64,000 nt of DNA from Candidatus Omnitrophota bacterium (lineage in GTDB: Bacteria; Omnitrophota; Gorgyraeia; Gygaellales; Profunditerraquicolaceae). The stretch is taken from the NCBI GenBank assembly GCA_029571225.1, contig JAKPTF010000097.1, positions 417-64,416 of the forward strand, given 5' to 3'. The position numbers were made by a program, and so were the translations under genes. The first letter of the stretch is position 1; the number at the start of each line of letters is the position of its first letter. The notes under the pieces are model-generated. The model saw only the letters and a program-made list of their open reading frames with translations, was not told the DNA's origin and made no database searches. Positions 1 through 64,000 of this stretch are shown here, in pieces.

Positions 1-2
1 GA

Positions 3-191
3 TGCGGCCGAAGGCCTGAGGTATGCCGCATCGAACGGGTCTGGGTCCCTAATATCGTTTGGAAAGAAAAATTTGTGCCTGAACATAGCGAATTCCGACC
101 GGGCCAGGGGCATATCTGGATAGGCAGCCATTACGAGAAGTATCAGGTTGAAGAGGGGGGGCACTGGGAAGAAGTCCGCACGTGCCGATAA
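3..191 (+). CDS. C-terminal fragment of a gene starting upstream of the window (hypothetical protein)
   Basis: Frame 3 is open from the window edge to TAA at 189-191 (...VPNIVWKEKFVPEHSEFRPGQGHIWIGSHYEKYQVEEGGHWEEVRTCR*). A strong terminator follows. No family recognised. Confidence 0.35.
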   Translation, partial: CGRRPEVCRIERVWVPNIVWKEKFVPEHSEFRPGQGHIWIGSHYEKYQVEEGGHWEEVRTCR

Positions 192-215
192 AGCAATAGA
201 AGAAGATAAAAGTAA

Positions 216-282
216 GAGTGGGGCAGGATTTTGGCAGAGCCGTAAAATCTTAGCCCCGCTCTTTGTTTTTCTTTGTTTTTTT
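216..282 (+). terminator. Intrinsic terminator after the truncated first gene
   Basis: A 9-bp GC-rich stem (gagtggggc/gccccgctc, one G.U) is extended by 8 more bp after a 1-nt bulge (216-261). It is followed by the T-rich run ctttgtttttctttgttttttt (261-282). Confidence 0.7.
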
Positions 283-324
283 ATAATGAGGAGATATAAT
301 ACATAAAATAATAAGAAAAGAACG

Positions 325-834
325 ATGAAACCCAAGATCGTTGTCGTCAATGACCTGATGCAGAAGAATTACCGCTACGAACTGGTCGAACCTGTTGGGA
401 GGAATTTTGACCCTTTGTTTAAGCCTGAACTGACCCCCGCGCAGATGCTGCGCATGGGTATTTTCGGCGGCAGATACATGACGGACTGCCGGAAGGAATT
501 CCCCGCAAGTTGGTTCGCTCACGCCAAACTGTGCAGCCTGCGCCATGATCCTGATCTGAACTATTTCAAGGTGAACGCAAGCCAGCCGCTTTCTGTATGG
601 GTGACGAAGGGATGGATCCATCCCGATGATCCTCGCGGCTGGTTCCAGTGGTACTGCCGCTATTACATGGGCAGGAGGATGCCCGAAGAAGACCGGCGCC
701 AGATCAGGCGCTGGAAGGCCATGGGCAGGCATATCGCGCAGCTCAAGAAATATTGCGCGGGCAGCGGGCCGCACTGCCGGCCCAGGCAGCGCCAGGCACT
801 GCTTCACTGGGCGTACGACAGCAGGAAGATATGA
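325..834 (+). CDS. Conserved hypothetical protein (possibly DUF4385-like; recollection only)
   Basis: 169-aa ORF with distinctive motifs GIFGGRYM, DPRGWFQWYCRYYMGRR and RQIRRW that I recall from a widespread uncharacterised family. The 250-807 minus ORF is its antisense shadow. Confidence 0.65.
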   Translation: MKPKIVVVNDLMQKNYRYELVEPVGRNFDPLFKPELTPAQMLRMGIFGGRYMTDCRKEFPASWFAHAKLCSLRHDPDLNYFKVNASQPLSVWVTKGWIHPDDPRGWFQWYCRYYMGRRMPEEDRRQIRRWKAMGRHIAQLKKYCAGSGPHCRPRQRQALLHWAYDSRKI

Positions 835-911
835 AGAAATTTTGCCTTTGGATTTGTTCCAGGAAGCGGTATAATGCAGGTATTATTAATAAGCTCACAG
901 GGAGGGTAATT

Positions 912-1505
912 ATGAAGACGAACATTACAGTATCAACCGTAGCCGCAGTTATTATCTCCGTATGCTGCGCCCTGAATGCCTGCGCGGCTGATTTTTCCGC
1001 AGATATAGTCAATACGGCTGGCGGAAGAACGACGCAGGGAAAGATCTATATGGCAGGGAATAAGATAAGGATGGAGACGGCAGAAGGGGTCACGATTACC
1101 CGTATGGACAAGAAGGTCGTGTGGATCCTGATGCCCGGGGAAAGGATGTATATGGAGCAGGCCTTCGACCAGTCAAAAGCGCCGCAGACGTCTGAAAGTG
1201 TGACAGGCGAGGTCGAACGCAAGAAGGTCGGCCAGGAAACGATAGAGGGAAAAAAGGCTGACAAATATGAGATCGTGTATATGGCTGATAATAAAAAGGA
1301 GACCATGTACCAGTGGGTCCTCCCAGAGATTAAGATGCCGGTCAAAATGGTCGTGCCCGGCAAAAACGGCTGGTCCATGGAGTATAAGAATCTGAAAATG
1401 GGAAAGCAGCCCGATTCCCTGTTCGAAGTGCCGGCGGGATACGAAAAATTCGCCATGCAGATGCCGTCGATGAAAAATATGTTCAAAAAAGGCTTCGGGC
1501 AATAG
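912..1505 (+). CDS. Periplasmic DUF4412/LolA-like protein
   Basis: ATG at 912 is preceded by GGAGGG. Signal peptide MKTNITVSTVAAVIISVCCALNACA. Motifs GKIYMAGNKIRME, VWILMPGERMYME and LFEVPAGYEKF are typical of DUF4412. The track ORF 648-1505 is an upstream extension. Confidence 0.6.
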   Translation: MKTNITVSTVAAVIISVCCALNACAADFSADIVNTAGGRTTQGKIYMAGNKIRMETAEGVTITRMDKKVVWILMPGERMYMEQAFDQSKAPQTSESVTGEVERKKVGQETIEGKKADKYEIVYMADNKKETMYQWVLPEIKMPVKMVVPGKNGWSMEYKNLKMGKQPDSLFEVPAGYEKFAMQMPSMKNMFKKGFGQ

Positions 1506-1517
1506 GAGGCTCGTTTC

Positions 1518-1874
1518 GTGATAGGAGAAAGAAGGCTTTTTGTACGGTTCGCGATGTCAGGTGCGGTGATCATCCAGGTTGATCCGGCAAAAGCCGTTTC
1601 GATCGAAGGCGAACTGATCGATCTGAGCCTTGACGGCGTAGGCATGTACCTGACAAACCAGCTGGCTGTCGAGTCTAAGGCAAAATTTCTTATCATCAAC
1701 CGTCAACTTAACGTCAATCTCGGCGGTATCGGCAGGGTGGTATATTGCCAGAAGGTTGACACCGATAAGGATTACTACCGTGTCGGCCTTGAATTCATCG
1801 AGGTCGATCGCGCCCAGGTCAAATCAATCCTTTTACAGGTGCGCCAGATCTCGTTGATCAAGGGAGTGAAATAA
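1518..1874 (+). CDS. PilZ domain protein (c-di-GMP receptor type)
   Basis: GTG start. RxxxR motif (RRLFVR) and D/NxSxxG motif (DLSLDG) are in the correct order and spacing for PilZ. Confidence 0.75.
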   Translation: MIGERRLFVRFAMSGAVIIQVDPAKAVSIEGELIDLSLDGVGMYLTNQLAVESKAKFLIINRQLNVNLGGIGRVVYCQKVDTDKDYYRVGLEFIEVDRAQVKSILLQVRQISLIKGVK

Positions 1875-1885
1875 CAACGGTGCTC

Positions 1886-2227
1886 ATGAACAAAGGGCTT
1901 GTGTATTCGACTGACCATGGCTCCATGTGTCCGGACTGCGGCAGGCCTGTGGCCGGATGTTGCTGCGGGGATGTGAACTGGGAAAAAATAGCTCGGACAG
2001 ACGGGACCGTGCGCGTGCGGTATGAAAAGAGCTGCCGCAAAGGCAAGGGTGTTACCGTGATCAGTGGCCTGCCTCTGAATCAGGCCGGCCTCGAAAAGGT
2101 ATCACGGGAGTTCAAAAAAAGATTCGGCGCAGGCGGAACCGTGCACGCGGGCGTGATCGAGGTCCAGGGAGACCGCTGCGATCAGATAACCGGCGAGTTG
2201 AGGAGCCGTGGGTATACGGTAAAATGA
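1886..2227 (+). CDS. yciH: Translation initiation factor SUI1/YciH family
   Basis: LVYSTDHG...VRVRYEKSCRKGKGVTVISGL...FKKRFGAGGTVHAGVIEVQGD matches the YciH/eIF1 layout. ATG 1886 preferred; the track ORF starts at GTG 1880. Confidence 0.85.
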   Translation: MNKGLVYSTDHGSMCPDCGRPVAGCCCGDVNWEKIARTDGTVRVRYEKSCRKGKGVTVISGLPLNQAGLEKVSREFKKRFGAGGTVHAGVIEVQGDRCDQITGELRSRGYTVK

Positions 2228-2766
2228 CCCGGATAGCGCACAGGCAGAGTTTTATTGAGATTCATCGCCTGGTTGTTGCATGCCTGGTGATTTTTTTTGC
2301 CTCGCTAGCCTGCGCCCAGCCGGAGGGCAAGGTAGTCTCGTCTGAAAAAACCGGGTCTCTGGAATTGACCCTGCAGATCAAAGCAAAGAGGCAGGAGCTC
2401 AAGGAGGTAGAAGGCCGAATAAAAGCCCTGCGTAGGGAGCAACGGGCCCAGATGGAATCAGAGCGCGTCAGCCGTAAGGCCCAGTTGCAAACCAGCCTGG
2501 AGACGCTGCGATTGACAGACCCGCAGAAATACGAGCAGGCGGTTGCTGAGAAGTTCAAGCGTGAGAAAGAACGGGAAATGTCCCGCAGGGCACAAGCCGA
2601 CGTGGTTCCTGCCAGGCCGAGGATAACCCATTCCGAATGGCTTGACCAGCTTAAAAGCGAAAATCCTTCTATGTACGATCTTGTTTTGAAGAAGGATATT
2701 CTTGAGGCGGAAATACGGTCGCTGTGCATGATGCGCGACTCCAGGCGGGAACGAAGGCCGGAATGA
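2224..2766 (+). CDS. Secreted/anchored coiled-coil protein, function unknown
   Basis: ATGA overlap with yciH. Hydrophobic N-terminus (LVVACLVIFFASLACA) followed by a K/E/R/Q-rich heptad-like sequence. No family recognised. Confidence 0.5.
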   Translation: MTRIAHRQSFIEIHRLVVACLVIFFASLACAQPEGKVVSSEKTGSLELTLQIKAKRQELKEVEGRIKALRREQRAQMESERVSRKAQLQTSLETLRLTDPQKYEQAVAEKFKREKEREMSRRAQADVVPARPRITHSEWLDQLKSENPSMYDLVLKKDILEAEIRSLCMMRDSRRERRPE

Positions 2767-2770
2767 AAAG

Positions 2771-3391
2771 ATGGGCGGCGGTTATGGAGTGGAAGCGCCT
2801 GAATACGGCCGAGAAGTGACAGCAGCCAGCGATATGATCCGGACGATCTTGAGAGATGCCGATGATTGGTGTAAAGGAAAAAACCGGCTCTACCGTGCAC
2901 CGTTGCTTGCATATTTCGTCTATGTGCTGGCGCGGCATCTTCGGGATCCTCTCTATACGAGCGCGCTAGGCGCTTTAAATCTGGGCATTCATGAGCTCGG
3001 TCACGTTGTTTTCGGCGTTCTGGGCCAGGCCCTGATGATCGCAGGCGGTACGGCCCTTCAACTGGCCGTGCCGGTCATAGCCGTATTCAATTTCTACCGC
3101 CTTCGCGATTATTTCGCTATCGCTTTGTCTTTCGGATGGCTTTCGACGAATTTATTCAACGTTGCCACGTATATGGCCGATGCGCGCAGGCAGGAATTGC
3201 CCCTGGTCGGCATCGGCGGGGAGAGCGTGAACCACGATTGGGAATATATATTTTCGGCGATGAATATCTTGCAATATGATACGGCGATCGCGGCATTCGT
3301 CCGCATGCTTGCGGTTCTGTCCATGCTGTGCTGCTTTGCAGCCGGGGCGTGGCTTTTGTGGCGTATGACGCCTGCGTCAGGTGACGGCTGA
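2771..3391 (+). CDS. Polytopic membrane protein with an HExxH motif (putative membrane metalloprotease-like)
   Basis: 206 aa with several hydrophobic helices. HELGH lies within or next to a helix (LNLGIHELGHVVFG). No family recognised. Confidence 0.5.
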   Translation: MGGGYGVEAPEYGREVTAASDMIRTILRDADDWCKGKNRLYRAPLLAYFVYVLARHLRDPLYTSALGALNLGIHELGHVVFGVLGQALMIAGGTALQLAVPVIAVFNFYRLRDYFAIALSFGWLSTNLFNVATYMADARRQELPLVGIGGESVNHDWEYIFSAMNILQYDTAIAAFVRMLAVLSMLCCFAAGAWLLWRMTPASGDG

Positions 3392-3392
3392 T

Positions 3393-4697
3393 ATGATTTC
3401 CAGAAGGGTTTCCGAAGGCCTGCCTGCGGGGTTCCAGCTTTCTCTGGAGTTTGCCCGAGCGTTCGATCTGATGGAAAATACTGATCAGTGCATCCTTGTT
3501 ACTGGCAAGGCGGGCACAGGCAAATCCACGCTGCTGCAGTTCTTTTTAGAGAACACCGCGAAGCAATGCGTTGTCCTTGCTCCAACCGGCGTTGCAGCCG
3601 TCAACGTGAACGGCCAGACCATTCATTCTTTCTTCGGTTTCCCTCCCAGGTTCATCCATGAAGACTCGATTCGACGCAGGCGAAACCGCAAGATGATCAA
3701 ACGCATCGATACGGTCATCATAGACGAGGTATCCATGGTTAGGGCGGATCTGATGGATGGTATAGATCAGGCCCTTCGCATTAACCGCGACCGGCCGGAC
3801 GAGCCTTTCGGCGGCGCGCAGGTGTTGCTGTTCGGAGACCTTTTCCAGCTGGCGCCGATCGTGGGGCAGGATTTGTCCGGCCTCTATCAGGAACATTACG
3901 CGACGCCTTATTTTTTCAGCGCACACGTTTTCAAGGAAGCCGCTTTTTTGCGGATAGAGCTCACCAGGATCTTCAGGCAGTCAGACGACAGCTTCATCGG
4001 CCTGTTGAACAGGATACGGAACAATCAATGCGACGACGGCGACTTCAGCCTCCTGAACAGCAGGGTCGATAGGTCCATCGGCGACGGCCCGGACCAGTGC
4101 GTCACGCTGACGGCGACCAATTACGACGCGAGGTCTTTGAACCAGAGGCGCCTTGCGAGATTGCCCGGCCGGCTGGTCGAGTATGAGGCGGATATCGCTG
4201 AAGACTTCGACGAGCCGTCATATCCGACCGACCGCATGTTGAGGCTTAAAGCAGGCGCCCAGGTGATGATGCTCAAGAACGACCCGCAGAAACGGTGGGT
4301 AAACGGTTCTATCGGCGTTATCCGGGCGCTTGTCGGCAGCGTTATAAGCGTCGATATCGACGGCAGGATCCGTGAGGTTGAGCCAGTTGAATGGCAGAAG
4401 ATCGTTTATGAATACAATAAAGCGGAGGACCGGATCGAAGAAAAGGTCATCGGGACGTTCACGCAGTATCCGCTCAAGCTCGCCTGGGCGGTTACGATAC
4501 ATAAGAGCCAGGGCCAGACTTTCGATAATGTCGTGATAGACCTGGGCAGGGGAGCGTTTGCCCACGGCCAGGTGTACGTGGCGCTTTCCAGGTGCACGAG
4601 CCTGCAGGGCATAACGCTCAAAAGGCCGGTCACCCCGCGTGATATTGTATTTGATGCCCGTATCCATGAATGCGCCGGCATGATGCCGGCGGGATGA
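3393..4697 (+). CDS. Pif1/RecD-family ATP-dependent DNA helicase
   Basis: Walker A GKAGTGKST, IIDEVSM (Walker B) and the C-terminal AVTIHKSQGQTFD...YVALSRC motif are typical of Pif1/RecD/TraA-like SF1B helicases. An alternative GTG start at 3381 overlaps the upstream gene. Confidence 0.85.
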   Translation: MISRRVSEGLPAGFQLSLEFARAFDLMENTDQCILVTGKAGTGKSTLLQFFLENTAKQCVVLAPTGVAAVNVNGQTIHSFFGFPPRFIHEDSIRRRRNRKMIKRIDTVIIDEVSMVRADLMDGIDQALRINRDRPDEPFGGAQVLLFGDLFQLAPIVGQDLSGLYQEHYATPYFFSAHVFKEAAFLRIELTRIFRQSDDSFIGLLNRIRNNQCDDGDFSLLNSRVDRSIGDGPDQCVTLTATNYDARSLNQRRLARLPGRLVEYEADIAEDFDEPSYPTDRMLRLKAGAQVMMLKNDPQKRWVNGSIGVIRALVGSVISVDIDGRIREVEPVEWQKIVYEYNKAEDRIEEKVIGTFTQYPLKLAWAVTIHKSQGQTFDNVVIDLGRGAFAHGQVYVALSRCTSLQGITLKRPVTPRDIVFDARIHECAGMMPAG

Positions 4698-4732
4698 TGG
4701 GCGGTTTTTTAGACAACGAAGGGAGGATAAGG

Positions 4733-5533
4733 ATGTTAAGGAGTCCTGTGATAGCTCTGATTACGGTGTTGTGCGCAGCTGTCCTGGCGCATGCGTCGGA
4801 CGCGATCGTAGAATTCGAGGGCCGGTATTGGATGCCGGATTTGACAGCAAAGGCGCGCGTGACCGAATCGAACATAATCGGCAGCGATATAAATTTCAAG
4901 TCAGAACTTGGCATCAAGGACGAGGATTTTCCCGAAGGCAGGTTCACCTGGCACGTCAGCCCGAACAGTAAAATCCGCGCGTTCTATACGCAGGCGGAGT
5001 TCAAAGGAGATCAGGTTGTGTCCAGGACGATTACCTTTGACGGAAAGACGTATACCGCAGGTGCGCAGGTCAAGACGGATCTGGATCTGCAGTATTTCGG
5101 CCTCGGATGGGTATGGGAATTCATTGATGTCCTGAACGGCAGGCTCAAGGCAGGCACGATCCTTGAGGCAAAGGGGGTTGCTGGCAAGGCTACACTGGAT
5201 GCGCCCGGGCTCGGGATAAAGGAATCGGCGGATTTTATAGGCGGGTTGCCTACCGTAGGTCTTACACTTGCGATAAACCCGTTCAAAAACAACGCCCCGT
5301 ACGTTTCAAATACCGTCATATCGGACTTAAGCCTGTATGCGGAAGCTGCCGGAATGTCCGCAGGGGAATACGGGTATTTTATCGACGCGGAAGCAGGGAT
5401 TCGCTGGATGCCGGTTAAATATGTCTGCGTCTCAGGAGGTTACCGGGCTGTTTCTTTGAAAGCAGAGGACGACCCTGATTACGCCCGTTTCGAGCTAAAG
5501 GGCCCGTTTGCCGCAGTTGCGATAAGGTTCTAA
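4733..5533 (+). CDS. Outer-membrane beta-barrel protein
   Basis: Signal peptide MLRSPVIALITVLCAAVLAHA, alternating amphipathic strands, and a C-terminal ...AAVAIRF ending in Phe as in OM barrels. The track ORF starts at 4670. Confidence 0.55.
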   Translation: MLRSPVIALITVLCAAVLAHASDAIVEFEGRYWMPDLTAKARVTESNIIGSDINFKSELGIKDEDFPEGRFTWHVSPNSKIRAFYTQAEFKGDQVVSRTITFDGKTYTAGAQVKTDLDLQYFGLGWVWEFIDVLNGRLKAGTILEAKGVAGKATLDAPGLGIKESADFIGGLPTVGLTLAINPFKNNAPYVSNTVISDLSLYAEAAGMSAGEYGYFIDAEAGIRWMPVKYVCVSGGYRAVSLKAEDDPDYARFELKGPFAAVAIRF

Positions 5534-5578
5534 ACACCGTTTGTCCGCAGCGGTGCTGATATTGATGCGAGGATATTC

Positions 5579-6274
5579 GTGAGAGTGAAGCGCATTATCT
5601 GCTTCATGGCGCTGGCCGCGCTGCTGCCCGCTGTTGCCCGGGCCTCAGACACGGACCGCGATGCGTATGCCGGCCGCCTCACCGCGCTTTTAAGAGCCGG
5701 ACAAATGGAATCGGGTGACAGGCAGGCCCGGCTGTTGAACGAGTCCGAACGGGCTTTTGTGAATTTCGCGCAGGAATATCCCGATAGCATATACGCTGAT
5801 GATTCCCTGTTCGTATACAGCCTCATCGAGTTTATGGGAGCTGCGTTGGTTCCTCCGCGCGATATGGATACGGCGCGGCAGATGATCGTGATGATGGACA
5901 GGATGGCCGCGCAATATCCCGGAGGCAGGCTTGAACCGCTGACGTATTCAGTGCTGGAGCGTGAACTCGGCCAAGACGGCTTATCCGGGTCTTTTTACAT
6001 GCCGTACGGCTGCGTCGTCTCCTATATGCGGGCAGTCCTGTGCGGTGCTGAGCGTAATTACATGGAAGCGATCCAGAGGTACAACGAATTGAGGCTTTGC
6101 CTGCGGCCTATCGAGGACGAGAGGATCGCCGCGGAGGTCTATATTCCTTTGTTCCGGGCTTACCTCAAGACCGAGCGAAGCGCTTCTGCGCAGGCCATCG
6201 CGGATGAGGTGTCGCAGCTGTTTCCCGGATCGCGGCTCCAGGCAATATTGCGCAGCGAGAGCGGGCGGGAATAA
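5579..6274 (+). CDS. Secreted helical-repeat protein, function unknown
   Basis: GTG start. Signal peptide MRVKRIICFMALAALLPAVARA. The rest is helix-rich. No family recognised. Confidence 0.5.
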   Translation: MRVKRIICFMALAALLPAVARASDTDRDAYAGRLTALLRAGQMESGDRQARLLNESERAFVNFAQEYPDSIYADDSLFVYSLIEFMGAALVPPRDMDTARQMIVMMDRMAAQYPGGRLEPLTYSVLERELGQDGLSGSFYMPYGCVVSYMRAVLCGAERNYMEAIQRYNELRLCLRPIEDERIAAEVYIPLFRAYLKTERSASAQAIADEVSQLFPGSRLQAILRSESGRE

Positions 6275-6308
6275 CAGAGGCGCCAATATTAAATTTTAAA
6301 AATAGTTG

Positions 6309-6336
6309 TTGACAAAGAATGGATCAATGGTATACT
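6309..6336 (+). promoter_or_regulatory. Sigma70-type promoter of the cold-shock gene
   Basis: TTGACA (6309-6314), 16-nt spacer, TGG-TATACT extended -10 (6328-6336). Confidence 0.7.
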
Positions 6337-6354
6337 TGATTTCAGTAGTGAGTA

Positions 6355-6409
6355 AAGATTAGAAGTCAGTAGCCGAAAAGCTTATGATGTCTAGCCTTTC
6401 GGCTTTTTT
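6355..6409 (+). promoter_or_regulatory. csp 5' leader element: AAGATTAG box plus terminator-like hairpin
   Basis: AAGATTAG at 6355-6362. Hairpin agccgaaaagc/gcctttcggct (6371-6404, one mismatch, 12-nt loop) followed by TTTTTTGTT. It lies between the promoter and the RBS (GAAGGAGG). Confidence 0.55.
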
Positions 6410-6457
6410 GTTGACGGCTTTATTCACTAAAATTCAAGAAGAAGGAGGTAGTGAGCA

Positions 6458-6658
6458 ATGGTTAAGGGAAAAGTAAAGTGGTTCTCGAACGAAAAAGGCT
6501 ACGGTTTTATTACTCCTGAAAACGGTAATGATGTCTTCGTGCATCATAGCGTGATTCAGGGTGAGGGATATAAGACGCTTGCCGAAGGACAGGAAGTTGA
6601 ACTGGAAATAGTTCAGGGTCCGAAGGGCGAACAGGCCTCGAAAGTCGTAAAGCTCTAA
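6458..6658 (+). CDS. cspA: Cold-shock protein (CspA family)
   Basis: 66 aa. RNP1 KGYGFI and RNP2 VFVHHS motifs with a full CSD layout. Confidence 0.95.
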
Positions 6659-6676
6659 TCGCAGCGAGATACACAC

Positions 6677-6709
6677 GGCCCGGCATAGTAATATGCCGGG
6701 CCTTTTTTT
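6677..6709 (+). terminator. Intrinsic terminator of csp
   Basis: Perfect 11-bp stem ggcccggcata/tatgccgggcc, loop gtaa, then T7. Confidence 0.9.
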
Positions 6710-6720
6710 ATGTTTACGGT

Positions 6721-6749
6721 TGATAAAACGAGTGGATAGGTGTAAAATA
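6721..6749 (+). promoter_or_regulatory. Putative promoter of the ktrB operon
   Basis: TTGATA (6721-6726), 17-nt spacer, TAAAAT (6744-6749). Confidence 0.5.
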
Positions 6750-6788
6750 ATAAAAATTATGTCAATACGGGAAAGGTGTTCGTGCTGA

Positions 6789-8483
6789 ATGCTTAATTTT
6801 ATAAAGCGTAAATACGATTATTTCATAGGGTTTACCGCGCTTGTGGCGTTTGCGCTTCTGCTCATCGAGAATTCGGCGTATGTCAGGCCGTACGCGTTCC
6901 TGATAGGAGAGATCAACCTTACGGTAACCCTTATTTTCGTCAGCGACATCCTTCTTCGTTTCTTCGCCGCCCGCGATAAGAAAACGCACCTTTCCCGCAA
7001 CTGGTTGGATCTGATTGTTTTTATTCCGTTCATCCAGCTCATCAGGGGTCTGGAGAATACCGCCGCATTTGTCATCATACGCCAGATTGTCATCATCTTG
7101 ATTCTTTTGTCCCGGATACGCAAATCTACCAGGCTGCTCAATCTGCTCAGCCTCAAACCGGCGCAGATGATGATTGCGACTTTCGCTTTCGCCATCGGCG
7201 TAGGCGCCGTGCTTTTGATGCTGCCTGTCGCTACGAGGACGGGCGTCAGGACATCGTTGACCGACGCGCTGTTCACCGCGACTTCGGCCACGTGCGTCAC
7301 CGGTTTGACCGTTAAGGATACTGCCGTGCATTTCAGCCTGTTCGGCCAGATCGTGATACTTGCACTCATACAGGTCGGGGGTCTGGGTATTATGACGTTT
7401 TCGGTATCCATGGCCCTGATCATGGGCAAGAACATGGACATGAAGCAGCAGGTGGTTATGTCGGATATCCTCGATGAAAGCTCGCTTGCCCGGGTCAAGC
7501 ACATGGTGACGTATATCCTGAAAATGACGCTTTTTTGCGAGGCAGCCGGAGCAGCGTTATTGTTCGCATCGTGGATCGGCAGGACCGGAGGAGTGGTGAA
7601 GACGGCGTATTATTCCGTGTTTCACGCGGTATCAGCATTCTGCAACGCCGGGTTCTCAACTTTCAGCAACAATCTGGTCAGGTTTCATGACGATGTATCC
7701 ACGAATCTTGTCATTTGCGCGCTTATCGTCGTAGGCGGGCTCGGTTTCACGGTTATAAAGGATCTCCACGATAATCTGAATATACGGTTCGATTTTTCGA
7801 TAAGGCGCAAGGTCAAGCTGAAAATGCATACGAAGGTGGCCGTTTTGATGTCCGCAGCTCTCATTATTCTGGGCGCGGCCGCATTCTATCTCCTCGAAAA
7901 GGACGCGCTTTTCGCCGGATACGATCTCAAAGGCCGCGTGTTGTCGTCCCTGTTCCAGTCGGTAACCGCCAGGACAGCGGGGTTCAATACGTGCAGTATA
8001 GCCGGTCTCTCCGGCACATCCTTGCTTGTTATGATGATACTGATGTTTATCGGCGGCTCTCCCGGTTCAACCGCAGGCGGCGTCAAGACGACGACGGTGT
8101 CCGTGCTGTTATCCACGATCATCAGCGAATTTCAGGGTAAGGATAATACCGAGATATTCAGGCGGACGATCTCTCCTGCCCTCATAAAAAAAGCGATGAT
8201 TATCTTTTCGGTGTCCAGCATCCTCGTCGTGGCGTTTGCCGCTGGTTTACTCATGGTGGAGCACAAACAATTCCTGCCTGTTGTTTTTGAATCGGTGAGC
8301 GCCTTCGGCACGGTCGGCCTGTCCGCTGACCTGACCCAGGCGTTGAGCGGCAGAGGCAAGCTTTTGATCACAGTGCTCATGTTCATCGGCAGGCTGGGCC
8401 CGTTGACCGTCGGTTACGCGTTCCTGCGGCGCCACCGCCAGCCGCGGTACGAATACGCCCGGGAGAACCTTGCCATCGGATAA
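6789..8483 (+). CDS. ktrB: KtrB/TrkH-family K+ transporter with an N-terminal ~115-aa four-helix voltage-sensor-like extension
   Basis: The core carries the TrkH/KtrB signature (LFTATSATCVTGL, AFCNAGFS, TARTAGFN, SAFGTVGLS selectivity-filter-like repeats). The N-terminus resembles S1-S4 of the ion_trans family (IFVSDILLRFFAARDKK, NWLDLIVFIPF, IIRQIVIILILLSRIRKSTRLL). Confidence 0.85.
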   Translation: MLNFIKRKYDYFIGFTALVAFALLLIENSAYVRPYAFLIGEINLTVTLIFVSDILLRFFAARDKKTHLSRNWLDLIVFIPFIQLIRGLENTAAFVIIRQIVIILILLSRIRKSTRLLNLLSLKPAQMMIATFAFAIGVGAVLLMLPVATRTGVRTSLTDALFTATSATCVTGLTVKDTAVHFSLFGQIVILALIQVGGLGIMTFSVSMALIMGKNMDMKQQVVMSDILDESSLARVKHMVTYILKMTLFCEAAGAALLFASWIGRTGGVVKTAYYSVFHAVSAFCNAGFSTFSNNLVRFHDDVSTNLVICALIVVGGLGFTVIKDLHDNLNIRFDFSIRRKVKLKMHTKVAVLMSAALIILGAAAFYLLEKDALFAGYDLKGRVLSSLFQSVTARTAGFNTCSIAGLSGTSLLVMMILMFIGGSPGSTAGGVKTTTVSVLLSTIISEFQGKDNTEIFRRTISPALIKKAMIIFSVSSILVVAFAAGLLMVEHKQFLPVVFESVSAFGTVGLSADLTQALSGRGKLLITVLMFIGRLGPLTVGYAFLRRHRQPRYEYARENLAIG

Positions 8484-8504
8484 ACATTTTAACCAGGAGA
8501 AGCC

Positions 8505-9194
8505 ATGCGTCAAGTAGCGGTTATCGGTCTGGGGAAGTTCGGCAGTACCGTCGCGAAGGAGCTGACGGAACGCGGCGCGCATGTGATCGCGGTGGATGAA
8601 AATGCCCAGCGTGTGGAAGAGGTTAAGGAATCCGTGACGTACGCGGTTACGGTGAATTCCGTTGACGAGAACGCCCTGCGGGCAGTCGGCATCCAGAACG
8701 TGGATATTGCTGTGGTTTGCATCGGGGAGGACGTGGAGGCGAATCTGCTGACCACGCTCCTCTTGAAAAAAATAGGCGTCAAGAAGATATGGGCGCGCGC
8801 GATAAGCCCGCTGCAGCAGGAGATCCTCAAGACGATCAAGGTCGATAACATCATCAATCTTGAGGAAGAGATGGGGGATCTGGTCGCCAATAGCCTGATC
8901 TCGCGAAGCATTTCGAAATGCATACCGCTAACGCCGGGCCACAGCATCGCCGAGGTGCCGGTTCCCCGGGCGCTTGTGGGCAGGAACATCAGGTCATTGA
9001 GGCTTCGGGAAAGTTACCGAATCAATGTGGTTGCGGTCAAAAAGAAGAAGCCCAGGATCAATGAGCATGGGGAGCGTATTTTCGAGGAATACATGGAGCA
9101 TGTACCTGAGCCCGGAGCTCCGCTAGAGGAAACAGACGTGTTGATGATAATAGGAAGCGACGCGGATATCGAACGGTTCTCGAACATCTCGTGA
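8505..9194 (+). CDS. ktrA: KtrA/TrkA K+ uptake regulatory subunit (RCK: TrkA-N + TrkA-C)
   Basis: VAVIGLGKFGSTVAKEL Rossmann GxGxxG motif and a C-terminal TrkA-C-like region. It lies directly after ktrB (21-nt gap). Confidence 0.85.
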   Translation: MRQVAVIGLGKFGSTVAKELTERGAHVIAVDENAQRVEEVKESVTYAVTVNSVDENALRAVGIQNVDIAVVCIGEDVEANLLTTLLLKKIGVKKIWARAISPLQQEILKTIKVDNIINLEEEMGDLVANSLISRSISKCIPLTPGHSIAEVPVPRALVGRNIRSLRLRESYRINVVAVKKKKPRINEHGERIFEEYMEHVPEPGAPLEETDVLMIIGSDADIERFSNIS

Positions 9195-9206
9195 AGGAGA
9201 AATAAG

Positions 9207-9902
9207 ATGACCAGGCATACGATAAAGCTCTTATGGCTCTTTGCCGTGCTGTCGTGCGTTGCCGGATATCAGGCGGCGCTGGCCAGGGTCCCCATGCCGG
9301 GCGCCGTTGCTTATCTTTACGGCGTTTTCTTCGCGGCGGGCCTGCTGGCATGGCTGCATTTGACCCTGCGCATATTCACGTTCGGCAGGGACCTGGCGCG
9401 GTTCGCGCGGCGCGTGATCTCCAACGAATACGAAACCGGCGTCAAGGTATCACGGTTGTTTGACGATGAGGTTTCCGTCTTATCACGGCGTATCAACAAA
9501 ATGGCTGAGCAACTGGCTGCGTATGACGGACTGCAACGGGAACGGATATCGGTGGTATCCCGCGCGCTGGACGTCGTATGCCATTCGGTCAAGGATAATA
9601 TCATCATATTCGATATCAAACAGAACGAATTCCGGTTCAATCCCCCTGCCCAGGAGGCATTTGCGGTAGAACAGGAGTCATTCGGGTATAATGCCGTTGC
9701 GATGCGGGCAAACAATGCAGAATTCATCGGGCTTCTGCGGGCTGCGGTCGAAAAGGGCTCTTTCGCCACGAATGCGAGCGTGGACCTGGAGCTTCCCGTC
9801 AGGCAGACCCGCCGCAAGCTTGTTGTGAATATTACGCCGGTCAAAGATAAACATGAGACAGTGGAGTTGTGCCTGATCTTTTTCAAGAGCGCCGGCGCAT
9901 GA
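9207..9902 (+). CDS. Membrane protein with 2 TM helices, a HAMP-like linker and a PAS-like C-terminal domain; no output domain
   Basis: Two hydrophobic helices, then DLARFARRVISNEYETGVKV...DEVSVLSRRINKMAEQL (HAMP pattern), then ~110 aa with a PAS-like pattern (NIIIFD...FRFNPPAQEAF). 12-nt gap after ktrA. Confidence 0.55.
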   Translation: MTRHTIKLLWLFAVLSCVAGYQAALARVPMPGAVAYLYGVFFAAGLLAWLHLTLRIFTFGRDLARFARRVISNEYETGVKVSRLFDDEVSVLSRRINKMAEQLAAYDGLQRERISVVSRALDVVCHSVKDNIIIFDIKQNEFRFNPPAQEAFAVEQESFGYNAVAMRANNAEFIGLLRAAVEKGSFATNASVDLELPVRQTRRKLVVNITPVKDKHETVELCLIFFKSAGA

Positions 9903-10549
9903 GACAAGCTATTTTCGCCGCGTTTTTCTGTCTGGCAATGCCCGCGGCTGCGTGTTGTCATCAGCCGCGTATCTCGTTCGGGCAGAGGCATCCGTTCCTT
10001 CGCCCGGTGGTTATCCGCCAGCCGGAGGTCTCCAGGGCGTATTACGGTATCCTTGAGGGCGAGCCCGATTATTACAGGATAGACAGCGGTTCACCTTACC
10101 AGCTGTACCTGAATATACTTGTTCCTGACCGCAAAGACTCTGTCCTTGACGTTAAAGTAGACGTCGTGACCGGGAATCTGACGCTTCTTTCGCTCAAAGG
10201 CGCTGGGTTCGGGTGGACGCGTTTTTTCGAGCCCTTTGCCCGTGACCGTTATCTCAAAGGCCCTGAGCTTGACTGGCGGCTCAGGCAGGGGACATATTTT
10301 ATCAAAGTTTCCAACAGGGGGAACAGGGGAAGGTACGTGCTGGCTGTCGGCCGCAGAGAGTCGTTCCCCGTCCATGAGGTCGCCAGAATGGCATGGACAT
10401 TGCCGGTTATTAAAAAGCACTTCTTCGGCAAACCAGGGTATTGCGCGTTTTTTTCGCCTGCGGGCTTGATCGTCCTGGGGTATATGACAGTCATCTGTGG
10501 GATTGTGTGGGGCGCTGTCATTGTGATCCGGAGGTATGCATCCAAATGA
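9899..10549 (+). CDS. Exported protein with a C-terminal membrane anchor, function unknown
   Basis: ATGA overlap with the upstream gene. Signal-like N-terminus MRQAIFAAFFCLAMPAAA and a C-terminal TM helix (GLIVLGYMTVICGIVWGAVIVI). No family recognised. Confidence 0.5.
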   Translation: MRQAIFAAFFCLAMPAAACCHQPRISFGQRHPFLRPVVIRQPEVSRAYYGILEGEPDYYRIDSGSPYQLYLNILVPDRKDSVLDVKVDVVTGNLTLLSLKGAGFGWTRFFEPFARDRYLKGPELDWRLRQGTYFIKVSNRGNRGRYVLAVGRRESFPVHEVARMAWTLPVIKKHFFGKPGYCAFFSPAGLIVLGYMTVICGIVWGAVIVIRRYASK

Positions 10550-11769
10550 AACATTCGTTTCTTGCAATACTGATGTGCATGATGAGCGCATGCTGTTTGG
10601 CCGAGGAAACCCGGTCGCAGCCGAAATACGTTATTCTGGCCTGGAGCGGTTCAGGCATGCATTTTTACTCCGAAGATTTCCAGGATGCGGCGATCCTGCC
10701 CCCGAATAATACGCTTATGTGCCAGGTGATCAAAGTCGGGGAGCCTCCGCAAATCGTGAAAAGCGGCGTCATTGTGGAATACCGCTTCAGGGACAATACT
10801 TTTTCTGCGGGCAAGGACAGCAAGCGCGATAAGACCAATTTCTGGAAGTTCGCGCGGAAATTATTCGGCGTAGATGCTGAGGTGAATAAAGGGCTGACCG
10901 GCAAAGGCCTTTCAGGCCTTATGGACGCGGCCGGGGATTATTTTATTGCCCAGGGCATACCTATTACCGAATACCGTGACGGCTCGGTTGCAGATATAGA
11001 CCGGGGCCTATGGGAACGTTATCCGTTTCAGCTGGCTGCCATCGTGGTTAAGGATGAAAAGACCGGCGTTGAACTGGCCCGAACCAGCGTCGTGGCGCCC
11101 GTATCGAGCGAGGTCAATTGCATGCAATGCCACGGGGATGCTGGGGCTGCGACGAAGAAACACGGCATAAAACCGACAGGAAAATATCAGACGAATATCC
11201 TTTCGCTGCACGATAAGCTGAACCCTGATAAGTATCCGGCGCCTTTGATGCACAGCAGGCCGGTATTATGCGCATCCTGCCATGCATCGAACGCGCTCGG
11301 CGCCATGGGCCGCCAGGGCATACCCAGCCTGTCGAACGCCATACACAGAAGGCATCAGGACCTGCCGGAGATGACCCCCGACACAAACGGCTGTTACAAC
11401 TGCCATCCTGGCCCGCGGACGCAATTCCTGCGGGATACGATGTCGGTGAATTATAAACTCAATTGCACGACGTGCCATGGCACGATGTCAACGGTTGCAA
11501 GGAACCTGGAACCGTGGAAGGTGGAGCCGCGATGCGATAACGGCTCATGCCACGGCCAGGGATACGCCCTTGATAAGCCGTTATTCAACCAGTCAAAGTC
11601 TAAAACCGGGATATATTGCGCCGCCTGTCACGACAGCGCGCATGCGATCGCGCCCAGCAGGCAGGAAAGCGATCAAATCAAATTCAAGGACCTTCAGAGT
11701 AGCCCGGGCACTCTGCGCAGCTGCGCTGTCTGCCACGGCAGGGATGTGCAGAAACCCTTCAAACATTGA
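10546..11769 (+). CDS. Periplasmic multihaem c-type cytochrome
   Basis: ATGA overlap with the upstream gene. Signal peptide MKHSFLAILMCMMSACCLA. Six CxxCH motifs (CMQCH, CASCH, CYNCH, CTTCH, CAACH, CAVCH) plus one CDNGSCH lie between 11119 and 11736. The first ~190 aa carry no haem motif. Confidence 0.8.
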   Translation: MKHSFLAILMCMMSACCLAEETRSQPKYVILAWSGSGMHFYSEDFQDAAILPPNNTLMCQVIKVGEPPQIVKSGVIVEYRFRDNTFSAGKDSKRDKTNFWKFARKLFGVDAEVNKGLTGKGLSGLMDAAGDYFIAQGIPITEYRDGSVADIDRGLWERYPFQLAAIVVKDEKTGVELARTSVVAPVSSEVNCMQCHGDAGAATKKHGIKPTGKYQTNILSLHDKLNPDKYPAPLMHSRPVLCASCHASNALGAMGRQGIPSLSNAIHRRHQDLPEMTPDTNGCYNCHPGPRTQFLRDTMSVNYKLNCTTCHGTMSTVARNLEPWKVEPRCDNGSCHGQGYALDKPLFNQSKSKTGIYCAACHDSAHAIAPSRQESDQIKFKDLQSSPGTLRSCAVCHGRDVQKPFKH

Positions 11770-11785
11770 TAAACACGAATACATG

Positions 11786-11813
11786 TTGACAAAACAGGTA
11801 TCGGTGCTATACT
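11786..11813 (+). promoter_or_regulatory. Sigma70-type promoter of the DEAD-box helicase gene
   Basis: TTGACA (11786-11791), 16-nt spacer, TGC-TATACT extended -10 (11805-11813). Nearly the same core as the csp promoter. Confidence 0.7.
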
Positions 11814-11832
11814 TATACCATCTGCAGAGAAG

Positions 11833-11890
11833 AAGATTAGTAATCGTAAAACCGTAAAGGTTAGATAACTAACTTTTACGGTTTTTGTTT
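11833..11890 (+). promoter_or_regulatory. Helicase 5' leader element: AAGATTAG box plus terminator-like hairpin
   Basis: AAGATTAG at 11833-11840. Hairpin aaaccgtaaagg/cttttacggttt (11849-11884, one G.U, 12-nt loop) running into TTTTTGTTTTTT. The RBS AAGGAG follows at 11904-11909. Confidence 0.55.
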
Positions 11891-11916
11891 TTTCACAGAC
11901 CACAAGGAGAACCCAG

Positions 11917-13215
11917 TTGAATACCGCAGGACATCCGCAGCAAGTAACGCCTCAGCCGTCTAGTTTTTACGGCCTTGGCATCGCGCCCAAGATACTTGAG
12001 ATACTAGAGCGCATAAAATTCAAGGTGCCGACGCCGATTCAGCAGAAAGCCATCCCTCCGGCCATACAGGGCAAAGATGTCATCGGCATCGCGCAGACCG
12101 GCACCGGAAAGACCCATGCGTTTGCCATACCCATGGTGCAGCAACTGGCGCAGAAGCAGGGAGTCGGGCTGGTGCTTGCGCCGACACGGGAACTTGCCAT
12201 CCAGATCGAAGAGGCGTTCCGCGCAATTGCCGCGCCGTTCGGCATGAAGACTGCGTGCCTTATCGGAGGGGCGCCAATGTTCGATCAGACTGTTGCCCTG
12301 CGCAGGGGCCCGCGTATCGTCATTGCTACCCCCGGGCGCCTCATAGACCATATGTCGCAATGGAATTTCATGCCCGAAGAGGTTTGCATGCTGGTCCTCG
12401 ACGAAGCTGACCGGATGCTTGACATGGGGTTTGCCCCGCAGATCGACAAAATCCTGAAATTCATCCCGAAGAACAGGCAGACCATGCTTTTCTCCGCGAC
12501 CATGCCGAAAGAAATCATGGAAATGGCATCGAAGAACATGAAATTGCCGGTGTGCGTTGAGATCGCCCCGCAGGGCACTGCGGCCGAGACGGTCACGCAG
12601 GAGCTGTATATCGTCAAACGGGAAGCCAAAGCCAAATTGCTCGGAAAGATACTGGCACAGTATCACGGGCCTATCCTTTTATTTACTCGGACTAAAATCG
12701 GCGCGCGCAAAGTCACCAGGGCTATACAGGCAATGGGGTATAAGGCGGCTGAGATCCATTCCAACCGGTCGCTGACGCAGCGCCGCGAGGCGCTTGAGGG
12801 ATTCAAACGGGGTTTATACCGCGTGCTTGTCGCAACGGACATCGCCTCCCGGGGCATAGACGTCACGGGCATAGAGCTTGTCATTAATTATGATCTTCCG
12901 GAAGACGCGGGCAATTACGTGCATCGTATCGGCCGCACCGGCCGTGCAGGCCTGAAGGGCCGCGCCATATCCATCGCGACCCCTGACCAGAAAACCGACG
13001 TTAGGGATATTGAAAAATTGATCAGGGCATCCCTGCCTGTGATCAAGCATCCGGATTTCCCTGTCGAGCAGTTCTCCGAGCAAGCGGTACAAAATGCCGG
13101 AGGCCACCGAGTGTCACACAGGCCGGGATCGTTCCGCCATCAGGCAAGCAGAAAGCTTGCAAACAGCCATTCCCATCAGCAGGGGCGTTCAAGACCCCAG
13201 ATATATAAAAAATAA
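11917..13215 (+). CDS. DEAD-box ATP-dependent RNA helicase (RhlE/CshA-like)
   Basis: TTG start 7 nt after AAGGAG. Q-motif (FKVPTPIQQKAIP), AQTGTGKT, PTRELA, DEAD (VLDEADRM), SAT, and HRIGRTGRAG. Basic C-terminal tail. Confidence 0.92.
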   Translation: MNTAGHPQQVTPQPSSFYGLGIAPKILEILERIKFKVPTPIQQKAIPPAIQGKDVIGIAQTGTGKTHAFAIPMVQQLAQKQGVGLVLAPTRELAIQIEEAFRAIAAPFGMKTACLIGGAPMFDQTVALRRGPRIVIATPGRLIDHMSQWNFMPEEVCMLVLDEADRMLDMGFAPQIDKILKFIPKNRQTMLFSATMPKEIMEMASKNMKLPVCVEIAPQGTAAETVTQELYIVKREAKAKLLGKILAQYHGPILLFTRTKIGARKVTRAIQAMGYKAAEIHSNRSLTQRREALEGFKRGLYRVLVATDIASRGIDVTGIELVINYDLPEDAGNYVHRIGRTGRAGLKGRAISIATPDQKTDVRDIEKLIRASLPVIKHPDFPVEQFSEQAVQNAGGHRVSHRPGSFRHQASRKLANSHSHQQGRSRPQIYKK

Positions 13216-13236
13216 GGAAGAAGTCTTTTGTCAAAC

Positions 13237-13264
13237 CCGGTCTGCGTAAGACCGGTTTTTTTTT
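13237..13264 (+). terminator. Intrinsic terminator of the helicase gene
   Basis: Stem ccggtct/agaccgg with loop gcgta, followed by T9. Confidence 0.75.
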
Positions 13265-13318
13265 GAGGAACTTTTCTATTACGCATATTGTCCAAGTAAT
13301 AAAGGACATTGAAAATGC

Positions 13319-13347
13319 TTGACATGAAAAGTATGATTTATTATACT
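13319..13347 (+). promoter_or_regulatory. Promoter of the AbrB-like/efflux operon
   Basis: TTGACA (13319-13324), 17-nt spacer, TATACT (13342-13347). Confidence 0.65.
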
Positions 13348-13375
13348 AATTATATAAATTGTATATTTCATGTCA
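13320..13375. promoter_or_regulatory. 10-bp perfect inverted repeat bracketing the promoter core (candidate operator)
   Basis: tgacatgaaa (13320-13329) and tttcatgtca (13366-13375), 36 nt apart. The left arm overlaps the -35 and the right arm abuts the RBS GGGAGG. Confidence 0.45.
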
Positions 13376-13387
13376 GGGAGGTTATTT

Positions 13388-13624
13388 ATGGAGAAAACAT
13401 CGCCTTTACTCAAAGTTTACGGAACCGTGACCGTAGGGGAACGCGGGCAGGTGGTGGTGCCGGCAAAAATACGCAAGATGTACGGTTTGAGCCCAGGGGA
13501 TAAATTGATTGTGCTTGCCAGAGAAGGCGCGCCGATCGGGTTTGTGCCTGTTTCCGCATTCAATGCGTTCATAGAACAGCATGAGCAGTTTATAACTCAG
13601 ATGAAAAAGAATACCGGAGCCTGA
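13388..13624 (+). CDS. AbrB/MazE/SpoVT-family DNA-binding protein
   Basis: VTVGERGQVVVPAKIRKMYGLSPGDKLIV is the swapped-hairpin SpoVT-AbrB motif. ATG at 13388 follows GGGAGG. Confidence 0.75.
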   Translation: MEKTSPLLKVYGTVTVGERGQVVVPAKIRKMYGLSPGDKLIVLAREGAPIGFVPVSAFNAFIEQHEQFITQMKKNTGA

Positions 13625-13629
13625 TTGCA

Positions 13630-14895
13630 ATGAAGCCTGTACGGCTGTATATTCTGGTGCTTGGCATATCCTGTATGGCGGCATGCCGGGCATACTCGCA
13701 GGAGGCCATGACGTGGGATGACTGCGTGAAGGAAGCAGCGCGGAACAATCCCGGGTTGATCTCTGCGATTGAGGCGGTGAAGGCGAGCGAGGCTGCCGGG
13801 AAGGCGACTGCGAGCGGCCAGTATCCTCAAATCGGCGGCCGCGTCAGCGGGACCTTGACGAAATCTACGGGTTCTGCGGCATCCGAGAGCTATGCCGCGT
13901 CGCTGGACGGAAGCCAGCTCGTGTATGACGGAAAAAAGACCGTCAATAACATCAAGGCAGCTCAGGAAAATATTACGGCGTCAAAGCAGAATTTCCGCTA
14001 TACATCAAGCGACGTTCGCAGGTCTTTGCGCAGATCGTTCGTAAACCTTCTTAAGGCTCAGGAGTTGACCCGTATTGCAGAGGAGATATATGAGATCCGC
14101 AGGGGAAGCCTCGAACTGATCACACTGCGATACCAGTCCGGCCTGGAGCACAGGGGGGCTTTGCTGACCGCTGAATCGAACCTGGCGCAGGCGCAATACG
14201 CGGTGAACAGCGCCCGCCGGGATCTTACGGTCGCGCGCAGCGATCTGTGCAAAGAGATGGGCAGGCCCAGAAGCTCGAATATAACGGTCGCCGGAGATTT
14301 CATCGTCCGCGATATCCCTGCCGATGACCTGGATCTGGAGGCAATAGCGGCACGGAATCCGCAGGTATTGAGAGCGGTTGCTCGCAAGAACTCTGCGGAA
14401 TTTGATTTGCGCAGCGCGTACGCCGATTACGCGCCGTCGGTTTCAATTGAGGCGGGCATAGGAAAGACAGGCACGACGTTCCTTCCTCAGAGCACGCAGA
14501 AGAGCGCGGGTTTAACCTTGAGCATGCCCCTGTTGGAGGGAGGACTGCGCCATGCGCAGGTCGCTCAGGCCAGAGCTTCGGTGAACCAGCTTGGGGCAGA
14601 CGAAACAAGCGTGCGGAACACGGCCATCGCCGAACTGGAACAGTATCGCGCAGCTCTTTTTGAAGCGATCGACAACGCGTCCGTGCAGGAAAAAGCCCTG
14701 CGCGCCGCAGAGGAGCGCTCAAGGATAGCAGAGGCGCAATATTCGATCGGGGCCATGGCGTTCGACAGCTGGACGATAATCGAAGATAATCTTGTCAGCG
14801 CAAAAAGGTCCTATTTGAATGCGCGGGCTGCGGCATTGCTCGCCGAAGCGGATTGGGTCAAGGCGAAAGGAGAGACTCTTGAATATGGACAATAA
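13630..14895 (+). CDS. tolC: TolC-family outer-membrane efflux channel
   Basis: Signal peptide. Two repeats of the OEP pattern (A..N..L......V.A.EA....A....YPQI; AR.DL..A...L...). 421 aa. Confidence 0.8.
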   Translation: MKPVRLYILVLGISCMAACRAYSQEAMTWDDCVKEAARNNPGLISAIEAVKASEAAGKATASGQYPQIGGRVSGTLTKSTGSAASESYAASLDGSQLVYDGKKTVNNIKAAQENITASKQNFRYTSSDVRRSLRRSFVNLLKAQELTRIAEEIYEIRRGSLELITLRYQSGLEHRGALLTAESNLAQAQYAVNSARRDLTVARSDLCKEMGRPRSSNITVAGDFIVRDIPADDLDLEAIAARNPQVLRAVARKNSAEFDLRSAYADYAPSVSIEAGIGKTGTTFLPQSTQKSAGLTLSMPLLEGGLRHAQVAQARASVNQLGADETSVRNTAIAELEQYRAALFEAIDNASVQEKALRAAEERSRIAEAQYSIGAMAFDSWTIIEDNLVSAKRSYLNARAAALLAEADWVKAKGETLEYGQ

Positions 14896-15892
14896 GAAAA
14901 CCATCGTTATCATAACGGCACTGGCGGTCATTGGCGCCGGAGCCATTGTGTGGAAAATTGTCCCGAAGCAGGATACGCGGGAAGTGATACGGGAAATATC
15001 CCCTCGCGTGGGTCCCATTGAGGCCATTATTTCATCCACCGGGACCGTTCTGCCCAGGAACCGGCTGGAGATCAAGCCGCCGGTATCAGGCCGCATAGAA
15101 AGCATACTGGTTAAGGAGGGCGATGCGGTCAAGAAAGGGGACACGCTCGGGTGGTTGTCCTCGACGGAACGCGCCGCGCTTCTTGACGCTGCGCAGGGGC
15201 AGGGAGAGGATAAGCTTAAATACTGGCAGGAAGTATATAAGCCGATCGCGCTTGTCGCCCCAATAGACGGGCAGGTCATCGTTGCGACGATACAGCCCGG
15301 CCAGACTGTAACGGCAGCCGACGCCGCGCTTGTTCTTTCGGATATGCTCATCGTGCGGGCGCACGTCGACGAAACGGATATCGGCAAGATCAGCGAAGGT
15401 CAGGAAGCGCGGGTCTTCCTCGATGCGTATCCTGACGAGAAGATCAAGGCAAAGGTCGATCATATCTATTACGAGTCCGAGACGATCAACAATGTCACTA
15501 TATACAAGGTGGACCTCCTGCCGCAGGATATCCCTTCGTTCGTCCGTTCGGGCATGAACGCGACCGTGGATTTTGTGGCGAAGAGAAAAGAAAATGCCGT
15601 GCTTTTGAGCCGGGATGCGGTGTACAGCCAGAACAACGAACATTATGTCCTTGTCAAGAACGGCAGCGGCAGGGAACCCGTCCGGCGCGCTGTTGTGCTC
15701 GGCCTGGAACAGGACAAGAACGTCGAGATAGTTTCCGGCATCGGCCCGGAGGATATCGTGATCGTCAGGTCTAAGAAATACGAACTGCCGGCATCCGTCT
15801 CTGCCGGAAAGAACCCGTTTTTGCCGCAGAGGCCGGCCCGGGCCGCAGGCTCAGGCCAGACCGGGCAAATCCAGGGCGGTTCTTCGCGGTGA
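14885..15892 (+). CDS. macA: MacA/HlyD-family periplasmic adaptor
   Basis: N-terminal TM anchor (IVIITALAVIGAGAIVW). The pattern of a lipoyl-like hairpin, beta-barrel and MP domain (GRIESILVKEGDAVKKGDTL ... VRAHVDETDI) fits. 11-nt overlap with tolC. Confidence 0.8.
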   Translation: MDNKKTIVIITALAVIGAGAIVWKIVPKQDTREVIREISPRVGPIEAIISSTGTVLPRNRLEIKPPVSGRIESILVKEGDAVKKGDTLGWLSSTERAALLDAAQGQGEDKLKYWQEVYKPIALVAPIDGQVIVATIQPGQTVTAADAALVLSDMLIVRAHVDETDIGKISEGQEARVFLDAYPDEKIKAKVDHIYYESETINNVTIYKVDLLPQDIPSFVRSGMNATVDFVAKRKENAVLLSRDAVYSQNNEHYVLVKNGSGREPVRRAVVLGLEQDKNVEIVSGIGPEDIVIVRSKKYELPASVSAGKNPFLPQRPARAAGSGQTGQIQGGSSR

Positions 15893-15911
15893 ACCCGATC
15901 CGGGAAACGTT

Positions 15912-17879
15912 ATGATAGAGATCAAAAACGTCCATAAGACATATATCATGGGAAGTTCACAGGTGAAGGCCCTTGACGGCGTATCCTTGAAGATAGATCC
16001 GGGGGAATTCATCGCGATCATGGGGCCTTCGGGTTCAGGCAAATCCACGCTTATGCACGTGCTGGGCCTCCTTGACCGGCCTGATTCCGGCGAATACCGC
16101 CTCCGGGGCAGGGAAGTCACTACGTTATCCGATGAGGAGCTTGCGGTTGTGCGCAACAGCCTTATCGGTTTTGTATTCCAGCAATTCCACCTGCTGCCGC
16201 GTATGTCCGCGCTGGAGAACGCTGAATTGCCGCTCATCTACGCAGGGAAAAGGCATTTGCGTCTGCGGGCGGAGGAAGAGCTGGCGGCGGTCGGACTCAG
16301 GGATAGGATACTCCATAAGCCTACCGAATTGTCCGGCGGCCAACAGCAGCGCGTGGCCATCGCACGCGCGCTGGTCAACGACCCTGTTATCCTTTTCGCG
16401 GACGAGCCTACCGGAAATCTCGATTCAAAAAGCAAAGATGAGATCATGGGTATCCTTAAAGGGCTCAATGCCAGAGGCAAGACCGTGGTGGTGGTTACCC
16501 ATGAGCATGAGATTGCCGCGCAGGCGTGCCGCGTCATACATATGCGGGACGGCAGGATCGTTTCCGATGAGCGGACGTCCTTGGAAAAGGCCGTCGGCCG
16601 CTGCGGCCCTGGCGGCGAGCGGCATGTCAACGATGTACTTATCGAGCACCGCAGCGCTTCGGGAAAGATAAAATTCATCGATTACGTGCGCCAGGCAATG
16701 TCCGCGATGGTATCGCACAAGATGCGTTCCCTGCTCTCTATACTGGGGATCCTTATCGGCGTTGCGGCGGTTATCGCGATGCTGGCCCTGGGAAGCGGCG
16801 CAAAAGCGTCTATCGGGCAGCAATTAGCGTCTCTTGGATCTAATCTTCTGTGGGTGCATGCGTCTCACGCTCGGTCGCGGGGGGTTTCGGTCCAGGCGAC
16901 GGAGACACGTTTCACTATTAAGGATGTCGATATGATCGCCGGCCTTGCGTCGGTAAAGAGGGTCTATGGATCCGTATCGAGCAGGGGCCAGGTTGTGTTC
17001 GGGAACCGGAATTCCAACACGCAGATCGAAGGGGTCGGCGTAGATTACGCCCCGATGCGCGCATCCGTCCCTGCTGTAGGCAGGTTCTTCACCGAGCAGG
17101 AGCTCCGCAACAAGGAAAAGGTTGCGGTGCTCGGAACGACCGTTGTCAATAACCTGTTCGGCAGCGCGAATCCGGTAGGGGAAAACATCAAGATAAATCT
17201 GATAAACTTTAAAATTATAGGGATACTGCCCATGAAGGGGGGCGGCGGGTTCCGTGACCAGGATGACGTCGTCATCATCCCGCTGACAACGGCCATGTAC
17301 CGGGTCCTCGGTAAACAGTATATCGATTCGATCTATGCTGAGGCGGTCGATACGGGTTCCGTGCAGGCGGCGCAGGAAGAGATAACCGCTGCAATCATAA
17401 AACAGCACCGGTTGACCGGCAAGAACATCGAGGATGCATTCGACATAAGAAACATGTCGGATATCAAAAGTACGCTGGAATCCACCATGCAGACATTATC
17501 GATGCTTCTGGGCTCCATCGCCGCGATTTCGCTTCTGGTCGGTGGCATCGGCATCATGAACATCATGCTCGTCTCCGTGACCGAGCGCACGCGCGAGATC
17601 GGCCTGCGCAAGGCGATTGGCGCCAGTAACAGGGATATCATGGTGCAGTTCCTGATTGAATCGGTGCTCATGTCCTTAATCGGAGGCATAACCGGCATAG
17701 GTATTGGCGCGGGCGCATCCTGGGTTATGTATCTAATGGCCGGGTGGGCAGTCAGAGTGTCTGCCTCATCGGTTTTCCTGGCGACAACATTTTCTCTCGT
17801 CGTCGGCGTCGTTTTCGGTTTGTGGCCGGCGCAAAAAGCCTCACAGCTCAATCCAATCGAAGCCCTCAGGTATGAATGA
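15912..17879 (+). CDS. macB: MacB-type ABC transporter (fused ATPase + FtsX permease)
   Basis: GPSGSGKST, LSGGQQQRVAIARAL and FADEPTGNLD are followed by a 4-TM FtsX-type permease with a large periplasmic loop. 655 aa. Confidence 0.9.
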   Translation: MIEIKNVHKTYIMGSSQVKALDGVSLKIDPGEFIAIMGPSGSGKSTLMHVLGLLDRPDSGEYRLRGREVTTLSDEELAVVRNSLIGFVFQQFHLLPRMSALENAELPLIYAGKRHLRLRAEEELAAVGLRDRILHKPTELSGGQQQRVAIARALVNDPVILFADEPTGNLDSKSKDEIMGILKGLNARGKTVVVVTHEHEIAAQACRVIHMRDGRIVSDERTSLEKAVGRCGPGGERHVNDVLIEHRSASGKIKFIDYVRQAMSAMVSHKMRSLLSILGILIGVAAVIAMLALGSGAKASIGQQLASLGSNLLWVHASHARSRGVSVQATETRFTIKDVDMIAGLASVKRVYGSVSSRGQVVFGNRNSNTQIEGVGVDYAPMRASVPAVGRFFTEQELRNKEKVAVLGTTVVNNLFGSANPVGENIKINLINFKIIGILPMKGGGGFRDQDDVVIIPLTTAMYRVLGKQYIDSIYAEAVDTGSVQAAQEEITAAIIKQHRLTGKNIEDAFDIRNMSDIKSTLESTMQTLSMLLGSIAAISLLVGGIGIMNIMLVSVTERTREIGLRKAIGASNRDIMVQFLIESVLMSLIGGITGIGIGAGASWVMYLMAGWAVRVSASSVFLATTFSLVVGVVFGLWPAQKASQLNPIEALRYE

Positions 17880-17992
17880 TGGGGACTGGTCTTTGAGCGT
17901 TTTTCTTCTCAAATACCTCCGACCGTAGTATAATGAGGTCAAAGGCACGTTCTATCCGGCCAGGATCACCTTCGACAAAAAAAGGGCGCCAG

Positions 17993-18754
17993 ATGAAGAT
18001 ATTGCTCACCAATGACGACGGGATTTATGCCGAAGGAATCCGCGCACTCTATAATGCGCTAACGGACCTCGGTGATATTACCGTCGTCGCTCCGGACACG
18101 GAACGCAGCGCCGTCGGTCATGCGATCACGCTGTCAGATCCTCTGCGCGTAAAAAACGTGAACCGCGGAGGAAAATTTTTCGGCTACGCGGTGACCGGCA
18201 CGCCTGCCGATTGCGTCAAGATCGCAATCCGGGCCATTCTAAGGGACAGGCCGGACATCGTCGTATCAGGTATCAACCTCGGGCCCAACGTCGGTTATAG
18301 TGTCCTTTATTCCGGAACGGTGTCTGGCGCCACCGAAGGCGCCATGCTCGGTATTCCGTCTATCGCCGTGTCCCTGGGGACCTTCGAGGATCCCGATTAC
18401 TCGTACGCTGCCGAATTCGCGAAAAAGGCAGTGCTTCTGGTAGCCGGCAACAATGGATTGCCGAAAGGAACGCTTCTGAACGTTAATGTCCCCGCGGTCG
18501 CCCGAGAACAGATAAAGGGGGTGCGCGTGGTAAAGCAGAGCGCGCGCGCGATAGAGGAACGGTTCGATAAACGCCAGGATCCGCGCAGAAGAACCTATTA
18601 CTGGCTGACCGGGGAGGTCATAGGATCAGACGGGCAGGAAGATGCGGATCTGGAGACTTTGCGCCGCAATTACGTAACCGTCACCCCGATCCATTGCGAT
18701 ATGACCGATTACGGTTTCTTGCAGCTCCTTAAAGAATGGAAATTCGAACTATGA
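17993..18754 (+). CDS. surE: 5'/3'-nucleotidase SurE
   Basis: MKILLTNDDGIYAEGI...SGINLGPN...YSGTVSGA signature. The track ORF starts earlier, at 17933. Confidence 0.9.
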   Translation: MKILLTNDDGIYAEGIRALYNALTDLGDITVVAPDTERSAVGHAITLSDPLRVKNVNRGGKFFGYAVTGTPADCVKIAIRAILRDRPDIVVSGINLGPNVGYSVLYSGTVSGATEGAMLGIPSIAVSLGTFEDPDYSYAAEFAKKAVLLVAGNNGLPKGTLLNVNVPAVAREQIKGVRVVKQSARAIEERFDKRQDPRRRTYYWLTGEVIGSDGQEDADLETLRRNYVTVTPIHCDMTDYGFLQLLKEWKFEL

Positions 18755-19605
18755 TGGGAAAGATCGGCTTTAGCGTCCTGATGTGTCTGGCCTTATTTCT
18801 GGGCGGCTGTACGGTTTCGCACTGGATCGGCAGCGGCCAGTTTGTAGATGAAAAGGGCATTGCGATCCATAGGGCCGAAGACATTGTCATCGCTGTCCCC
18901 AACCAGCGCCTCCCCGATTATGAGATGCTTACGTTCAACCTGAAATGGGTGGGCATTCCGGTGGGCTCTGTCACCTTGACGGTGAACGGCATACGCAACA
19001 TCAACGGCAGGGACGCATACATGCTCGAGGCCCGTTTCAAATCTAACAAGTTCCTTTCCGCGATATACAATATCGATGACCGTTTTGTTTCCTATATGGA
19101 TGTGGAGAAGCTATATTCGTTGCGCCAGGAGGTGTACCGCAATGAGGGTAATTACCGCAAGGAGGCGGTGACGGATTTTGACCAGATAAACCATAAGGCG
19201 TATTTCAAAAACGCGGTTGATAAATCGACGAAAGTCCTGGATATCCCTCCAGGCGTTCAGGACACGGTTAGCGCCTGTTATTATTTTCTTATGTTGCCTT
19301 TGAAGGTGGGGGACCGGATAGATTTTTACGTGTACAACAGCGAGCAGACATATCAGCTTATCGGCGTAGTAGAGGAAAAGCTTTTCATGCGAACCCCCGC
19401 GCTCGGAATCAAAGAGGCGTTCCGCATGCAGCCCTATGTGAAACAGAACGGCAAGCAGGTGGAGAAGGGCACGCTCGTGGCGTATTTCAGCTGTGATAAA
19501 CGCCGCATTCCCCTGATGGGAAAGCTTAAAGGGGTGATCTTCACCGAGGCGGTATTCACGCTCGGCAAAATCATATCGTCGCAAGCTGCCGTCGGAGAGC
19601 GTTGA
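18751..19605 (+). CDS. DUF3108-family lipoprotein
   Basis: ATGA overlap with surE. Lipobox LFLGGC. Motifs AYMLEARFKSNKFLSAIYNIDDRFVSYMD are as in DUF3108. Confidence 0.6.
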   Translation: MMGKIGFSVLMCLALFLGGCTVSHWIGSGQFVDEKGIAIHRAEDIVIAVPNQRLPDYEMLTFNLKWVGIPVGSVTLTVNGIRNINGRDAYMLEARFKSNKFLSAIYNIDDRFVSYMDVEKLYSLRQEVYRNEGNYRKEAVTDFDQINHKAYFKNAVDKSTKVLDIPPGVQDTVSACYYFLMLPLKVGDRIDFYVYNSEQTYQLIGVVEEKLFMRTPALGIKEAFRMQPYVKQNGKQVEKGTLVAYFSCDKRRIPLMGKLKGVIFTEAVFTLGKIISSQAAVGER

Positions 19606-19644
19606 GGCGCACGGACCCGTATCTGTGGGTGATAATCCATGTAA

Positions 19645-20427
19645 ATGCTAAAATTACGCAGGCTTGAGCATATACTGCAGGGCATGGGGCCTGCGCTTGT
19701 CGCATTTTCCGCAGGCGTAGATTCGTCTTTTCTTGCGGCAGCGGCTCGACAGGCGCTTGGCAAGAACGCGGCTGCGGTCACGGTCCTGTCGCCGTTTGTC
19801 CCTTCAAACCTGGCAGAAAGATCTGCGTCGCTGGCCAGGCTGATAGGTATCAATCATTTCTTGTTGCGGCAGGAGCTTCCCCTGCGCTGCTTGCAGAACA
19901 ATCCTGACAGATGCTATTTGTGCAAAAAGACGATATTCTCCCGCATCGCGGCTGCTGCGAAAAAAAAAGGATTCCGTTTTGTAATAGAAGGTTCGAATGT
20001 TGACGACATGATCGACTTTCGTCCGGGCGCACGGGCTCTGCAAGAATTGGGTGTTGCCAGCCCTTTGCAAACGGCCGGATTCTCCAAGGACGACATTCGC
20101 CGCGCGTCCCGCCGCATGGGGTTGCCGACCTGGAATATGGAATCCTCGCCGTGCCTGGCAACGCGGGTGCCGTACGGACAGAAGATTTCGCGCGAGTCAT
20201 TGGAGACGATAGAGCGCGCTGAAACATATCTTCGGAGCCTTGGCGCCAGGTCCGTGCGGGTGCGTTGTCACGCCCGCGCAGCGAGGATAGAGGTTGACCG
20301 GAGAGATATTCCCGTTATGGTTAAGCACAGGCAGGGCATTGTCAGAAGGCTAAAGGCGTTAGGTTTCGCGTATGTCAGCCTTGATCTGGAAGGGTATCGT
20401 TCAGGCGCGATGAATGAGGCAGCCTAA
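19645..20427 (+). CDS. larE: LarE-type PP-loop ATP-dependent sulfur transferase (nickel-pincer cofactor pathway)
   Basis: PP-loop AFSAGVDSS. CYLC plus SPCLATRVPYG give three conserved Cys. ARIEV near the C-terminus. Confidence 0.75.
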   Translation: MLKLRRLEHILQGMGPALVAFSAGVDSSFLAAAARQALGKNAAAVTVLSPFVPSNLAERSASLARLIGINHFLLRQELPLRCLQNNPDRCYLCKKTIFSRIAAAAKKKGFRFVIEGSNVDDMIDFRPGARALQELGVASPLQTAGFSKDDIRRASRRMGLPTWNMESSPCLATRVPYGQKISRESLETIERAETYLRSLGARSVRVRCHARAARIEVDRRDIPVMVKHRQGIVRRLKALGFAYVSLDLEGYRSGAMNEAA

Positions 20428-21182
20428 TGGATAGAGAAAAAATCATAAGGCTTTTGAACAGGGTCAGACAGAAGAAAATTTCGGTTGAGGACGCGTTTTG
20501 CGCATTACGCGAATTCCCGTATGAGGATATCGGTTTTGCCAAGGTTGACCATCTCCGGGCGATGCGCACCGGCATGCCGGAGGTCGTGTTCTGCCAGGGA
20601 AAGACCATCGGTCAAATCGTTTCGATATGCAGGGCTGTGGCGAAAAAAAACAACGCGGTCCTTTTGACCAGGGCCGATGCGGCCGTCTTCAAAGCCGTAA
20701 AACGCGCGTTTCCCTCTGCCGTATATGACAAACTTGCCGGGACGATTGCCATACGCAAAAAGAAAACCGGGCTGCACGGCAAGATCTCGGTTGTCTGCGC
20801 AGGCACAGCTGACATTCCCGTTGCCCAGGAAGCGGCTGTGACCGCGCAGATATTCGGCAACCGGGTCGAGCGGCTGTATGATGTCGGCGTCGCCGGCCTG
20901 CATCGCCTGCTGGATCGTTTTGACCGGATATCGGACAGCTCATGTATAATCGTGTGCGCGGGTATGGACGGAGCACTGCCCTCTGTGATCGGCGGCCTGT
21001 CATCGTGCCCTGTTATTGCGGTGCCGACCTCGATCGGATACGGCGCGAATTTCAAAGGTATCGCGCCTCTTTTGACCATGCTCAACAGCTGCAGCCCGAA
21101 CGTATCTGTCGTGAACGTCAATAACGGTTTCGGGGCAGGATATATAGCGTCGCTTATCAACCGGAAAAATGAGAGATTCTAA
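20427..21182 (+). CDS. larB: LarB (NaAD carboxylase/hydrolase, AIR-carboxylase fold)
   Basis: FAKVDHLRAMRTGMPEVVFCQGKT and the C-terminal PurE-like ISVVCAGTADIPVAQEA...AGMDGALPSV...VIAVPTS. TAATG junction with larE. Confidence 0.8.
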   Translation: MDREKIIRLLNRVRQKKISVEDAFCALREFPYEDIGFAKVDHLRAMRTGMPEVVFCQGKTIGQIVSICRAVAKKNNAVLLTRADAAVFKAVKRAFPSAVYDKLAGTIAIRKKKTGLHGKISVVCAGTADIPVAQEAAVTAQIFGNRVERLYDVGVAGLHRLLDRFDRISDSSCIIVCAGMDGALPSVIGGLSSCPVIAVPTSIGYGANFKGIAPLLTMLNSCSPNVSVVNVNNGFGAGYIASLINRKNERF

Positions 21183-21516
21183 GGTTCAAATCATCCCTTT
21201 CGACGGCGATCAGAGGTATCTGCGGCTGCTCGGCGGCATTCCGCAAACGCGCGGCATGCGGTCGGGGTATGTTGTATTACAGCCGGGGGAATCGGTGGGC
21301 GAACACAGTACGCAGGATAAGGAAGAAGCGGTCATCGTTCTTGAAGGCAGCGTGCAGGTCGTGGCTGACGGTCAGGCCGCCGGCGTTGCCCGGAAGGGCC
21401 AGCTCGTGTATATACCGCCGAGAACCAGCCATGACTTGTCCAATGAGGGGAATGTCGCGGCAAGGTACGTGTACGTGGCCGCGCCGGTGAACGAGCATCA
21501 GTCCGGGGCAACGTAA
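21169..21516 (+). CDS. Cupin-domain protein
   Basis: 115 aa. GESVGEHSTQDKEEAVIVLEG...YIPPRTSHDLSN is the two-motif cupin pattern. 14-nt overlap with larB. Confidence 0.7.
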   Translation: MRDSKVQIIPFDGDQRYLRLLGGIPQTRGMRSGYVVLQPGESVGEHSTQDKEEAVIVLEGSVQVVADGQAAGVARKGQLVYIPPRTSHDLSNEGNVAARYVYVAAPVNEHQSGAT

Positions 21517-21533
21517 AATTTTTTACAAATTTA

Positions 21534-21561
21534 TTGACATCACAGAAGGTTTTAATATAAT
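21534..21561 (+). promoter_or_regulatory. Promoter placed so that the downstream mRNA would be leaderless
   Basis: TTGACA (21534-21539), 16-nt spacer, TATAAT (21556-21561). The ATG of the next gene is at 21568, 7 nt after the -10, and there is no SD. Confidence 0.55.
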
Positions 21562-21567
21562 AAATTC

Positions 21568-22011
21568 ATGCCAAGAGCATTAGTGCTTGAAAATATAGTT
21601 CAGGAGAAACCGGTCAGGCTGAACAAGACCCATAAGACACAGGCATTCGGTTTCGAACTCCTGCTTGATCTTTATAACTGCAAGAAAGGCGCTTGCGACG
21701 ATCTGGCGCTGTGTTACCGGTTCCTCGATGAGTGCGTCACGTACCTCGGCATGGAGAAACAGTCCCCGCCGAGTATTTTTTTTACTGACGCGAGCCGTTT
21801 CCCCGACAAGGCGGGATTGTCCGGTTGGGTGCCGCTTGTCGAGAGCTCAATCGTTATCCATACGCTGAGCGTCAAGGATTATATCTCCATCGACGTGTAT
21901 TGCTGCAGGGAGTTCGATATTGACAAGGCAAAGGATTTCGCCCGCAGGTTCTTCTCCCCGGAGCGCATGGATGCCCAGTATGTCCTGCGCGGCCTGGACT
22001 ACTATAAGTAA
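21568..22011 (+). CDS. speH: S-adenosylmethionine decarboxylase-like proenzyme (pyruvoyl class 1)
   Basis: FGFELLLDLYNC and VESSIVIHT (ES self-cleavage site context), then ISIDVYCC. This is the SpeH/SpeD small-form pattern. Confidence 0.6.
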   Translation: MPRALVLENIVQEKPVRLNKTHKTQAFGFELLLDLYNCKKGACDDLALCYRFLDECVTYLGMEKQSPPSIFFTDASRFPDKAGLSGWVPLVESSIVIHTLSVKDYISIDVYCCREFDIDKAKDFARRFFSPERMDAQYVLRGLDYYK

Positions 22012-22023
22012 GAAATTCCCTTT

Positions 22024-22386
22024 ATGGAAAAAATAGATTGCAACAAGTGTCCGCAGCAAAGCACGTGCTGTCAGACAGGCGTGTGGGTGGACCTCGAAGA
22101 AGCCAAGAGAATACTTACCTCGGGGCATAAGTTCCCGGGTTCTTTTTTTGAATTCGAGAAAGACGACTCTTACCCTTCGGGATTCCGTGTCGGGACCAGC
22201 CTCGGAGACAATCCCTGTACCTTCCTGACCGAAGACGGCCTGTGTTCCATCCATAAGATCAGCTATGACCTGAAGCCGGCGTCATGCAAGGAATTCCCTC
22301 TGGAACATGGCAAACCTGCTCCATACCTTGATGAATTGTGCTATCTGATAACCAAGAAGAATCCTTTGAGGGAAGCCAAGGTTTAA
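22024..22386 (+). CDS. YkgJ-family cysteine-cluster protein
   Basis: CNKCPQQSTCC ... NPCTFLTEDGLCSIH ... PASCKEFP matches the UPF0153/YkgJ Cys pattern. Confidence 0.7.
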   Translation: MEKIDCNKCPQQSTCCQTGVWVDLEEAKRILTSGHKFPGSFFEFEKDDSYPSGFRVGTSLGDNPCTFLTEDGLCSIHKISYDLKPASCKEFPLEHGKPAPYLDELCYLITKKNPLREAKV

Positions 22387-22407
22387 GGCGAGCAACATTT
22401 CAGGAGC

Positions 22408-22911
22408 ATGATCAAGAAAATATTCCCCTTCCTCGTATGGTCCTTTATCTACGCGTCGTGCGCATATGCCCAGATCGGGACTTCCGTCAAGGCATTCAAG
22501 GCGGGTTCGTTTGCGCGCGCCGAGGGTTTTACGCTGCAGGGCTCCTATCTGATCACCGAAGACCCCGCTTTTGAGGGTAAATACGCCTATAATTTCTTCA
22601 CAGAAGATAACCGTTACAGGATTCAGCTCATTGCGGATAAGAAAGGCAATAACATCGTTTTTGAATATCTTATGTATCCGTTCGCGGAAGATCCTGATCT
22701 TGCGATGAAAGACGGCTCGATAGCGATATCCTTTGTCTCTCAGGCTTCGGCACAGGCTGTCACGCCCGATGAATTCGTATCCCTGGTGTCGGAGGCGAAC
22801 AAAGGGGCGCCTAATGTCAGATATACGAAAGTCATCAGGGGCTATACCGTTAGCATGACGCGCCACCGTACAGAGATTTTGACGGGCTGGAGCATAGGGG
22901 TCCGCAGGTAG
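22408..22911 (+). CDS. Secreted protein, function unknown
   Basis: Signal peptide MIKKIFPFLVWSFIYASCAYA. The composition looks coding, whereas the overlapping minus ORF 22282-22866 is Arg-rich and antisense-like. Confidence 0.5.
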   Translation: MIKKIFPFLVWSFIYASCAYAQIGTSVKAFKAGSFARAEGFTLQGSYLITEDPAFEGKYAYNFFTEDNRYRIQLIADKKGNNIVFEYLMYPFAEDPDLAMKDGSIAISFVSQASAQAVTPDEFVSLVSEANKGAPNVRYTKVIRGYTVSMTRHRTEILTGWSIGVRR

Positions 22912-23003
22912 CCATACTTTTTTCGGCTCGGTTTCGCAGGTTCATAGTATGATCTTCGATTCCCTTTGCAGCTACGGGTTGATTGCCCAAAAGAGGGGGC
23001 GTT

Positions 23004-23798
23004 ATGCCGGATCGCCTGAAGATACGAATTGCCGCAGTTGTTCTTGCCGTATGCTTCGCTTCCGCCGCATCGGCCAGGGAGGATCTTGAACTGCGCATGA
23101 TCAGGATAGCCCATGGCGACGGCGCTTCCATCTGCGCTACCGCTCAGGCTGCGTTGAGCCCGGACGGCAGAATATCCTATGACGCCCGGACTTCAACTCT
23201 GGTCGTCGTGGACAGGCCGGGGTATCTTCCCCATATCGAGGAACTCGTGGCATCCCTTGACGTGAAGGTCCCGACGGTCAGGATGGCCGTCCGCCTTACC
23301 GAGGTCACGGACGATTTCCTCAGGGAGGCAGGGATCCATTCGGCGCAGATCATATTCCCCCGAGGTTCGTTTGCCGCGGTGTTGCGGTTGTTGAACGCGG
23401 GCGCCGGCGCGTTCACCAGGTCAGAGATGTCGCTATCGACAGCCAGCGGCAGCCCAGCGCAGCTTCAGGTGAGCAGGGAGGCTCTTTACGGCGTGGCAGC
23501 TGCAGAATACCAGGATGCTTCATTACCCCTCGTCGAGAGGCGCAGCGTAGGAGATTTCCTTGAGGTCCTGCCAACGGCCAATTATGACAATACCGTTACC
23601 GTCAAGATAATGCCACGGCGCTCGAGCGTGCAGGAGGGCGAGACGATATCCGAGAGCACTGTGTTGACGCAGGTGACTCTGCACGGCGGAGATACGCTTG
23701 CGATTGCCGGCATTCGCAAAGAGCAAGACCGGGATCCTTCCGCCTCCTGCCGGCGCACCACCATAATGTTTCTTACCGCCGAAATAATCTATCCATGA
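23004..23798 (+). CDS. Short secretin-like protein (one Secretin_N-type domain + truncated secretin domain)
   Basis: Signal peptide. LRMIRIAHGDG...ISYDARTSTLVVVDRPGYLPHIEELVASLD is an N1-type domain. VRMAVRLTEV... through ...GGDTLAIAGI...IMFLTAEII is a secretin-core pattern, but the PxLGxIPxxGxLF segment is missing. 264 aa. Confidence 0.55.
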   Translation: MPDRLKIRIAAVVLAVCFASAASAREDLELRMIRIAHGDGASICATAQAALSPDGRISYDARTSTLVVVDRPGYLPHIEELVASLDVKVPTVRMAVRLTEVTDDFLREAGIHSAQIIFPRGSFAAVLRLLNAGAGAFTRSEMSLSTASGSPAQLQVSREALYGVAAAEYQDASLPLVERRSVGDFLEVLPTANYDNTVTVKIMPRRSSVQEGETISESTVLTQVTLHGGDTLAIAGIRKEQDRDPSASCRRTTIMFLTAEIIYP

Positions 23799-24343
23799 CA
23801 ACGATTGAGTGTATCCAGGGCGACATAACAAAAGTTCGCGTTGATGCAATTGTGAACGCGGCGAACAGGTCTCTGTCGGGCGGCGGCGGCGTTGACGGCG
23901 CAATTCACCGTGCCGCAGGCCCGAGGCTCCTGGATGAATGCAGGACGCTTGGAGGCTGTGAGACAGGGCAGGCAAAGATAACTGGCGGTTACGGCCTCCC
24001 TGCGAAATTCGTCATCCATACGGTCGGACCGGTATGGTATGGCGGTTCCCATGACGAAGAGAAGCTGCTGGCCGATGCGTACCGCAATTCTCTGGCGCTT
24101 GCCGTTTCACGCGGCCTGAAAAGCATCGCGTTCCCGGCCATATCGGCCGGAGCATACCGGTTTCCGTTCGAAAAGGCGGCCGGGATCGCTTTGTCAACGG
24201 TTAAAAAGTTCATCGAAAGCCATCCGGATTCTCTGGAACGCGTCGTGTTCGTCCTGTTCTCCCGAAGCGATTACGATGTTTACCTGCGCCTGCGCGGCGA
24301 ATTATTCCCCGGATTATCCCCGGACCCTTCCGGCAAAGACTGA
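23795..24343 (+). CDS. ymdB: Macrodomain O-acetyl-ADP-ribose deacetylase (YmdB-like)
   Basis: GDITKVRVDAIVNAAN..L.GGGGVDGAIHRAAG and AFPAISAGAYRFP. ATGA overlap with the upstream gene. Confidence 0.85.
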   Translation: MTTIECIQGDITKVRVDAIVNAANRSLSGGGGVDGAIHRAAGPRLLDECRTLGGCETGQAKITGGYGLPAKFVIHTVGPVWYGGSHDEEKLLADAYRNSLALAVSRGLKSIAFPAISAGAYRFPFEKAAGIALSTVKKFIESHPDSLERVVFVLFSRSDYDVYLRLRGELFPGLSPDPSGKD

Positions 24344-24370
24344 TTGAAATATTCCCCGTTTGGCTGTAAA

Positions 24371-25003
24371 ATGATACCCGATATGGCACTATCAACTGCA
24401 CTTTCCGCAGCGGCTGTGCTGCTGGTCTGGATGGTAATACTTTTCGATCTGTCAGCGCGTCTGCGCAGGATCGGAGAACGGTTGTCTCTTCTGCAGCGGC
24501 AGATACCCGATTCCAGGCGTTTCGGATTATGGGCATACTGCGGCCTGAAGGGCACGCTGTCGGGGATGCCGTTTGTCATGACCGTTACTTCTGGCGGCAA
24601 CAGGTCCCGGCCGAAGATCGTGATTTCCTGCAGGCAGAAAACCCCTTTCAAGCTGATAATCCTTCACAGGGAATCGCAATCCGATTTTTTTACGAGGCTG
24701 GCGCACGTTCCCGTGATGAGTGCGCTGGTCAAGACCAACGACCCTTATTTCGACGAGCGTTTTTCCATCTATTCGCATAATACGACCGATATCGCGGGTT
24801 ACTTCTATAATACGGGCCGCAAAGATGCGGTGCGGGGTATTTTCGAACTGGGGTATAACCTTCTTGAGTTCAAAGGCACTGAGGTTACTGCGCAGAAATA
24901 CGAATATGATACCGAGCGAGATCTTCACCCGGACGCGCTGAAGGCAGTCCTTGGGAAAGTCATCGTTCTTGCAAAGGGATTCCGGAAAGGAGGCGACCGG
25001 TGA
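24371..25003 (+). CDS. Single-pass membrane protein, function unknown
   Basis: N-terminal TM helix (LSTALSAAAVLLVWMVILF). The stop overlaps the next start (GTGA). The start is uncertain: the track begins at TTG 24344. No family recognised. Confidence 0.45.
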   Translation: MIPDMALSTALSAAAVLLVWMVILFDLSARLRRIGERLSLLQRQIPDSRRFGLWAYCGLKGTLSGMPFVMTVTSGGNRSRPKIVISCRQKTPFKLIILHRESQSDFFTRLAHVPVMSALVKTNDPYFDERFSIYSHNTTDIAGYFYNTGRKDAVRGIFELGYNLLEFKGTEVTAQKYEYDTERDLHPDALKAVLGKVIVLAKGFRKGGDR

Positions 25004-25479
25004 GCGGCCCTGCCCATGCGCGATTCATGAGAATTGCGGTTAGGGAAGCGCGCAAGAACCTTGTCTTGCCTGACGGAGGTCCCTTCGGCGCGTGCATCGT
25101 CAGCAAAGGCAAGGTGATTGCCCTGGCGCGCAATACCGTATTAAAAGAGGACGCGACCTGCCATGCGGAGATCAATGCCATACGAAAGGCCTCCAGACGG
25201 CTCGGGACGTTTGATCTTTCAGGATGCCGCATCTATTCGACCACAGAGCCCTGCCCCATGTGTTTCAGCGCGATACACTGGGCACGCATAGAAGAGGTTT
25301 TCTACGGCACCACAATTTCCGATGCCCGCAGGATCGGTTTCAATGAACTGCGCATCAATGCAAGGTTCCTTAAGAAAACGGGCGGCAGCCCTGTAAGGAT
25401 AACATCCGGATTGCTGCGGACGGAATGCAGGGCGTTATTAAACGACTGGCTGAGTATGCCGTCAAGGCGCGTGTATTGA
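25000..25479 (+). CDS. CDA-fold nucleoside/guanine deaminase
   Basis: GGPFGACIV, CHAEINAI (H/C-A-E) and PCPMCFSAI (PCxxC) zinc motifs. Confidence 0.8.
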   Translation: MSGPAHARFMRIAVREARKNLVLPDGGPFGACIVSKGKVIALARNTVLKEDATCHAEINAIRKASRRLGTFDLSGCRIYSTTEPCPMCFSAIHWARIEEVFYGTTISDARRIGFNELRINARFLKKTGGSPVRITSGLLRTECRALLNDWLSMPSRRVY

Positions 25480-25504
25480 AATGTCAATCCGTTACGGAGG
25501 TCGC

Positions 25505-25660
25505 ATGAAAATAGGTCATCTGGATGTGCGGATCTTCAAGATCAAGAACCGCCGGGGATATGCCGCCGTGTGCTGTGATCATCTGACCGAAGGCAGGACA
25601 CAGCAGGAGGCGTATGACCGCATGGTCAAGGCAGTGCGCCGCACGGAACGAAGGAAATAG
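25505..25660 (+). CDS. Small 51-aa protein, weakly HicB/UPF0150-like
   Basis: My own translation; it is below the track's size cut-off. MKIGHLDVRIFKIKNRRGYAAVCCDHLTEGRTQQEAYDRMVKAVRRTERRK. It fills the gap between two coupled genes. The ...GY.A.C.DL.....T..EA...M..AV pattern resembles HicB-type folds. Confidence 0.3.
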   Translation: MKIGHLDVRIFKIKNRRGYAAVCCDHLTEGRTQQEAYDRMVKAVRRTERRK

Positions 25661-25681
25661 CTATGCCACAGGACATGGAGG

Positions 25682-25924
25682 ATGCCGATGCGGATGCTGA
25701 TCGCGTGCATCGCTGTATGTTCGCTCGTAGCGGGCGTCGTATTAATAAAGGCGCCGGCCCGCGCGATCGAGCTTCAGAAGAGATTTTATCTATTGATCAA
25801 CTGGCGCATTGAGCCTGTCGATTACGCCAGGGAAATTCGCAATACCCGCGCCATGGGTATTTTTCTTATCGCGGCCGTGATCGCATCTCTGTTTTACGGC
25901 GCATGGCAGAGGCTGCTGCCGTGA
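25682..25924 (+). CDS. Small two-helix membrane protein
   Basis: 80 aa with two hydrophobic helices. Its stop overlaps the Sir2 start region. Confidence 0.4.
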   Translation: MPMRMLIACIAVCSLVAGVVLIKAPARAIELQKRFYLLINWRIEPVDYAREIRNTRAMGIFLIAAVIASLFYGAWQRLLP

Positions 25925-26721
25925 GCGCCGGGCCAGGATGCGCGGTTGACCCGGAATCGATACGCAGGATCGCCGGATATATGAAGCGGGCCCGCAGCGT
26001 GCTGTTCATAACCGGAGCGGGGATTTCAGCGGATTCGGGGCTTCCGACCTACCGCGGCATCGGCGGCCTTTATAACGATTCTGTGACGGATGAGGGTATC
26101 CCAATTGAGACGGCGCTCGCGGGCAAGACCCTTGCTTCCCATCCGGAGGTGACGTGGAAATATCTGGCCCGGATCGAAGAGCGCTGCCGCAATGCCCGTT
26201 ACAACCGCGCGCATGAGGTGATCGCCCTGGCGCAGGAAAGATTCGAGCGCGTGTGCGTCCTGACCCAGAACATCGACGGTTTCCATCAGGCCGCAGGTTC
26301 ACGCAACGTCATAGATATCCACGGGGATCTGCACGATATATTCTGCCCCGCCTGCGGCTGGAGGGTGAAGGTAAAGGATTATTCAGGGATAAGCGTGCCT
26401 CCCGCGTGCCCGCGCTGCGGCTCGATCGCAAGGCCCGATGTCGTTTTGTTCGGCGAAATGCTTCCTGCCCGTAAATACGACGACCTGGTCCGCCAGCGCC
26501 GCGAAGGGTTTGATCTGTATTTCACAATCGGCACGACGAGCGTGTTCGGGTATATCGCGGAACCCGTCATCGAAGCTAAAGCACTGGGCAGGCCGTCAGT
26601 GGAGATAAATCCCGCCCATACTGCAGTTTCGGACTATGTGGACGTGCGGCTTCGCATGGGGGCGGCAGCTGCTCTTGACGCCATATGGAGCTTATATGAT
26701 GCAGAAATGCCCCGGGACTGA
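25903..26721 (+). CDS. cobB: NAD-dependent protein deacylase (Sir2/CobB)
   Basis: GAGISADSGLPTYRG, QNIDGFH (catalytic His), and Zn ribbon CPACG...CPRCG. An alternative GTG start at 25921 gives a GTGA overlap. Confidence 0.85.
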   Translation: MAEAAAVSAGPGCAVDPESIRRIAGYMKRARSVLFITGAGISADSGLPTYRGIGGLYNDSVTDEGIPIETALAGKTLASHPEVTWKYLARIEERCRNARYNRAHEVIALAQERFERVCVLTQNIDGFHQAAGSRNVIDIHGDLHDIFCPACGWRVKVKDYSGISVPPACPRCGSIARPDVVLFGEMLPARKYDDLVRQRREGFDLYFTIGTTSVFGYIAEPVIEAKALGRPSVEINPAHTAVSDYVDVRLRMGAAAALDAIWSLYDAEMPRD

Positions 26722-26778
26722 TTCCCGGAACTTGAAAGTCGAGATTATCCGTATCAATCCAAAAGAAGGGAAACAGCC

Positions 26779-28860
26779 ATGAGCCCGGCCGGGTATATGG
26801 CATCGGGTTGCAGGATACTCTCCGATCCCCGTATAATCATTGCCTACCTGTGTTATGTCGTCGGCGTTTCTTACGCCGCCGAATATGTATTGCCTGTACA
26901 GATCGCCGCGACTCTTTTGGTCGAGCCGCTTGTGTTCTCTTATATTGCCTCCAGGTTTTTCATAGAGGTTGTTGGCCCTTCTCGGCTGCCTGAGCACCGT
27001 TCAATGCGCTGGCGGCTTTACGGGCCTTTTATGGCGATATTCGCCATGCTGTTTGCCGGAACCGTCGCGTTCCAGGCCGCATATTTCTTTTTTTTCCGAC
27101 GCGACGTCCCCGTATCGATGCCGTTGCTCGCCTGGTACGGTGTGCTTTCGACCATGGTCGTGTTCTGGATGACCGGAGTTTTGTTCTGCCGCGGCAGTGT
27201 ATGGAGAGGGTTGGTTGCGGCTTTCCGGCTGGCTGGGAAATATCCGGCTGCGGCGGCAATGTTTTTTGCCGGATATTTTTTGTTCGAGGTCTTCCATGAG
27301 TCATTCGGTTTCGGCTCCCTGCGAAGCGCTAATCCCGGCGCGTTCGTTATCCTTCACTCGGCGTATGCGTTCTTTGATCTTTACGTAACCAGGGCCGCGG
27401 TAGAGATCGCGGCTTTATCCGGCTTCTTTGCCGACTCTCTTGCTGTGCTCGATGAATATGTTTCGGTGCGGCCGCAGGCAGCCGCAATTGACAACCACCG
27501 CTCGCAGATGAGAAGGGCGAATGTCTGCCTGTTTCTGGGATGCATATCGTTCATTCCCGTCATCCACCTCTTTGCCGCGGTTCTCGGATGGAAGCGCTTC
27601 AGGAACCAGGAATACGGCCGTTTTCGTTCAGTAGTCGGGGCAGCCCTGGGGGTATTCTTTACCGCAATCTATGCCTGCGCCCTTGCAGGCAATCTGCTCT
27701 TTCCTGAAACAAAGTTCAGGGCTCAGGAGCATGTGGCGAGCCTCGAGGTATTTATGCGGGATCCCGCAGTTTCAACACGCGTTAAACAGGCCATCCGACT
27801 CTTACAGTCGAAGAAAGGGGCAAATCCTGCGGTTGTGGCTGCCAGGCTCGAAGAATCCGCAGGCGATCAGAGCCAGGCACGTTATTTTGCCCTGGGCCTG
27901 GCGCACAGCCGGGCGTATCAGCCGAAAGAGGCCCTCGCCGCCTTCAAGAAATGCCTGGAACTTCCGGGCTGGAGCCCGGAGGTATTGTTCCATATCGGCA
28001 GGATTCATCTTTTCCAGACCCATGATTTTTCCGAGGCCCGCAGCAATCTCGTCAGGTTTATGGGTTTGCGTCCTGATGACAGGACAGCAGCGCTGTATAT
28101 TGCCCTCATCGACAACAGGGTCTCTTGGGACAGGAATTGGGCCATCAGCCTTATGTCCGTGATCGCGCTTCTGATCGCCATTACCTGTCATGAATTCGGC
28201 CACAGTTATGCCGCGTATAAATGCGGGGATAGGACGCCGAAAGATGCTGGCCGTTTGTCCCTGAACCCGGCAGTGCATCTGGACCTTTTCGGATCCATTA
28301 TCCTGCCTGCATCGCTGATCCTTACGCGCAGCGGAATCGTAGTCGGGTGGGCAAAGCCTGTTCCGGTCAACCCTGAAAATTTCAGGGACCGGAAACGCGA
28401 TACGGCGCTGGTATCGGCCATGGGATGCTGCACGAACTTCGCGATTGCCTTTGCAGCAACGATCGTGCTTGCCTTTGCCGGTGCGTGCCTGACGGTTCTG
28501 GCACCTGATTTCGTATCGTTTCACTGGCTTTTTCCATCCGGATTCGTATCGGCTGCGGGCGTGCCGTTTGCGCGTTTATGGATTTACGGGGTCATATTCA
28601 CCAGCCTCTTGATAATGGTTAACATAGCCATCGGGGTGTTCAATCTTATTCCGATTCCGCCGCTTGACGGGGCGTGGGTCGTAGAACAAAGGCTGCGGTC
28701 CGCCCTGAAGGGTTATTATGCCGCATATCATCAATTCGCTTTTCTGCTGATCCTGGTTTTACTCTATGCAAATGTCATCGATACCGTGATCGGGTTTATC
28801 GTGAACTCGTATTTTGCATACCTGCAGGCTGTCCTGGCGCCAGCGCTGTACCTGACATGA
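26779..28860 (+). CDS. Large fusion: polytopic N-terminal membrane region + TPR-like segment + C-terminal M50-type (site-2 protease family) domain
   Basis: 693 aa. HEFGH at 28189-28203 is followed by GRLSLNPAVHLDLFGS and NLIPIPPLDG, the pattern of the small stand-alone 'site-2 protease family' proteins. It is preceded by ~330 aa of TM helices and a TPR-like stretch (ARYFALGLAHSRAYQPKEALAAFKKCLEL). Confidence 0.7.
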   Translation: MSPAGYMASGCRILSDPRIIIAYLCYVVGVSYAAEYVLPVQIAATLLVEPLVFSYIASRFFIEVVGPSRLPEHRSMRWRLYGPFMAIFAMLFAGTVAFQAAYFFFFRRDVPVSMPLLAWYGVLSTMVVFWMTGVLFCRGSVWRGLVAAFRLAGKYPAAAAMFFAGYFLFEVFHESFGFGSLRSANPGAFVILHSAYAFFDLYVTRAAVEIAALSGFFADSLAVLDEYVSVRPQAAAIDNHRSQMRRANVCLFLGCISFIPVIHLFAAVLGWKRFRNQEYGRFRSVVGAALGVFFTAIYACALAGNLLFPETKFRAQEHVASLEVFMRDPAVSTRVKQAIRLLQSKKGANPAVVAARLEESAGDQSQARYFALGLAHSRAYQPKEALAAFKKCLELPGWSPEVLFHIGRIHLFQTHDFSEARSNLVRFMGLRPDDRTAALYIALIDNRVSWDRNWAISLMSVIALLIAITCHEFGHSYAAYKCGDRTPKDAGRLSLNPAVHLDLFGSIILPASLILTRSGIVVGWAKPVPVNPENFRDRKRDTALVSAMGCCTNFAIAFAATIVLAFAGACLTVLAPDFVSFHWLFPSGFVSAAGVPFARLWIYGVIFTSLLIMVNIAIGVFNLIPIPPLDGAWVVEQRLRSALKGYYAAYHQFAFLLILVLLYANVIDTVIGFIVNSYFAYLQAVLAPALYLT

Positions 28861-28876
28861 GTAAGAAGGAGGGGTA

Positions 28877-29824
28877 ATGGCTATATGTTCAAGAAGGAAA
28901 TTCCTTAAAATTGTTGCTGCCGGCATCGGGTCTGCGGCGGCCTTGAGATTTTTTTCCCGCGCGGGTATCGCGCAGGCAGTCAGATCGTCGAACGGTCGGA
29001 AGCGGCGCACTATAACGGCAGATCATGATCTCGTCGCGGTTAAAGGTTCCGACCCGGCTGCGATGACGCGCGCGGCTGTTAAGGCTCTGGGAGGGATGGC
29101 GAAGTTCGTCCCCCGGGGAAGCACTGTCGTCGTCAAGCCGAACATCGGCTGGGACCGAAGTCCTGAGACCGGGGCAAACACGAATCCGGATGTCGTCGCG
29201 GCCCTTGTCGAGATGTGTTATGAAGCCGGGGCAAAGAGGGTCAATGTGTTCGACAATACCTGCAACACGGCGCAGCGATGTTATGAGACAAGCGGCATCA
29301 GGCGCCTGGCGGAAAGTAAAGGCGCGCGGGTGTACCATACCGACGCCTGGAATTTCGTCAGGGCGCAGTTCCCCTATGAAAGCCCGATGGAAGGGTGGCC
29401 CGTGTTCCGTGACGCGATCGAATGCGATACGTTCATAAACGTGCCGGTCCTGAAGCATCATGGCCTGACCGGGTTGACTCTGGGCATGAAGAACCTTATG
29501 GGCGTTTGCGGCGGATCGCGCGGGCAGATCCATTTCAACATAGGCCGGAAGCTGGTCGATATGGCTGATTTCATCAAGCCGGAACTTACCGTGATAGACG
29601 GATTCAGGTATCTTGCGCGCAACGGCCCAACAGGCGGCAATTTAGCTGACGTGCTGGCCCTGGGCACCGTCATCGCTTCGCCCGATATAACGCTGGCTGA
29701 TGTGTACGCTGCGCGTCTTGTCGGCAGGGATCCTAATTCCATCCCTTATATCGCCAATGCGATCGAGCGCGGCCTTGGTAGTCCGTATTACGCGGGCAAA
29801 GACGTCGTGGAACTGTCGGTATGA
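28877..29824 (+). CDS. DUF362-family protein with a twin-arginine (Tat) signal peptide
   Basis: MAICSRRKFLKIVAAGIGSAAALRFFSRAGIAQA is a Tat signal. VVVKPNIGW...NTNPDVV...LKHH...MKNLMG is the DUF362 pattern (COG2006-like). Confidence 0.8.
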   Translation: MAICSRRKFLKIVAAGIGSAAALRFFSRAGIAQAVRSSNGRKRRTITADHDLVAVKGSDPAAMTRAAVKALGGMAKFVPRGSTVVVKPNIGWDRSPETGANTNPDVVAALVEMCYEAGAKRVNVFDNTCNTAQRCYETSGIRRLAESKGARVYHTDAWNFVRAQFPYESPMEGWPVFRDAIECDTFINVPVLKHHGLTGLTLGMKNLMGVCGGSRGQIHFNIGRKLVDMADFIKPELTVIDGFRYLARNGPTGGNLADVLALGTVIASPDITLADVYAARLVGRDPNSIPYIANAIERGLGSPYYAGKDVVELSV

Positions 29825-29834
29825 CCCTGTAAAA

Positions 29835-31367
29835 ATGAAAAAACTCGTTGTTGCTAAAAGGGCGTCGCAGGCTGTTTTCTTATCGATGTTCGTCTATATA
29901 CTCTGGTCCACGACCTATCCGCTTACCGGGCCAGTTTCTCCGCAGCTATTGTTCAAGGCGGACCCGCTTCTTGTGCTGGCAACGGCGGTCAGCGAACGCG
30001 CGGCAGTGCCGGGTATAGCGTGGGCGCTGGCGATGTGCTTCCTGACGCTTGTAGCCGGGAGGTTTTTTTGCGGGTGGATGTGCCCGCTGGGTTCGCTCAT
30101 AGATATGGCAGGGGCAGAGAAGAAGGACAGGCCGTTATCCGACAAACGGAACCGCCGTCTGCGCAGGGTAAAATACTGGCTTCTTGCCTGCATTCTTGCG
30201 GCTGCCGGAGCAGGGATCCAGCTCGCATGGCTGTTCGATCCTGTAGTAATATTCGGACGTTTCGTTTCCCTGAACCTTATACCGGCGATTACGTTCGCTT
30301 TTGACGCCGCGTTTTCTTCGTTGATCCGAGGCTTCCATCTTTACGGCCCGGTTTATGACCTGTATCGTTACCTCAAGACAACAATCCTGGGGGTCCAGGT
30401 GCGGTATGTCGCCCACGCGGCTGCCGTGTTCGCGTATATACTTTCCATCGTCATTGCCGCTGACCTGTTGAAACGGTCATGGTGCAGGATCTGCTGTCCG
30501 CTCGGAGCGCTGTACGGCCTGATCGGGCGGTTTACTTTGCTTGAGCGCTCGGTCGATAGATGCTCGCACTGCGGAAATTGCTCTTCTTCCTGCCGCATGG
30601 GCGCAATCACAAAAGACGCCGGTTATGTCAAATCCGAATGCATCCTGTGCATGGATTGCGTCTATGATTGTCCTTCGAAGGGGACACGGTTCGGGTTCCC
30701 TTTAGGTCCTGAAGCCGGGGAGATCGGCGGAAGCTCCGTAAACCGCAGGCAATTCCTGGCGCTGGGACTTTTGTCTCTGCCGTCTTTACTTGGTTTCAGG
30801 GTCGCCTATCCTGGCAGGCCCGGTTCACAAAGAAGGCGAGTGATCAGGCCGCCCGCAGCGCTTGAGGAAGAGGAATTCCTTAACCGGTGCGTGCGGTGCG
30901 GCAATTGCATGAAGGTTTGCGTCACCAACGGCCTTCAGCCCGCGTTTCTGGAATCTGGTATCGGAGGCATCTGGACTCCGCATCTGGTCCCCGAAATCGG
31001 GTATTGCGAATACCATTGCACTCTTTGCGGCAGCGTATGCCCCACAGGCGCCATCCCGCGCCTTACAGAAGAGCAGAAGCTCAAGACAAGGCTCGGGATC
31101 GCCCGGATCGACCGATCCCTGTGCCTGCCGTGGATAAAAAAACAGGAATGCCTTGTTTGCGAGGAGCATTGTCCGATTGCCAGCAAGGCGATACAATTGC
31201 GCCCGACCACGGTAAACGGCAAGGCGTTATTGCGGCCGTATATCAATGAGCGGCTGTGCATAGGCTGCGGCATATGCCAGACAAAATGCCCTGTGCGCCC
31301 TGATAGGGCAATTAAAATATATCCCGTGCGTGTGACGCGCGGCATAAAAAAAAGGCAAAAGCCATGA
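29835..31367 (+). CDS. Membrane polyferredoxin: NapH-like (2x Cx3CP, 2 Fe-S motifs) fused through an RR-containing helix to a NapG-like 4-cluster ferredoxin
   Basis: CGWMCPLGS and CRICCPLGA lie in the TM region. Cys motifs: CSHCGNCSSSC, CILCMDCVYDCP | NRRQFLALGLLSL | CVRCGNCMKVC, CTLCGSVCP, CLVCEEHCP, CIGCGICQTKCP. The track ORF starts at 29700. Confidence 0.8.
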   Translation: MKKLVVAKRASQAVFLSMFVYILWSTTYPLTGPVSPQLLFKADPLLVLATAVSERAAVPGIAWALAMCFLTLVAGRFFCGWMCPLGSLIDMAGAEKKDRPLSDKRNRRLRRVKYWLLACILAAAGAGIQLAWLFDPVVIFGRFVSLNLIPAITFAFDAAFSSLIRGFHLYGPVYDLYRYLKTTILGVQVRYVAHAAAVFAYILSIVIAADLLKRSWCRICCPLGALYGLIGRFTLLERSVDRCSHCGNCSSSCRMGAITKDAGYVKSECILCMDCVYDCPSKGTRFGFPLGPEAGEIGGSSVNRRQFLALGLLSLPSLLGFRVAYPGRPGSQRRRVIRPPAALEEEEFLNRCVRCGNCMKVCVTNGLQPAFLESGIGGIWTPHLVPEIGYCEYHCTLCGSVCPTGAIPRLTEEQKLKTRLGIARIDRSLCLPWIKKQECLVCEEHCPIASKAIQLRPTTVNGKALLRPYINERLCIGCGICQTKCPVRPDRAIKIYPVRVTRGIKKRQKP

Positions 31368-32437
31368 AGAACTGTGTTTTCTTTGCGCCGGTATCAGGCG
31401 AGGAAGCGGAGCCGGCGGTGCGCGCCAGGCTGGATGAGTTGATACGCCGTAGCGGCTGCAATTCCGTGATAAGCTCCGGAGACAGAGTCGTGCTTAAACT
31501 TCATTTCGGGGAACAGGGCAATAAGGGTTTTGTGCGGCCGTCGTATGTATCAGCGATTGCGCAGGCGGCGGCGCGCGCGGGCGGAGAACCGGTCGTTTCC
31601 GACACCAATACCCTGTACCGCGGCAGGCGTATGAATTCAACGGATCATTTGAAGCTTGCGTATGAGCATGGTTTTACGCCTGACGCGCTCAAGGCGCAGG
31701 TCGTAGTTCCCGATGACACCAGGCCGGAGAATGTCCGCGCCATAGAAGCCAACGGCGAGTACGTGAAGACCGCCAAGATTGCGGCGATATATGCCGGGGC
31801 GGACGCCTTGATCGGAATAACTCATTTCAAGGGCCATCTTATGACAGGTTTCGGCGGCGCGGTGAAGAATATCGGAATGGGATGCGCGACCCGGGAGGGC
31901 AAGCTTTTTCAGCATTCGGATCTCTCGCCGATCGTGGTTATAAAAAAGTGTACCGGCTGCAAGGCATGCGTGTCCGTGTGCCCAGCCGGGGCCATTACCA
32001 TGAAGAACGGCATGGCGGCGGTGGATACGGCAAGATGCATCGGCTGCGCTAGCTGTATCCCCGCATGCAAATTCAGGGCCATCGATCTTGACTGGGAGGG
32101 AGGCGGCATGTCCATCCAGGAAAAGATGGCAGAATACGCCATGGCTGTTTTGGGCAATAAAAAAGGCAAGGCCTTTTTCTTTAATTTTCTTATAAAGATT
32201 ACAAAGGAATGCGATTGCCTGGCGAAAGACGATCCCCGCATCGTGCCGGATATCGGCATCCTTGCGTCGGAGGATCCGGTTGCCGTGGACCAGGCAAGCC
32301 TGGACCTGGTAATTGCCAGAGCAGGCGAGGATATCTTAAGGAAGCTCCATCCTCATCGCGACGGCACCAGGCAGCTGGCGCACGCTGCAAAGATAGGCAT
32401 GGGAAGCAGGGAATACCTGCTGGAGACGATCAACTGA
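31364..32437 (+). CDS. Cytoplasmic DUF362-family protein with an inserted 2x[4Fe-4S] ferredoxin domain
   Basis: ATGA overlap with the upstream gene. VLKLHFGE...THFKGH...GGAVKNIGMG with CTGCKACVSVCP and CIGCASCIPAC (COG2768-like). No signal peptide. Confidence 0.8.
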   Translation: MKNCVFFAPVSGEEAEPAVRARLDELIRRSGCNSVISSGDRVVLKLHFGEQGNKGFVRPSYVSAIAQAAARAGGEPVVSDTNTLYRGRRMNSTDHLKLAYEHGFTPDALKAQVVVPDDTRPENVRAIEANGEYVKTAKIAAIYAGADALIGITHFKGHLMTGFGGAVKNIGMGCATREGKLFQHSDLSPIVVIKKCTGCKACVSVCPAGAITMKNGMAAVDTARCIGCASCIPACKFRAIDLDWEGGGMSIQEKMAEYAMAVLGNKKGKAFFFNFLIKITKECDCLAKDDPRIVPDIGILASEDPVAVDQASLDLVIARAGEDILRKLHPHRDGTRQLAHAAKIGMGSREYLLETIN

Positions 32438-32453
32438 CAGTGAAGGAGGCAGG

Positions 32454-33683
32454 ATGAAGAACGTATTGAGCGTCATACTCGGCGGGGGCAGGGGGACGCG
32501 CCTGTACCCTTTAACCAAATACCGCGCAAAGCCGGCTGTGCCTCTCGCCGGGAAATACAGGCTTATCGACATTCCAATAAGCAATTGCCTGAACTCCGGC
32601 CTGCAGAAGATATTCGTTTTGACCCAGTTCAATTCGGTATCCCTGAACCGGCACATTTTCCGCGCGTATAAATTCGATACATTCTCTCAGGGTTACGTCG
32701 AGATCCTCGCCGCGGAGCAGAGTATGGAGCACGGGGACTGGTTCCAGGGGTCTGCCGACGCCGTGCGGAAATGCCTGCGCCATTTCTCGGATCCGCGCAT
32801 CGAATATATCCTGATCCTTTCCGGAGACCAGCTGTATAAGATGAATTTCATCTCGATGCTTAATTTTCATTTCGAGAAACGCTCGGATATCACTATCGCA
32901 TGCAATCCGGTTGAGCCCGAAGAGACGCGCGATCTGGGGATCATGGGAATCGATAAGACACGCCGCATCAGGCGTTTTATCGAGAAGCCCGGCCATAAGA
33001 AAGAGATCGCCGGGATGGAGATTGAGTCCGAAGGCAGAAAAAAATACCTCGCGTCCATGGGGATCTACATCTTCAAGAAGGAGGTCCTGACAGAGTTGCT
33101 GACCTCCAGCAACAAAGCGGATTTCGGCAAAGAGGTCATCCCCGACGCGCTCGCCCAACGCCGCGCCTTTGCCTATGTGCACACAGGATACTGGAAGGAC
33201 ATTGGATCTATCACTTCGTTCTACGAAGAGAACATGGCCTTTACCCGGGCGAGGCCGCCCATAGACCTGTTTGATGAGAAATGGCCGTTCTTCACCAGGC
33301 CCAGGTATCTGCCTCTTTCAAAGATCAGCGATGCCGTGATCAAGGATTCGGATATCGCCGAAGGCACGGTCATCGCCTCGGCCGAGGTCCGCCGTTCGAT
33401 CATCGGCCTGCGCAGCAGGATCGGCGGAGGGTCGCGTATCGAGGATTCGATCATCATGGGCAACGATTATTATGACAACAGCCGTCAGGCCCCAACTCTG
33501 GGCATAGGAAAAAACTGCCACATACGCAAGGCCATCATAGACAAGAACGTGCGCATGGGGGACAATGTGAGGATTATAAACCGCGACAGGCTCGTTGATT
33601 TCGAAAATGAGTTTTGCGTGATCCGCAACGGGATCGTCATCATCCCTAAGGCCGCGGTCATACCGTCGGGAACGGTGATCTGA
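32454..33683 (+). CDS. glgC: Glucose-1-phosphate adenylyltransferase
   Basis: ILGGGRGTRLYPLTKYRAKPAVPLAGKYRLIDIPISNCLNSG and a C-terminal left-handed beta-helix repeat region. Confidence 0.9.
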   Translation: MKNVLSVILGGGRGTRLYPLTKYRAKPAVPLAGKYRLIDIPISNCLNSGLQKIFVLTQFNSVSLNRHIFRAYKFDTFSQGYVEILAAEQSMEHGDWFQGSADAVRKCLRHFSDPRIEYILILSGDQLYKMNFISMLNFHFEKRSDITIACNPVEPEETRDLGIMGIDKTRRIRRFIEKPGHKKEIAGMEIESEGRKKYLASMGIYIFKKEVLTELLTSSNKADFGKEVIPDALAQRRAFAYVHTGYWKDIGSITSFYEENMAFTRARPPIDLFDEKWPFFTRPRYLPLSKISDAVIKDSDIAEGTVIASAEVRRSIIGLRSRIGGGSRIEDSIIMGNDYYDNSRQAPTLGIGKNCHIRKAIIDKNVRMGDNVRIINRDRLVDFENEFCVIRNGIVIIPKAAVIPSGTVI

Positions 33684-33691
33684 AAATATGC

Positions 33692-33720
33692 TTGCTATGG
33701 AGCGTAAAATTTCATATAAT
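33692..33720 (+). promoter_or_regulatory. Putative promoter of the glucan phosphorylase gene
   Basis: TTGCTA (33692-33697), 17-nt spacer, TATAAT (33715-33720). Confidence 0.5.
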
Positions 33721-33752
33721 ACTGTGCCACAGACAACAAAAGGGGTTGGCGC

Positions 33753-35762
33753 ATGCCTGGCAAGCAATTATTAACGGAATTCCTCTCGCTTGTACAGATC
33801 GACGGATTCGAGGACGTATTCATCAACGATATCGTCCACGACAAGTTTTTCGGCCTGCCTTTGGAACCCATCATCGCGGCGGAAAAACGCCTGCGCGATC
33901 CCGCCAGCCGTTCCATTGCGTATTTTTCCATGGAATACGGCCTTGCCACGAGCTTCTATAATAAATTCTCCGCGACAAAGCCCCTGCATTATAATAACAA
34001 GATACAGGAGACGGAGGTCTTTTCGAACTTCCGGCTCGCCGATTATTTCTTCACCCTTAAGACGGATTCTATCATAGACCTTCCTATATATAGCGGCGGG
34101 CTGGGTGTCCTCGCGGGGGACACGGTCAAGACCATGGCGGATTATAAGCTCCCTGTCGTGGCGATCGGCATGCTCTGGAACACCGGTTATTTCAGGCAGA
34201 AATTCTGGTTCAAATACGGCCAGATGCCCGAAGCGATGCACTGGGACCTGTATTCGTATCCCGGTCTGATCCCCCTCAAGAACAAGGTCAAGATATCTCT
34301 GAAGGACGAGGAGATATACCTTCGTTTATGGAAATATTACGTCTACAGCTACCGGCACGACGCAGTCGTGCCTTTGATCCTTCTGGATTCCAACGCCAAT
34401 GAGAACATCGAGAAGAACAGGCGGCTTACCGATCAGCTTTACCGCAGCGACAACAACTGGATCAAGATCATGCAGCGGGTCATCCTGGGCATGGGCGGAG
34501 TAGCTGCCCTTAAGGAGCTGGGCTATCAGATCGACCTGTTCCATCTTAATGAAGGCCATGCGGTCTTCGCGTTCGTTGAAAAAGCCCGCGGCCTTCCTGC
34601 CGAGGGTGTCAGGGACCTTAAAAGGCATTTCGTTTACACCTGCCATACTCCCGTTGACGCGGGCCATGACCGTTTTCCGTCGGACGAATTGAACCGTATA
34701 TTGAAACGGGAGGATTTCGAGATCACCGATACGTTCGGCAGGGATAAAGGCGGTGTCATCAATCTCACCCTGCTGTCCATGAACATTGCTTCGTGCATTA
34801 ACGCCGTTTCGCATAATCATCAGAAGGTCATGCATATCCAGTTTCCAAAATACAAAGAACAGATCAAATACGTGACAAACGGCGTGCATTCCCATACCTG
34901 GATGTCTGACCGTTTCAAGGGAGTTTTTGAAAAATTTGCAAAAGAATTCGGGGACGTCAGGGCAAATCCTATGGCGCTCTCAAGGGCGCGGGACCTGCGA
35001 GCGAACAGGGACTTCCGTCAGGCGGTCTGGGATGCCCATCAGGCGAACAAACAGGACCTGTGCGACCTGCTGGGGAAATGGAAGCTTGACAAGGACGCCT
35101 TCACGATCTGCTGGGCCCGGCGCGTCGCCGCATATAAACGGCCGAGCCTGATCCTGCAGGATGTCAAAGCGCTTGTTGAGATCGGGAAAAAATTCGGCCA
35201 GGTCCAGATAATATTCGCCGGAAAAGCGCATCCGAACGATAACCTCGGGTTTACCTTCATCAACGAGATGCTCGACCGCGTCGACGAGCTGACCGATGTA
35301 TATGATTATCTGCGGTTCATAATGCTGGAGAATTACGAGATCTCGACTGCCAAAATGCTTGTCTCGGGCGTGGACGTGTGGCTGAACAACCCTTTGCCGC
35401 CTTTCGAGGCGTCGGGCACCAGCGGCATGAAGGCGATTATGAACGCGGTGGTCCAGGTTTCGACGATCGACGGCTGGATTGCCGAGGCGACCGAAATGGA
35501 TATCGGGCGGCTGTTCGGGTATGTCAACGAAGAGGGGACGATCGGCAACGAGCACGATCTGCACATGCGCGAGGATTCGGTCATGCTCTACAAGGCCCTT
35601 GAAGAGATGGTCTCATTGTATTATCAGTCCAACAGGAATGGGGTTATGGACGTATCCTCCGCCTGGATAGACCTCATGATCAACTGCCTGGCCGCGTCAG
35701 CCCGATTCAATACGTATCGCATGCTCGATCAGTATAAATCACTTGTCTGGAACATCCCATAG
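33753..35762 (+). CDS. glgP: Alpha-glucan phosphorylase (GT35, short 'alpha-glucan family' type)
   Basis: YFSMEYGL, GGLGVLAGD and EASGTSGMK (PLP-Lys motif). 669 aa. Confidence 0.85.
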   Translation: MPGKQLLTEFLSLVQIDGFEDVFINDIVHDKFFGLPLEPIIAAEKRLRDPASRSIAYFSMEYGLATSFYNKFSATKPLHYNNKIQETEVFSNFRLADYFFTLKTDSIIDLPIYSGGLGVLAGDTVKTMADYKLPVVAIGMLWNTGYFRQKFWFKYGQMPEAMHWDLYSYPGLIPLKNKVKISLKDEEIYLRLWKYYVYSYRHDAVVPLILLDSNANENIEKNRRLTDQLYRSDNNWIKIMQRVILGMGGVAALKELGYQIDLFHLNEGHAVFAFVEKARGLPAEGVRDLKRHFVYTCHTPVDAGHDRFPSDELNRILKREDFEITDTFGRDKGGVINLTLLSMNIASCINAVSHNHQKVMHIQFPKYKEQIKYVTNGVHSHTWMSDRFKGVFEKFAKEFGDVRANPMALSRARDLRANRDFRQAVWDAHQANKQDLCDLLGKWKLDKDAFTICWARRVAAYKRPSLILQDVKALVEIGKKFGQVQIIFAGKAHPNDNLGFTFINEMLDRVDELTDVYDYLRFIMLENYEISTAKMLVSGVDVWLNNPLPPFEASGTSGMKAIMNAVVQVSTIDGWIAEATEMDIGRLFGYVNEEGTIGNEHDLHMREDSVMLYKALEEMVSLYYQSNRNGVMDVSSAWIDLMINCLAASARFNTYRMLDQYKSLVWNIP

Positions 35763-35763
35763 T

Positions 35764-36513
35764 ATGCGGTTTCCCCCAGCCATCCTTGCCGTCCTGCCGA
35801 TTATTGCGTGTTCCTGCGCGCGTGCGCCCGTAATCCCGAGCACACCGTATTCCACAGGCCCGGCTTATTCGGGGCCGTCAGCCCCGGCCATGCGCCAGGA
35901 CATGTATCATGTCGTGGGCCCTTCCGAAACGCTCTGGCGCATCAGCAAAATGTACGACGTGAAGATCGAAGACATCATGCGCGCCAACGGCCTCTCTAGC
36001 AGAGAAGTCCTTGCCCGCGGACAGCGCCTTCTGATACCCCGCGCGGCTCCCTTGCGGCCGGTTATAGCACTTTATCCTTCGTCAAAATGGAAGTATATCA
36101 TAATCCATCACAGCGCGACCGACGAAGGCACCGCCAATTCGCTGTTCGATCTGCACAACCGGCGCGGGTTCGACGGCCTCGGATATGATTTCATTATCGA
36201 TAACGGGACCGGCGGGAAACAAGACGGCCAGATCGAGGTGTCCGGGCGCTGGGTAAAACAGATAGACGGGGCGCATTGCCGGGCCGCGGGCATGAACCAT
36301 CAGGGCATAGGCATCTGTTTGGTGGGCAATTTCAGCAGGGAGCGGGTGTCCCAGAAACAAATGGATTCGCTGGTCTATCTGGTAGATCTTCTGCGCAAGT
36401 ATTACAGTGTGCCCAGAAGCCGTATTCTCGGCCACGGCCAGGTGCCGGGCGCAGCGACCGAGTGCCCGGGGCTGAAGTTTCCCTGGGACGAATTCTGGTC
36501 TAAATTGAAATAA
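35764..36513 (+). CDS. LysM-domain N-acetylmuramoyl-L-alanine amidase (Amidase_2/AmpD-like) lipoprotein
   Basis: Lipobox IIACSC. LysM YHVVGPSETLWRISKMYDVKIEDIMRANGL. Amidase_2 IIIHHSAT...GYDFIIDNG...HCRAAGMNHQGIGICLVGNF. Confidence 0.8.
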   Translation: MRFPPAILAVLPIIACSCARAPVIPSTPYSTGPAYSGPSAPAMRQDMYHVVGPSETLWRISKMYDVKIEDIMRANGLSSREVLARGQRLLIPRAAPLRPVIALYPSSKWKYIIIHHSATDEGTANSLFDLHNRRGFDGLGYDFIIDNGTGGKQDGQIEVSGRWVKQIDGAHCRAAGMNHQGIGICLVGNFSRERVSQKQMDSLVYLVDLLRKYYSVPRSRILGHGQVPGAATECPGLKFPWDEFWSKLK

Positions 36514-36534
36514 CGGAGGGAGTCTTTTTATTCT

Positions 36535-36563
36535 TTGAACTTTGACTGAAAGTGTGATATACT
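36535..36563 (+). promoter_or_regulatory. Putative promoter of the signalling operon
   Basis: TTGAAC (36535-36540), 17-nt spacer, TGA-TATACT extended -10 (36555-36563). It is flanked by the short inverted repeat ctttgaa...ttcaaag. Confidence 0.5.
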
Positions 36564-36640
36564 TTTTTCAAAGTGCGGCTTTACGACAGGAGTGAAAGGT
36601 GGCTCCGGACAAACATACGCATACAGCCCGCAGAATGGTA

Positions 36641-36664
36641 CCCAGGATATCCTCCTGGGTTTTT
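36641..36664 (+). promoter_or_regulatory. Terminator-like hairpin in the leader of the signalling operon
   Basis: Perfect 7-bp stem cccagga/tcctggg, 5-nt loop, then TTTTT. It ends 17 nt before ATG 36682. Confidence 0.45.
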
Positions 36665-36681
36665 CTATTGTTGGGGGAAAT

Positions 36682-37440
36682 ATGCCCGATAAGATATTGA
36701 TCGTCGATGATGATGCGGAATTCCGGTCAGAGCTGCGGTCGGCGCTTGATTGTTATCAGGTGGTAGAGGCATCCAGCGGCAAAGACGCCATGCATCTTCT
36801 GCGCAAGCCCAATGACATAGACGTGGTGCTTCTTGACGTTATGATGCCCGGTTTAAGCGGGACCGAGGTCCTACGGGAAATAAAGCGTTTGTCTCCCGAC
36901 CTGTCTATCGTCATGCTGACCGGCTACAGCTCAAAGGATGTAGCCGTGGAATCTTTGAAGGGCCACGCGGACGAATATATCGAAAAACCCCCGGATATCG
37001 ATAAGACCAAGGAGATCATCGATCGCCTGCTACAGAAGAAGCGGGGCGGCCCTGATGCGTGCGCTTACAGCCGCGAGGACAAGATCGAGCAGGTCAAGAG
37101 GTTCGTCGAACGCAACTACCAGAAAAAGGTGACGCTGAAGGACGCGGCGCAAGCGGTGTTTTTAAGCCCCAAATATCTCAGCAGGATTTTCAAGGAACAA
37201 ACGCGTATGGGGTTCAACGACTATAAACTTCGATTCGTTTTGATCCGCGCCAAAGAATTGCTCTCCAGGACCGGATTTACCATAAACCAGATATCCGACC
37301 AGATGGGGTATCAGAACGCCGAATCGTTCATACGGATCTTCGAGAAACTTACTGGCATGACCCCTACCGGATACCGCAAGCAATGCAGGCTTCGCAGACA
37401 AAAAATCCGCAATAACTCCTCGAAACGAAAGATAAGGTGA
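36682..37440 (+). CDS. Response regulator, REC + AraC-type HTH
   Basis: ILIVDDD, VLLDVMMPG, MLTG and IEKP form a canonical receiver. The C-terminus has an AraC HTH (ISDQMGYQNAESFIRIFEKLTGMTPTGYR). Confidence 0.85.
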   Translation: MPDKILIVDDDAEFRSELRSALDCYQVVEASSGKDAMHLLRKPNDIDVVLLDVMMPGLSGTEVLREIKRLSPDLSIVMLTGYSSKDVAVESLKGHADEYIEKPPDIDKTKEIIDRLLQKKRGGPDACAYSREDKIEQVKRFVERNYQKKVTLKDAAQAVFLSPKYLSRIFKEQTRMGFNDYKLRFVLIRAKELLSRTGFTINQISDQMGYQNAESFIRIFEKLTGMTPTGYRKQCRLRRQKIRNNSSKRKIR

Positions 37441-40199
37441 ACAGGGCTCAAAAAAAGGGGGCGGATGGGATGCGCGACCCAAAGGCAAAATGGTTCTCTG
37501 ACCGCGGCAATCCGAAGCGCCGGAGTTCCGCGCGCCTTCAGGCCGAGATGATTGATGAACTCAAGGCCCTCCTTGACGTCGATCGCGATATTATCATCAT
37601 CCGCGACATGGAGGGCCGTATTGTTTTCTGGAACCGCGGGGCGCAGGATGTCTTCGGCTGGGAAAAGGATTACGCTGTCGGCAGGCTCTACAGCGAGCTG
37701 GAGGGCATCAGGTATCCATGTCCGGCAGAGGAGATCATGCGCTGTCTTGACAGAGAGGGCAGATGGGAGGGAGAGATTACGTATGCCCCCGAGGGCCGCG
37801 ATCCGGTGTATCTTGAAAGCAGGTTGTGCGTGCAGAAGGATGATGCGGGGGTCCCGATCGGTATCATGGAGGTCCATAACAATATTTCAGACCGCAGGAA
37901 GGCTGAAAGACTCCTGCGAGCAAGCGAAGCGCACTACCGTTTGCTAACCGATAATATATCGGATATCGTGGGTATCATCGACCGGAATATGCATTTCACC
38001 TTTGTCGGCAGCAATGCAAGCCGTCTGGTAGGTTTTACCGCGGATGAGGTGATGCGCAGGGACGTTTCGGGCATGTTGACCCCTGAATCGTTCGAGCACG
38101 CCCGTAAGATTATTGCCCATCAATTCGAGATAGACGGTAGGCCTGGCCAGGATCCTGACAGGAGTTTCCTGATCGAGGTAGAGATTCTGACAAAAAACGG
38201 TGAGGCCAGGCTTTTCGAGCTGAAGGTAAACTTCATCCGCGACGAAGCGGGTGCCCCTGCGAGCCTCCTGGGCATCGGCCGCGATATAACGGCCCACAAG
38301 GCGTTAGAAAGGAAGCTTAAGGAAAACGAGAACCTATACCACTCTTTTTTGAAAAACTTTCCGGGCATTGCGTATCGCGGCCTGATAGACGGATCTGTCC
38401 TGTTCTTTGAAGGCCGGGTTGAGGAGATTACGGGGTATCGCGGCGATGATTTTTCCGCATCCAGGGTCCGCTGGAAGGACCTTATATTCCCGGAAGACCT
38501 GCCGGGAATACGGCAGTCGTGGGACCGGATCCACGAAGAGGCAGGTTGTTCCCTTGAGCGCGAATACCGCATTATTCGCAAGGACCGCCAGGTCAGATGG
38601 GTCCGTGAGCATATCCAGAACAGATCCGATGATTCCGGCAAGCCGGCCTTTGTGGAAGGCGTTATCCAGGATATAACCGATCTTAAGAAATCATATGAAG
38701 AACAGCTGTGGCTGGCGTCTTTCCCTGAACTGGACCCCCATCCGGTCGTAGAAGCCGATATCGCCGGAAATGTGTATTATATGTCCCCTGCCGCACTTGC
38801 CCTTTTCCCTGACCTTGCGGCCAAAGGCCTCAAACACGGCTATCTGTCGGGAGCCGGATGGATTCTTGACCGGATCAAGACCGAGAAACGTGAGCCCTTC
38901 ACGCGCGAGGTCGAGGTAAACGGCCTCTGGTACTTGCAGAAGATTTTTGCCGTAGAGAATGGCACGCGGTTGAGAATATACGGATCGGATATAAGCGAAA
39001 GCAAGCTGATAACCCAGCGCCTGCGCGCGGTCAATCAACAACTGATGGATATCATAGACTTCCTGCCTGACGCGACGTTCGTCGTCGACCGGCACAGGCG
39101 CATCATCGCCTGGAACAGGGCGCTGGAAGAGATGACCGGCGCGAAAAAAGAGGAGATGGTTGGCAGGGGGGACTACGCATACGCGGTCCCGTTTTACGGC
39201 AAGGCTCGGCCGATTGCGCTCGATCTGCTCTTTGAACCCGATAAAGAGACAGAATCCCTATATACGTATGTAAAAAGAAAAGATACCCGCCTTGTAGCCG
39301 AAGTTTTCTTGCCCAGGCTCAATCACGGCAAGGGTCTTTTTGTATGGGTTAATGTCGCGCCTTTCTACGACGAGAAAGGCGCGCTCATAGGCGCTATCGA
39401 ATCCATCCGCGATATCACGGAGCATAAAGAGGCGGAGGCGATCCTGCGCCAGGACCGCCAGGCGTTCGAGCAGCTGGTAAAGAGCAAGACCGAGGAGCTG
39501 CTGCGTGTGCAGAAGGAACTGGCGGATTCCAGGCATCTCTCCGAGATCGGCGCGCTGGCGGCGACCATCGCGCATGAACTGCGCAATCCCCTGGCTGCGA
39601 TCAGGACAGCAGCCTACAACATCCGGCGGAAATCCGCAGACAGCAGGCTTGCGAGCCATCTGGACAATATAGACAAAAAGATCATAGAAAGCGATCAGAT
39701 CATTAATAATCTTCTGTCATATTCCCGCATCAAGACGCCCAGGCTCGAGGCGGTCAGGATCCGTATGATTCTGGAGGAGTGTCTGAAGGCAGCCGCTGAC
39801 CGTTTTGCCAAGTATAAGGTTAAGGTACGGCTGAAATGTGCCTGCGGGAAAGATGATATGATCCTCGCCGATCCTTTACATATGAGGGAGTTGTTCAATA
39901 ATATCCTCAACAACGCATATGAGGCGCTTGAAAACAAGAAAGGTATCATCACGATCACGGCCGATTATGAGCCCAGGAGCGTTTTTACGGTTTCTTTCAC
40001 GGATAACGGGGCCGGCATAAGCCCCGACATCCTGGAAAAAATATCGCGGCCTTTCTTTACGACAAAATCAAAAGGCACGGGGTTGGGCCTGGCCGTATGC
40101 CATCAGCTGCTTGCTTTGCATAACGGCAGCATGCAGATCAAGAGCGCGATAGGAAAGGGAACAACCGTGACCGTTACCCTGCCCGTAGGTATCCAATGA
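37437..40199 (+). CDS. Cytoplasmic sensor histidine kinase with about five PAS-like domains
   Basis: GTGA overlap with the upstream gene. Repeated PAS patterns. H-box IAHELRNPLAAI, N-box NNILNNAYEA, G1 DNGAGI, G2 GTGLGLAV. 920 aa with no TM helix. Confidence 0.85.
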   Translation: MNRAQKKGADGMRDPKAKWFSDRGNPKRRSSARLQAEMIDELKALLDVDRDIIIIRDMEGRIVFWNRGAQDVFGWEKDYAVGRLYSELEGIRYPCPAEEIMRCLDREGRWEGEITYAPEGRDPVYLESRLCVQKDDAGVPIGIMEVHNNISDRRKAERLLRASEAHYRLLTDNISDIVGIIDRNMHFTFVGSNASRLVGFTADEVMRRDVSGMLTPESFEHARKIIAHQFEIDGRPGQDPDRSFLIEVEILTKNGEARLFELKVNFIRDEAGAPASLLGIGRDITAHKALERKLKENENLYHSFLKNFPGIAYRGLIDGSVLFFEGRVEEITGYRGDDFSASRVRWKDLIFPEDLPGIRQSWDRIHEEAGCSLEREYRIIRKDRQVRWVREHIQNRSDDSGKPAFVEGVIQDITDLKKSYEEQLWLASFPELDPHPVVEADIAGNVYYMSPAALALFPDLAAKGLKHGYLSGAGWILDRIKTEKREPFTREVEVNGLWYLQKIFAVENGTRLRIYGSDISESKLITQRLRAVNQQLMDIIDFLPDATFVVDRHRRIIAWNRALEEMTGAKKEEMVGRGDYAYAVPFYGKARPIALDLLFEPDKETESLYTYVKRKDTRLVAEVFLPRLNHGKGLFVWVNVAPFYDEKGALIGAIESIRDITEHKEAEAILRQDRQAFEQLVKSKTEELLRVQKELADSRHLSEIGALAATIAHELRNPLAAIRTAAYNIRRKSADSRLASHLDNIDKKIIESDQIINNLLSYSRIKTPRLEAVRIRMILEECLKAAADRFAKYKVKVRLKCACGKDDMILADPLHMRELFNNILNNAYEALENKKGIITITADYEPRSVFTVSFTDNGAGISPDILEKISRPFFTTKSKGTGLGLAVCHQLLALHNGSMQIKSAIGKGTTVTVTLPVGIQ

Positions 40200-40594
40200 A
40201 AAAGCCCAGGATATTGCTCGTAGATGATGATGAAGAGATCTGCGAAGAGATCGGAGGACTTCTTAAAGATTCAGGATTCAAAATCATGATCGCACATGAA
40301 GGCAGCGCCGCCGTCAGGCTGCTCGAAGGCAATAGCTTTGATCTATTGATCCTTGATCTGAAAGTGCCCGGGATGTCAGGTATCGAGATACTCCGGCATG
40401 TCAGGGGCAGGCGCCTGCCCGTCAAGGTCCTGATTGTGACCGGTAAACCGTTGAAAGACATGTATGAACAGGACGAATCTCCGCTACCCGAAGATCCAGA
40501 GCAGGATGAACTGTTCCAGTTAGCCGACGGCTTTGTCGGAAAACCGTTTGAAATTGAGGTTCTGCTTGCCCGCATCAAAACGCTCACCTTATAA
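40196..40594 (+). CDS. Single-domain response regulator (REC only)
   Basis: ATGA overlap with the upstream gene. ILLVDDD, LLILDLKVPG, IVTG and GKPF, with an acidic insertion before the last strand. Confidence 0.85.
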   Translation: MKKPRILLVDDDEEICEEIGGLLKDSGFKIMIAHEGSAAVRLLEGNSFDLLILDLKVPGMSGIEILRHVRGRRLPVKVLIVTGKPLKDMYEQDESPLPEDPEQDELFQLADGFVGKPFEIEVLLARIKTLTL

Positions 40595-40721
40595 AGGCAA
40601 CCCGGGTAGAAAAAAGTCAGAAAAAAGGTGAAACCTGCCATAGACAACCCTCAGTATGTAATTTAATATATGTAAGTCGGAGTTATATATCTTTTTAAAA
40701 TTAGAGCGAAAGGATTGCCAA

Positions 40722-41111
40722 ATGGCCCAAAAAAGCATCCTTATAGTTGATGACGATCCGGAGTTCCTCCAGGAAATGCAGGAAACGCTGCGGCTCAGCG
40801 GGTATAAGGTGGATTCCCTGGACAGGGCAAATTCCGTTGTGGACCACGCGGCAAAAAATCCTCCAGACCTTATTCTGCTGGACTTGAAAATGTCCGGCAT
40901 GACCGGGTTTGAAGTTATCAAAGGCCTGCGGGGATCTCCCCGGACCGCTCAAATACCGATCATTGCGATGTCCGGGTATTTCAGTGAGCAGAAGGATTGC
41001 ACATTATTCGATTTTTTCCAGATAAAGCAATGCCTCCAGAAACCGTTTCATCCGCTTGATGTGATATCCCATATCGAAAGCACGCTTAAAGATGCCGACA
41101 TCTCTATCTGA
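40722..41111 (+). CDS. Single-domain response regulator (REC only)
   Basis: ILIVDDD, LILLDLKMSG, AMSG and QKPF. Paralogue of the gene at 42239-42616. Confidence 0.85.
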   Translation: MAQKSILIVDDDPEFLQEMQETLRLSGYKVDSLDRANSVVDHAAKNPPDLILLDLKMSGMTGFEVIKGLRGSPRTAQIPIIAMSGYFSEQKDCTLFDFFQIKQCLQKPFHPLDVISHIESTLKDADISI

Positions 41112-42222
41112 ACCGCCACCCTGTGCGTATCATGCATGCGCCCCGCAGGAGAGACAGCGTATTAATGAGCTCACCAGGAGCTTTGTAAAAGGGTCCCTGA
41201 GGATCCTGATGAGGGCCCTCGGTTCCGGGGCAGGGGCACTTTTCCTTTTCGATCCTGAAGCGCGTTCGCTTGTCCTTGAATCTTTCCTCGGAAGTTTGCC
41301 GGATAGCGCTGTGAGGTATTCCTGGCCGGGTAGAAGGCCGTGTTTGTCGATCCCGCTTCTTGCCGGAGGGTATTTGTTCGGCCTGGTGAAAATCGGAACC
41401 CGGCAGGACGGCGCAAGATTCTCGGCCCAGGACCTGCGGTATGCCAGCACGCTGTGCGGATATATCTGCAGAATAGTAGAGGACCAGTTACGCTTCAGTC
41501 TCCAGCGCGGCGAGCTCGATAGAGCCCGTTGCGAAAAGATGGCGCTTGAAAAATATGCTTCGGTCGGCAGCCTCGCTGCGGGTATCGTGGGCCAGATCAA
41601 CAGCCCCCTTGACGCCGCGCTTCGTTACACCGGCCTTGTGCGCCCGCATCTCGACTTTGACGGTCGCGGCTCCGAATATCTGTCCCTGGTGCGCGCCGGC
41701 CTTGAACATATTTCTGATATTACCGCATCGCTATCCGGCCTGTACGCTTTGCCTGGTGACCCTGCGGTTACCCTGGACGTCGTTGATATTCATGGCCTGA
41801 TCGATGAGGCGGTTTCGGTGTTCCGCAGTCAGCGCCGGCATCAGGTGAGGATCAACGTCTGTCACGGCGGGCCGCTGCTGGTCCGCGCTGACAGGGCGCT
41901 GCGCCATGTTTTCACCAATATCATCAAAAATGCCTTTGAGGCGATGCCCGGCGGCGGCGAACTGAACATCAGCTCCGAGATCAAACAGGCAGGGCTGCAG
42001 ATCGTGTTTCATGATACGGGATGCGGCATAACGAGCCATGATCAAAAGAGGCTTTTTGAGCCTTTTTTCACGACAAAACCGGAAAAAGCCGGCAACGGGA
42101 TCGGCCTTTCGTTCTGCAAGGATATCATAGAGCGCTACGGCGGGCGTATCGTCGTAAAAAGTGCTCCTGGTGAGGGAAGCACGTTTACCGTTCTGTTTCC
42201 CAGGTCTGTGCTTGTACAGTAG
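41092..42222 (+). CDS. GAF-like + histidine-kinase-like protein lacking the phospho-accepting His (pseudo-kinase with an intact ATP-binding domain)
   Basis: The H-box position reads LAAGIVGQINSPL instead of ..AHEI.NPL (Gly codon at 41590-41592). The N-box (NIIKNAFEAM), G1 (HDTGCGI), F (FEPFFTTK) and G2 (GNGIGLS) are intact. The start is uncertain (41092 or downstream). Confidence 0.7.
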   Translation: MPTSLSEPPPCAYHACAPQERQRINELTRSFVKGSLRILMRALGSGAGALFLFDPEARSLVLESFLGSLPDSAVRYSWPGRRPCLSIPLLAGGYLFGLVKIGTRQDGARFSAQDLRYASTLCGYICRIVEDQLRFSLQRGELDRARCEKMALEKYASVGSLAAGIVGQINSPLDAALRYTGLVRPHLDFDGRGSEYLSLVRAGLEHISDITASLSGLYALPGDPAVTLDVVDIHGLIDEAVSVFRSQRRHQVRINVCHGGPLLVRADRALRHVFTNIIKNAFEAMPGGGELNISSEIKQAGLQIVFHDTGCGITSHDQKRLFEPFFTTKPEKAGNGIGLSFCKDIIERYGGRIVVKSAPGEGSTFTVLFPRSVLVQ

Positions 42223-42238
42223 GAAAGGGGCGTGTGAG

Positions 42239-42616
42239 GTGGCGAAGGGGCGTATTTTGATAGTTGACGACGATAAAGAATTCAGGGAAGAGCTTCGGGA
42301 AACGCTGGACCTGTCAGGTTATGAGGTGATCGAAGTCGAGGATGCCCGGGTGGTGCAGGATACAGCAAGCCACACGAGCCCGGATGTGATCGTCCTTGAC
42401 CTGAAAATGGACGATATGAACGGTTTTGAGGTGGCCGAAGAACTTAAGCGTTTCACCTCGACCGTGAGCATCCCTGTCATCGCTATGACAGGATATTTCA
42501 GAGAGGACGAGCATGCCCCGCTCATGAACATCTGCGGAATCACCAAGTGCATCAAAAAGCCCTTCAATCCGCTTGACGTCATCGCCGCAATCGAAGCGGC
42601 GATGCACGGCGTCTAA
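42239..42616 (+). CDS. Single-domain response regulator (REC only)
   Basis: GTG start after AGGAAAGGGG. ILIVDDD, VIVLDLKMDD, AMTG and KKPF. The track ORF starts at 42161. Confidence 0.8.
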   Translation: MAKGRILIVDDDKEFREELRETLDLSGYEVIEVEDARVVQDTASHTSPDVIVLDLKMDDMNGFEVAEELKRFTSTVSIPVIAMTGYFREDEHAPLMNICGITKCIKKPFNPLDVIAAIEAAMHGV

Positions 42617-42627
42617 TCTGATTTCTA

Positions 42628-42656
42628 TTGCCTAAAAAATCCCCCCGCGATATAAT
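42628..42656 (+). promoter_or_regulatory. Putative internal promoter for the GGDEF gene
   Basis: TTGCCT (42628-42633), 17-nt spacer, TATAAT (42651-42656). Confidence 0.45.
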
Positions 42657-42682
42657 ATTCGAATATAACCCGAGGAGGTTCC

Positions 42683-43585
42683 ATGGACCGTGAGAAGATC
42701 ATTGTGGTTCGGGCAGGCCCGTATGTATCCAAGACGATGAACGAGAGCTTGAAGGATTACGATATATATAATCTGGAGTCGCTCGATAAGGCCCAGGAAC
42801 TTTACAAAAGCGGCAATTTTCATACCATCGTGACCGAATTGGACCCGAAAGAGGGCAATGCGGTCGAAATGGTCACCAAACTGCAGGCGAATGATTCCGA
42901 CGTCCCGATCATCGTGGTAACCACGCACGATTCTGTCCCTGTCGCCGTAGAGGCTATGAAGGCTGGTGCGTATGACTATATCACGACGCCTTTCAATCTT
43001 GACGAGCTGAAGCTTGTGGTACAGCATGCGCTGGAGCGAAAAAAGCTGAAAGAGGAGGTTAAGGAAAAACGTCATTTCCAGGAAATGGCTATTACGGACG
43101 GCCTGACCATGATATACAACCGCGCGTATTTCGACGAATTGCTCCGCAGGGAAGAGGACCGAGCTCGCCGGTATCCGCAAAAATTCTCTCTTCTCATGAT
43201 GGATCTGGACGATTTCAAGAAATACAACGATTCATACGGCCATACCGCCGGGGATTTAATCTTGAAGCATGTCGCACAGCTTTTTCAGAGGACGATCCGC
43301 ACCTCGGATTTTGTGGCGCGGTACGGAGGGGAGGAATTCGTTATCATCACGCCGCATACGGATAAGATCCATGCGTCGGTCCTGGCGTCTAGGCTTCTCT
43401 CAATGGTGAACAGGTCCGTGATTCAGGTCAATGAGAAAACACAGCTGTCGGTATCCATTTCTATCGGCCTGGCCACGTTCGGGGACGACGCCACGACCAG
43501 GGACGTATTGGTCCAGAGCGCTGACAAGGCGCTGTACCAGGCCAAGCAGCTGGGGAAGAACCGGGTTTGCCTTTTTGGGACATGA
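42683..43585 (+). CDS. Diguanylate cyclase: degenerate receiver domain + GGDEF (GGEEF, with RxxD I-site)
   Basis: GGEEF at 43325-43339 with RTSD five residues upstream. The receiver fold lacks the N-terminal acidic pair (IIVVRAG) and the conserved Lys (YITTPF). Confidence 0.85.
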   Translation: MDREKIIVVRAGPYVSKTMNESLKDYDIYNLESLDKAQELYKSGNFHTIVTELDPKEGNAVEMVTKLQANDSDVPIIVVTTHDSVPVAVEAMKAGAYDYITTPFNLDELKLVVQHALERKKLKEEVKEKRHFQEMAITDGLTMIYNRAYFDELLRREEDRARRYPQKFSLLMMDLDDFKKYNDSYGHTAGDLILKHVAQLFQRTIRTSDFVARYGGEEFVIITPHTDKIHASVLASRLLSMVNRSVIQVNEKTQLSVSISIGLATFGDDATTRDVLVQSADKALYQAKQLGKNRVCLFGT

Positions 43586-43598
43586 ATATCCGCCACCG

Positions 43599-44426
43599 AT
43601 GACCGCCGCCAGCTTTGCGAGCATGAGCTACCGGCAGTGGGATGGGGCAGGAGAGAATGCCGTGCTTCTACTTGTCCACGGCCTCGGCGGGCATACGGGC
43701 AGGTGGGAGCCTCTGGCCGTGTTTTGTGCGCAGCGGGGCATCTCTTCCTACGCGCTTGCCCTGAGGGGTTTTGGTGACGCCCCAGGGATCCCGGGGCACA
43801 TCGATTCGTTCGGCACATACCTCTCGGATATAGAAGCCCTCGCCGGCGTCATCCGTGACCGGCATCCGCATCACAAAATATACCTTCTGGGCGAAAGCCT
43901 GGGCGGCCTCATCTGCTTTCTTGCCGCCGCCCGTATTCCCGGCCTTTGTTCCGGACTGATCTGCCTGTCGCCTGCGTTCAAGAGCACGCTTAAGATCGGC
44001 TCTGCGGCGCGCGCGGGCATCCTGTTCTCCGCTTTTTTCTCGCCGGAGCGCCAGTTTACCATGCCGTTTTCTTTGACATGCTGCAGCCGTGATGAATCGC
44101 TCGTGGAACGTTTTGAAAAAGACACCCGCGAGCACCGGTTTGCTTCCGCGCGGCTGCTTTTCGAGACGAGGCTTGGCCAGGCGACTGCGCGGCGCCTGAG
44201 GGGCAAAATAACCGTGCCTGTTCTCTTTCTGGTGAGCGGCCGCGATACGATGGTCAGTACAGAGGAGAGCGTCAGGATTTTCAAAGCGTTGAACGTGAAA
44301 GACAAAACCATAAACGTTTACCCGGACATGTATCATGCGCTTTCGATCGATCTGGGCAGGGAAAAAGTTTTTGAGGATATCATCGGGTGGGTTAATGCCC
44401 ATTCATTAAAGGGGGCCGAGGCATGA
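43599..44426 (+). CDS. Alpha/beta hydrolase (lysophospholipase/monoacylglycerol-lipase-like)
   Basis: LLVHGLGGHTGRW, nucleophile elbow GESLGG, and a C-terminal ...MYHAL (His). The track ORF starts at 43431. Confidence 0.7.
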   Translation: MTAASFASMSYRQWDGAGENAVLLLVHGLGGHTGRWEPLAVFCAQRGISSYALALRGFGDAPGIPGHIDSFGTYLSDIEALAGVIRDRHPHHKIYLLGESLGGLICFLAAARIPGLCSGLICLSPAFKSTLKIGSAARAGILFSAFFSPERQFTMPFSLTCCSRDESLVERFEKDTREHRFASARLLFETRLGQATARRLRGKITVPVLFLVSGRDTMVSTEESVRIFKALNVKDKTINVYPDMYHALSIDLGREKVFEDIIGWVNAHSLKGAEA

Positions 44427-45922
44427 AATATATACTGGCGATTGACCAGGGTACGACCGGCAGCCGGGCCGTCGCATATGACGCCCGGGGCCGCTGTGTG
44501 GCCAGCTCCTACGAGGAGTTCAGGCAGTATTTCCCTGCGCCTGGCTGGGTGGAACATGATCCGCAGGAGATCTGGCGCAGCGTCAAGAATTCGGTAGTTG
44601 CTGTGCTGAAGAAAATCCCTTCGTCATCCATCGCGGCCATAGGCATAACCAATCAGCGTGAGACCACGGTAATATGGGACCGAGATACCGGCACCCCTGT
44701 ATACCGCGCAATCGTATGGCAATGCCGCAGGACAGCAGGCAGGTGCAGGGCGCTGCGGGCACGCGCGGGCATGAGCGAATGGTTCCGCGCCAGGACCGGC
44801 CTTCCGATAGACGCATATTTCTCTGCCACGAAGATCGAGTGGATATTAAAGAACGTTCCTGGTGCCAGCAAGAAAGCGGCCGCGGGAAGGCTGTGCTTCG
44901 GCACGACGGACAGCTGGGTATTATGGAAGCTTACCGGCGGCAGGGTTCACGCCACAGATTACACGAATGCGTCCCGCACCATGCTTTTTAATATAGCCGG
45001 TCTGGAGTGGGACAGGGATATCCTCAAGAAATTCTCGGTACCATTAGGTATGCTGCGGTCTGTCAAACGTTCATCGGGCGTGTTCGGACACACGGCCGGT
45101 TCAGGGCCACTTCCCCCTGGCATTCCCATATCGGGTATAGCAGGCGATCAGCAGGCGGCGTTGTTCGGCCAGGCATGCTTTGAACCGGGATCCGTGAAGA
45201 ACACATACGGCACCGGCGCATTTCTGCTCTTGAACACGGGGGCCAGGCGCATCATGTCGGGATACGGCCTGATAACCACGCTCGCGTGCGGCGCTGACGG
45301 CGGCCCGGTGTATGCCCTGGAAGGGCCGATATTCATCGCCGGGGCAGCGGTCCAATGGTTCCGCGACGGGCTTAAGGTCATACGCGCGGCAGCCGATTCC
45401 GAAAAGATCGCCTATTCCGTAAAAGATACGGCAGGCGTGTATTTCGTTCCGGCGCTGGTCGGCATGGGAGCGCCGTACTGGGACCCTGACTGCAGGGGTA
45501 CGATAACGGGCATTACGCGGGGCACTACCGCGGCGCATATCGTGCGCGCCGGCCTTGAGGCAATGTGTTTTCAAACCCGTGACGTTCTTGATGCGATGCG
45601 CCGGGATTCAGGCCTCAAAATCGATCAATTAAAGGTCGACGGAGGCGCTGCGAAGAACGATTTCATTCTCCAGTTTCAGGCTGATATCACCGGATTGCGG
45701 GTCATCCGGCCGGTCGTGGTCGAAAGCACTTCGCTGGGCGCGGCGTATCTGGCAGGGCTCGCTGTGCGTTTCTGGAAAGGGACCGGCGAGATTTCCGCGT
45801 GCTGGCGCAGGGATAAAGTTTTCATCCCGCGCATGGCAGCCTCCAGAGCCAGGTCCTTATATTCCGGATGGCGCAAGGCAGTCAGCATGACCTTATCCGG
45901 GCAAAGAAAGGATCTCTTGTGA
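44423..45922 (+). CDS. glpK: Glycerol kinase
   Basis: YILAIDQGTTGSRA, GITNQRETT, GDQQAALFGQ and VDGGAAKND. ATGA overlap with the upstream gene. Confidence 0.92.
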   Translation: MKYILAIDQGTTGSRAVAYDARGRCVASSYEEFRQYFPAPGWVEHDPQEIWRSVKNSVVAVLKKIPSSSIAAIGITNQRETTVIWDRDTGTPVYRAIVWQCRRTAGRCRALRARAGMSEWFRARTGLPIDAYFSATKIEWILKNVPGASKKAAAGRLCFGTTDSWVLWKLTGGRVHATDYTNASRTMLFNIAGLEWDRDILKKFSVPLGMLRSVKRSSGVFGHTAGSGPLPPGIPISGIAGDQQAALFGQACFEPGSVKNTYGTGAFLLLNTGARRIMSGYGLITTLACGADGGPVYALEGPIFIAGAAVQWFRDGLKVIRAAADSEKIAYSVKDTAGVYFVPALVGMGAPYWDPDCRGTITGITRGTTAAHIVRAGLEAMCFQTRDVLDAMRRDSGLKIDQLKVDGGAAKNDFILQFQADITGLRVIRPVVVESTSLGAAYLAGLAVRFWKGTGEISACWRRDKVFIPRMAASRARSLYSGWRKAVSMTLSGQRKDLL

Positions 45923-47373
45923 GATCGTGCGACGCGCTTATCATCGGCGGAGGGGTCACCGGCACCGCAATCGCCAGAGAACTTTCGCAGTATCGCCTGA
46001 AGGTAATTTTGTGCGAAAAGGAAGAAGAGCTTGCGTTCGGCGTATCAAAATCGAACAGCGGTATCATCCATCCGGGCACGCAGAACGTCCCGGGGTCTTT
46101 GAAAGGCAGGCTGTGCGTCGAAGGTAATGCCCTGACGAAAGCGATCGCGCGCGAGCTGGATGTCGATTTCAAACAGGTCGGCGAATTGATCGTGGCGTTC
46201 TCGCAGTCCGAAGTCGGGCGCCTTATCCGGATAAAAGAGGATGCGCAGCGTCTAGGCGTTAAGGGCCTCCGCATGGTCGATAATGCGTGGTTGAGGGATC
46301 ACGAGCCGAATCTGAATCCCGATATACCCGCGGCGCTTTTTGCACCTAGCGCAGGCATCATCAGCCCGTACCGCTGGGTTTACGCCCTTGCCCTTAACGC
46401 ACAGCAGAACGGCGTCGAGATAATGACCCGCACTCGTGTGGCTGCTATCGAACGGCTTTCAGGAGCGGGCCGCGGCGGAATGTTTTTGCGCGTCATGACC
46501 ACATCGGCAGAATATGACGCGCGGTTCGTCATTAATTGCGCCGGATTGCACGCGGACGCGGTTGCGCGCATGGCGGGGATCGACGACTTTTCCATAAGGC
46601 CGCGCAAAGGCGAGGAATTCATTCTGGATAAGAAACGCGAGCATCTGACGAATCATCTGATTTTCCCGCTGCCGACCCCGGTATCGAAAGGCGTGCTCAT
46701 GATAAAGACCTCTGACGGTAATCCTATGATCGGGCCGTCAGCTTTAGATACAGAGGATAAAGACGACCTTTCAACGACCGAGGGAGGCCTGCGCACGGTG
46801 CTGGCTGATGCTCGCAGGCTCGTGCCTTCGGTCAGCGAGCGGGATATTATAGCTTATTTTGCCGGGTTGAGGCCCGTGGCAGGAGATGATTTCATCATAC
46901 GCCACGAGGATCGCGCTTCTGGAATGGTCACGGTCGCCGGCATACAGTCGCCGGGGCTGACGTGCGCGCCGGCCATAGCAAAGCTGGTCAGCCGGCTGCT
47001 CAAGGAGCACGGCCTGGACCTGCGCAGGAAAATATTCTTTCGACGCCATCGCCGCGCGATGAACCATCTGTTCTCGATACCGCTTTCCAGGACTGCCCGT
47101 CTTGTGCGCCTGGACCCCTCGTACGGCGATATCGTGTGCAGATGCGAGATGGTATCTGCCCGGGAGATATCGGACGCGATCGCAGAGGGCGCTACCACGA
47201 TGGACGGGATCAAGTTCAGGACGCGAGCGCAGGCAGGCAGGTGCCACGGTAGCTTCTGTACGTGCCGATTGATGAAAATCCTCGCGGATGAGACCGGCAG
47301 GAAGGTCATTGAGGTTACAAAGCGCGGCGAGTGTTCAGAGATCGTGTTAAAGGACAGGGGAGATGATCAATAA
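45919..47373 (+). CDS. FAD-dependent glycerol-3-phosphate dehydrogenase-like oxidoreductase with a BFD-type [2Fe-2S] domain
   Basis: GTGA overlap with the upstream gene. DALIIGGGVTGTAIAREL dinucleotide fold. C-terminal CRCEMVSAREISDAI...CHGSFC. Confidence 0.8.
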   Translation: MRSCDALIIGGGVTGTAIARELSQYRLKVILCEKEEELAFGVSKSNSGIIHPGTQNVPGSLKGRLCVEGNALTKAIARELDVDFKQVGELIVAFSQSEVGRLIRIKEDAQRLGVKGLRMVDNAWLRDHEPNLNPDIPAALFAPSAGIISPYRWVYALALNAQQNGVEIMTRTRVAAIERLSGAGRGGMFLRVMTTSAEYDARFVINCAGLHADAVARMAGIDDFSIRPRKGEEFILDKKREHLTNHLIFPLPTPVSKGVLMIKTSDGNPMIGPSALDTEDKDDLSTTEGGLRTVLADARRLVPSVSERDIIAYFAGLRPVAGDDFIIRHEDRASGMVTVAGIQSPGLTCAPAIAKLVSRLLKEHGLDLRRKIFFRRHRRAMNHLFSIPLSRTARLVRLDPSYGDIVCRCEMVSAREISDAIAEGATTMDGIKFRTRAQAGRCHGSFCTCRLMKILADETGRKVIEVTKRGECSEIVLKDRGDDQ

Positions 47374-48340
47374 GGACCTGGTAATCGTCGGCGGGGGGCC
47401 TGCCGGCATGGCAGCGGCATTGAGTGCCCGCGATGCGGGCGTGCGCGATATCCTGCTTCTTGAACGCGACCAATATCTGGGCGGAATACTCAACCAGTGC
47501 ATCCACACTGGATTCGGCATATATCATTTCAAGGAGCTTTTGACCGGGTGCGAATACGCCGGAAGGTTCATTTCCCTGGTTGAACGGTCGCGAGAGATAG
47601 ACGTAAGCCTCAAGTCCTTCGTCGTCAGGCTGACCAATGACCGCGTTTTGACCTTTTTGAAACCCGGCAAGATGGAGACCGTTCGGGCAAAGGCCCTTAT
47701 CATGGCAACGGGATGCCGCGAGCGGACGAGGGAGATGATACACATCCCGGGGACGCGTCCGGCGGGCGTCTTCTCCGCGGGGCTAGCGCAGAAGCTGATC
47801 AATATCGAGGGCCTTTTGCCCGGCAAGGAAGTTGTTATTGTCGGCTCCGGAGATATCGGGCTTATCATGGCGCGCAGGTTTACCCTCGAAGGCGCGCGCG
47901 TCAAGGCCGTTATAGAGATCCAGAAGCAGAGCCGCGGGTTGATGCGCAACGTGGTCCAGTGCGTGCATGATTTCGATATCCCGCTGTATTTCAGCCACCG
48001 CATATCCCGCATCAGCGGCCGTGACAGGGTCGAGAAGGTCGAGGCGGTCCGCGTTGACGAACAGGGAAATGACGTGGACGGTTCGCGCTTCGAAATACTC
48101 TGTGACACGATACTGGTTTCCGTGGGATTGATCCCGGAGAACGAGCTTATAGAGATGGCAGGCGCAAAGATTGACAGCGCGACCAACGCCCCTCTCTCAA
48201 AGGAGCTAAACACTACGTCGATCCCGGGCGTGTTCGCGTGCGGTAATTGTTACCGCGTGTATGATCTTGTAGATTCGGTGACCAGAGACGCGCAGGTTTG
48301 CGGCCGCATGGCTGCGGAGTTCCTGGCAGGGGCGCGATGA
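47363..48340 (+). CDS. Pyridine-nucleotide-disulfide-type FAD oxidoreductase (second subunit of the G3P dehydrogenase-like set)
   Basis: LVIVGGGPAGMAAAL and a second GxGxxG (VVIVGSGDIGL). 11-nt overlap with the upstream gene. Confidence 0.7.
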   Translation: MINKDLVIVGGGPAGMAAALSARDAGVRDILLLERDQYLGGILNQCIHTGFGIYHFKELLTGCEYAGRFISLVERSREIDVSLKSFVVRLTNDRVLTFLKPGKMETVRAKALIMATGCRERTREMIHIPGTRPAGVFSAGLAQKLINIEGLLPGKEVVIVGSGDIGLIMARRFTLEGARVKAVIEIQKQSRGLMRNVVQCVHDFDIPLYFSHRISRISGRDRVEKVEAVRVDEQGNDVDGSRFEILCDTILVSVGLIPENELIEMAGAKIDSATNAPLSKELNTTSIPGVFACGNCYRVYDLVDSVTRDAQVCGRMAAEFLAGAR

Positions 48341-48699
48341 AGAAAGAAATGATCTGCATAGAATGCCCGAAAGGGTGCAGGATGGAAGTGTATTACGGGG
48401 ACGGGAAAACCGTAGAAGTCAACGGCAACATGTGCCCGAGGGGCAGAGAATACGCCGCCTCCGAGATTGAAGATCCGAGGCGCATATTGACCTCGTCGGT
48501 CCTGTGCGAAGGGCTGGACCTGCGCATGCTGCCTGTCAGGACAGATAAGCCTATTCCTAAGCAGGCGCTTTTGCAGGCAATGGAGCGGATCAGAAAGATC
48601 AGGGTCAAGGAACCAGTGCGAGCGGGAGATGTAATCGCGCAGGACTTTTTCGGCGCGAACCTTATCGCCACACGCAGTGCTACCAGGGAGAACGTATGA
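48337..48699 (+). CDS. DUF1667-domain protein
   Basis: ATGA overlap with the upstream gene. ICIECPKGCRMEV...GNMCPRGREYA...EDPRRILTSSV is the DUF1667 pattern that accompanies this oxidoreductase pair. Confidence 0.75.
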   Translation: MKKEMICIECPKGCRMEVYYGDGKTVEVNGNMCPRGREYAASEIEDPRRILTSSVLCEGLDLRMLPVRTDKPIPKQALLQAMERIRKIRVKEPVRAGDVIAQDFFGANLIATRSATRENV

Positions 48700-49907
48700 A
48701 TGCTCGAAGATCGGCTATTCATCTTATTTTGCTGTTTGGGCTAGTGAGCCTGTTCGGCGATATCATCTATGAGGGCGCGCGCAGCGTCAACGGCCCGTAT
48801 TTGAAGACGCTCGGCGCAAATGCCGCCGTGGTCGGCTTGATCGCAGGTATCGGCGAATTTTTGGGATACGCTATTCGCCTGGCGACGGGTTATTTTGCCG
48901 ACCGGACCAGAGGTTACTGGGTTTTCACGTTTCTGGGATACGGCATGCTTATCAGCGTTCCGCTGCTTGCGTTGACAGGCACATGGCAACTGGTCGCTTT
49001 ATTGATCGTGTGCGAGCGCATAGGCAAAGCGGTCAGGGCTCCGGCGAAAGACACGATCGTATCGCAGGCGAGCAAACAGGTCGGGACCGGCTTCGGATTC
49101 GGATTGCAGGAGGCGATGGATCAGATTGGCGCGACCGCAGGACCGTTGATCTTTTCAATCCTCTTTTTGAGTCTGGGAAAAGGCTACAGAAACGTAGCGG
49201 ATTATCAATACGGCTACAGCCTGCTCTGGCTTCCCTTCGTACTGCTCATGGTTTGCGTGGTGCTGGCGTATATCCGCGTGCCTGATCCCGCAGTCCTGGA
49301 GATTCCGGCCGCGGGCAAACAGGAGCAGGATAAGCTCTCAAAAGTATTCTGGATATATACCTTGTTCAGCTTTGTCGCGACTGCGGGATTTGCGAATTTC
49401 GTTCTTATCGCCTACCATCTCAAGGACAAGCACATTCTTTCCGATGCGCAGATACCGCTCTTTTACGCGGTCGCGATGGCCGTTGACGGCGTAGTGGCGC
49501 TCTTAATCGGAAGGATGTACGATGTTCTCAAGAAAAAGCGCCGGAACGACAGGGCCGGCCTGTCCACGCTCGTGCTGATACCGGCGTGCTCCATTCTTGT
49601 CCCGGTGTTCGGTTTCTCCTTCAATCCCGCGCTTGCCGTAGCGGGCATCCTGTTGTGGGGAGTAGTTATGGGTATTCACGAAACGATCATGAAATCAGCC
49701 ATAGCGGACCTGACGCCTTTGAAGAAGAGGGGCACCGGTTACGGTATCTTCAACACGAGCTACGGCCTTGCCGTGTTCGCCGGCAGTGCATTGATGGGGA
49801 TATTTTATGATATTTCCATAACGCTTGTGATCTGGTTCGCCGTTGCCGTGCAGGCCGCATCGGTGCCGCTGTTCATCGCCCTGCGGAGAAGCATACGGGA
49901 AACATAA
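48696..49907 (+). CDS. MFS transporter
   Basis: ATGA overlap with the upstream gene. About 12 hydrophobic helices and 403 aa. GYFADRT-type loop between TM2 and TM3. Confidence 0.75.
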   Translation: MNARRSAIHLILLFGLVSLFGDIIYEGARSVNGPYLKTLGANAAVVGLIAGIGEFLGYAIRLATGYFADRTRGYWVFTFLGYGMLISVPLLALTGTWQLVALLIVCERIGKAVRAPAKDTIVSQASKQVGTGFGFGLQEAMDQIGATAGPLIFSILFLSLGKGYRNVADYQYGYSLLWLPFVLLMVCVVLAYIRVPDPAVLEIPAAGKQEQDKLSKVFWIYTLFSFVATAGFANFVLIAYHLKDKHILSDAQIPLFYAVAMAVDGVVALLIGRMYDVLKKKRRNDRAGLSTLVLIPACSILVPVFGFSFNPALAVAGILLWGVVMGIHETIMKSAIADLTPLKKRGTGYGIFNTSYGLAVFAGSALMGIFYDISITLVIWFAVAVQAASVPLFIALRRSIRET

Positions 49908-49923
49908 TACATGAGGAGGGTGT

Positions 49924-50886
49924 ATGGCCCGCATTTTTGACGATATCACTCAGACGACCGGGAATACCCCGCTGGTGAAGCTGAACCGCATCACCGAGGG
50001 AGCGTACGCGTCCGTGCTGGTCAAGATGGAGTCGTTCAATCCGCTTGCAAGCGTGAAGGACCGCGTGGGCGTCGCGTTGATCGAAGACGCCCGCAGGAGA
50101 GGCGTCCTGCAGCCGGGTTCGGTCATCGTAGAGCCGACGAGCGGCAATACGGGAATCGCGCTGGCGTTTGCCGCTGCGGCAAAAGGATACCGTTTGATTT
50201 TGACCATGCCTGATACCATGTCGATCGAGCGGCGTCAGCTGCTTGCGGCATTCGGGGCTGAGATCGTCCTGACCCCTGGAAGCGAGGGCATGAACGGGGC
50301 CATCAAGAGCGCGCAGTCTCTGGCGTCATCGATTCCGAACGCGGTCATGCTGAAGCAGTTCGAGAATCCCGCAAATCCCGGGATACACAGGGACACGACG
50401 GCGCGGGAGATATGGAATGATTCGGGCGGAAGGATCGATGTTCTCGTAGCCGGAGTAGGCACAGGCGGCACGATCACCGGCACGGGCGAAGCGCTCAAGA
50501 AAAAAAAGAGGGGCTTGAAGGTCATCGCGGTCGAACCCGAAACTTGCCCTGTCCTGTCAGGGGGCAAACCAGGCCCTCATCGGATCCAGGGCATCGGCGC
50601 CGGCTTCATCCCGGCGGTTCTAAACAGAGATATCATAGACGAAGTTATCAGGGTCAAAGACAGCGACGCGGGAGAAACGAGCCGCAGGCTTGCCAGGCTC
50701 GAGGGGATTCTCGCAGGAATCTCGGGCGGAGCCGCGGTATGGGCAGGGCTTCAGGTCGCCTGCAGGCCGCAGAACAAGGGGAAAACGGTCGTCGTTATCC
50801 TTCCTGACAGCGGTGAACGGTATCTTTCGACGTGGCTTTTCAAAGATGCGCCGGACACAGGTTTGTCCGGGACCGGCCAACGGTAA
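49924..50886 (+). CDS. cysK: Cysteine synthase A (O-acetylserine sulfhydrylase)
   Basis: GNTPLVKLNRI, ESFNPLASVKDR (PLP Lys), TSGNTGIALA and GVGTGGTITG. Confidence 0.9.
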   Translation: MARIFDDITQTTGNTPLVKLNRITEGAYASVLVKMESFNPLASVKDRVGVALIEDARRRGVLQPGSVIVEPTSGNTGIALAFAAAAKGYRLILTMPDTMSIERRQLLAAFGAEIVLTPGSEGMNGAIKSAQSLASSIPNAVMLKQFENPANPGIHRDTTAREIWNDSGGRIDVLVAGVGTGGTITGTGEALKKKKRGLKVIAVEPETCPVLSGGKPGPHRIQGIGAGFIPAVLNRDIIDEVIRVKDSDAGETSRRLARLEGILAGISGGAAVWAGLQVACRPQNKGKTVVVILPDSGERYLSTWLFKDAPDTGLSGTGQR

Positions 50887-50898
50887 GGGAGATTTTCT

Positions 50899-51726
50899 AT
50901 GGCAGCACAGAAGATCCAGGCATACGACATTCTCTGCAGGATGAGGCAGGTCAAACCGGTCGTCCATCATATGACCAACTGGGTTACGATCTACGATTGC
51001 GCCCACATCGTCAAGGTCTTTGGTGGATCTCCCGTCATGGCTCATGCGCCGGAGGAAGCGGCGGAAATGACGCTGATCGCCGCAAGCCTGGTGCTTAACA
51101 TCGGGACGCTCACGACCGGAATGGTCGAGGCCATGAAGATTTCTGCTCGGACCGCCAACGAAAAAGGGACTCCGGTGCTCCTTGACGCGTGCGGCGCAGG
51201 CGCGACATCGTTCCGCGACCGCAAGAGCTTTGAATTACTGCAGGCTGCGCATATCGATATACTCAAAGGGAACGCCTCTGAGATCGCTCGGCTTTGCGGC
51301 GAAGCTATCAGGACCAAGGGAGTCGATGCGTCAAAGGTTTTCAAGGACATGAAGATGCTTGCCGGACAGTTTGCCTGCCGCTATAAATGCGTCGTGGTGG
51401 TAACCGGGCCGGAAGATATAGTAACAGACGGTTCAAACGGGTACCTGGTGAAGAACGGCCACCCGATGATGGCGGATATCGTTGGTACCGGATGTATGGC
51501 CGCGTCCGTTATCGGCGCCTTTGCCGCAGTCGAAAAGGACCTGCTCAGGGCTGCCGCTGCCGGACTTTCGTGTTTCGGCATCGCCGCTCAGATAGCGGCT
51601 AAGTCAGCCAGGGGCCCGGGCACCTTCAAGGAAAAACTTTTCGACAGCGCATACAATCTGAATAAGAAGACGGTATGCCGTTTGCAGAGGATAGATCCTC
51701 TGAAGCTGAAAAAGGCGGGCCGGTGA
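50899..51726 (+). CDS. thiM: Hydroxyethylthiazole kinase
   Basis: VHHMTNWVTIYDCAHIVKVFGGSPVMA, LVLNIGTL, ILKGNASEI and GTGCM. Confidence 0.85.
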   Translation: MAAQKIQAYDILCRMRQVKPVVHHMTNWVTIYDCAHIVKVFGGSPVMAHAPEEAAEMTLIAASLVLNIGTLTTGMVEAMKISARTANEKGTPVLLDACGAGATSFRDRKSFELLQAAHIDILKGNASEIARLCGEAIRTKGVDASKVFKDMKMLAGQFACRYKCVVVVTGPEDIVTDGSNGYLVKNGHPMMADIVGTGCMAASVIGAFAAVEKDLLRAAAAGLSCFGIAAQIAAKSARGPGTFKEKLFDSAYNLNKKTVCRLQRIDPLKLKKAGR

Positions 51727-52718
51727 CGCAGAAAGACATTGTCCGATATCTGCTGGAACACGATCGCTCTGTTGTAACCAGCCTGTTTGCCCGGGCTGAC
51801 AGGGTGCGTAGCAGATTTGTTGGCTCCGGTGTTCATCTGCGCGGCCTCATCGAGTTCTCTAACTACTGTTGTCAGGACTGCCTTTATTGCGGATTGCGCC
51901 GGTCTAACCGCAGGGTCAAACGGTATCGCATGTTGTATGCGCAGATATTCGACGTGTGCAGGCAGGCTAAGGCCCTGGGGATTAAAACGATTGTCCTGCA
52001 ATCCGGTGAGGACCGCAGGTACAGGGTGCGCGACCTGTGCGGCCTGGTTACGGACATAAAAAAACTCGGCCTTGCCGTCACGCTTTCGATCGGCGAACTG
52101 TCTTATGCCCAATACCGTCAACTGCGCCTGGCAGGCGCTGACAGGTATCTTTTGAGATTCGAGACGTCTGACCCGAAGCTTTACGCGTCTCTGCGGCCTG
52201 GCCGGACGCTGGCACAGAGGCTTCGGTGCCTTTCGTGGCTTCATAAGCTTGGATATGAAACAGGTTCAGGCATGATGACCGGCCTGCCGGGCCAGACAGC
52301 CGGCAGTATTGCCGACGATATATGCCTGTTCGGAAAACTGGATTTAGATATGATCGGCATTGGGCCGTTTATCCCGCATCCGCACACGCCGCTTGCGAAG
52401 GCGCGGCCCGGGTCCCTGGAGCTTGTGCTTAAGGCAATAGCATTGACGCGCATCATGACGAGTGATACGAATATCCCTGCGACAACGGCTGCAGGCACCA
52501 TTGACCCTCGCGGCAGGGAAAAGGCATTGCGATGCGGTGCCAATGTGCTCATGCCGAATATGACCCCGCCGCCATACCGGAGGTTGTATGAGATATATCC
52601 TGATAAGGTCTGTATCAACGAAGGCGAATTCTCGCGCGGCGCGTATCTTGCCCGTATGATTCGCAGGATCGGCCGCACGATATCATCAGACTACGGATAT
52701 CGCAAAGGAGACAGATGA
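51723..52718 (+). CDS. hydE: HydE-like radical SAM enzyme (HydE/PylB/BioB clade)
   Basis: SNYCCQDCLYCGLRRSN (Cx3Cx2C), RFETSD, MMTGLPGQT, DMIGIGPFIPHPHTPL and NIPATTA...GANVLMPNMTPPPYRRLYEIYP. GTG 51723 gives a GTGA overlap; the track's ATG 51675 would overlap thiM by 52 nt. Confidence 0.7.
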   Translation: MTQKDIVRYLLEHDRSVVTSLFARADRVRSRFVGSGVHLRGLIEFSNYCCQDCLYCGLRRSNRRVKRYRMLYAQIFDVCRQAKALGIKTIVLQSGEDRRYRVRDLCGLVTDIKKLGLAVTLSIGELSYAQYRQLRLAGADRYLLRFETSDPKLYASLRPGRTLAQRLRCLSWLHKLGYETGSGMMTGLPGQTAGSIADDICLFGKLDLDMIGIGPFIPHPHTPLAKARPGSLELVLKAIALTRIMTSDTNIPATTAAGTIDPRGREKALRCGANVLMPNMTPPPYRRLYEIYPDKVCINEGEFSRGAYLARMIRRIGRTISSDYGYRKGDR

Positions 52719-53788
52719 AGCATAAGGTCCTGGTTGCCATGTCAGGCGGCCTCGATTCTTCGGTTGCGGCGTATCTCCTGGCCAGCAAAGGGTATGACGT
52801 TTCAGGGGTCACGATGTGCCTGGGGTTCGGTCGGCGCGGCTCGCAAAAAGAACGCCGGGCAGGCTCGGTCGACATCGAGGATGCCCGCAGGGTTTGCCGC
52901 ATGCTCGGCATCAAACATCATATCGTGGACCTGGGCGATATGTTCGAACGCAGGGTTATCAATTACTTTGCCGCCGAATATGCAGCTGGCAGGACGCCGA
53001 ATCCATGCGTCCAGTGCAACCGGCATCTCAAGTTTGGTGCGCTCGTAAAGCTATCGGTCAGAATGGGGTTTGACTTTCTTGCAACGGGACATTATGCGGC
53101 CATCGGGTCATATAAAGGGCAAATAGTGATCAGGAAGCCCCGTGATTTGCGAAAGGACCAGACATATTTTCTTTACGGCATACCCCAGGACGCATTGCCC
53201 AGGATCATGTTCCCTCTGGGATGCCTGACCAGGGACCAGGCGGGAAGGATCGCTTCTGCAGCCGGCCTTTCCGTAGCTGAAAAACCTCAGAGCCAGGATA
53301 TCTGTTTTGTCCCGGACGGGGATTACGCGAGTTTTCTTTTGCTGCGGGGGCATGATGCCTCTCCCGGCGATATCGTGGATGAGGACGGCCGCGTGATCGG
53401 CCGGCATCCGGGCACCATTCATTATACAATCGGGCAGCGTTCCGGACTGGGCATAAGCTCTGCTTATCCTCTTTATGTTCGCGCGATCGACGCGGCTCAT
53501 AACAGGCTCGTCGTGTGCGCCAGGCAGGGGCTGCGCGCGGACGGGCTGGTAGCCTGTAAAGTGAATTTACACGTCAAAGATTTTCCGCGCCGCGCCATGG
53601 TCAAGATCCGCTACGGACATGCCGCGGTGGCCGCGCAGGTTACGCTGCGCAAGGGAAGATTGCGCGTCATGTTCGCTTCGCCCCAGGAATCCGTGACGCC
53701 GGGACAGTCGGCCGTTTTGTACGACCGCGATGCGCTTTTAGGGGGCGGGCTCATAGAACGCGTGATACGGAGGGGACATGGGAGATGA
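52715..53788 (+). CDS. mnmA: tRNA 2-thiouridine(34) synthase
   Basis: ATGA overlap with the upstream gene. VLVAMSGGLDSSVAAYLL PP-loop, NPCVQCN, ATGHYA and KDQTYFL. Confidence 0.9.
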   Translation: MKHKVLVAMSGGLDSSVAAYLLASKGYDVSGVTMCLGFGRRGSQKERRAGSVDIEDARRVCRMLGIKHHIVDLGDMFERRVINYFAAEYAAGRTPNPCVQCNRHLKFGALVKLSVRMGFDFLATGHYAAIGSYKGQIVIRKPRDLRKDQTYFLYGIPQDALPRIMFPLGCLTRDQAGRIASAAGLSVAEKPQSQDICFVPDGDYASFLLLRGHDASPGDIVDEDGRVIGRHPGTIHYTIGQRSGLGISSAYPLYVRAIDAAHNRLVVCARQGLRADGLVACKVNLHVKDFPRRAMVKIRYGHAAVAAQVTLRKGRLRVMFASPQESVTPGQSAVLYDRDALLGGGLIERVIRRGHGR

Positions 53789-54797
53789 TGCCAGGATCTG
53801 CTCGCGATGCGTGCTGCCGCATTCGCCGCCGCATATCGTTCTGGACGATTCCGGCGTGTGCAGTATCTGCCGTGAACATGAAAAAAAATCCGGTGCAAAA
53901 CAAACGCCGTTGCTTGAGACCGATTTTATTAATATATTAAACCGCCATAAGGGCAGAGGTTCATACGACTGTCTTGTCATGTGTTCGGGCGGCAAGGACT
54001 CAACGGCGGCGCTGTATTATATGAAAAGAAGGTACCGGCGCCGGGTCCTTGCCTTTACCTTCGACCACGGCTTCGAGACCGAAGAGGCGGTGTCGAACGT
54101 CCGCAACGCGGTCGAGATACTCGGCGTGGACCATCTTTATTTCAGGTCGGACCATATGAAAGAGATGTTCGCTGACATCGTAAGGTCAGGCTCGAATGCG
54201 GTGCTGTGCCATGTATGCTCGATCTGGTATATGCAGGTCACCTTCGATATCGCCCGGCGGTACGATATTCCGGTCATCATCGCGGGGTGGACCAGGGGCC
54301 AGGCCGCCAGCCGCGACGCATCAGCCGGGTACTCCTATAACGGCCGCCAGCCTGAGTTCGCGGCCATGGCCGCGGCGACGCGGGCGTTCCTCGACGATTA
54401 CGCACGGAGAAATTCCCGGTATCGGGATTTTCCGCGCAGCATGGACGAGGCCGTGGCGCGCGCTTCGAAAAGACACCGGTGCCTGGTTCTGTCCCCGCAC
54501 TGGTTCCTGCCCGTGGACAGCGATTCGTATACGGCGCTCCTGGAAAAGGAGCTGCGATGGAAAATGCCTTCAGAAAGTTATCCGGCGCGTTCGACCAACT
54601 GCATGCTGAATTTTCTGTCGGTCCATAATTCGATGAAACATTTCGGTTATACCCATTACCATGTGGAGATGAGCAAGATGATCAGGGAAGGGGTTCTTTC
54701 CCGGGAAGAGGCGCTTGACCTGTTGAAGGTCGGATTTGAAGAAAAGGTCCTGGACAGCGTGAGGCAGCGGCTTGGTTGCGGCCTCAGCGCGACGTGA
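53778..54797 (+). CDS. PP-loop ATPase with N-terminal Cys4 ribbon (N-acetyl-sugar amidotransferase WbuX/PseA-like)
   Basis: CSRCVLP...GVCSICREHE followed by CLVMCSGGKDST (PP-loop SGGxDS). 11-nt overlap with mnmA. Confidence 0.5.
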   Translation: MGDDARICSRCVLPHSPPHIVLDDSGVCSICREHEKKSGAKQTPLLETDFINILNRHKGRGSYDCLVMCSGGKDSTAALYYMKRRYRRRVLAFTFDHGFETEEAVSNVRNAVEILGVDHLYFRSDHMKEMFADIVRSGSNAVLCHVCSIWYMQVTFDIARRYDIPVIIAGWTRGQAASRDASAGYSYNGRQPEFAAMAAATRAFLDDYARRNSRYRDFPRSMDEAVARASKRHRCLVLSPHWFLPVDSDSYTALLEKELRWKMPSESYPARSTNCMLNFLSVHNSMKHFGYTHYHVEMSKMIREGVLSREEALDLLKVGFEEKVLDSVRQRLGCGLSAT

Positions 54798-54822
54798 CCC
54801 GGCGGATAAAAAAGGAGGAGTC

Positions 54823-55383
54823 ATGATAGGATGGATTATTCTGGCGTTACTTGTCGCTGCGGGGCTGTGGCTCGCGGGCGCGTACAACCACCTGGTCGCG
54901 CTCAAGAACGAGGTCCTGAACGGCTGGAAGCAGATCGACGTGCAATTGAAGCGCCGCTATGACCTGATCCCGAACCTGGTCGAGACGGTCAAAGGCATTA
55001 TGAAATTCGAACAGGACACCTTTACCAGGGTAATCGAGGCCCGTAACAAGGCGGTATCCGTGCAGGGTATCGCGGACAAGGCGGTCCAGGAGAATATACT
55101 CTCAGGCGCCCTTCGCCAGCTTTTCGCGCTTGTCGAGAACTATCCGCAGCTGAAATCCAACGAGAACGTGGCCAGGCTTCAGGAGGAGCTCGTATCTACG
55201 GAGAACCGCATAGGTTTCGCTCGGCAGTTCTATAACGACATCGCCACAAAATTCAACATCGCGATCCAGAGTTTCCCGTCGAACCTGATAGCCGGCATGT
55301 TCAATTTCAAGACTGCCGAACTATTCGAAGTCTCCGACGAGGCGCAGAAACAGGCGCCGAAGGTGGACCTGAACCTGAAATGA
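54823..55383 (+). CDS. lemA: LemA-family protein
   Basis: N-terminal TM helix, then YNHLVALKNEV...W.QIDVQLKRRYDLIPNLVETVK...ENYPQLKSNENV...E..I..AR..YN. Confidence 0.85.
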   Translation: MIGWIILALLVAAGLWLAGAYNHLVALKNEVLNGWKQIDVQLKRRYDLIPNLVETVKGIMKFEQDTFTRVIEARNKAVSVQGIADKAVQENILSGALRQLFALVENYPQLKSNENVARLQEELVSTENRIGFARQFYNDIATKFNIAIQSFPSNLIAGMFNFKTAELFEVSDEAQKQAPKVDLNLK

Positions 55384-56309
55384 ACATATACGAGCAGATC
55401 GCGCATAACAGGCGCATGACGTGGCTGGTAGTTTCCCTGTTCGTGATCTTTTTTTTGTTCATCGGAGCGATGTTCGATATGCTTTATACCGGCATTCCGT
55501 TCTTCTCAGTGATCGCGCTTTTGACCGCGGGCTTCTCGAGCTTTATGTCCTACCGCTACGGCGATAAAATGGTCCTGGCGTCGTGCGGGGCGCATCCGCT
55601 CGACCTTGATGACCCTGCCCAGCGCCAATGGCAGAATGTGGTCGAAGAGATGTCAATCGCCGCGGGGCTGCCCGTGCCAGCGACCTTCATCATAGACGAG
55701 GAAGACCCCAATGCCTTTGCGACCGGACGGGGTCCTGGGCATTCTTCGATCGCGGTGACGCGAGGCCTGCTCGCCCGCCTTAACCGCGAAGAACAGCAGG
55801 CCGTCGCAGGGCATGAGATGTCCCATATCATGAACTACGATATCAGGCTGATGCTCATCATATCATCCCTGGTCGGCGCAGTCGCCCTGATCTCGGACTG
55901 GGCGAACCGGTCGCTCTTCAGATCCCGCAGAAGGTCGTCGTCGGGCTCAGATTCCTCATACAGCATCATTATTCTGGCAATATGGCTGATCACCGCGGTT
56001 CTTGCGCCGTTTGTCTCCAGGGTCCTGGCGATGCTTGTGTCACGCGCGCGCGAATATCTCGCGGACGCCTCGGGCGCCCGGATCACCAGGAATCCGCTCG
56101 CACTGGCGAGCGCTCTGGAGAAGATCGAAATGGCCGTCAAACCCACTACAAGCGGGAACCACGGCCACGCGCATTTATGGATTGTTGATCCAAGAGGCAG
56201 CAACATGGGCATGCGCCAGGGCAGGGTTGCCGACCTGTTCGCGACTCATCCTCCCATTGAGTTGCGCATCGCCGCGTTGAAGAAGATGGCGTATGAACCG
56301 TCAGGTTAA
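55380..56309 (+). CDS. htpX: M48 zinc metalloprotease HtpX homologue
   Basis: ATGA overlap with lemA. HEMSHIMNYD (HExxH), EYLADASGA and THPPIELRI. Confidence 0.85.
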   Translation: MNIYEQIAHNRRMTWLVVSLFVIFFLFIGAMFDMLYTGIPFFSVIALLTAGFSSFMSYRYGDKMVLASCGAHPLDLDDPAQRQWQNVVEEMSIAAGLPVPATFIIDEEDPNAFATGRGPGHSSIAVTRGLLARLNREEQQAVAGHEMSHIMNYDIRLMLIISSLVGAVALISDWANRSLFRSRRRSSSGSDSSYSIIILAIWLITAVLAPFVSRVLAMLVSRAREYLADASGARITRNPLALASALEKIEMAVKPTTSGNHGHAHLWIVDPRGSNMGMRQGRVADLFATHPPIELRIAALKKMAYEPSG

Positions 56310-56314
56310 TCTCC

Positions 56315-56343
56315 TTGATAGCAGATGTGTTTTGCGGTAAAAT
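56315..56343 (+). promoter_or_regulatory. Putative promoter
   Basis: TTGATA (56315-56320), 17-nt spacer, TAAAAT (56338-56343). Confidence 0.45.
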
Positions 56344-56388
56344 ACGGCTGATGACACAAATAATATCCCCTTTGCAAGGAGGTCTTCG

Positions 56389-56760
56389 ATGGCTGGCAGG
56401 AAAATTCTGGTGGTGGATGATGAAGTCGACGTCCGCGACATCCTGAGCAAAAAACTGACCGAGAGCGGCTATGACGTCAAAGTCCTGTCCGCGGGCAAGG
56501 ATGTCCTCCAACATTGCAGGGTGAGCCCCCCGGATCTTCTCCTTCTGGATATCGTACTCAACGACACGGACGGATATTCTGTCGCCGAAGAACTGCGCAG
56601 GGATAAATCAATACCCAAAGTCCCCATTATCTTCATGACAGGCCAGGACCTCGATGTCCCCGAAATGGCAAGGAACAGCGCGCGCTTCGGCGTGTGCGAT
56701 TTTATCACCAAGCCGTGCGCCTTCGCTGACGTGCTGGAGAAGATCCGTCTCTTCATATGA
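56389..56760 (+). CDS. Single-domain response regulator (REC only)
   Basis: ILVVDDE, LLLLDIVLND, FMTG and TKPC. Confidence 0.85.
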   Translation: MAGRKILVVDDEVDVRDILSKKLTESGYDVKVLSAGKDVLQHCRVSPPDLLLLDIVLNDTDGYSVAEELRRDKSIPKVPIIFMTGQDLDVPEMARNSARFGVCDFITKPCAFADVLEKIRLFI

Positions 56761-57371
56761 GCAAAAAAGACAAGAAGATCGTCCTTATCGCACAGTGCCT
56801 GGTCAATCCGTACTGCCGCGTTCATATCCTCGGCCAGAATTTCCCTTTATCGAAAAAGCTCATGGATTATCTGCTCGACCATAAGGTCGGCGTCATCCAG
56901 TATTCCTGCCCGGAAACGACCGCGATGGGGCTCATGCGCAATCCGCAGGGCAGGCAGCAGTATGACAATATATTCTTTCGCAGCCATTGCAAGGAATTGC
57001 TTAAAACCCCGATGCTCATGGTACGCGAGTTCATCAAGAACGGATACCGGCTATGCTGTTTTATCGGCCTGGAAAACAGTCCTACCTGCGGCATCCACTG
57101 GGGCAGGCATAAGGTCAACAGGTATCAGACAGAGTCGCCGAATCCGGTCGAGAATCCCGGGCCGGATGATCCTGTGCTCATGGGCATCATGGCCGAGATC
57201 ATAAAGGAGGAACTCGGGGCGGACGCAGGAAAAGTGCCTTTTCTTGAATTCCCCGCGCTTGAACCTGACACGTCCGAGCGCGTCGAGCGGTTCTGGCAGG
57301 AATTGGCAAAACTGGTCCAGCCTCCGTTGCCAGCGGCTGATTCGTCTGCGACCGGAAGCATGCCCTCATGA
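56757..57371 (+). CDS. DUF523/TudS-related predicted Fe-S protein
   Basis: ATGA overlap with the REC gene. AQCLVNPYCR, QYSCPETTAMGL and NSPTCG resemble the three-Cys DUF523 (2-thiouracil desulfurase-related) layout. Assignment is tentative. Confidence 0.45.
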   Translation: MSKKDKKIVLIAQCLVNPYCRVHILGQNFPLSKKLMDYLLDHKVGVIQYSCPETTAMGLMRNPQGRQQYDNIFFRSHCKELLKTPMLMVREFIKNGYRLCCFIGLENSPTCGIHWGRHKVNRYQTESPNPVENPGPDDPVLMGIMAEIIKEELGADAGKVPFLEFPALEPDTSERVERFWQELAKLVQPPLPAADSSATGSMPS

Positions 57372-58258
57372 AACGCGTTACATCATGCATGATCCTGTGC
57401 GCGGCGCTTCTGTGCAACTGCCGGTGTCTTGCGCTTGATTGGAAGGCATTGCATGAGCAGGCTGACCGCACTGACCTGCGCACTGCGTTGATGCGCGTTG
57501 ACAAAGACCCACGTTCCGTCCCTGACCTGTACCTGCTTGGATTGGTGTATCTTGAAACGTATCAGCCCGACAAGGCGGGGGAGGTTTTCGGCCGGCTTCT
57601 GTCAGTGGACCCACAGTCCGTAGAAGGTATCTGGGGCAAGGCTGAAGTCATGCGCAGGGATCACCGGTATGACCAGGCTGAAGACCTGCTGGTAGGGATT
57701 ATCGAGATAGACCCGGATTTCTGTCCCGCATACCTGTCTCTTGCTTATATTCGGTTTGCCCAGGCACGGTTCGAGGATTCAGCCAACTATGCACTGACGG
57801 TCGTGCGCAAAAATTCCCGTGACGTCGATACGAGCACGTATGCGCGGGCGCACCTGATTTATGCCGGCGCCAAAGGGATGATCTCTTACTTCGGCGGCCC
57901 CATGTCGCATTTTATCAACGGCATAATCGTTATGCCGACTCTTAGGGAGGCGCAGGAGATGAAACCTGATAGCCCGGAGGTCCTGTTTGGTTTCGGCTGC
58001 TATTATCTGCTTGCCCCGCGGGGCATGGGCAAGAACATCCGCCTGGCCCAATATTATCTCGAGCGGCTCGTGGAAGACGAGCCGTTGTTTCCTGACGGAT
58101 TTGCGCGGCTGGCCCAGGTGTATAAGATCCAGGGCGATCAGAAGCGGTATGAGCAGATGCTCAATACCGCGCTTGAGCTTGACCCCCGTTGCGAACTGGC
58201 CCTTGATATAAAAAACGGTTGGTGCAGATTCATTTGTCCCGAGAAGAAAATGCGTTGA
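57368..58258 (+). CDS. Secreted TPR-repeat protein
   Basis: ATGA overlap with the upstream gene. Signal-like N-terminus and several 34-aa TPR-like repeats (YLLGLVYLETYQPDKAGEVFGRLLSVDP etc.). Confidence 0.6.
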   Translation: MKRVTSCMILCAALLCNCRCLALDWKALHEQADRTDLRTALMRVDKDPRSVPDLYLLGLVYLETYQPDKAGEVFGRLLSVDPQSVEGIWGKAEVMRRDHRYDQAEDLLVGIIEIDPDFCPAYLSLAYIRFAQARFEDSANYALTVVRKNSRDVDTSTYARAHLIYAGAKGMISYFGGPMSHFINGIIVMPTLREAQEMKPDSPEVLFGFGCYYLLAPRGMGKNIRLAQYYLERLVEDEPLFPDGFARLAQVYKIQGDQKRYEQMLNTALELDPRCELALDIKNGWCRFICPEKKMR

Positions 58259-58267
58259 AAGGAGCGT

Positions 58268-58885
58268 ATGAAAAGGTTATGTATATGGGGATATGCGCTT
58301 ATATTCATGTTATTTCAGGCGGCGACGGCATGGGCGACGAATCCCGGCAATAAACTGGTTCGGGGTATTATCAATATACCCACGAGCCTCATAGAGATCC
58401 CTCACGCGTATTCCCGTTCGAAAGAAGTCCTGTCCGATTTCAGCAGGAAGCATCCTGAGGAGTTCCTGACGCCGACGGTCAATACCCCGTATCAGTATTT
58501 GGTCAGGGCTCCGCTTACGGGCATCACGAAAATGGTGTGCCGGCTGCTTGCAGGCTGTTACGATATCGTGACATTCCCGTTTTCGATGCCTAGGTATTAT
58601 GCGCCCCTTTATGAGCCGGAGTTCGTGTTTGACACCATGCCCTACGCGTTCAAGATCTACGAGCAGGGCCTTGTATACATGAACCGCGGCCGGTACCGCG
58701 CCGCCGCAGCCCGGTTCAGTGAGGCCATCAAGGTCGATCCTGCCAACGGCCAGGCTTTCTATCAGCGAGGCAGGGCCTATGGCCTTATTGACAGGTACCG
58801 CGAATCGGTGGATGACCTGAACACGGCGGATTCTCTCGGGTATCATCCGGAACTCGAGCATATCGCGTCCCCGGACGACGATTGA
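58268..58885 (+). CDS. TIGR04073-like ('exosortase-system-associated') domain fused to a C-terminal TPR
   Basis: Signal peptide. KLVRGIINIPTSLIEIP and GITKMVCRLLAGCYDIVTFPFSMP...YEPEFVF recall TIGR04073. Then AARFSEAIKVDPANGQAFYQRGRAY (TPR). Confidence 0.5.
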   Translation: MKRLCIWGYALIFMLFQAATAWATNPGNKLVRGIINIPTSLIEIPHAYSRSKEVLSDFSRKHPEEFLTPTVNTPYQYLVRAPLTGITKMVCRLLAGCYDIVTFPFSMPRYYAPLYEPEFVFDTMPYAFKIYEQGLVYMNRGRYRAAAARFSEAIKVDPANGQAFYQRGRAYGLIDRYRESVDDLNTADSLGYHPELEHIASPDDD

Positions 58886-58908
58886 ATTGTCTTCGATGAG
58901 TATTAGAT

Positions 58909-59091
58909 ATGTCTGAACATATTTGCCCCCATTGCAAAAAGCCCATATACGACGATGAGGCGCTTCTGTGCCTGTACTGCGGAGAGAGCCTCGGGCGCCC
59001 CAAATATTTCCTGAAACCCAGGATCGTATTCATTTTTATCGTGATCGTTTTGCTTTTGAGCTTTCTTGCCCTGGCAATCAGGACGTTCTAA
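58909..59091 (+). CDS. Small zinc-ribbon protein with a C-terminal TM helix
   Basis: CPHCKKPI...CLYCG followed by [19 protein letters not shown]. 60 aa. Confidence 0.45.
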
Positions 59092-59102
59092 AGGAGGATG
59101 TT

Positions 59103-61481
59103 ATGGCCGCAAAGCCTTTATCGGCAGACGAACTTCGAAGGATGGACGCGTACTGGCGGGCCGCGAATTATCTTTCAGTGGGCCAGATTTACCTGCTCGA
59201 CAACCCTCTGTTAAAGGAGCCGCTTTCGCTCAAGCATATCAAACCGCGCCTCCTCGGCCACTGGGGCACGACCCCGGGACTGAATTTCATTTACGTGCAC
59301 ATGAACCGCGCAATCAGAAAATTCGACCTCAACGCTATTTATATCACAGGGCCGGGCCACGGCGGGCCGGCTCTTGTGGCCAATACGTACCTGGAAGGCA
59401 CCTACAGCGAATATTACCCGGATGTTTCGCAGGACGAAGAGGGCATGCGCAAATTATTCAAGCAATTCTCGTTTCCGGGCGGCGTGCCGAGCCATGTTGG
59501 CGCAGAAACCCCGGGGTCCATCCATGAAGGGGGTGAACTGGGATATTCGGTCGCGCACGCGTTCGGCGCGGCATTCGACAACCCGGACCTGTTCGTCGTT
59601 TGTGTAGTAGGGGACGGAGAGGCTGAAACCGGGCCGCTTGCCACAGCGTGGCATTCGAATAAATTCCTGAATCCTGCCAGGGACGGCGCAGTCCTGCCCA
59701 TCCTGCATCTGAACGGCTACAAGATCGCCAATCCGACTGTGCTGGCGCGCATAGACAAGGCCGAGCTCAAGAGCCTGTTAGCAGGGTACGGGTATGAACC
59801 GTATTTTGTCGAAGGTTCCGATCCTAAGGCCATGCATCAGCTTATGGCAAAAACGATGGATTCTGTCATTTCGCGCATAAAGGGCATACAGAAACGTGCA
59901 CGAACCGCGCGATCAAAACGTGTAGCTCGTCCGGTATGGCCGATGATCGTCCTGAATACTCCCAAGGGCTGGACCGGGCCGAAAAGCATCGACGGCCTCA
60001 AGACAGAGGGATACTGGAGGTCGCATCAGGTCCCGTTTTCAGAAATGGCAGAGAAGCCGGGGCATATCGCAGCGCTTGAGCGCTGGATGAAGAGTTACCG
60101 TCCGGAGGAATTGTTCGACAAAAAAGGCAGGTTATTGCCTGAACTGGCTTCGCTTGCGCCCAGGGGTAGGCGACGCATGGGCGACAATCCCAACGCCAAC
60201 GGAGGAGAACTTTTGCGCGATTTGAAAATGCCGGATTTCCGCAAATACGCCGTGCGAGTCGATGCGCCTGGCGTAGCTGAGTCGGAACCGACGCGCGTCA
60301 TGGGGTATTTCCTTCGCGATATCATGAAGGCCAATTTGAAGTCCCGGAATTTCCGGGTTTTCGGCCCGGACGAGACGACGTCGAACCGCCTGGGTGCTAT
60401 ACTCGAAGCCACGGACCGGACATGGCTGGCAAAAATCCTTCCCGAAGACGACCGTCTTGCACCTGACGGCCGGGTCATGGAGATATTGAGCGAACACACC
60501 TGCCAGGGATGGCTGGAGGGGTATCTTCTGACAGGCAGGCACGGGCTGTTCTCCTGCTACGAGGCGTTCATCCATATCGTCGATTCCATGTTCAACCAGC
60601 ACGCGAAATGGCTAAAGATTTCGCGCAACATACCCTGGCGCAGGCCCATCGCGTCGCTCAACTATCTTTTGACCTCGCATGTCTGGCGGCAGGACCATAA
60701 CGGTTCCTCCCACCAGGACCCGGGCTTTATCGACCACGTCGTAAACAAGAAGGCCCAGATCATCAGGGTATATCTTCCGCCTGATACGAATACGCTGTTA
60801 TCGGTCACGGACCATTGCCTGCGGTCCAGGCACTATGTGAACGTGATTATTGCCGGAAAACACTCCGGCTTGCAATACCTCGATATCGATGCCGCGGTCC
60901 GGCATTGCACCAAAGGCATCGGGATATGGGACTGGGCATCTAACGACCGCACCGGCAGCCCGGATGTTGTCATGGCCTGCGCAGGCGACGTCCCGACTTT
61001 GGAAACTCTTGCCGCGGTGGATATACTGCGGCAGCGATTTCCAGAACTGAAGGTGCGCGTTGTGAACGTCGTAGATCTTATGACACTCCAGCCGCAGAGC
61101 GAGCATCCGCACGGCCTGTCCGACAGGGATTTCGACAGCCTCTTCACCACTGATAAGCCGATCATCTTTGCGTTCCACGGATACCCCTGGCTAATCCACC
61201 GGCTCATATACCGCCGGACCAATCACCGGAACCTTCACGTGCGAGGCTACAAAGAGGAAGGCACGACTACTACCCCGTTCGACATGGCGGTCATGAACGA
61301 GATCGATCGTTTCAATCTCGTTGACGACGTTATCGACCGCGTTGAAAAACTCCATGCCACAGCGGGCCGAGTCAAGGAATGGCTTCACGACAAGCTGGTA
61401 GAGCATAAACAGTATATCTCGGTCCACGGCGAAGACATGCCCGAGATCCGGAACTGGAAATGGCCTTATGGCGTGAACTGA
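59103..61481 (+). CDS. xfp: Xylulose-5-P/fructose-6-P phosphoketolase
   Basis: [37 protein letters not shown] and GDGEAETGP. 792 aa. The track ORF 58968 is an upstream extension. Confidence 0.92.
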
Positions 61482-61596
61482 CGGCATGAAAAGATATACG
61501 TCCAGTGAAACCCGGCATTCATAAGGCTATCCCAGATAACGGCCGTTTCAGCCTGCAGCACGCTTCCTCAATCCCATTTCATTTTCTTTCCGGGCG

Positions 61597-61605
61597 TGGT
61601 ATAAT
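61597..61605 (+). promoter_or_regulatory. Extended -10 element (TGG-TATAAT)
   Basis: TGGTATAAT lies 31 nt upstream of ATG 61636. The -35 is weak. Confidence 0.4.
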
Positions 61606-61635
61606 AACATCGCATTACTAATGCGGAGGTTATGC

Positions 61636-62211
61636 ATGAAAGTTCTGGCTTTCAACGGGAGCGGCCGCAAAGACGGCAATACGGCCATACTGATAAGGCG
61701 CGTTTTTGCGGAACTGGAAAAAGAAGGTATATCGACTGAGTTGATCCAGCTTGCCGGGCTGAACATCCAGGGCTGTGCGGCCTGTTATCGATGCGTTGCA
61801 GCCAAAAACAGGCAATGCGCGGTTAGAGATGACGCTGTCAACGGATTTATTGCCAGGATGGCCGAAGCCGACGGCATCATCCTTGGTTCACCGACTTATT
61901 TCGCCGACTGTACGGCCTCGATGAAGGCGCTTATCGACCGCGCCGGATTCGTATCACGGGCAAACGGCCAGATGTTCAGGCGAAAGGTCGGAGCCGCGGT
62001 TGTGTCAGTCAGGCGCGCCGGCGCGATCCACGCCTTCGACACGATCAACCATTTCTTCACGATCAACGAGATGATTGTCGTAGGCTCGTCATACTGGAAC
62101 GTAGGCATCGGCCGAAATGCCGGGGATGTAGAAAAAGACGATGAGGGCGTGATGACTATGGCGCGGCTGGGGGAAAACATGGCATGGCTTTTGAAAAGGG
62201 TGGCGGGATGA
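61636..62211 (+). CDS. NADPH-dependent FMN reductase / iron-sulfur flavoprotein-like
   Basis: MKVLAFNGSGRKDGNT, CAACYRC and IILGSPTYF. The RBS GGAGG is 6 nt upstream. Confidence 0.8.
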   Translation: MKVLAFNGSGRKDGNTAILIRRVFAELEKEGISTELIQLAGLNIQGCAACYRCVAAKNRQCAVRDDAVNGFIARMAEADGIILGSPTYFADCTASMKALIDRAGFVSRANGQMFRRKVGAAVVSVRRAGAIHAFDTINHFFTINEMIVVGSSYWNVGIGRNAGDVEKDDEGVMTMARLGENMAWLLKRVAG

Positions 62212-62882
62212 GATGCGGCCGGTTTCTGTCAGCGCTGCTTGTTGTCGGCATTGCCGCTGCGGCCTTTTTTTTTCTGGCATACCGCTTTTTTTCCCAGGAC
62301 AGGATGCTGCGCGCGGTCATCGATCGTTTATCAGCGGATACGCGGATTGCCGATATCGTGGTAACGTCAGTCCGGACCGATGCGGCGACCAATAAGACCT
62401 GGACGACCATCAAATTTCTGGAATATGACACGCGGCTCAAGCCTCTTGCCGCAAAGTATTTCACGTTCTCGGGCAATATCATTCAGTTCCAGTCGCTGGT
62501 TATCAGGTTTGACGACGCATACGTCAAGGCGGGCCATCCGTTAAAGGGCAAAAGCGCGTATATTTTTCTCAAGGCGTTTGTCCTTGACGGCTCGAAAACG
62601 GAATCTTTTGATATCAACAATAAGCACGAAGTGCCGACCGGCTATGAGGTGGAAGGTGTATCTAAAGAGTTCCAGCGAAGGCTCTGGCGGCAGTTCTGGG
62701 ATTATGCCCTTGACCCCGCCACGGCCGGCCGCATGGGCATCAAGAACGCGCAACTCGAGGCGCCCGGCACGAAGTTCATCCCCGGCAAGCTGTATTCTTT
62801 GAAGATCGAGCACGACGGCGGCATGCGCATAGATGTTCAGGACCTGCCGCTTATCCTCAAAGGGGAAAGGGCGGTATTTTGA
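62208..62882 (+). CDS. N-terminally anchored protein, function unknown
   Basis: ATGA overlap with the upstream gene. TM helix LSALLVVGIAAAAFFFLAY. No family recognised. Confidence 0.5.
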   Translation: MRCGRFLSALLVVGIAAAAFFFLAYRFFSQDRMLRAVIDRLSADTRIADIVVTSVRTDAATNKTWTTIKFLEYDTRLKPLAAKYFTFSGNIIQFQSLVIRFDDAYVKAGHPLKGKSAYIFLKAFVLDGSKTESFDINNKHEVPTGYEVEGVSKEFQRRLWRQFWDYALDPATAGRMGIKNAQLEAPGTKFIPGKLYSLKIEHDGGMRIDVQDLPLILKGERAVF

Positions 62883-62905
62883 CACCACGGATAAAGGAGC
62901 GTTAT

Positions 62906-63640
62906 ATGAGAGGTATATTCCAGTATGCGGCAAGCGCGGTTTTATTCGCGTTCGCGGCAGGATGCGCGTCAATGTCACAGCCGACCGCCAGGGTTGATAT
63001 TGACGCGGGAACTACGCCGCTTCCGCCGTATTCGGGGCCCAAGGCCCGCATCGCCATTGCTGAATTCGAGATCAAAGCGGCGAAGGCTCATCGGTCCATC
63101 GGCACCGGGCTGCGGGAGATGCTGATCACCTCTCTGGTGAACAGCAATCGTTTTAGCGTGATGGAGCGCCAGGCATTGCAGGCGGCAATGCAGGAACAGG
63201 AGCTTGCTGCGTCGGGCGCGGCATCGCCGGGCGGGGTGAAGCGCGGAGCCATAAAGACGGCTGATCTAATTGTGACGGCGGCGGTGACGGAGTTTGAACC
63301 GAGATCCGTGGGTGGCGGCAGCGCGGTCGGCGCAGGCGGCAGTATCGGTTCGGTCATCCTCGGCGGTATTATCGCCGGTTCCATGAACAAGGCGCATATG
63401 GCCCTTGATATTCGCGTAATCGACGCGTCGACTTCCGAGATACTTTCAGCCACGCGCGTCCAGGGCAAGGCTTCGGATTTTGCCGGCGGCTTCGGCGTAG
63501 CGATATTCGGCGAAGGCGCGCTAGGTACGGGTTTGAGCGGCTACGCGAAGACGCCTATGGAGAAGGCCATACGCGTGTGCATCATTGAGGCGGTAAAATA
63601 CATCGCGCAGACGGTGCCGGCGAATTATTTTAAATATTAA
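62906..63640 (+). CDS. CsgG-family (curli-type secretion channel-like) lipoprotein
   Basis: Lipobox FAAGC. ARIAIAEFEIK..., GTGLREMLITSLVNSNRFSVMERQAL and DLIVTAAVTEFEP match the CsgG/COG1462 pattern. The RBS AAAGGAG is upstream. Confidence 0.7.
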   Translation: MRGIFQYAASAVLFAFAAGCASMSQPTARVDIDAGTTPLPPYSGPKARIAIAEFEIKAAKAHRSIGTGLREMLITSLVNSNRFSVMERQALQAAMQEQELAASGAASPGGVKRGAIKTADLIVTAAVTEFEPRSVGGGSAVGAGGSIGSVILGGIIAGSMNKAHMALDIRVIDASTSEILSATRVQGKASDFAGGFGVAIFGEGALGTGLSGYAKTPMEKAIRVCIIEAVKYIAQTVPANYFKY

Positions 63641-63651
63641 GGGAGGGGGGC

Positions 63652-64000
63652 ATGAAGGTCCTTCGAGTCATCGGGATCTCTTTATTCGCGCTGGTCATTG
63701 TTTTGACCGCGGCGGTCGTCATTATAATCAAGACGTTCGATGTCAACAGATACAAGCCGCAGATCACCGCCCAGGCAAAAGCTGCGTTGGGCCGCGATTT
63801 CGACTTTGACCGGGCTAGGCTCGATATCTCCTTTACCCGGGGTATAAGCGTGAAGGTTTCGAACCTGGTGATTGGCGACGACCGTGGTTTCCAGGAGGGG
63901 GATTTCCTGAGGGTCAAGGAGATCTCCGTCAGTATGGACGTGCTGGGGTATCTGCTGCGGAAAAAGATCAACGTCCACGGGATCGTAATCGATACGCCCC
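63652..64000 (+). CDS. AsmA-family protein, N-terminal part (runs off the window)
   Basis: My own translation: MKVLRVIGISLFALVIVLTAAVVIIIKTFDVNRYKPQITAQAKAALGRDFDFDRARLDISFTRGISVKVSNLVIGDD... This is a typical AsmA N-terminus. The RBS GGGAGGGGGG is upstream. Confidence 0.6.
   Translation, partial: MKVLRVIGISLFALVIVLTAAVVIIIKTFDVNRYKPQITAQAKAALGRDFDFDRARLDISFTRGISVKVSNLVIGDDRGFQEGDFLRVKEISVSMDVLGYLLRKKINVHGIVIDTP

Follow-up and report, generated by a model that had tools for sequence, protein, structure and literature searches.

Few histidine pseudokinases have been described, and most of these come from single model organisms: DivL, PsmA, NifL and RedE. DivL of Caulobacter crescentus has a class I kinase fold in which the acceptor histidine is replaced, and its partner is a single-domain receiver, DivK, whose phosphorylated form it binds on the receiver-docking face of its DHp domain (PMC4211667). 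NifL of Azotobacter vinelandii combines a DHp-like region with a GHKL domain and is neither kinase nor phosphatase, the nucleotide held in its intact pocket setting the conformation in which it binds its partner (PMC10372690). The RedCDEF system of Myxococcus brings together one true kinase, one kinase-like protein that does not autophosphorylate, and single-domain or dual receivers, with RedE removing phosphate from RedF~P (PMC2755868). Two further natural His-less proteins are PsmA of Streptomyces, where E, D, Q, V or Y occupies the His position depending on lineage (PMC12963549), and the plant chloroplast sensor kinase CSK, which has Y, Q or E at this position and binds TNP-ATP (PMC5054060). 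In the CrdS/NtrB-type HisKA kinases, engineered H-to-A and E-to-A mutants are kinase-dead and keep phosphatase activity (PMC3510030).

Histidine pseudokinases as such are therefore already known; what is new here is HK*, a His-less histidine-kinase-like protein that is a member of a Candidatus Omnitrophota gene cassette and that, judged by its residues, is set apart by an intact ATP site. Its gene lies in a 64,000-nucleotide stretch of DNA, the whole of which we refer to as the window. The original prediction had placed Gly in the position of the phospho-accepting His and Gln in that of the adjacent Glu, had noted intact N, G1, F and G2 boxes, and had pointed to flanking receiver paralogues as possible partners of a DivL-type sensor or scaffold. 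The features concerned are the following, with coordinates in the window:

36592..37440, + strand: REC-AraC response regulator, probable start ATG 36682 (252 aa; Pfam; orthologues 252-254 aa)
37437..40199, + strand: multi-PAS HisKA/HATPase_c kinase (PAS kinase) with intact H-box (Pfam; syntenic in all loci with enough flank)
40196..40594, + strand: REC0, single-domain receiver with an acidic insertion before beta5, 4-nt overlap with the PAS-kinase stop
40722..41111, + strand: REC1, single-domain receiver with intact D12/D13/D57/S87/K109 equivalents (Pfam 4.2e-21; site check)
41092..42222, + strand: His-less histidine-kinase-like gene, HK* (ORF; start ATG 41092, 20-nt overlap with the REC1 stop)
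41167..41424, + strand: truncated GAF domain of HK*, aa 26-111 (sub-threshold Pfam GAF_2/GAF_3/GAF matches)
41425..41745, + strand: signalling helix and DHp helical hairpin of HK*, aa 112-218, helices 112-186 and 191-218 (AF2 secondary structure)
41572..41622, + strand: degenerate H-box LAAGIVGQINSPLDAAL, residues 161-177 (ORF translation, PDB and family alignments)
41590..41592 (GGC), + strand: Gly167 in the phospho-acceptor His column (PDB, family and HisKA-profile alignments)
41602..41604 (AGC), + strand: Ser171 at His+4, the Thr/Asn position on which HisKA phosphatase activity depends (alignment; role of the position from PMC3510030)
41893..42204, + strand: HATPase_c catalytic/ATP-binding (CA) domain of HK* with intact N, G1, F and G2 boxes (Pfam 6.9e-25, above cut-off)
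42239..42616, + strand: REC2, single-domain receiver, GTG start, intact phospho-site (Pfam 1.5e-22; site check)
42683..43585, + strand: pseudo-receiver-GGDEF protein (Pfam GGDEF 6.2e-48)

The HK* ORF encodes 376 residues, in which the truncated GAF domain is followed by the DHp hairpin and then by HATPase_c. An 'MPxS..E' N-terminus is also kept in L001, L005 and P0004, which supports ATG 41092 as the true start; the public gene calls, of 292 and 337 aa, place the start too late, and the public annotation names these proteins 'sensor histidine kinase', so that Omnitrophota pathway reconstructions would wrongly count them as phosphodonors. Aligned with full-GAF relatives, the GAF core is short by ~35 residues, and the remaining stub is modelled by AF2 as one helix and four strands (pLDDT ~80-93 except in loop 69-81); Pfam finds no PAS domain in HK*, and the vicinity is free of NifA-like genes. 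The DHp region aligns with those of ZraS, KinB, ThkA and AtoS, and the best NCBIfam and PDB matches are AtoS, ZraS and NtrB-like: the AtoS model is matched at 2.1e-38 over aa 144-371, a score below its equivalog cut-off, and ZraS at 6.5e-23 (phmmer against the PDB). Foldseek against the PDB returns ordinary kinases (YF1-type chimeras, ZraS, HK853, KinB, DivL), matches that do not tell the possible mechanisms of HK* apart. The protein shares descent and the DHp hairpin/CA fold with bona fide class I kinases: its closest relatives are Omnitrophota GAF-HisKA kinases, and canonical GAF-HisKA kinases form the sister clade. Anti-sigma-factor Ser kinases (SpoIIAB/RsbW) consist of HATPase_c alone, with no DHp, and are paired with an anti-anti-sigma (STAS) substrate; such an identity was considered and rejected, HK* having a full DHp hairpin and only weak SpoIIAB matches (~1e-4); the ORFs and Pfam reveal no STAS gene in the cassette.

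The span 41581-41610 encodes G164-L173 (GIVGQINSPL), and codon 41593-41595 is CAG, giving Gln168 in the place of Glu. The register on which the Gly-for-His replacement depends held in three ways: phmmer against the PDB pairs 'laagivgqinspl' with LAAGVAHEIRNPL of ZraS and LAASISHEIRNPL of KinB; in family alignments of 28 to 61 sequences, the G167 column is His in 41/41 canonical relatives; and the in-silico change G167H+Q168E alone gives the DHp segment a HisKA match (E=0.0012) with His at the profile's His position. The native segment matches none of Pfam HisKA, HisKA_2, HisKA_3 or HWE even at E<=10, and the full protein none of HisKA_2, HisKA_3, HWE or H-kinase_dim at E<=1; the upstream kinase (37437-40199) carries IAHELRNPLAAI as its H-box and has a Pfam HisKA match of 2.7e-12. 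Orthologues share the Gly in all 11 of the 11 members of the clade, including P0121 at ~40% identity, and they encode it by GGC in three loci and by GGG in L086. Two other histidines were rejected as acceptors: H185, in the LVRPHL segment that had been named as a possible alternative, is Gln in 4/10 orthologues, and H206 is specific to the window sequence. The clade's only invariant His, H272, is located in the CA domain, not in the DHp. The further suggestion that another acceptor is used is disfavoured, since the residue at the His site varies among G, E, Q and P by lineage and the cassette-clade alignment holds no clade-wide new Ser, Thr, Tyr or His in the DHp. The window and L001 are separated by a dS of 1.45. 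Purifying selection acts on the gene, whose dN/dS stays at 0.18-0.30 throughout the three domains; the identical sequence recurs on several contigs, and the ORF is intact at 36-83% identity across multiple independent samples and assemblies, one clade member (P0011) being truncated with a scrambled H-box. Gly167 is not an error; the acceptor has genuinely been lost, and its loss is selected.

The cassette has the order REC-AraC / PAS-kinase / (REC0) / REC1 / HK* / REC2, and its synteny extends over the window, L001, L005, the P0004 and P0007 contigs, L086/87, L088/89 and L090/91; in most of them, the HK* gene adjoins the genes on either side or overlaps them by 4-35 nt. The corresponding cassette clade has a bootstrap of 83-90% with the H-box columns removed, and its sister clade is paired with sigma54 regulators. 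At the His site, the cassette clade has G in 11 members, H in 5, E in 2, and Q and P in 1 each, against H in 41/41 of the sister clade; at His+1, the counts are E7, Q4, R3, H2, K2, S1 and A1, against E39 and Q2. Cassette-clade members that still bear His have the same flanking receivers, namely P0128-like L098 (HE), P0123/L092 (HS) and P0125/L093 (HH), although this evidence is partial for L092, L093 and L098 because their contigs are <2 kb. Read across the cassette clade, the H-box decays stepwise, from HE through HQ/HS/HH to G/E/Q/P, with the ATP-binding residues unchanged; the residues specific to autokinase activity, the His and the Glu beside it, have gone step by step in this lineage, and in the HK* subclade the GAF sensor has largely gone as well. 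Bootstraps at the inner nodes of the NJ tree are 31-67%, too low to count independent losses of His; the linked REC1 genes of L090 and L093, at 71-72% identity, are the one basis that suggests a separate loss in the Glu lineage and in the Gly lineage.

The predicted ATP-binding boxes were all found: HK* carries FTNIIKNAFEAM as its N-box, followed by HDTGCGI (G1), FEPFFTTK (F) and GNGIGLSF (G2), and the motif residues are invariant in the family. Specifically, N276, N280, D308, G310, G312, F322, F325 and K329 are 100% conserved in the 20 cassette-clade and 41 canonical sequences, G334, G336 and G338 are kept in 19/19 sequences that reach them (P0011 being truncated), and the G1-G2 stretch with the ATP lid has a normal length of 26-27 residues in the 25 sequences compared; the nucleotide pocket is complete. 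His+4 is Ser in 13/20 cassette-clade members and Asn in 5/20, against Asn in 39/41 canonical relatives. All 11 Gly-clade members have Ser, a hydroxyl side chain that is neither Thr nor Asn, and it is retained in the Gly and Glu lineages via two non-interconvertible codon families (AGC/AGT in the window, L005 and L001; TCG in L086 and L090). In the Pro/Gln branch, P0132 and P0129 have Gly/Ala at His+4 and still keep the ATP site and the receivers, and phosphatase chemistry is therefore not the common function of the cassette clade. At His+1, where autokinase activity needs an acidic residue (PMC3510030), HK* has Gln168.

The flanking paralogues at 40722 and 42239 are indeed receiver domains with full phospho-acceptor sites and are conserved neighbours, REC1 lying directly upstream of HK* in every locus examined. 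REC1 and REC2 are 49% identical, and both have sub-threshold NCBIfam matches to a DVU0259/DivK-type model; D12/D13/D57/T-S87/K109 are kept in REC0, REC1, REC2 and the AraC receiver. Conservation is far stronger in REC2 than in HK*, with orthologue identities in the same loci of 98/92/83/69/62% versus 83/66/41/35/37%, and HK* keeps its DHp helix signature, normal-length ATP lid and tight gene coupling with both receivers. REC0 is missing in L086/L087. The PAS kinase is the only predicted canonical phosphodonor of the cassette, and REC-AraC is its likely transcriptional output. At the DHp positions by which partners are usually chosen, direct sequence reading gives A,A,T,A,N for the PAS kinase versus D,A,R,Y,L for HK*, a difference that counts against the main reading given below. 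The receiver of the GGDEF protein has R-A / E / T at D12-D13 / D57 / K109, as it does in L001 and L005; its gene is an accessory of the cassette in some loci and is missing from the P0007 contig, L086, L088 and L090, and the protein was ruled out as an obligatory partner because it is absent from these four loci. In loci with enough flank, glycogen-metabolism genes precede the cassette and glycerol-catabolism genes follow it. A promoter/terminator scan of 36300-44500 gave counts near the shuffle expectation, so that operon boundaries were left unplaced by the scan.

The DivL structure 4q20 is among the sequence and fold matches of HK* at a generic kinase level (2.3e-16), and HK* is not orthologous to alphaproteobacterial DivL, which has Tyr in place of the Gly, binds an ATP analogue ~19-fold more weakly than typical kinases in an occluded pocket, and carries PAS domains where HK* has a GAF stub. 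The comparison originally drawn with DivL is thus a loose analogy: it stands for the missing His and fails for nucleotide binding, every nucleotide-binding residue being kept in the HK* family. In retaining the pocket, NifL (PMC10372690) and CSK (PMC5054060) are closer to HK* than DivL is, and NifL is the best precedent for a conserved ATP pocket without phosphotransfer. NifL differs in its PAS-FAD sensors and in a partner, NifA, that is no receiver domain, and its similarity to HK* is limited to the CA region (TIGR02938, E 2.3e-15, far below cut-off). RedE, which has no specific sequence relationship to HK*, takes a phosphoryl group from RedD, whereas HK* has no acceptor at the canonical position. 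The CrdS/NtrB-type kinases belong to the same DHp family, and natural HK* looks like a CrdS-type mutant that has become fixed; those mutants are laboratory-made and have Asn/Thr at His+4, whereas HK* has Ser and has lost its sensor core. The G/E/Q/P variation of the cassette clade is comparable to that of PsmA and CSK, but the ATP motifs and the E/DxxT/N motif are gone from PsmA, the G1/G2 boxes of CSK are modified, and neither protein has a flanking cognate receiver pair.

HK* is without the His, has a perfect ATP pocket and stands between two intact receivers, and it therefore most likely controls REC1/REC2 rather than supplying phosphate. Our main reading, to which we assign a probability of about one half, is that HK* is a selected, non-phosphorylatable relative derived from a bona fide GAF-HisKA kinase whose former partners were both flanking single-domain receivers, and that it docks REC1/REC2 and is probably a nucleotide-dependent phospho-receiver phosphatase or clamp. 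The HK* dimer would still dock REC1 and/or REC2 on its DHp, with the nucleotide-ordered ATP lid contributing to the interface, and, because HK* cannot donate phosphate, it would act on receivers phosphorylated by another source, either the neighbouring PAS kinase, which is the obvious candidate, or acetyl phosphate. It might do so as a dedicated nucleotide-stimulated phospho-receiver phosphatase, an option left unconsidered in the original prediction, in which Ser171, standing at the Thr/Asn position, would position the water, or as a sequestering clamp on the receivers; the net effect would be a tuning of PAS-kinase phosphate flow to the AraC-type regulator. Precedents come from several kinases. 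CrdS H371A retains phosphatase activity (CrdA~P half-life 2.6 min, versus 53.5 min alone), E372A/D/G/Q are kinase-dead and phosphatase-competent, and the phosphatase residue is the His+4 Asn/Thr, where Asn-to-Thr is partly active, Ala, Gln and Asp are dead, and Ser is not among the reported substitutions (PMC3510030). Kinases with a mutated His lose phosphotransfer and keep phosphatase activity, and in EnvZ and HK853 the ATP-binding domain with nucleotide stimulates phosphatase activity via ATP-lid contacts with the receiver (PMC7005713); RedE, HK-like and without autokinase activity, belongs to a four-component operon and takes the phosphate off a single-domain receiver (PMC2755868). Against phosphatase activity stands DivL, which is His-less and binds the phospho-receiver, stabilising rather than dephosphorylating it (PMC4211667).

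A protein without enzymatic activity might instead signal in reverse, as DivL does, sensing the phosphorylation state of REC1/REC2 through its DHp, to which the phosphorylated form would bind, and relaying it by allostery to a further protein such as the PAS kinase or the pseudo-receiver-GGDEF protein. Binding of this kind would have indirect support in the conserved adjacency, the gene overlap and a conserved DHp helix 1. DivL and HK* are both His-less class I kinases beside single-domain receivers, the DivK-type matches of REC1 and REC2 fit such a role, DivL binds DivK~P via its receiver-docking surface and is neither kinase nor phosphatase (PMC4211667), and the Pro/Gln branch is also without the His+4 phosphatase residue. 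We nevertheless judge this unlikely: the poor binding of the ATP analogue by DivL (PMC4211667) and the loss of ATP motifs in PsmA (PMC12963549) contrast with the invariant ATP site of HK*, which pure docking does not obviously need; DivL output runs via PAS domains, where the N-terminal sensor of HK* is a shrinking stub; and no downstream partner is identifiable. Distinctly improbable, in our estimate, is that the HK* family is a 'nucleotide-gated receiver clamp' of natural origin, in which, after the loss of sensor, His and catalytic Glu, the ATP/ADP pocket would be the only input (energy charge, as in NifL) and the DHp the output, HK* reversibly capturing or dephosphorylating two paralogous single-domain receivers and so setting the PAS-kinase phosphate partition among four receivers and the AraC-type regulator; if true, the graded HE, HQ/HS/HH, G/E/Q/P series would be a living record of the passage from kinase to pseudokinase.

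More doubtful still is a pure energy sensor modelled on NifL, with the GHKL pocket sensing the ADP/ATP ratio and the nucleotide state setting the binding and silencing of REC1/REC2. NifL, neither kinase nor phosphatase, binds ADP/ATP in its GHKL domain and adopts its partner-binding conformation with ADP (PMC10372690), HK* retains the pocket while His and sensor are both lost, and the placement of the cassette between glycogen and glycerol genes would, on such a reading, tie it to the energy and carbon state of the cell; the case is one of analogy alone, however, the NifL partner is of another kind than REC1/REC2, and gene neighbourhood is no proof of regulatory linkage. We place lower yet the idea that the CA domain is still catalytic, HK* phosphorylating the His of a partner kinase in a heterodimer (a canonical GAF-kinase paralogue or the PAS kinase) or acting as a Ser/Thr/Tyr kinase on the receivers or another substrate. 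The invariant ATP-Mg binding residues and whole ATP lid, a DHp helix 1 very similar to that of the canonical paralogue clade, and the ATP binding of CSK and some eukaryotic His-less kinase relatives (PMC5054060) would suit it, but His+1 is free to vary (E/Q/R/H/K/S/A) in the cassette clade, the DHp has gained no clade-wide Ser/Thr/Tyr/His, the PAS kinase has an intact CA domain of its own, and CSK showed no autophosphorylation (PMC5054060). The erosion of both sensor and H-box, and the state of P0011, might finally be taken to mean a functionless relic, or an artefact of sequencing or alignment, the real acceptor lying at another site. This is highly improbable and already contradicted by the selection and synteny data: dN/dS is low in every domain, the ORF stays intact across independent samples, the ATP site is invariant, two codons are used for Gly, several contigs carry the same sequence, and three lines of alignment agree on the register.

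In the HK* family, the combination of full acceptor loss with a perfect ATP pocket separates, for a class I kinase, the need for nucleotide from the need for autophosphorylation. One cassette with canonical, half-decayed and His-less versions and the same two receivers is, moreover, a ready comparative set, which could order the loss of autokinase, phosphotransfer, phosphatase and binding.

A clade-profile scan of the GTDB species genomes gave only generic kinases of <=35% identity among the matches listed, the patterns being too generic. P0121, P0124 and P0132 were missed by a word-indexed protein search with the cassette profile and found by exhaustive search; the word-indexed search added only P0267 and further canonical relatives.

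The main new result is the family history of the cassette that encodes HK*, a histidine-kinase-like protein without the phospho-accepting His. In the window, the cassette is a run of seven genes (36592-43585), six of which overlap or abut a neighbour, with a gap of 127 nt between REC0 and REC1.

Genes of the cassette, in order
From 36592: REC-AraC, response regulator, first
37437-40199 (+): PAS-HisKA-HATPase kinase (PAS kinase), second
40196-40594 (+): REC0, single-domain receiver, third
40722-41111 (+): REC1, single-domain receiver, fourth
41092-42222 (+): HK*, 376 aa, fifth
42239-42616 (+): REC2, single-domain receiver, sixth
42683-43585 (+): REC-GGDEF, receiver-GGDEF protein, seventh

HK* residues 161-177 read LAAGIVGQINSPLDAAL, with Gly167 encoded by GGC at 41590-41592 and Gln168 by the following CAG. 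The original prediction placed Gly at the phospho-acceptor position, and the register agrees in three separate checks: phmmer against the PDB pairs 'laagivgqinspl' with LAAGVAHEIRNPL of ZraS and LAASISHEIRNPL of KinB; the G167 column of the family alignments holds His in 41/41 canonical relatives; and a DHp segment carrying G167H+Q168E matches the HisKA profile (E 0.0012) with its His on the profile's His position. The native segment has no Pfam match even at E<=10, and a Pfam search of the full protein returns no HisKA-type domain at E<=1, a clear HATPase_c (6.9e-25) and sub-threshold GAF matches; the NCBIfam kinase models AtoS (2.1e-38), ZraS and KinD cover aa 144-371, none of them scoring anywhere near its equivalog cut-off. 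HK* lacks the residues that define a histidine kinase, at the His and at His+1. The N, G1, F and G2 motifs reported earlier are all found, as are a normal H-box and HisKA match in the neighbouring multi-PAS kinase (37437-40199). The Gly proved common to all close homologues P0002-P0010 (47-83% identity) and to P0121 (~40%). The His of LVRPHL, considered as an alternative acceptor, is Gln in 4 of 10 orthologues; the one invariant His of the clade lies within the CA domain. HK* is not phosphorylatable at the canonical site and, judged by its sequence, retains a complete nucleotide pocket.

In a tree built without the H-box columns, the cassette members form a single clade (83-90% bootstrap) whose sister group is canonical GAF-HisKA-HATPase kinases. 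An exhaustive profile search added distant members in which the His is variously kept or replaced.

Distant cassette members: residue at the His site and setting
P0121: Gly; same syntenic cassette
P0132: Pro; same syntenic cassette
P0124: Glu; full GAF domain; same syntenic cassette, 1.6-Mb contig
P0129: Gln; from the profile search, placed by sequence
P0128-like L098: His kept, H-E
P0126: His kept, H-Q
P0123: His kept, H-S; REC1- and REC2-type fragments either side in L092
P0125/P0267: His kept, H-H; in L093, REC1 on the upstream side and the beginning of a REC2-like gene downstream

Residues in the cassette clade (n=20) and the canonical sister clade (n=41)
His site: G11 H5 E2 Q1 P1; H41
His+1: E7 Q4 R3 H2 K2 S1 A1; E39 Q2
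His+4: S13 N5 A1 G1; N39 S2

N276, N280, D308, G310, G312, F322, F325 and K329 show no variation in either clade (100% conserved), G334, G336 and G338 are kept in all sequences long enough to include them, and the G1-G2 stretch with the ATP lid spans 26-27 residues (25 sequences printed). Relaxation is thus confined to residues serving autophosphorylation: His and His+1 vary, and the ATP-site residues are invariant. The inner branches are poorly resolved (31-67% bootstrap), which leaves it uncertain how many times the His was lost independently; more than one loss is suggested by the linked REC1 genes, among which that of the Glu lineage (L090) falls beside that of the H-H lineage (L093; 71-72% identity). 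Three coordinated substitutions mark the Gly clade, H167G, N171S and N181G, each to a smaller residue, and from helical periodicity we infer that they lie on a single face of helix 1. Ser171 uses AGY codons in three loci and TCG in a further two, and this use of two codon families argues for selection on Ser171 itself. Each of the three canonical sister kinases examined (P0017, P0013, P0026; L002-L004) is followed by genes for an NtrC-type sigma54 regulator and a PocR-GAF protein. PEP-CTERM-domain genes occur in L002 and L004, rpoN in L003 and L004, and type IV pilus genes in L003; the setting resembles an exosortase-associated system of the PrsK/PrsR kind, here in Omnitrophota.

An AlphaFold2 model of HK* (pLDDT 79) comprises a small alpha/beta N-domain (helix 26-43 plus four strands), a long helix bearing G167 (aa 112-186), a return helix (aa 191-218) and a normal CA domain; its Foldseek matches are ordinary class I kinases, and its GAF core is short by ~35 residues relative to full-length relatives. 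Cys122-x3-Cys126 in the signalling helix (LCxxxCRIVEDQ; window 41455-41469) and Cys342 are invariant across the Gly clade, Cys122 occurring in 18/20 cassette members versus 11/40 canonical relatives; they could form a redox or metal site substituting for the lost GAF pocket. The true start is ATG 41092, giving the 376-aa form, because the MPxS..E N-terminus is kept in L001, L005 and P0004. Public calls begin internally (292 aa, JGI; 337 aa, NCBI HQJ15978.1), and NCBI names the cluster 'HAMP domain-containing sensor histidine kinase [Candidatus Omnitrophota bacterium]'. From this start, HK* shares its first 20 nt (41092-41111) with the end of REC1, and the overlap is the same in the P0004 contig and L086. 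A Gly-clade relative, P0011 (340 aa, 1.6-kb contig), has Glu at the His site in a scrambled H-box, VAADLVEQIESIIAAVRRY, and its C-terminus breaks off within the F-box (LFTPFLLQKPRFR); true decay of this copy or an artefact of assembly may explain this.

The flanking receivers are paralogues, as claimed (REC1 and REC2, 49% identity), and keep D12/D13/D57/T-S87/K109, as do REC0 and the AraC receiver. REC2 is unusually conserved, far more so than HK*: across loci its identity is 98/92/83/69/62%, versus 83/66/41/35/37% for HK* in the same loci. Genetically, HK* is tied to these two receivers, which can be phosphorylated and which descend from the partners of a kinase that was once canonical.

Within the DHp family to which HK* belongs, mutants with His changed to Ala, or Glu changed to Ala, Gly or Gln, lose kinase activity and remain phosphatase-competent, the phosphatase residue being the His+4 Asn/Thr (PMC3510030); His mutations abolish phosphotransfer, not phosphatase activity, and the latter is stimulated by the CA domain plus nucleotide, via ATP-lid contacts with the receiver (PMC7005713). 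Our main reading, with a probability of about 0.5, is that HK* would dock REC1/REC2 and, once docked, strip or sequester their phosphate in a nucleotide-dependent manner, its action on the receivers shaping PAS-kinase output. Counting against a universal phosphatase role are Ser, not Asn/Thr, at His+4 of HK*, Gly/Ala there in the Pro/Gln branch, and the finding that DivL stabilises DivK~P and does not hydrolyse it (PMC4211667). A DivL-like sensor is unlikely. HK* is not of the DivL type, its pocket being not degenerate and the proteins not orthologous, and both DivL and PsmA (PMC12963549) are unlike it in the ATP pocket. NifL and CSK do keep the pocket, as HK* does; an ADP/ATP sensor of the NifL type (PMC10372690) seems less likely still, and continued catalysis by the CA domain, in trans or on a substrate other than His (compare CSK, PMC5054060), we rate marginally lower again. 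That HK* is a relic or artefact is very improbable. Its pairwise dN/dS is 0.18-0.30, alike across the N-terminal, DHp and CA parts, with dS of 1.45 between the window and L001, and two Gly codons occur at the site, GGC in the window, L001 and L005 and GGG in L086; HK* is under selection and is neither a sequence error nor a pseudogene.

In their way of working, engineered kinase-minus/phosphatase-plus HisKA mutants and RedE (PMC2755868) would be the closest to HK*; we found no paper on these HK* proteins. A His-less kinase alone is unsurprising, and the value here lies in the intact ATP site together with a graded decay series inside one cassette.

The REC-AraC/PAS-kinase/REC1/HK*/REC2 core also occurs in L001, L005, the P0004 and P0007 contigs, L086/87, L088/89 and L090/91; among these, REC0 is absent from L086/87 only, and the GGDEF gene from the P0007 contig, L086, L088 and L090. 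In the window, glgC, glycogen phosphorylase and a LysM amidase lie 5' of the cassette, and an alpha/beta hydrolase, an FGGY (glycerol-type) kinase, a DAO/BFD dehydrogenase and related genes 3'. In loci with enough flank, the cassette likewise stands 3' of glycogen phosphorylase (accompanied by glgC and LysM amidase on contigs that extend to them; window 32454-36513) and 5' of a Hydrolase_4 lipase-like gene, followed, contig permitting, by FGGY kinase, DAO/BFD dehydrogenase, Pyr_redox_2, DUF1667 and MFS genes (downstream region, window 43431-49907). Its regulated target is likely carbon-storage or glycerol metabolism.

REC1 and REC2 have in common the C-terminal motif KPFxPLD[VI]I and a helix 1 reading EFxxELxETLxLSGY, and the Tyr106 switch position is Cys in REC2 of all loci and Cys or Tyr in REC1. 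Helix 1 of the AraC receiver (EFRSELRSALD) is similar to that of REC2, hinting that the two may compete for one kinase. REC0, whose gene shares 4 nt with the end of the PAS-kinase gene, has an acidic insertion of ~25 residues (…DMYEQDESPLPEDPEQDELFQLADG…) between beta4 and beta5. The REC-GGDEF receiver has Arg/Gln-Ala at D12-D13, Glu at Asp57 and Thr at Lys109, kept in two orthologues (L001 6273-7175; L005 9340-10242), beside a GGDEF domain (6.2e-48, motif GGEEF); by these residues it is a pseudo-receiver, and the operon thus combines a kinase without its His and a receiver without its Asp.
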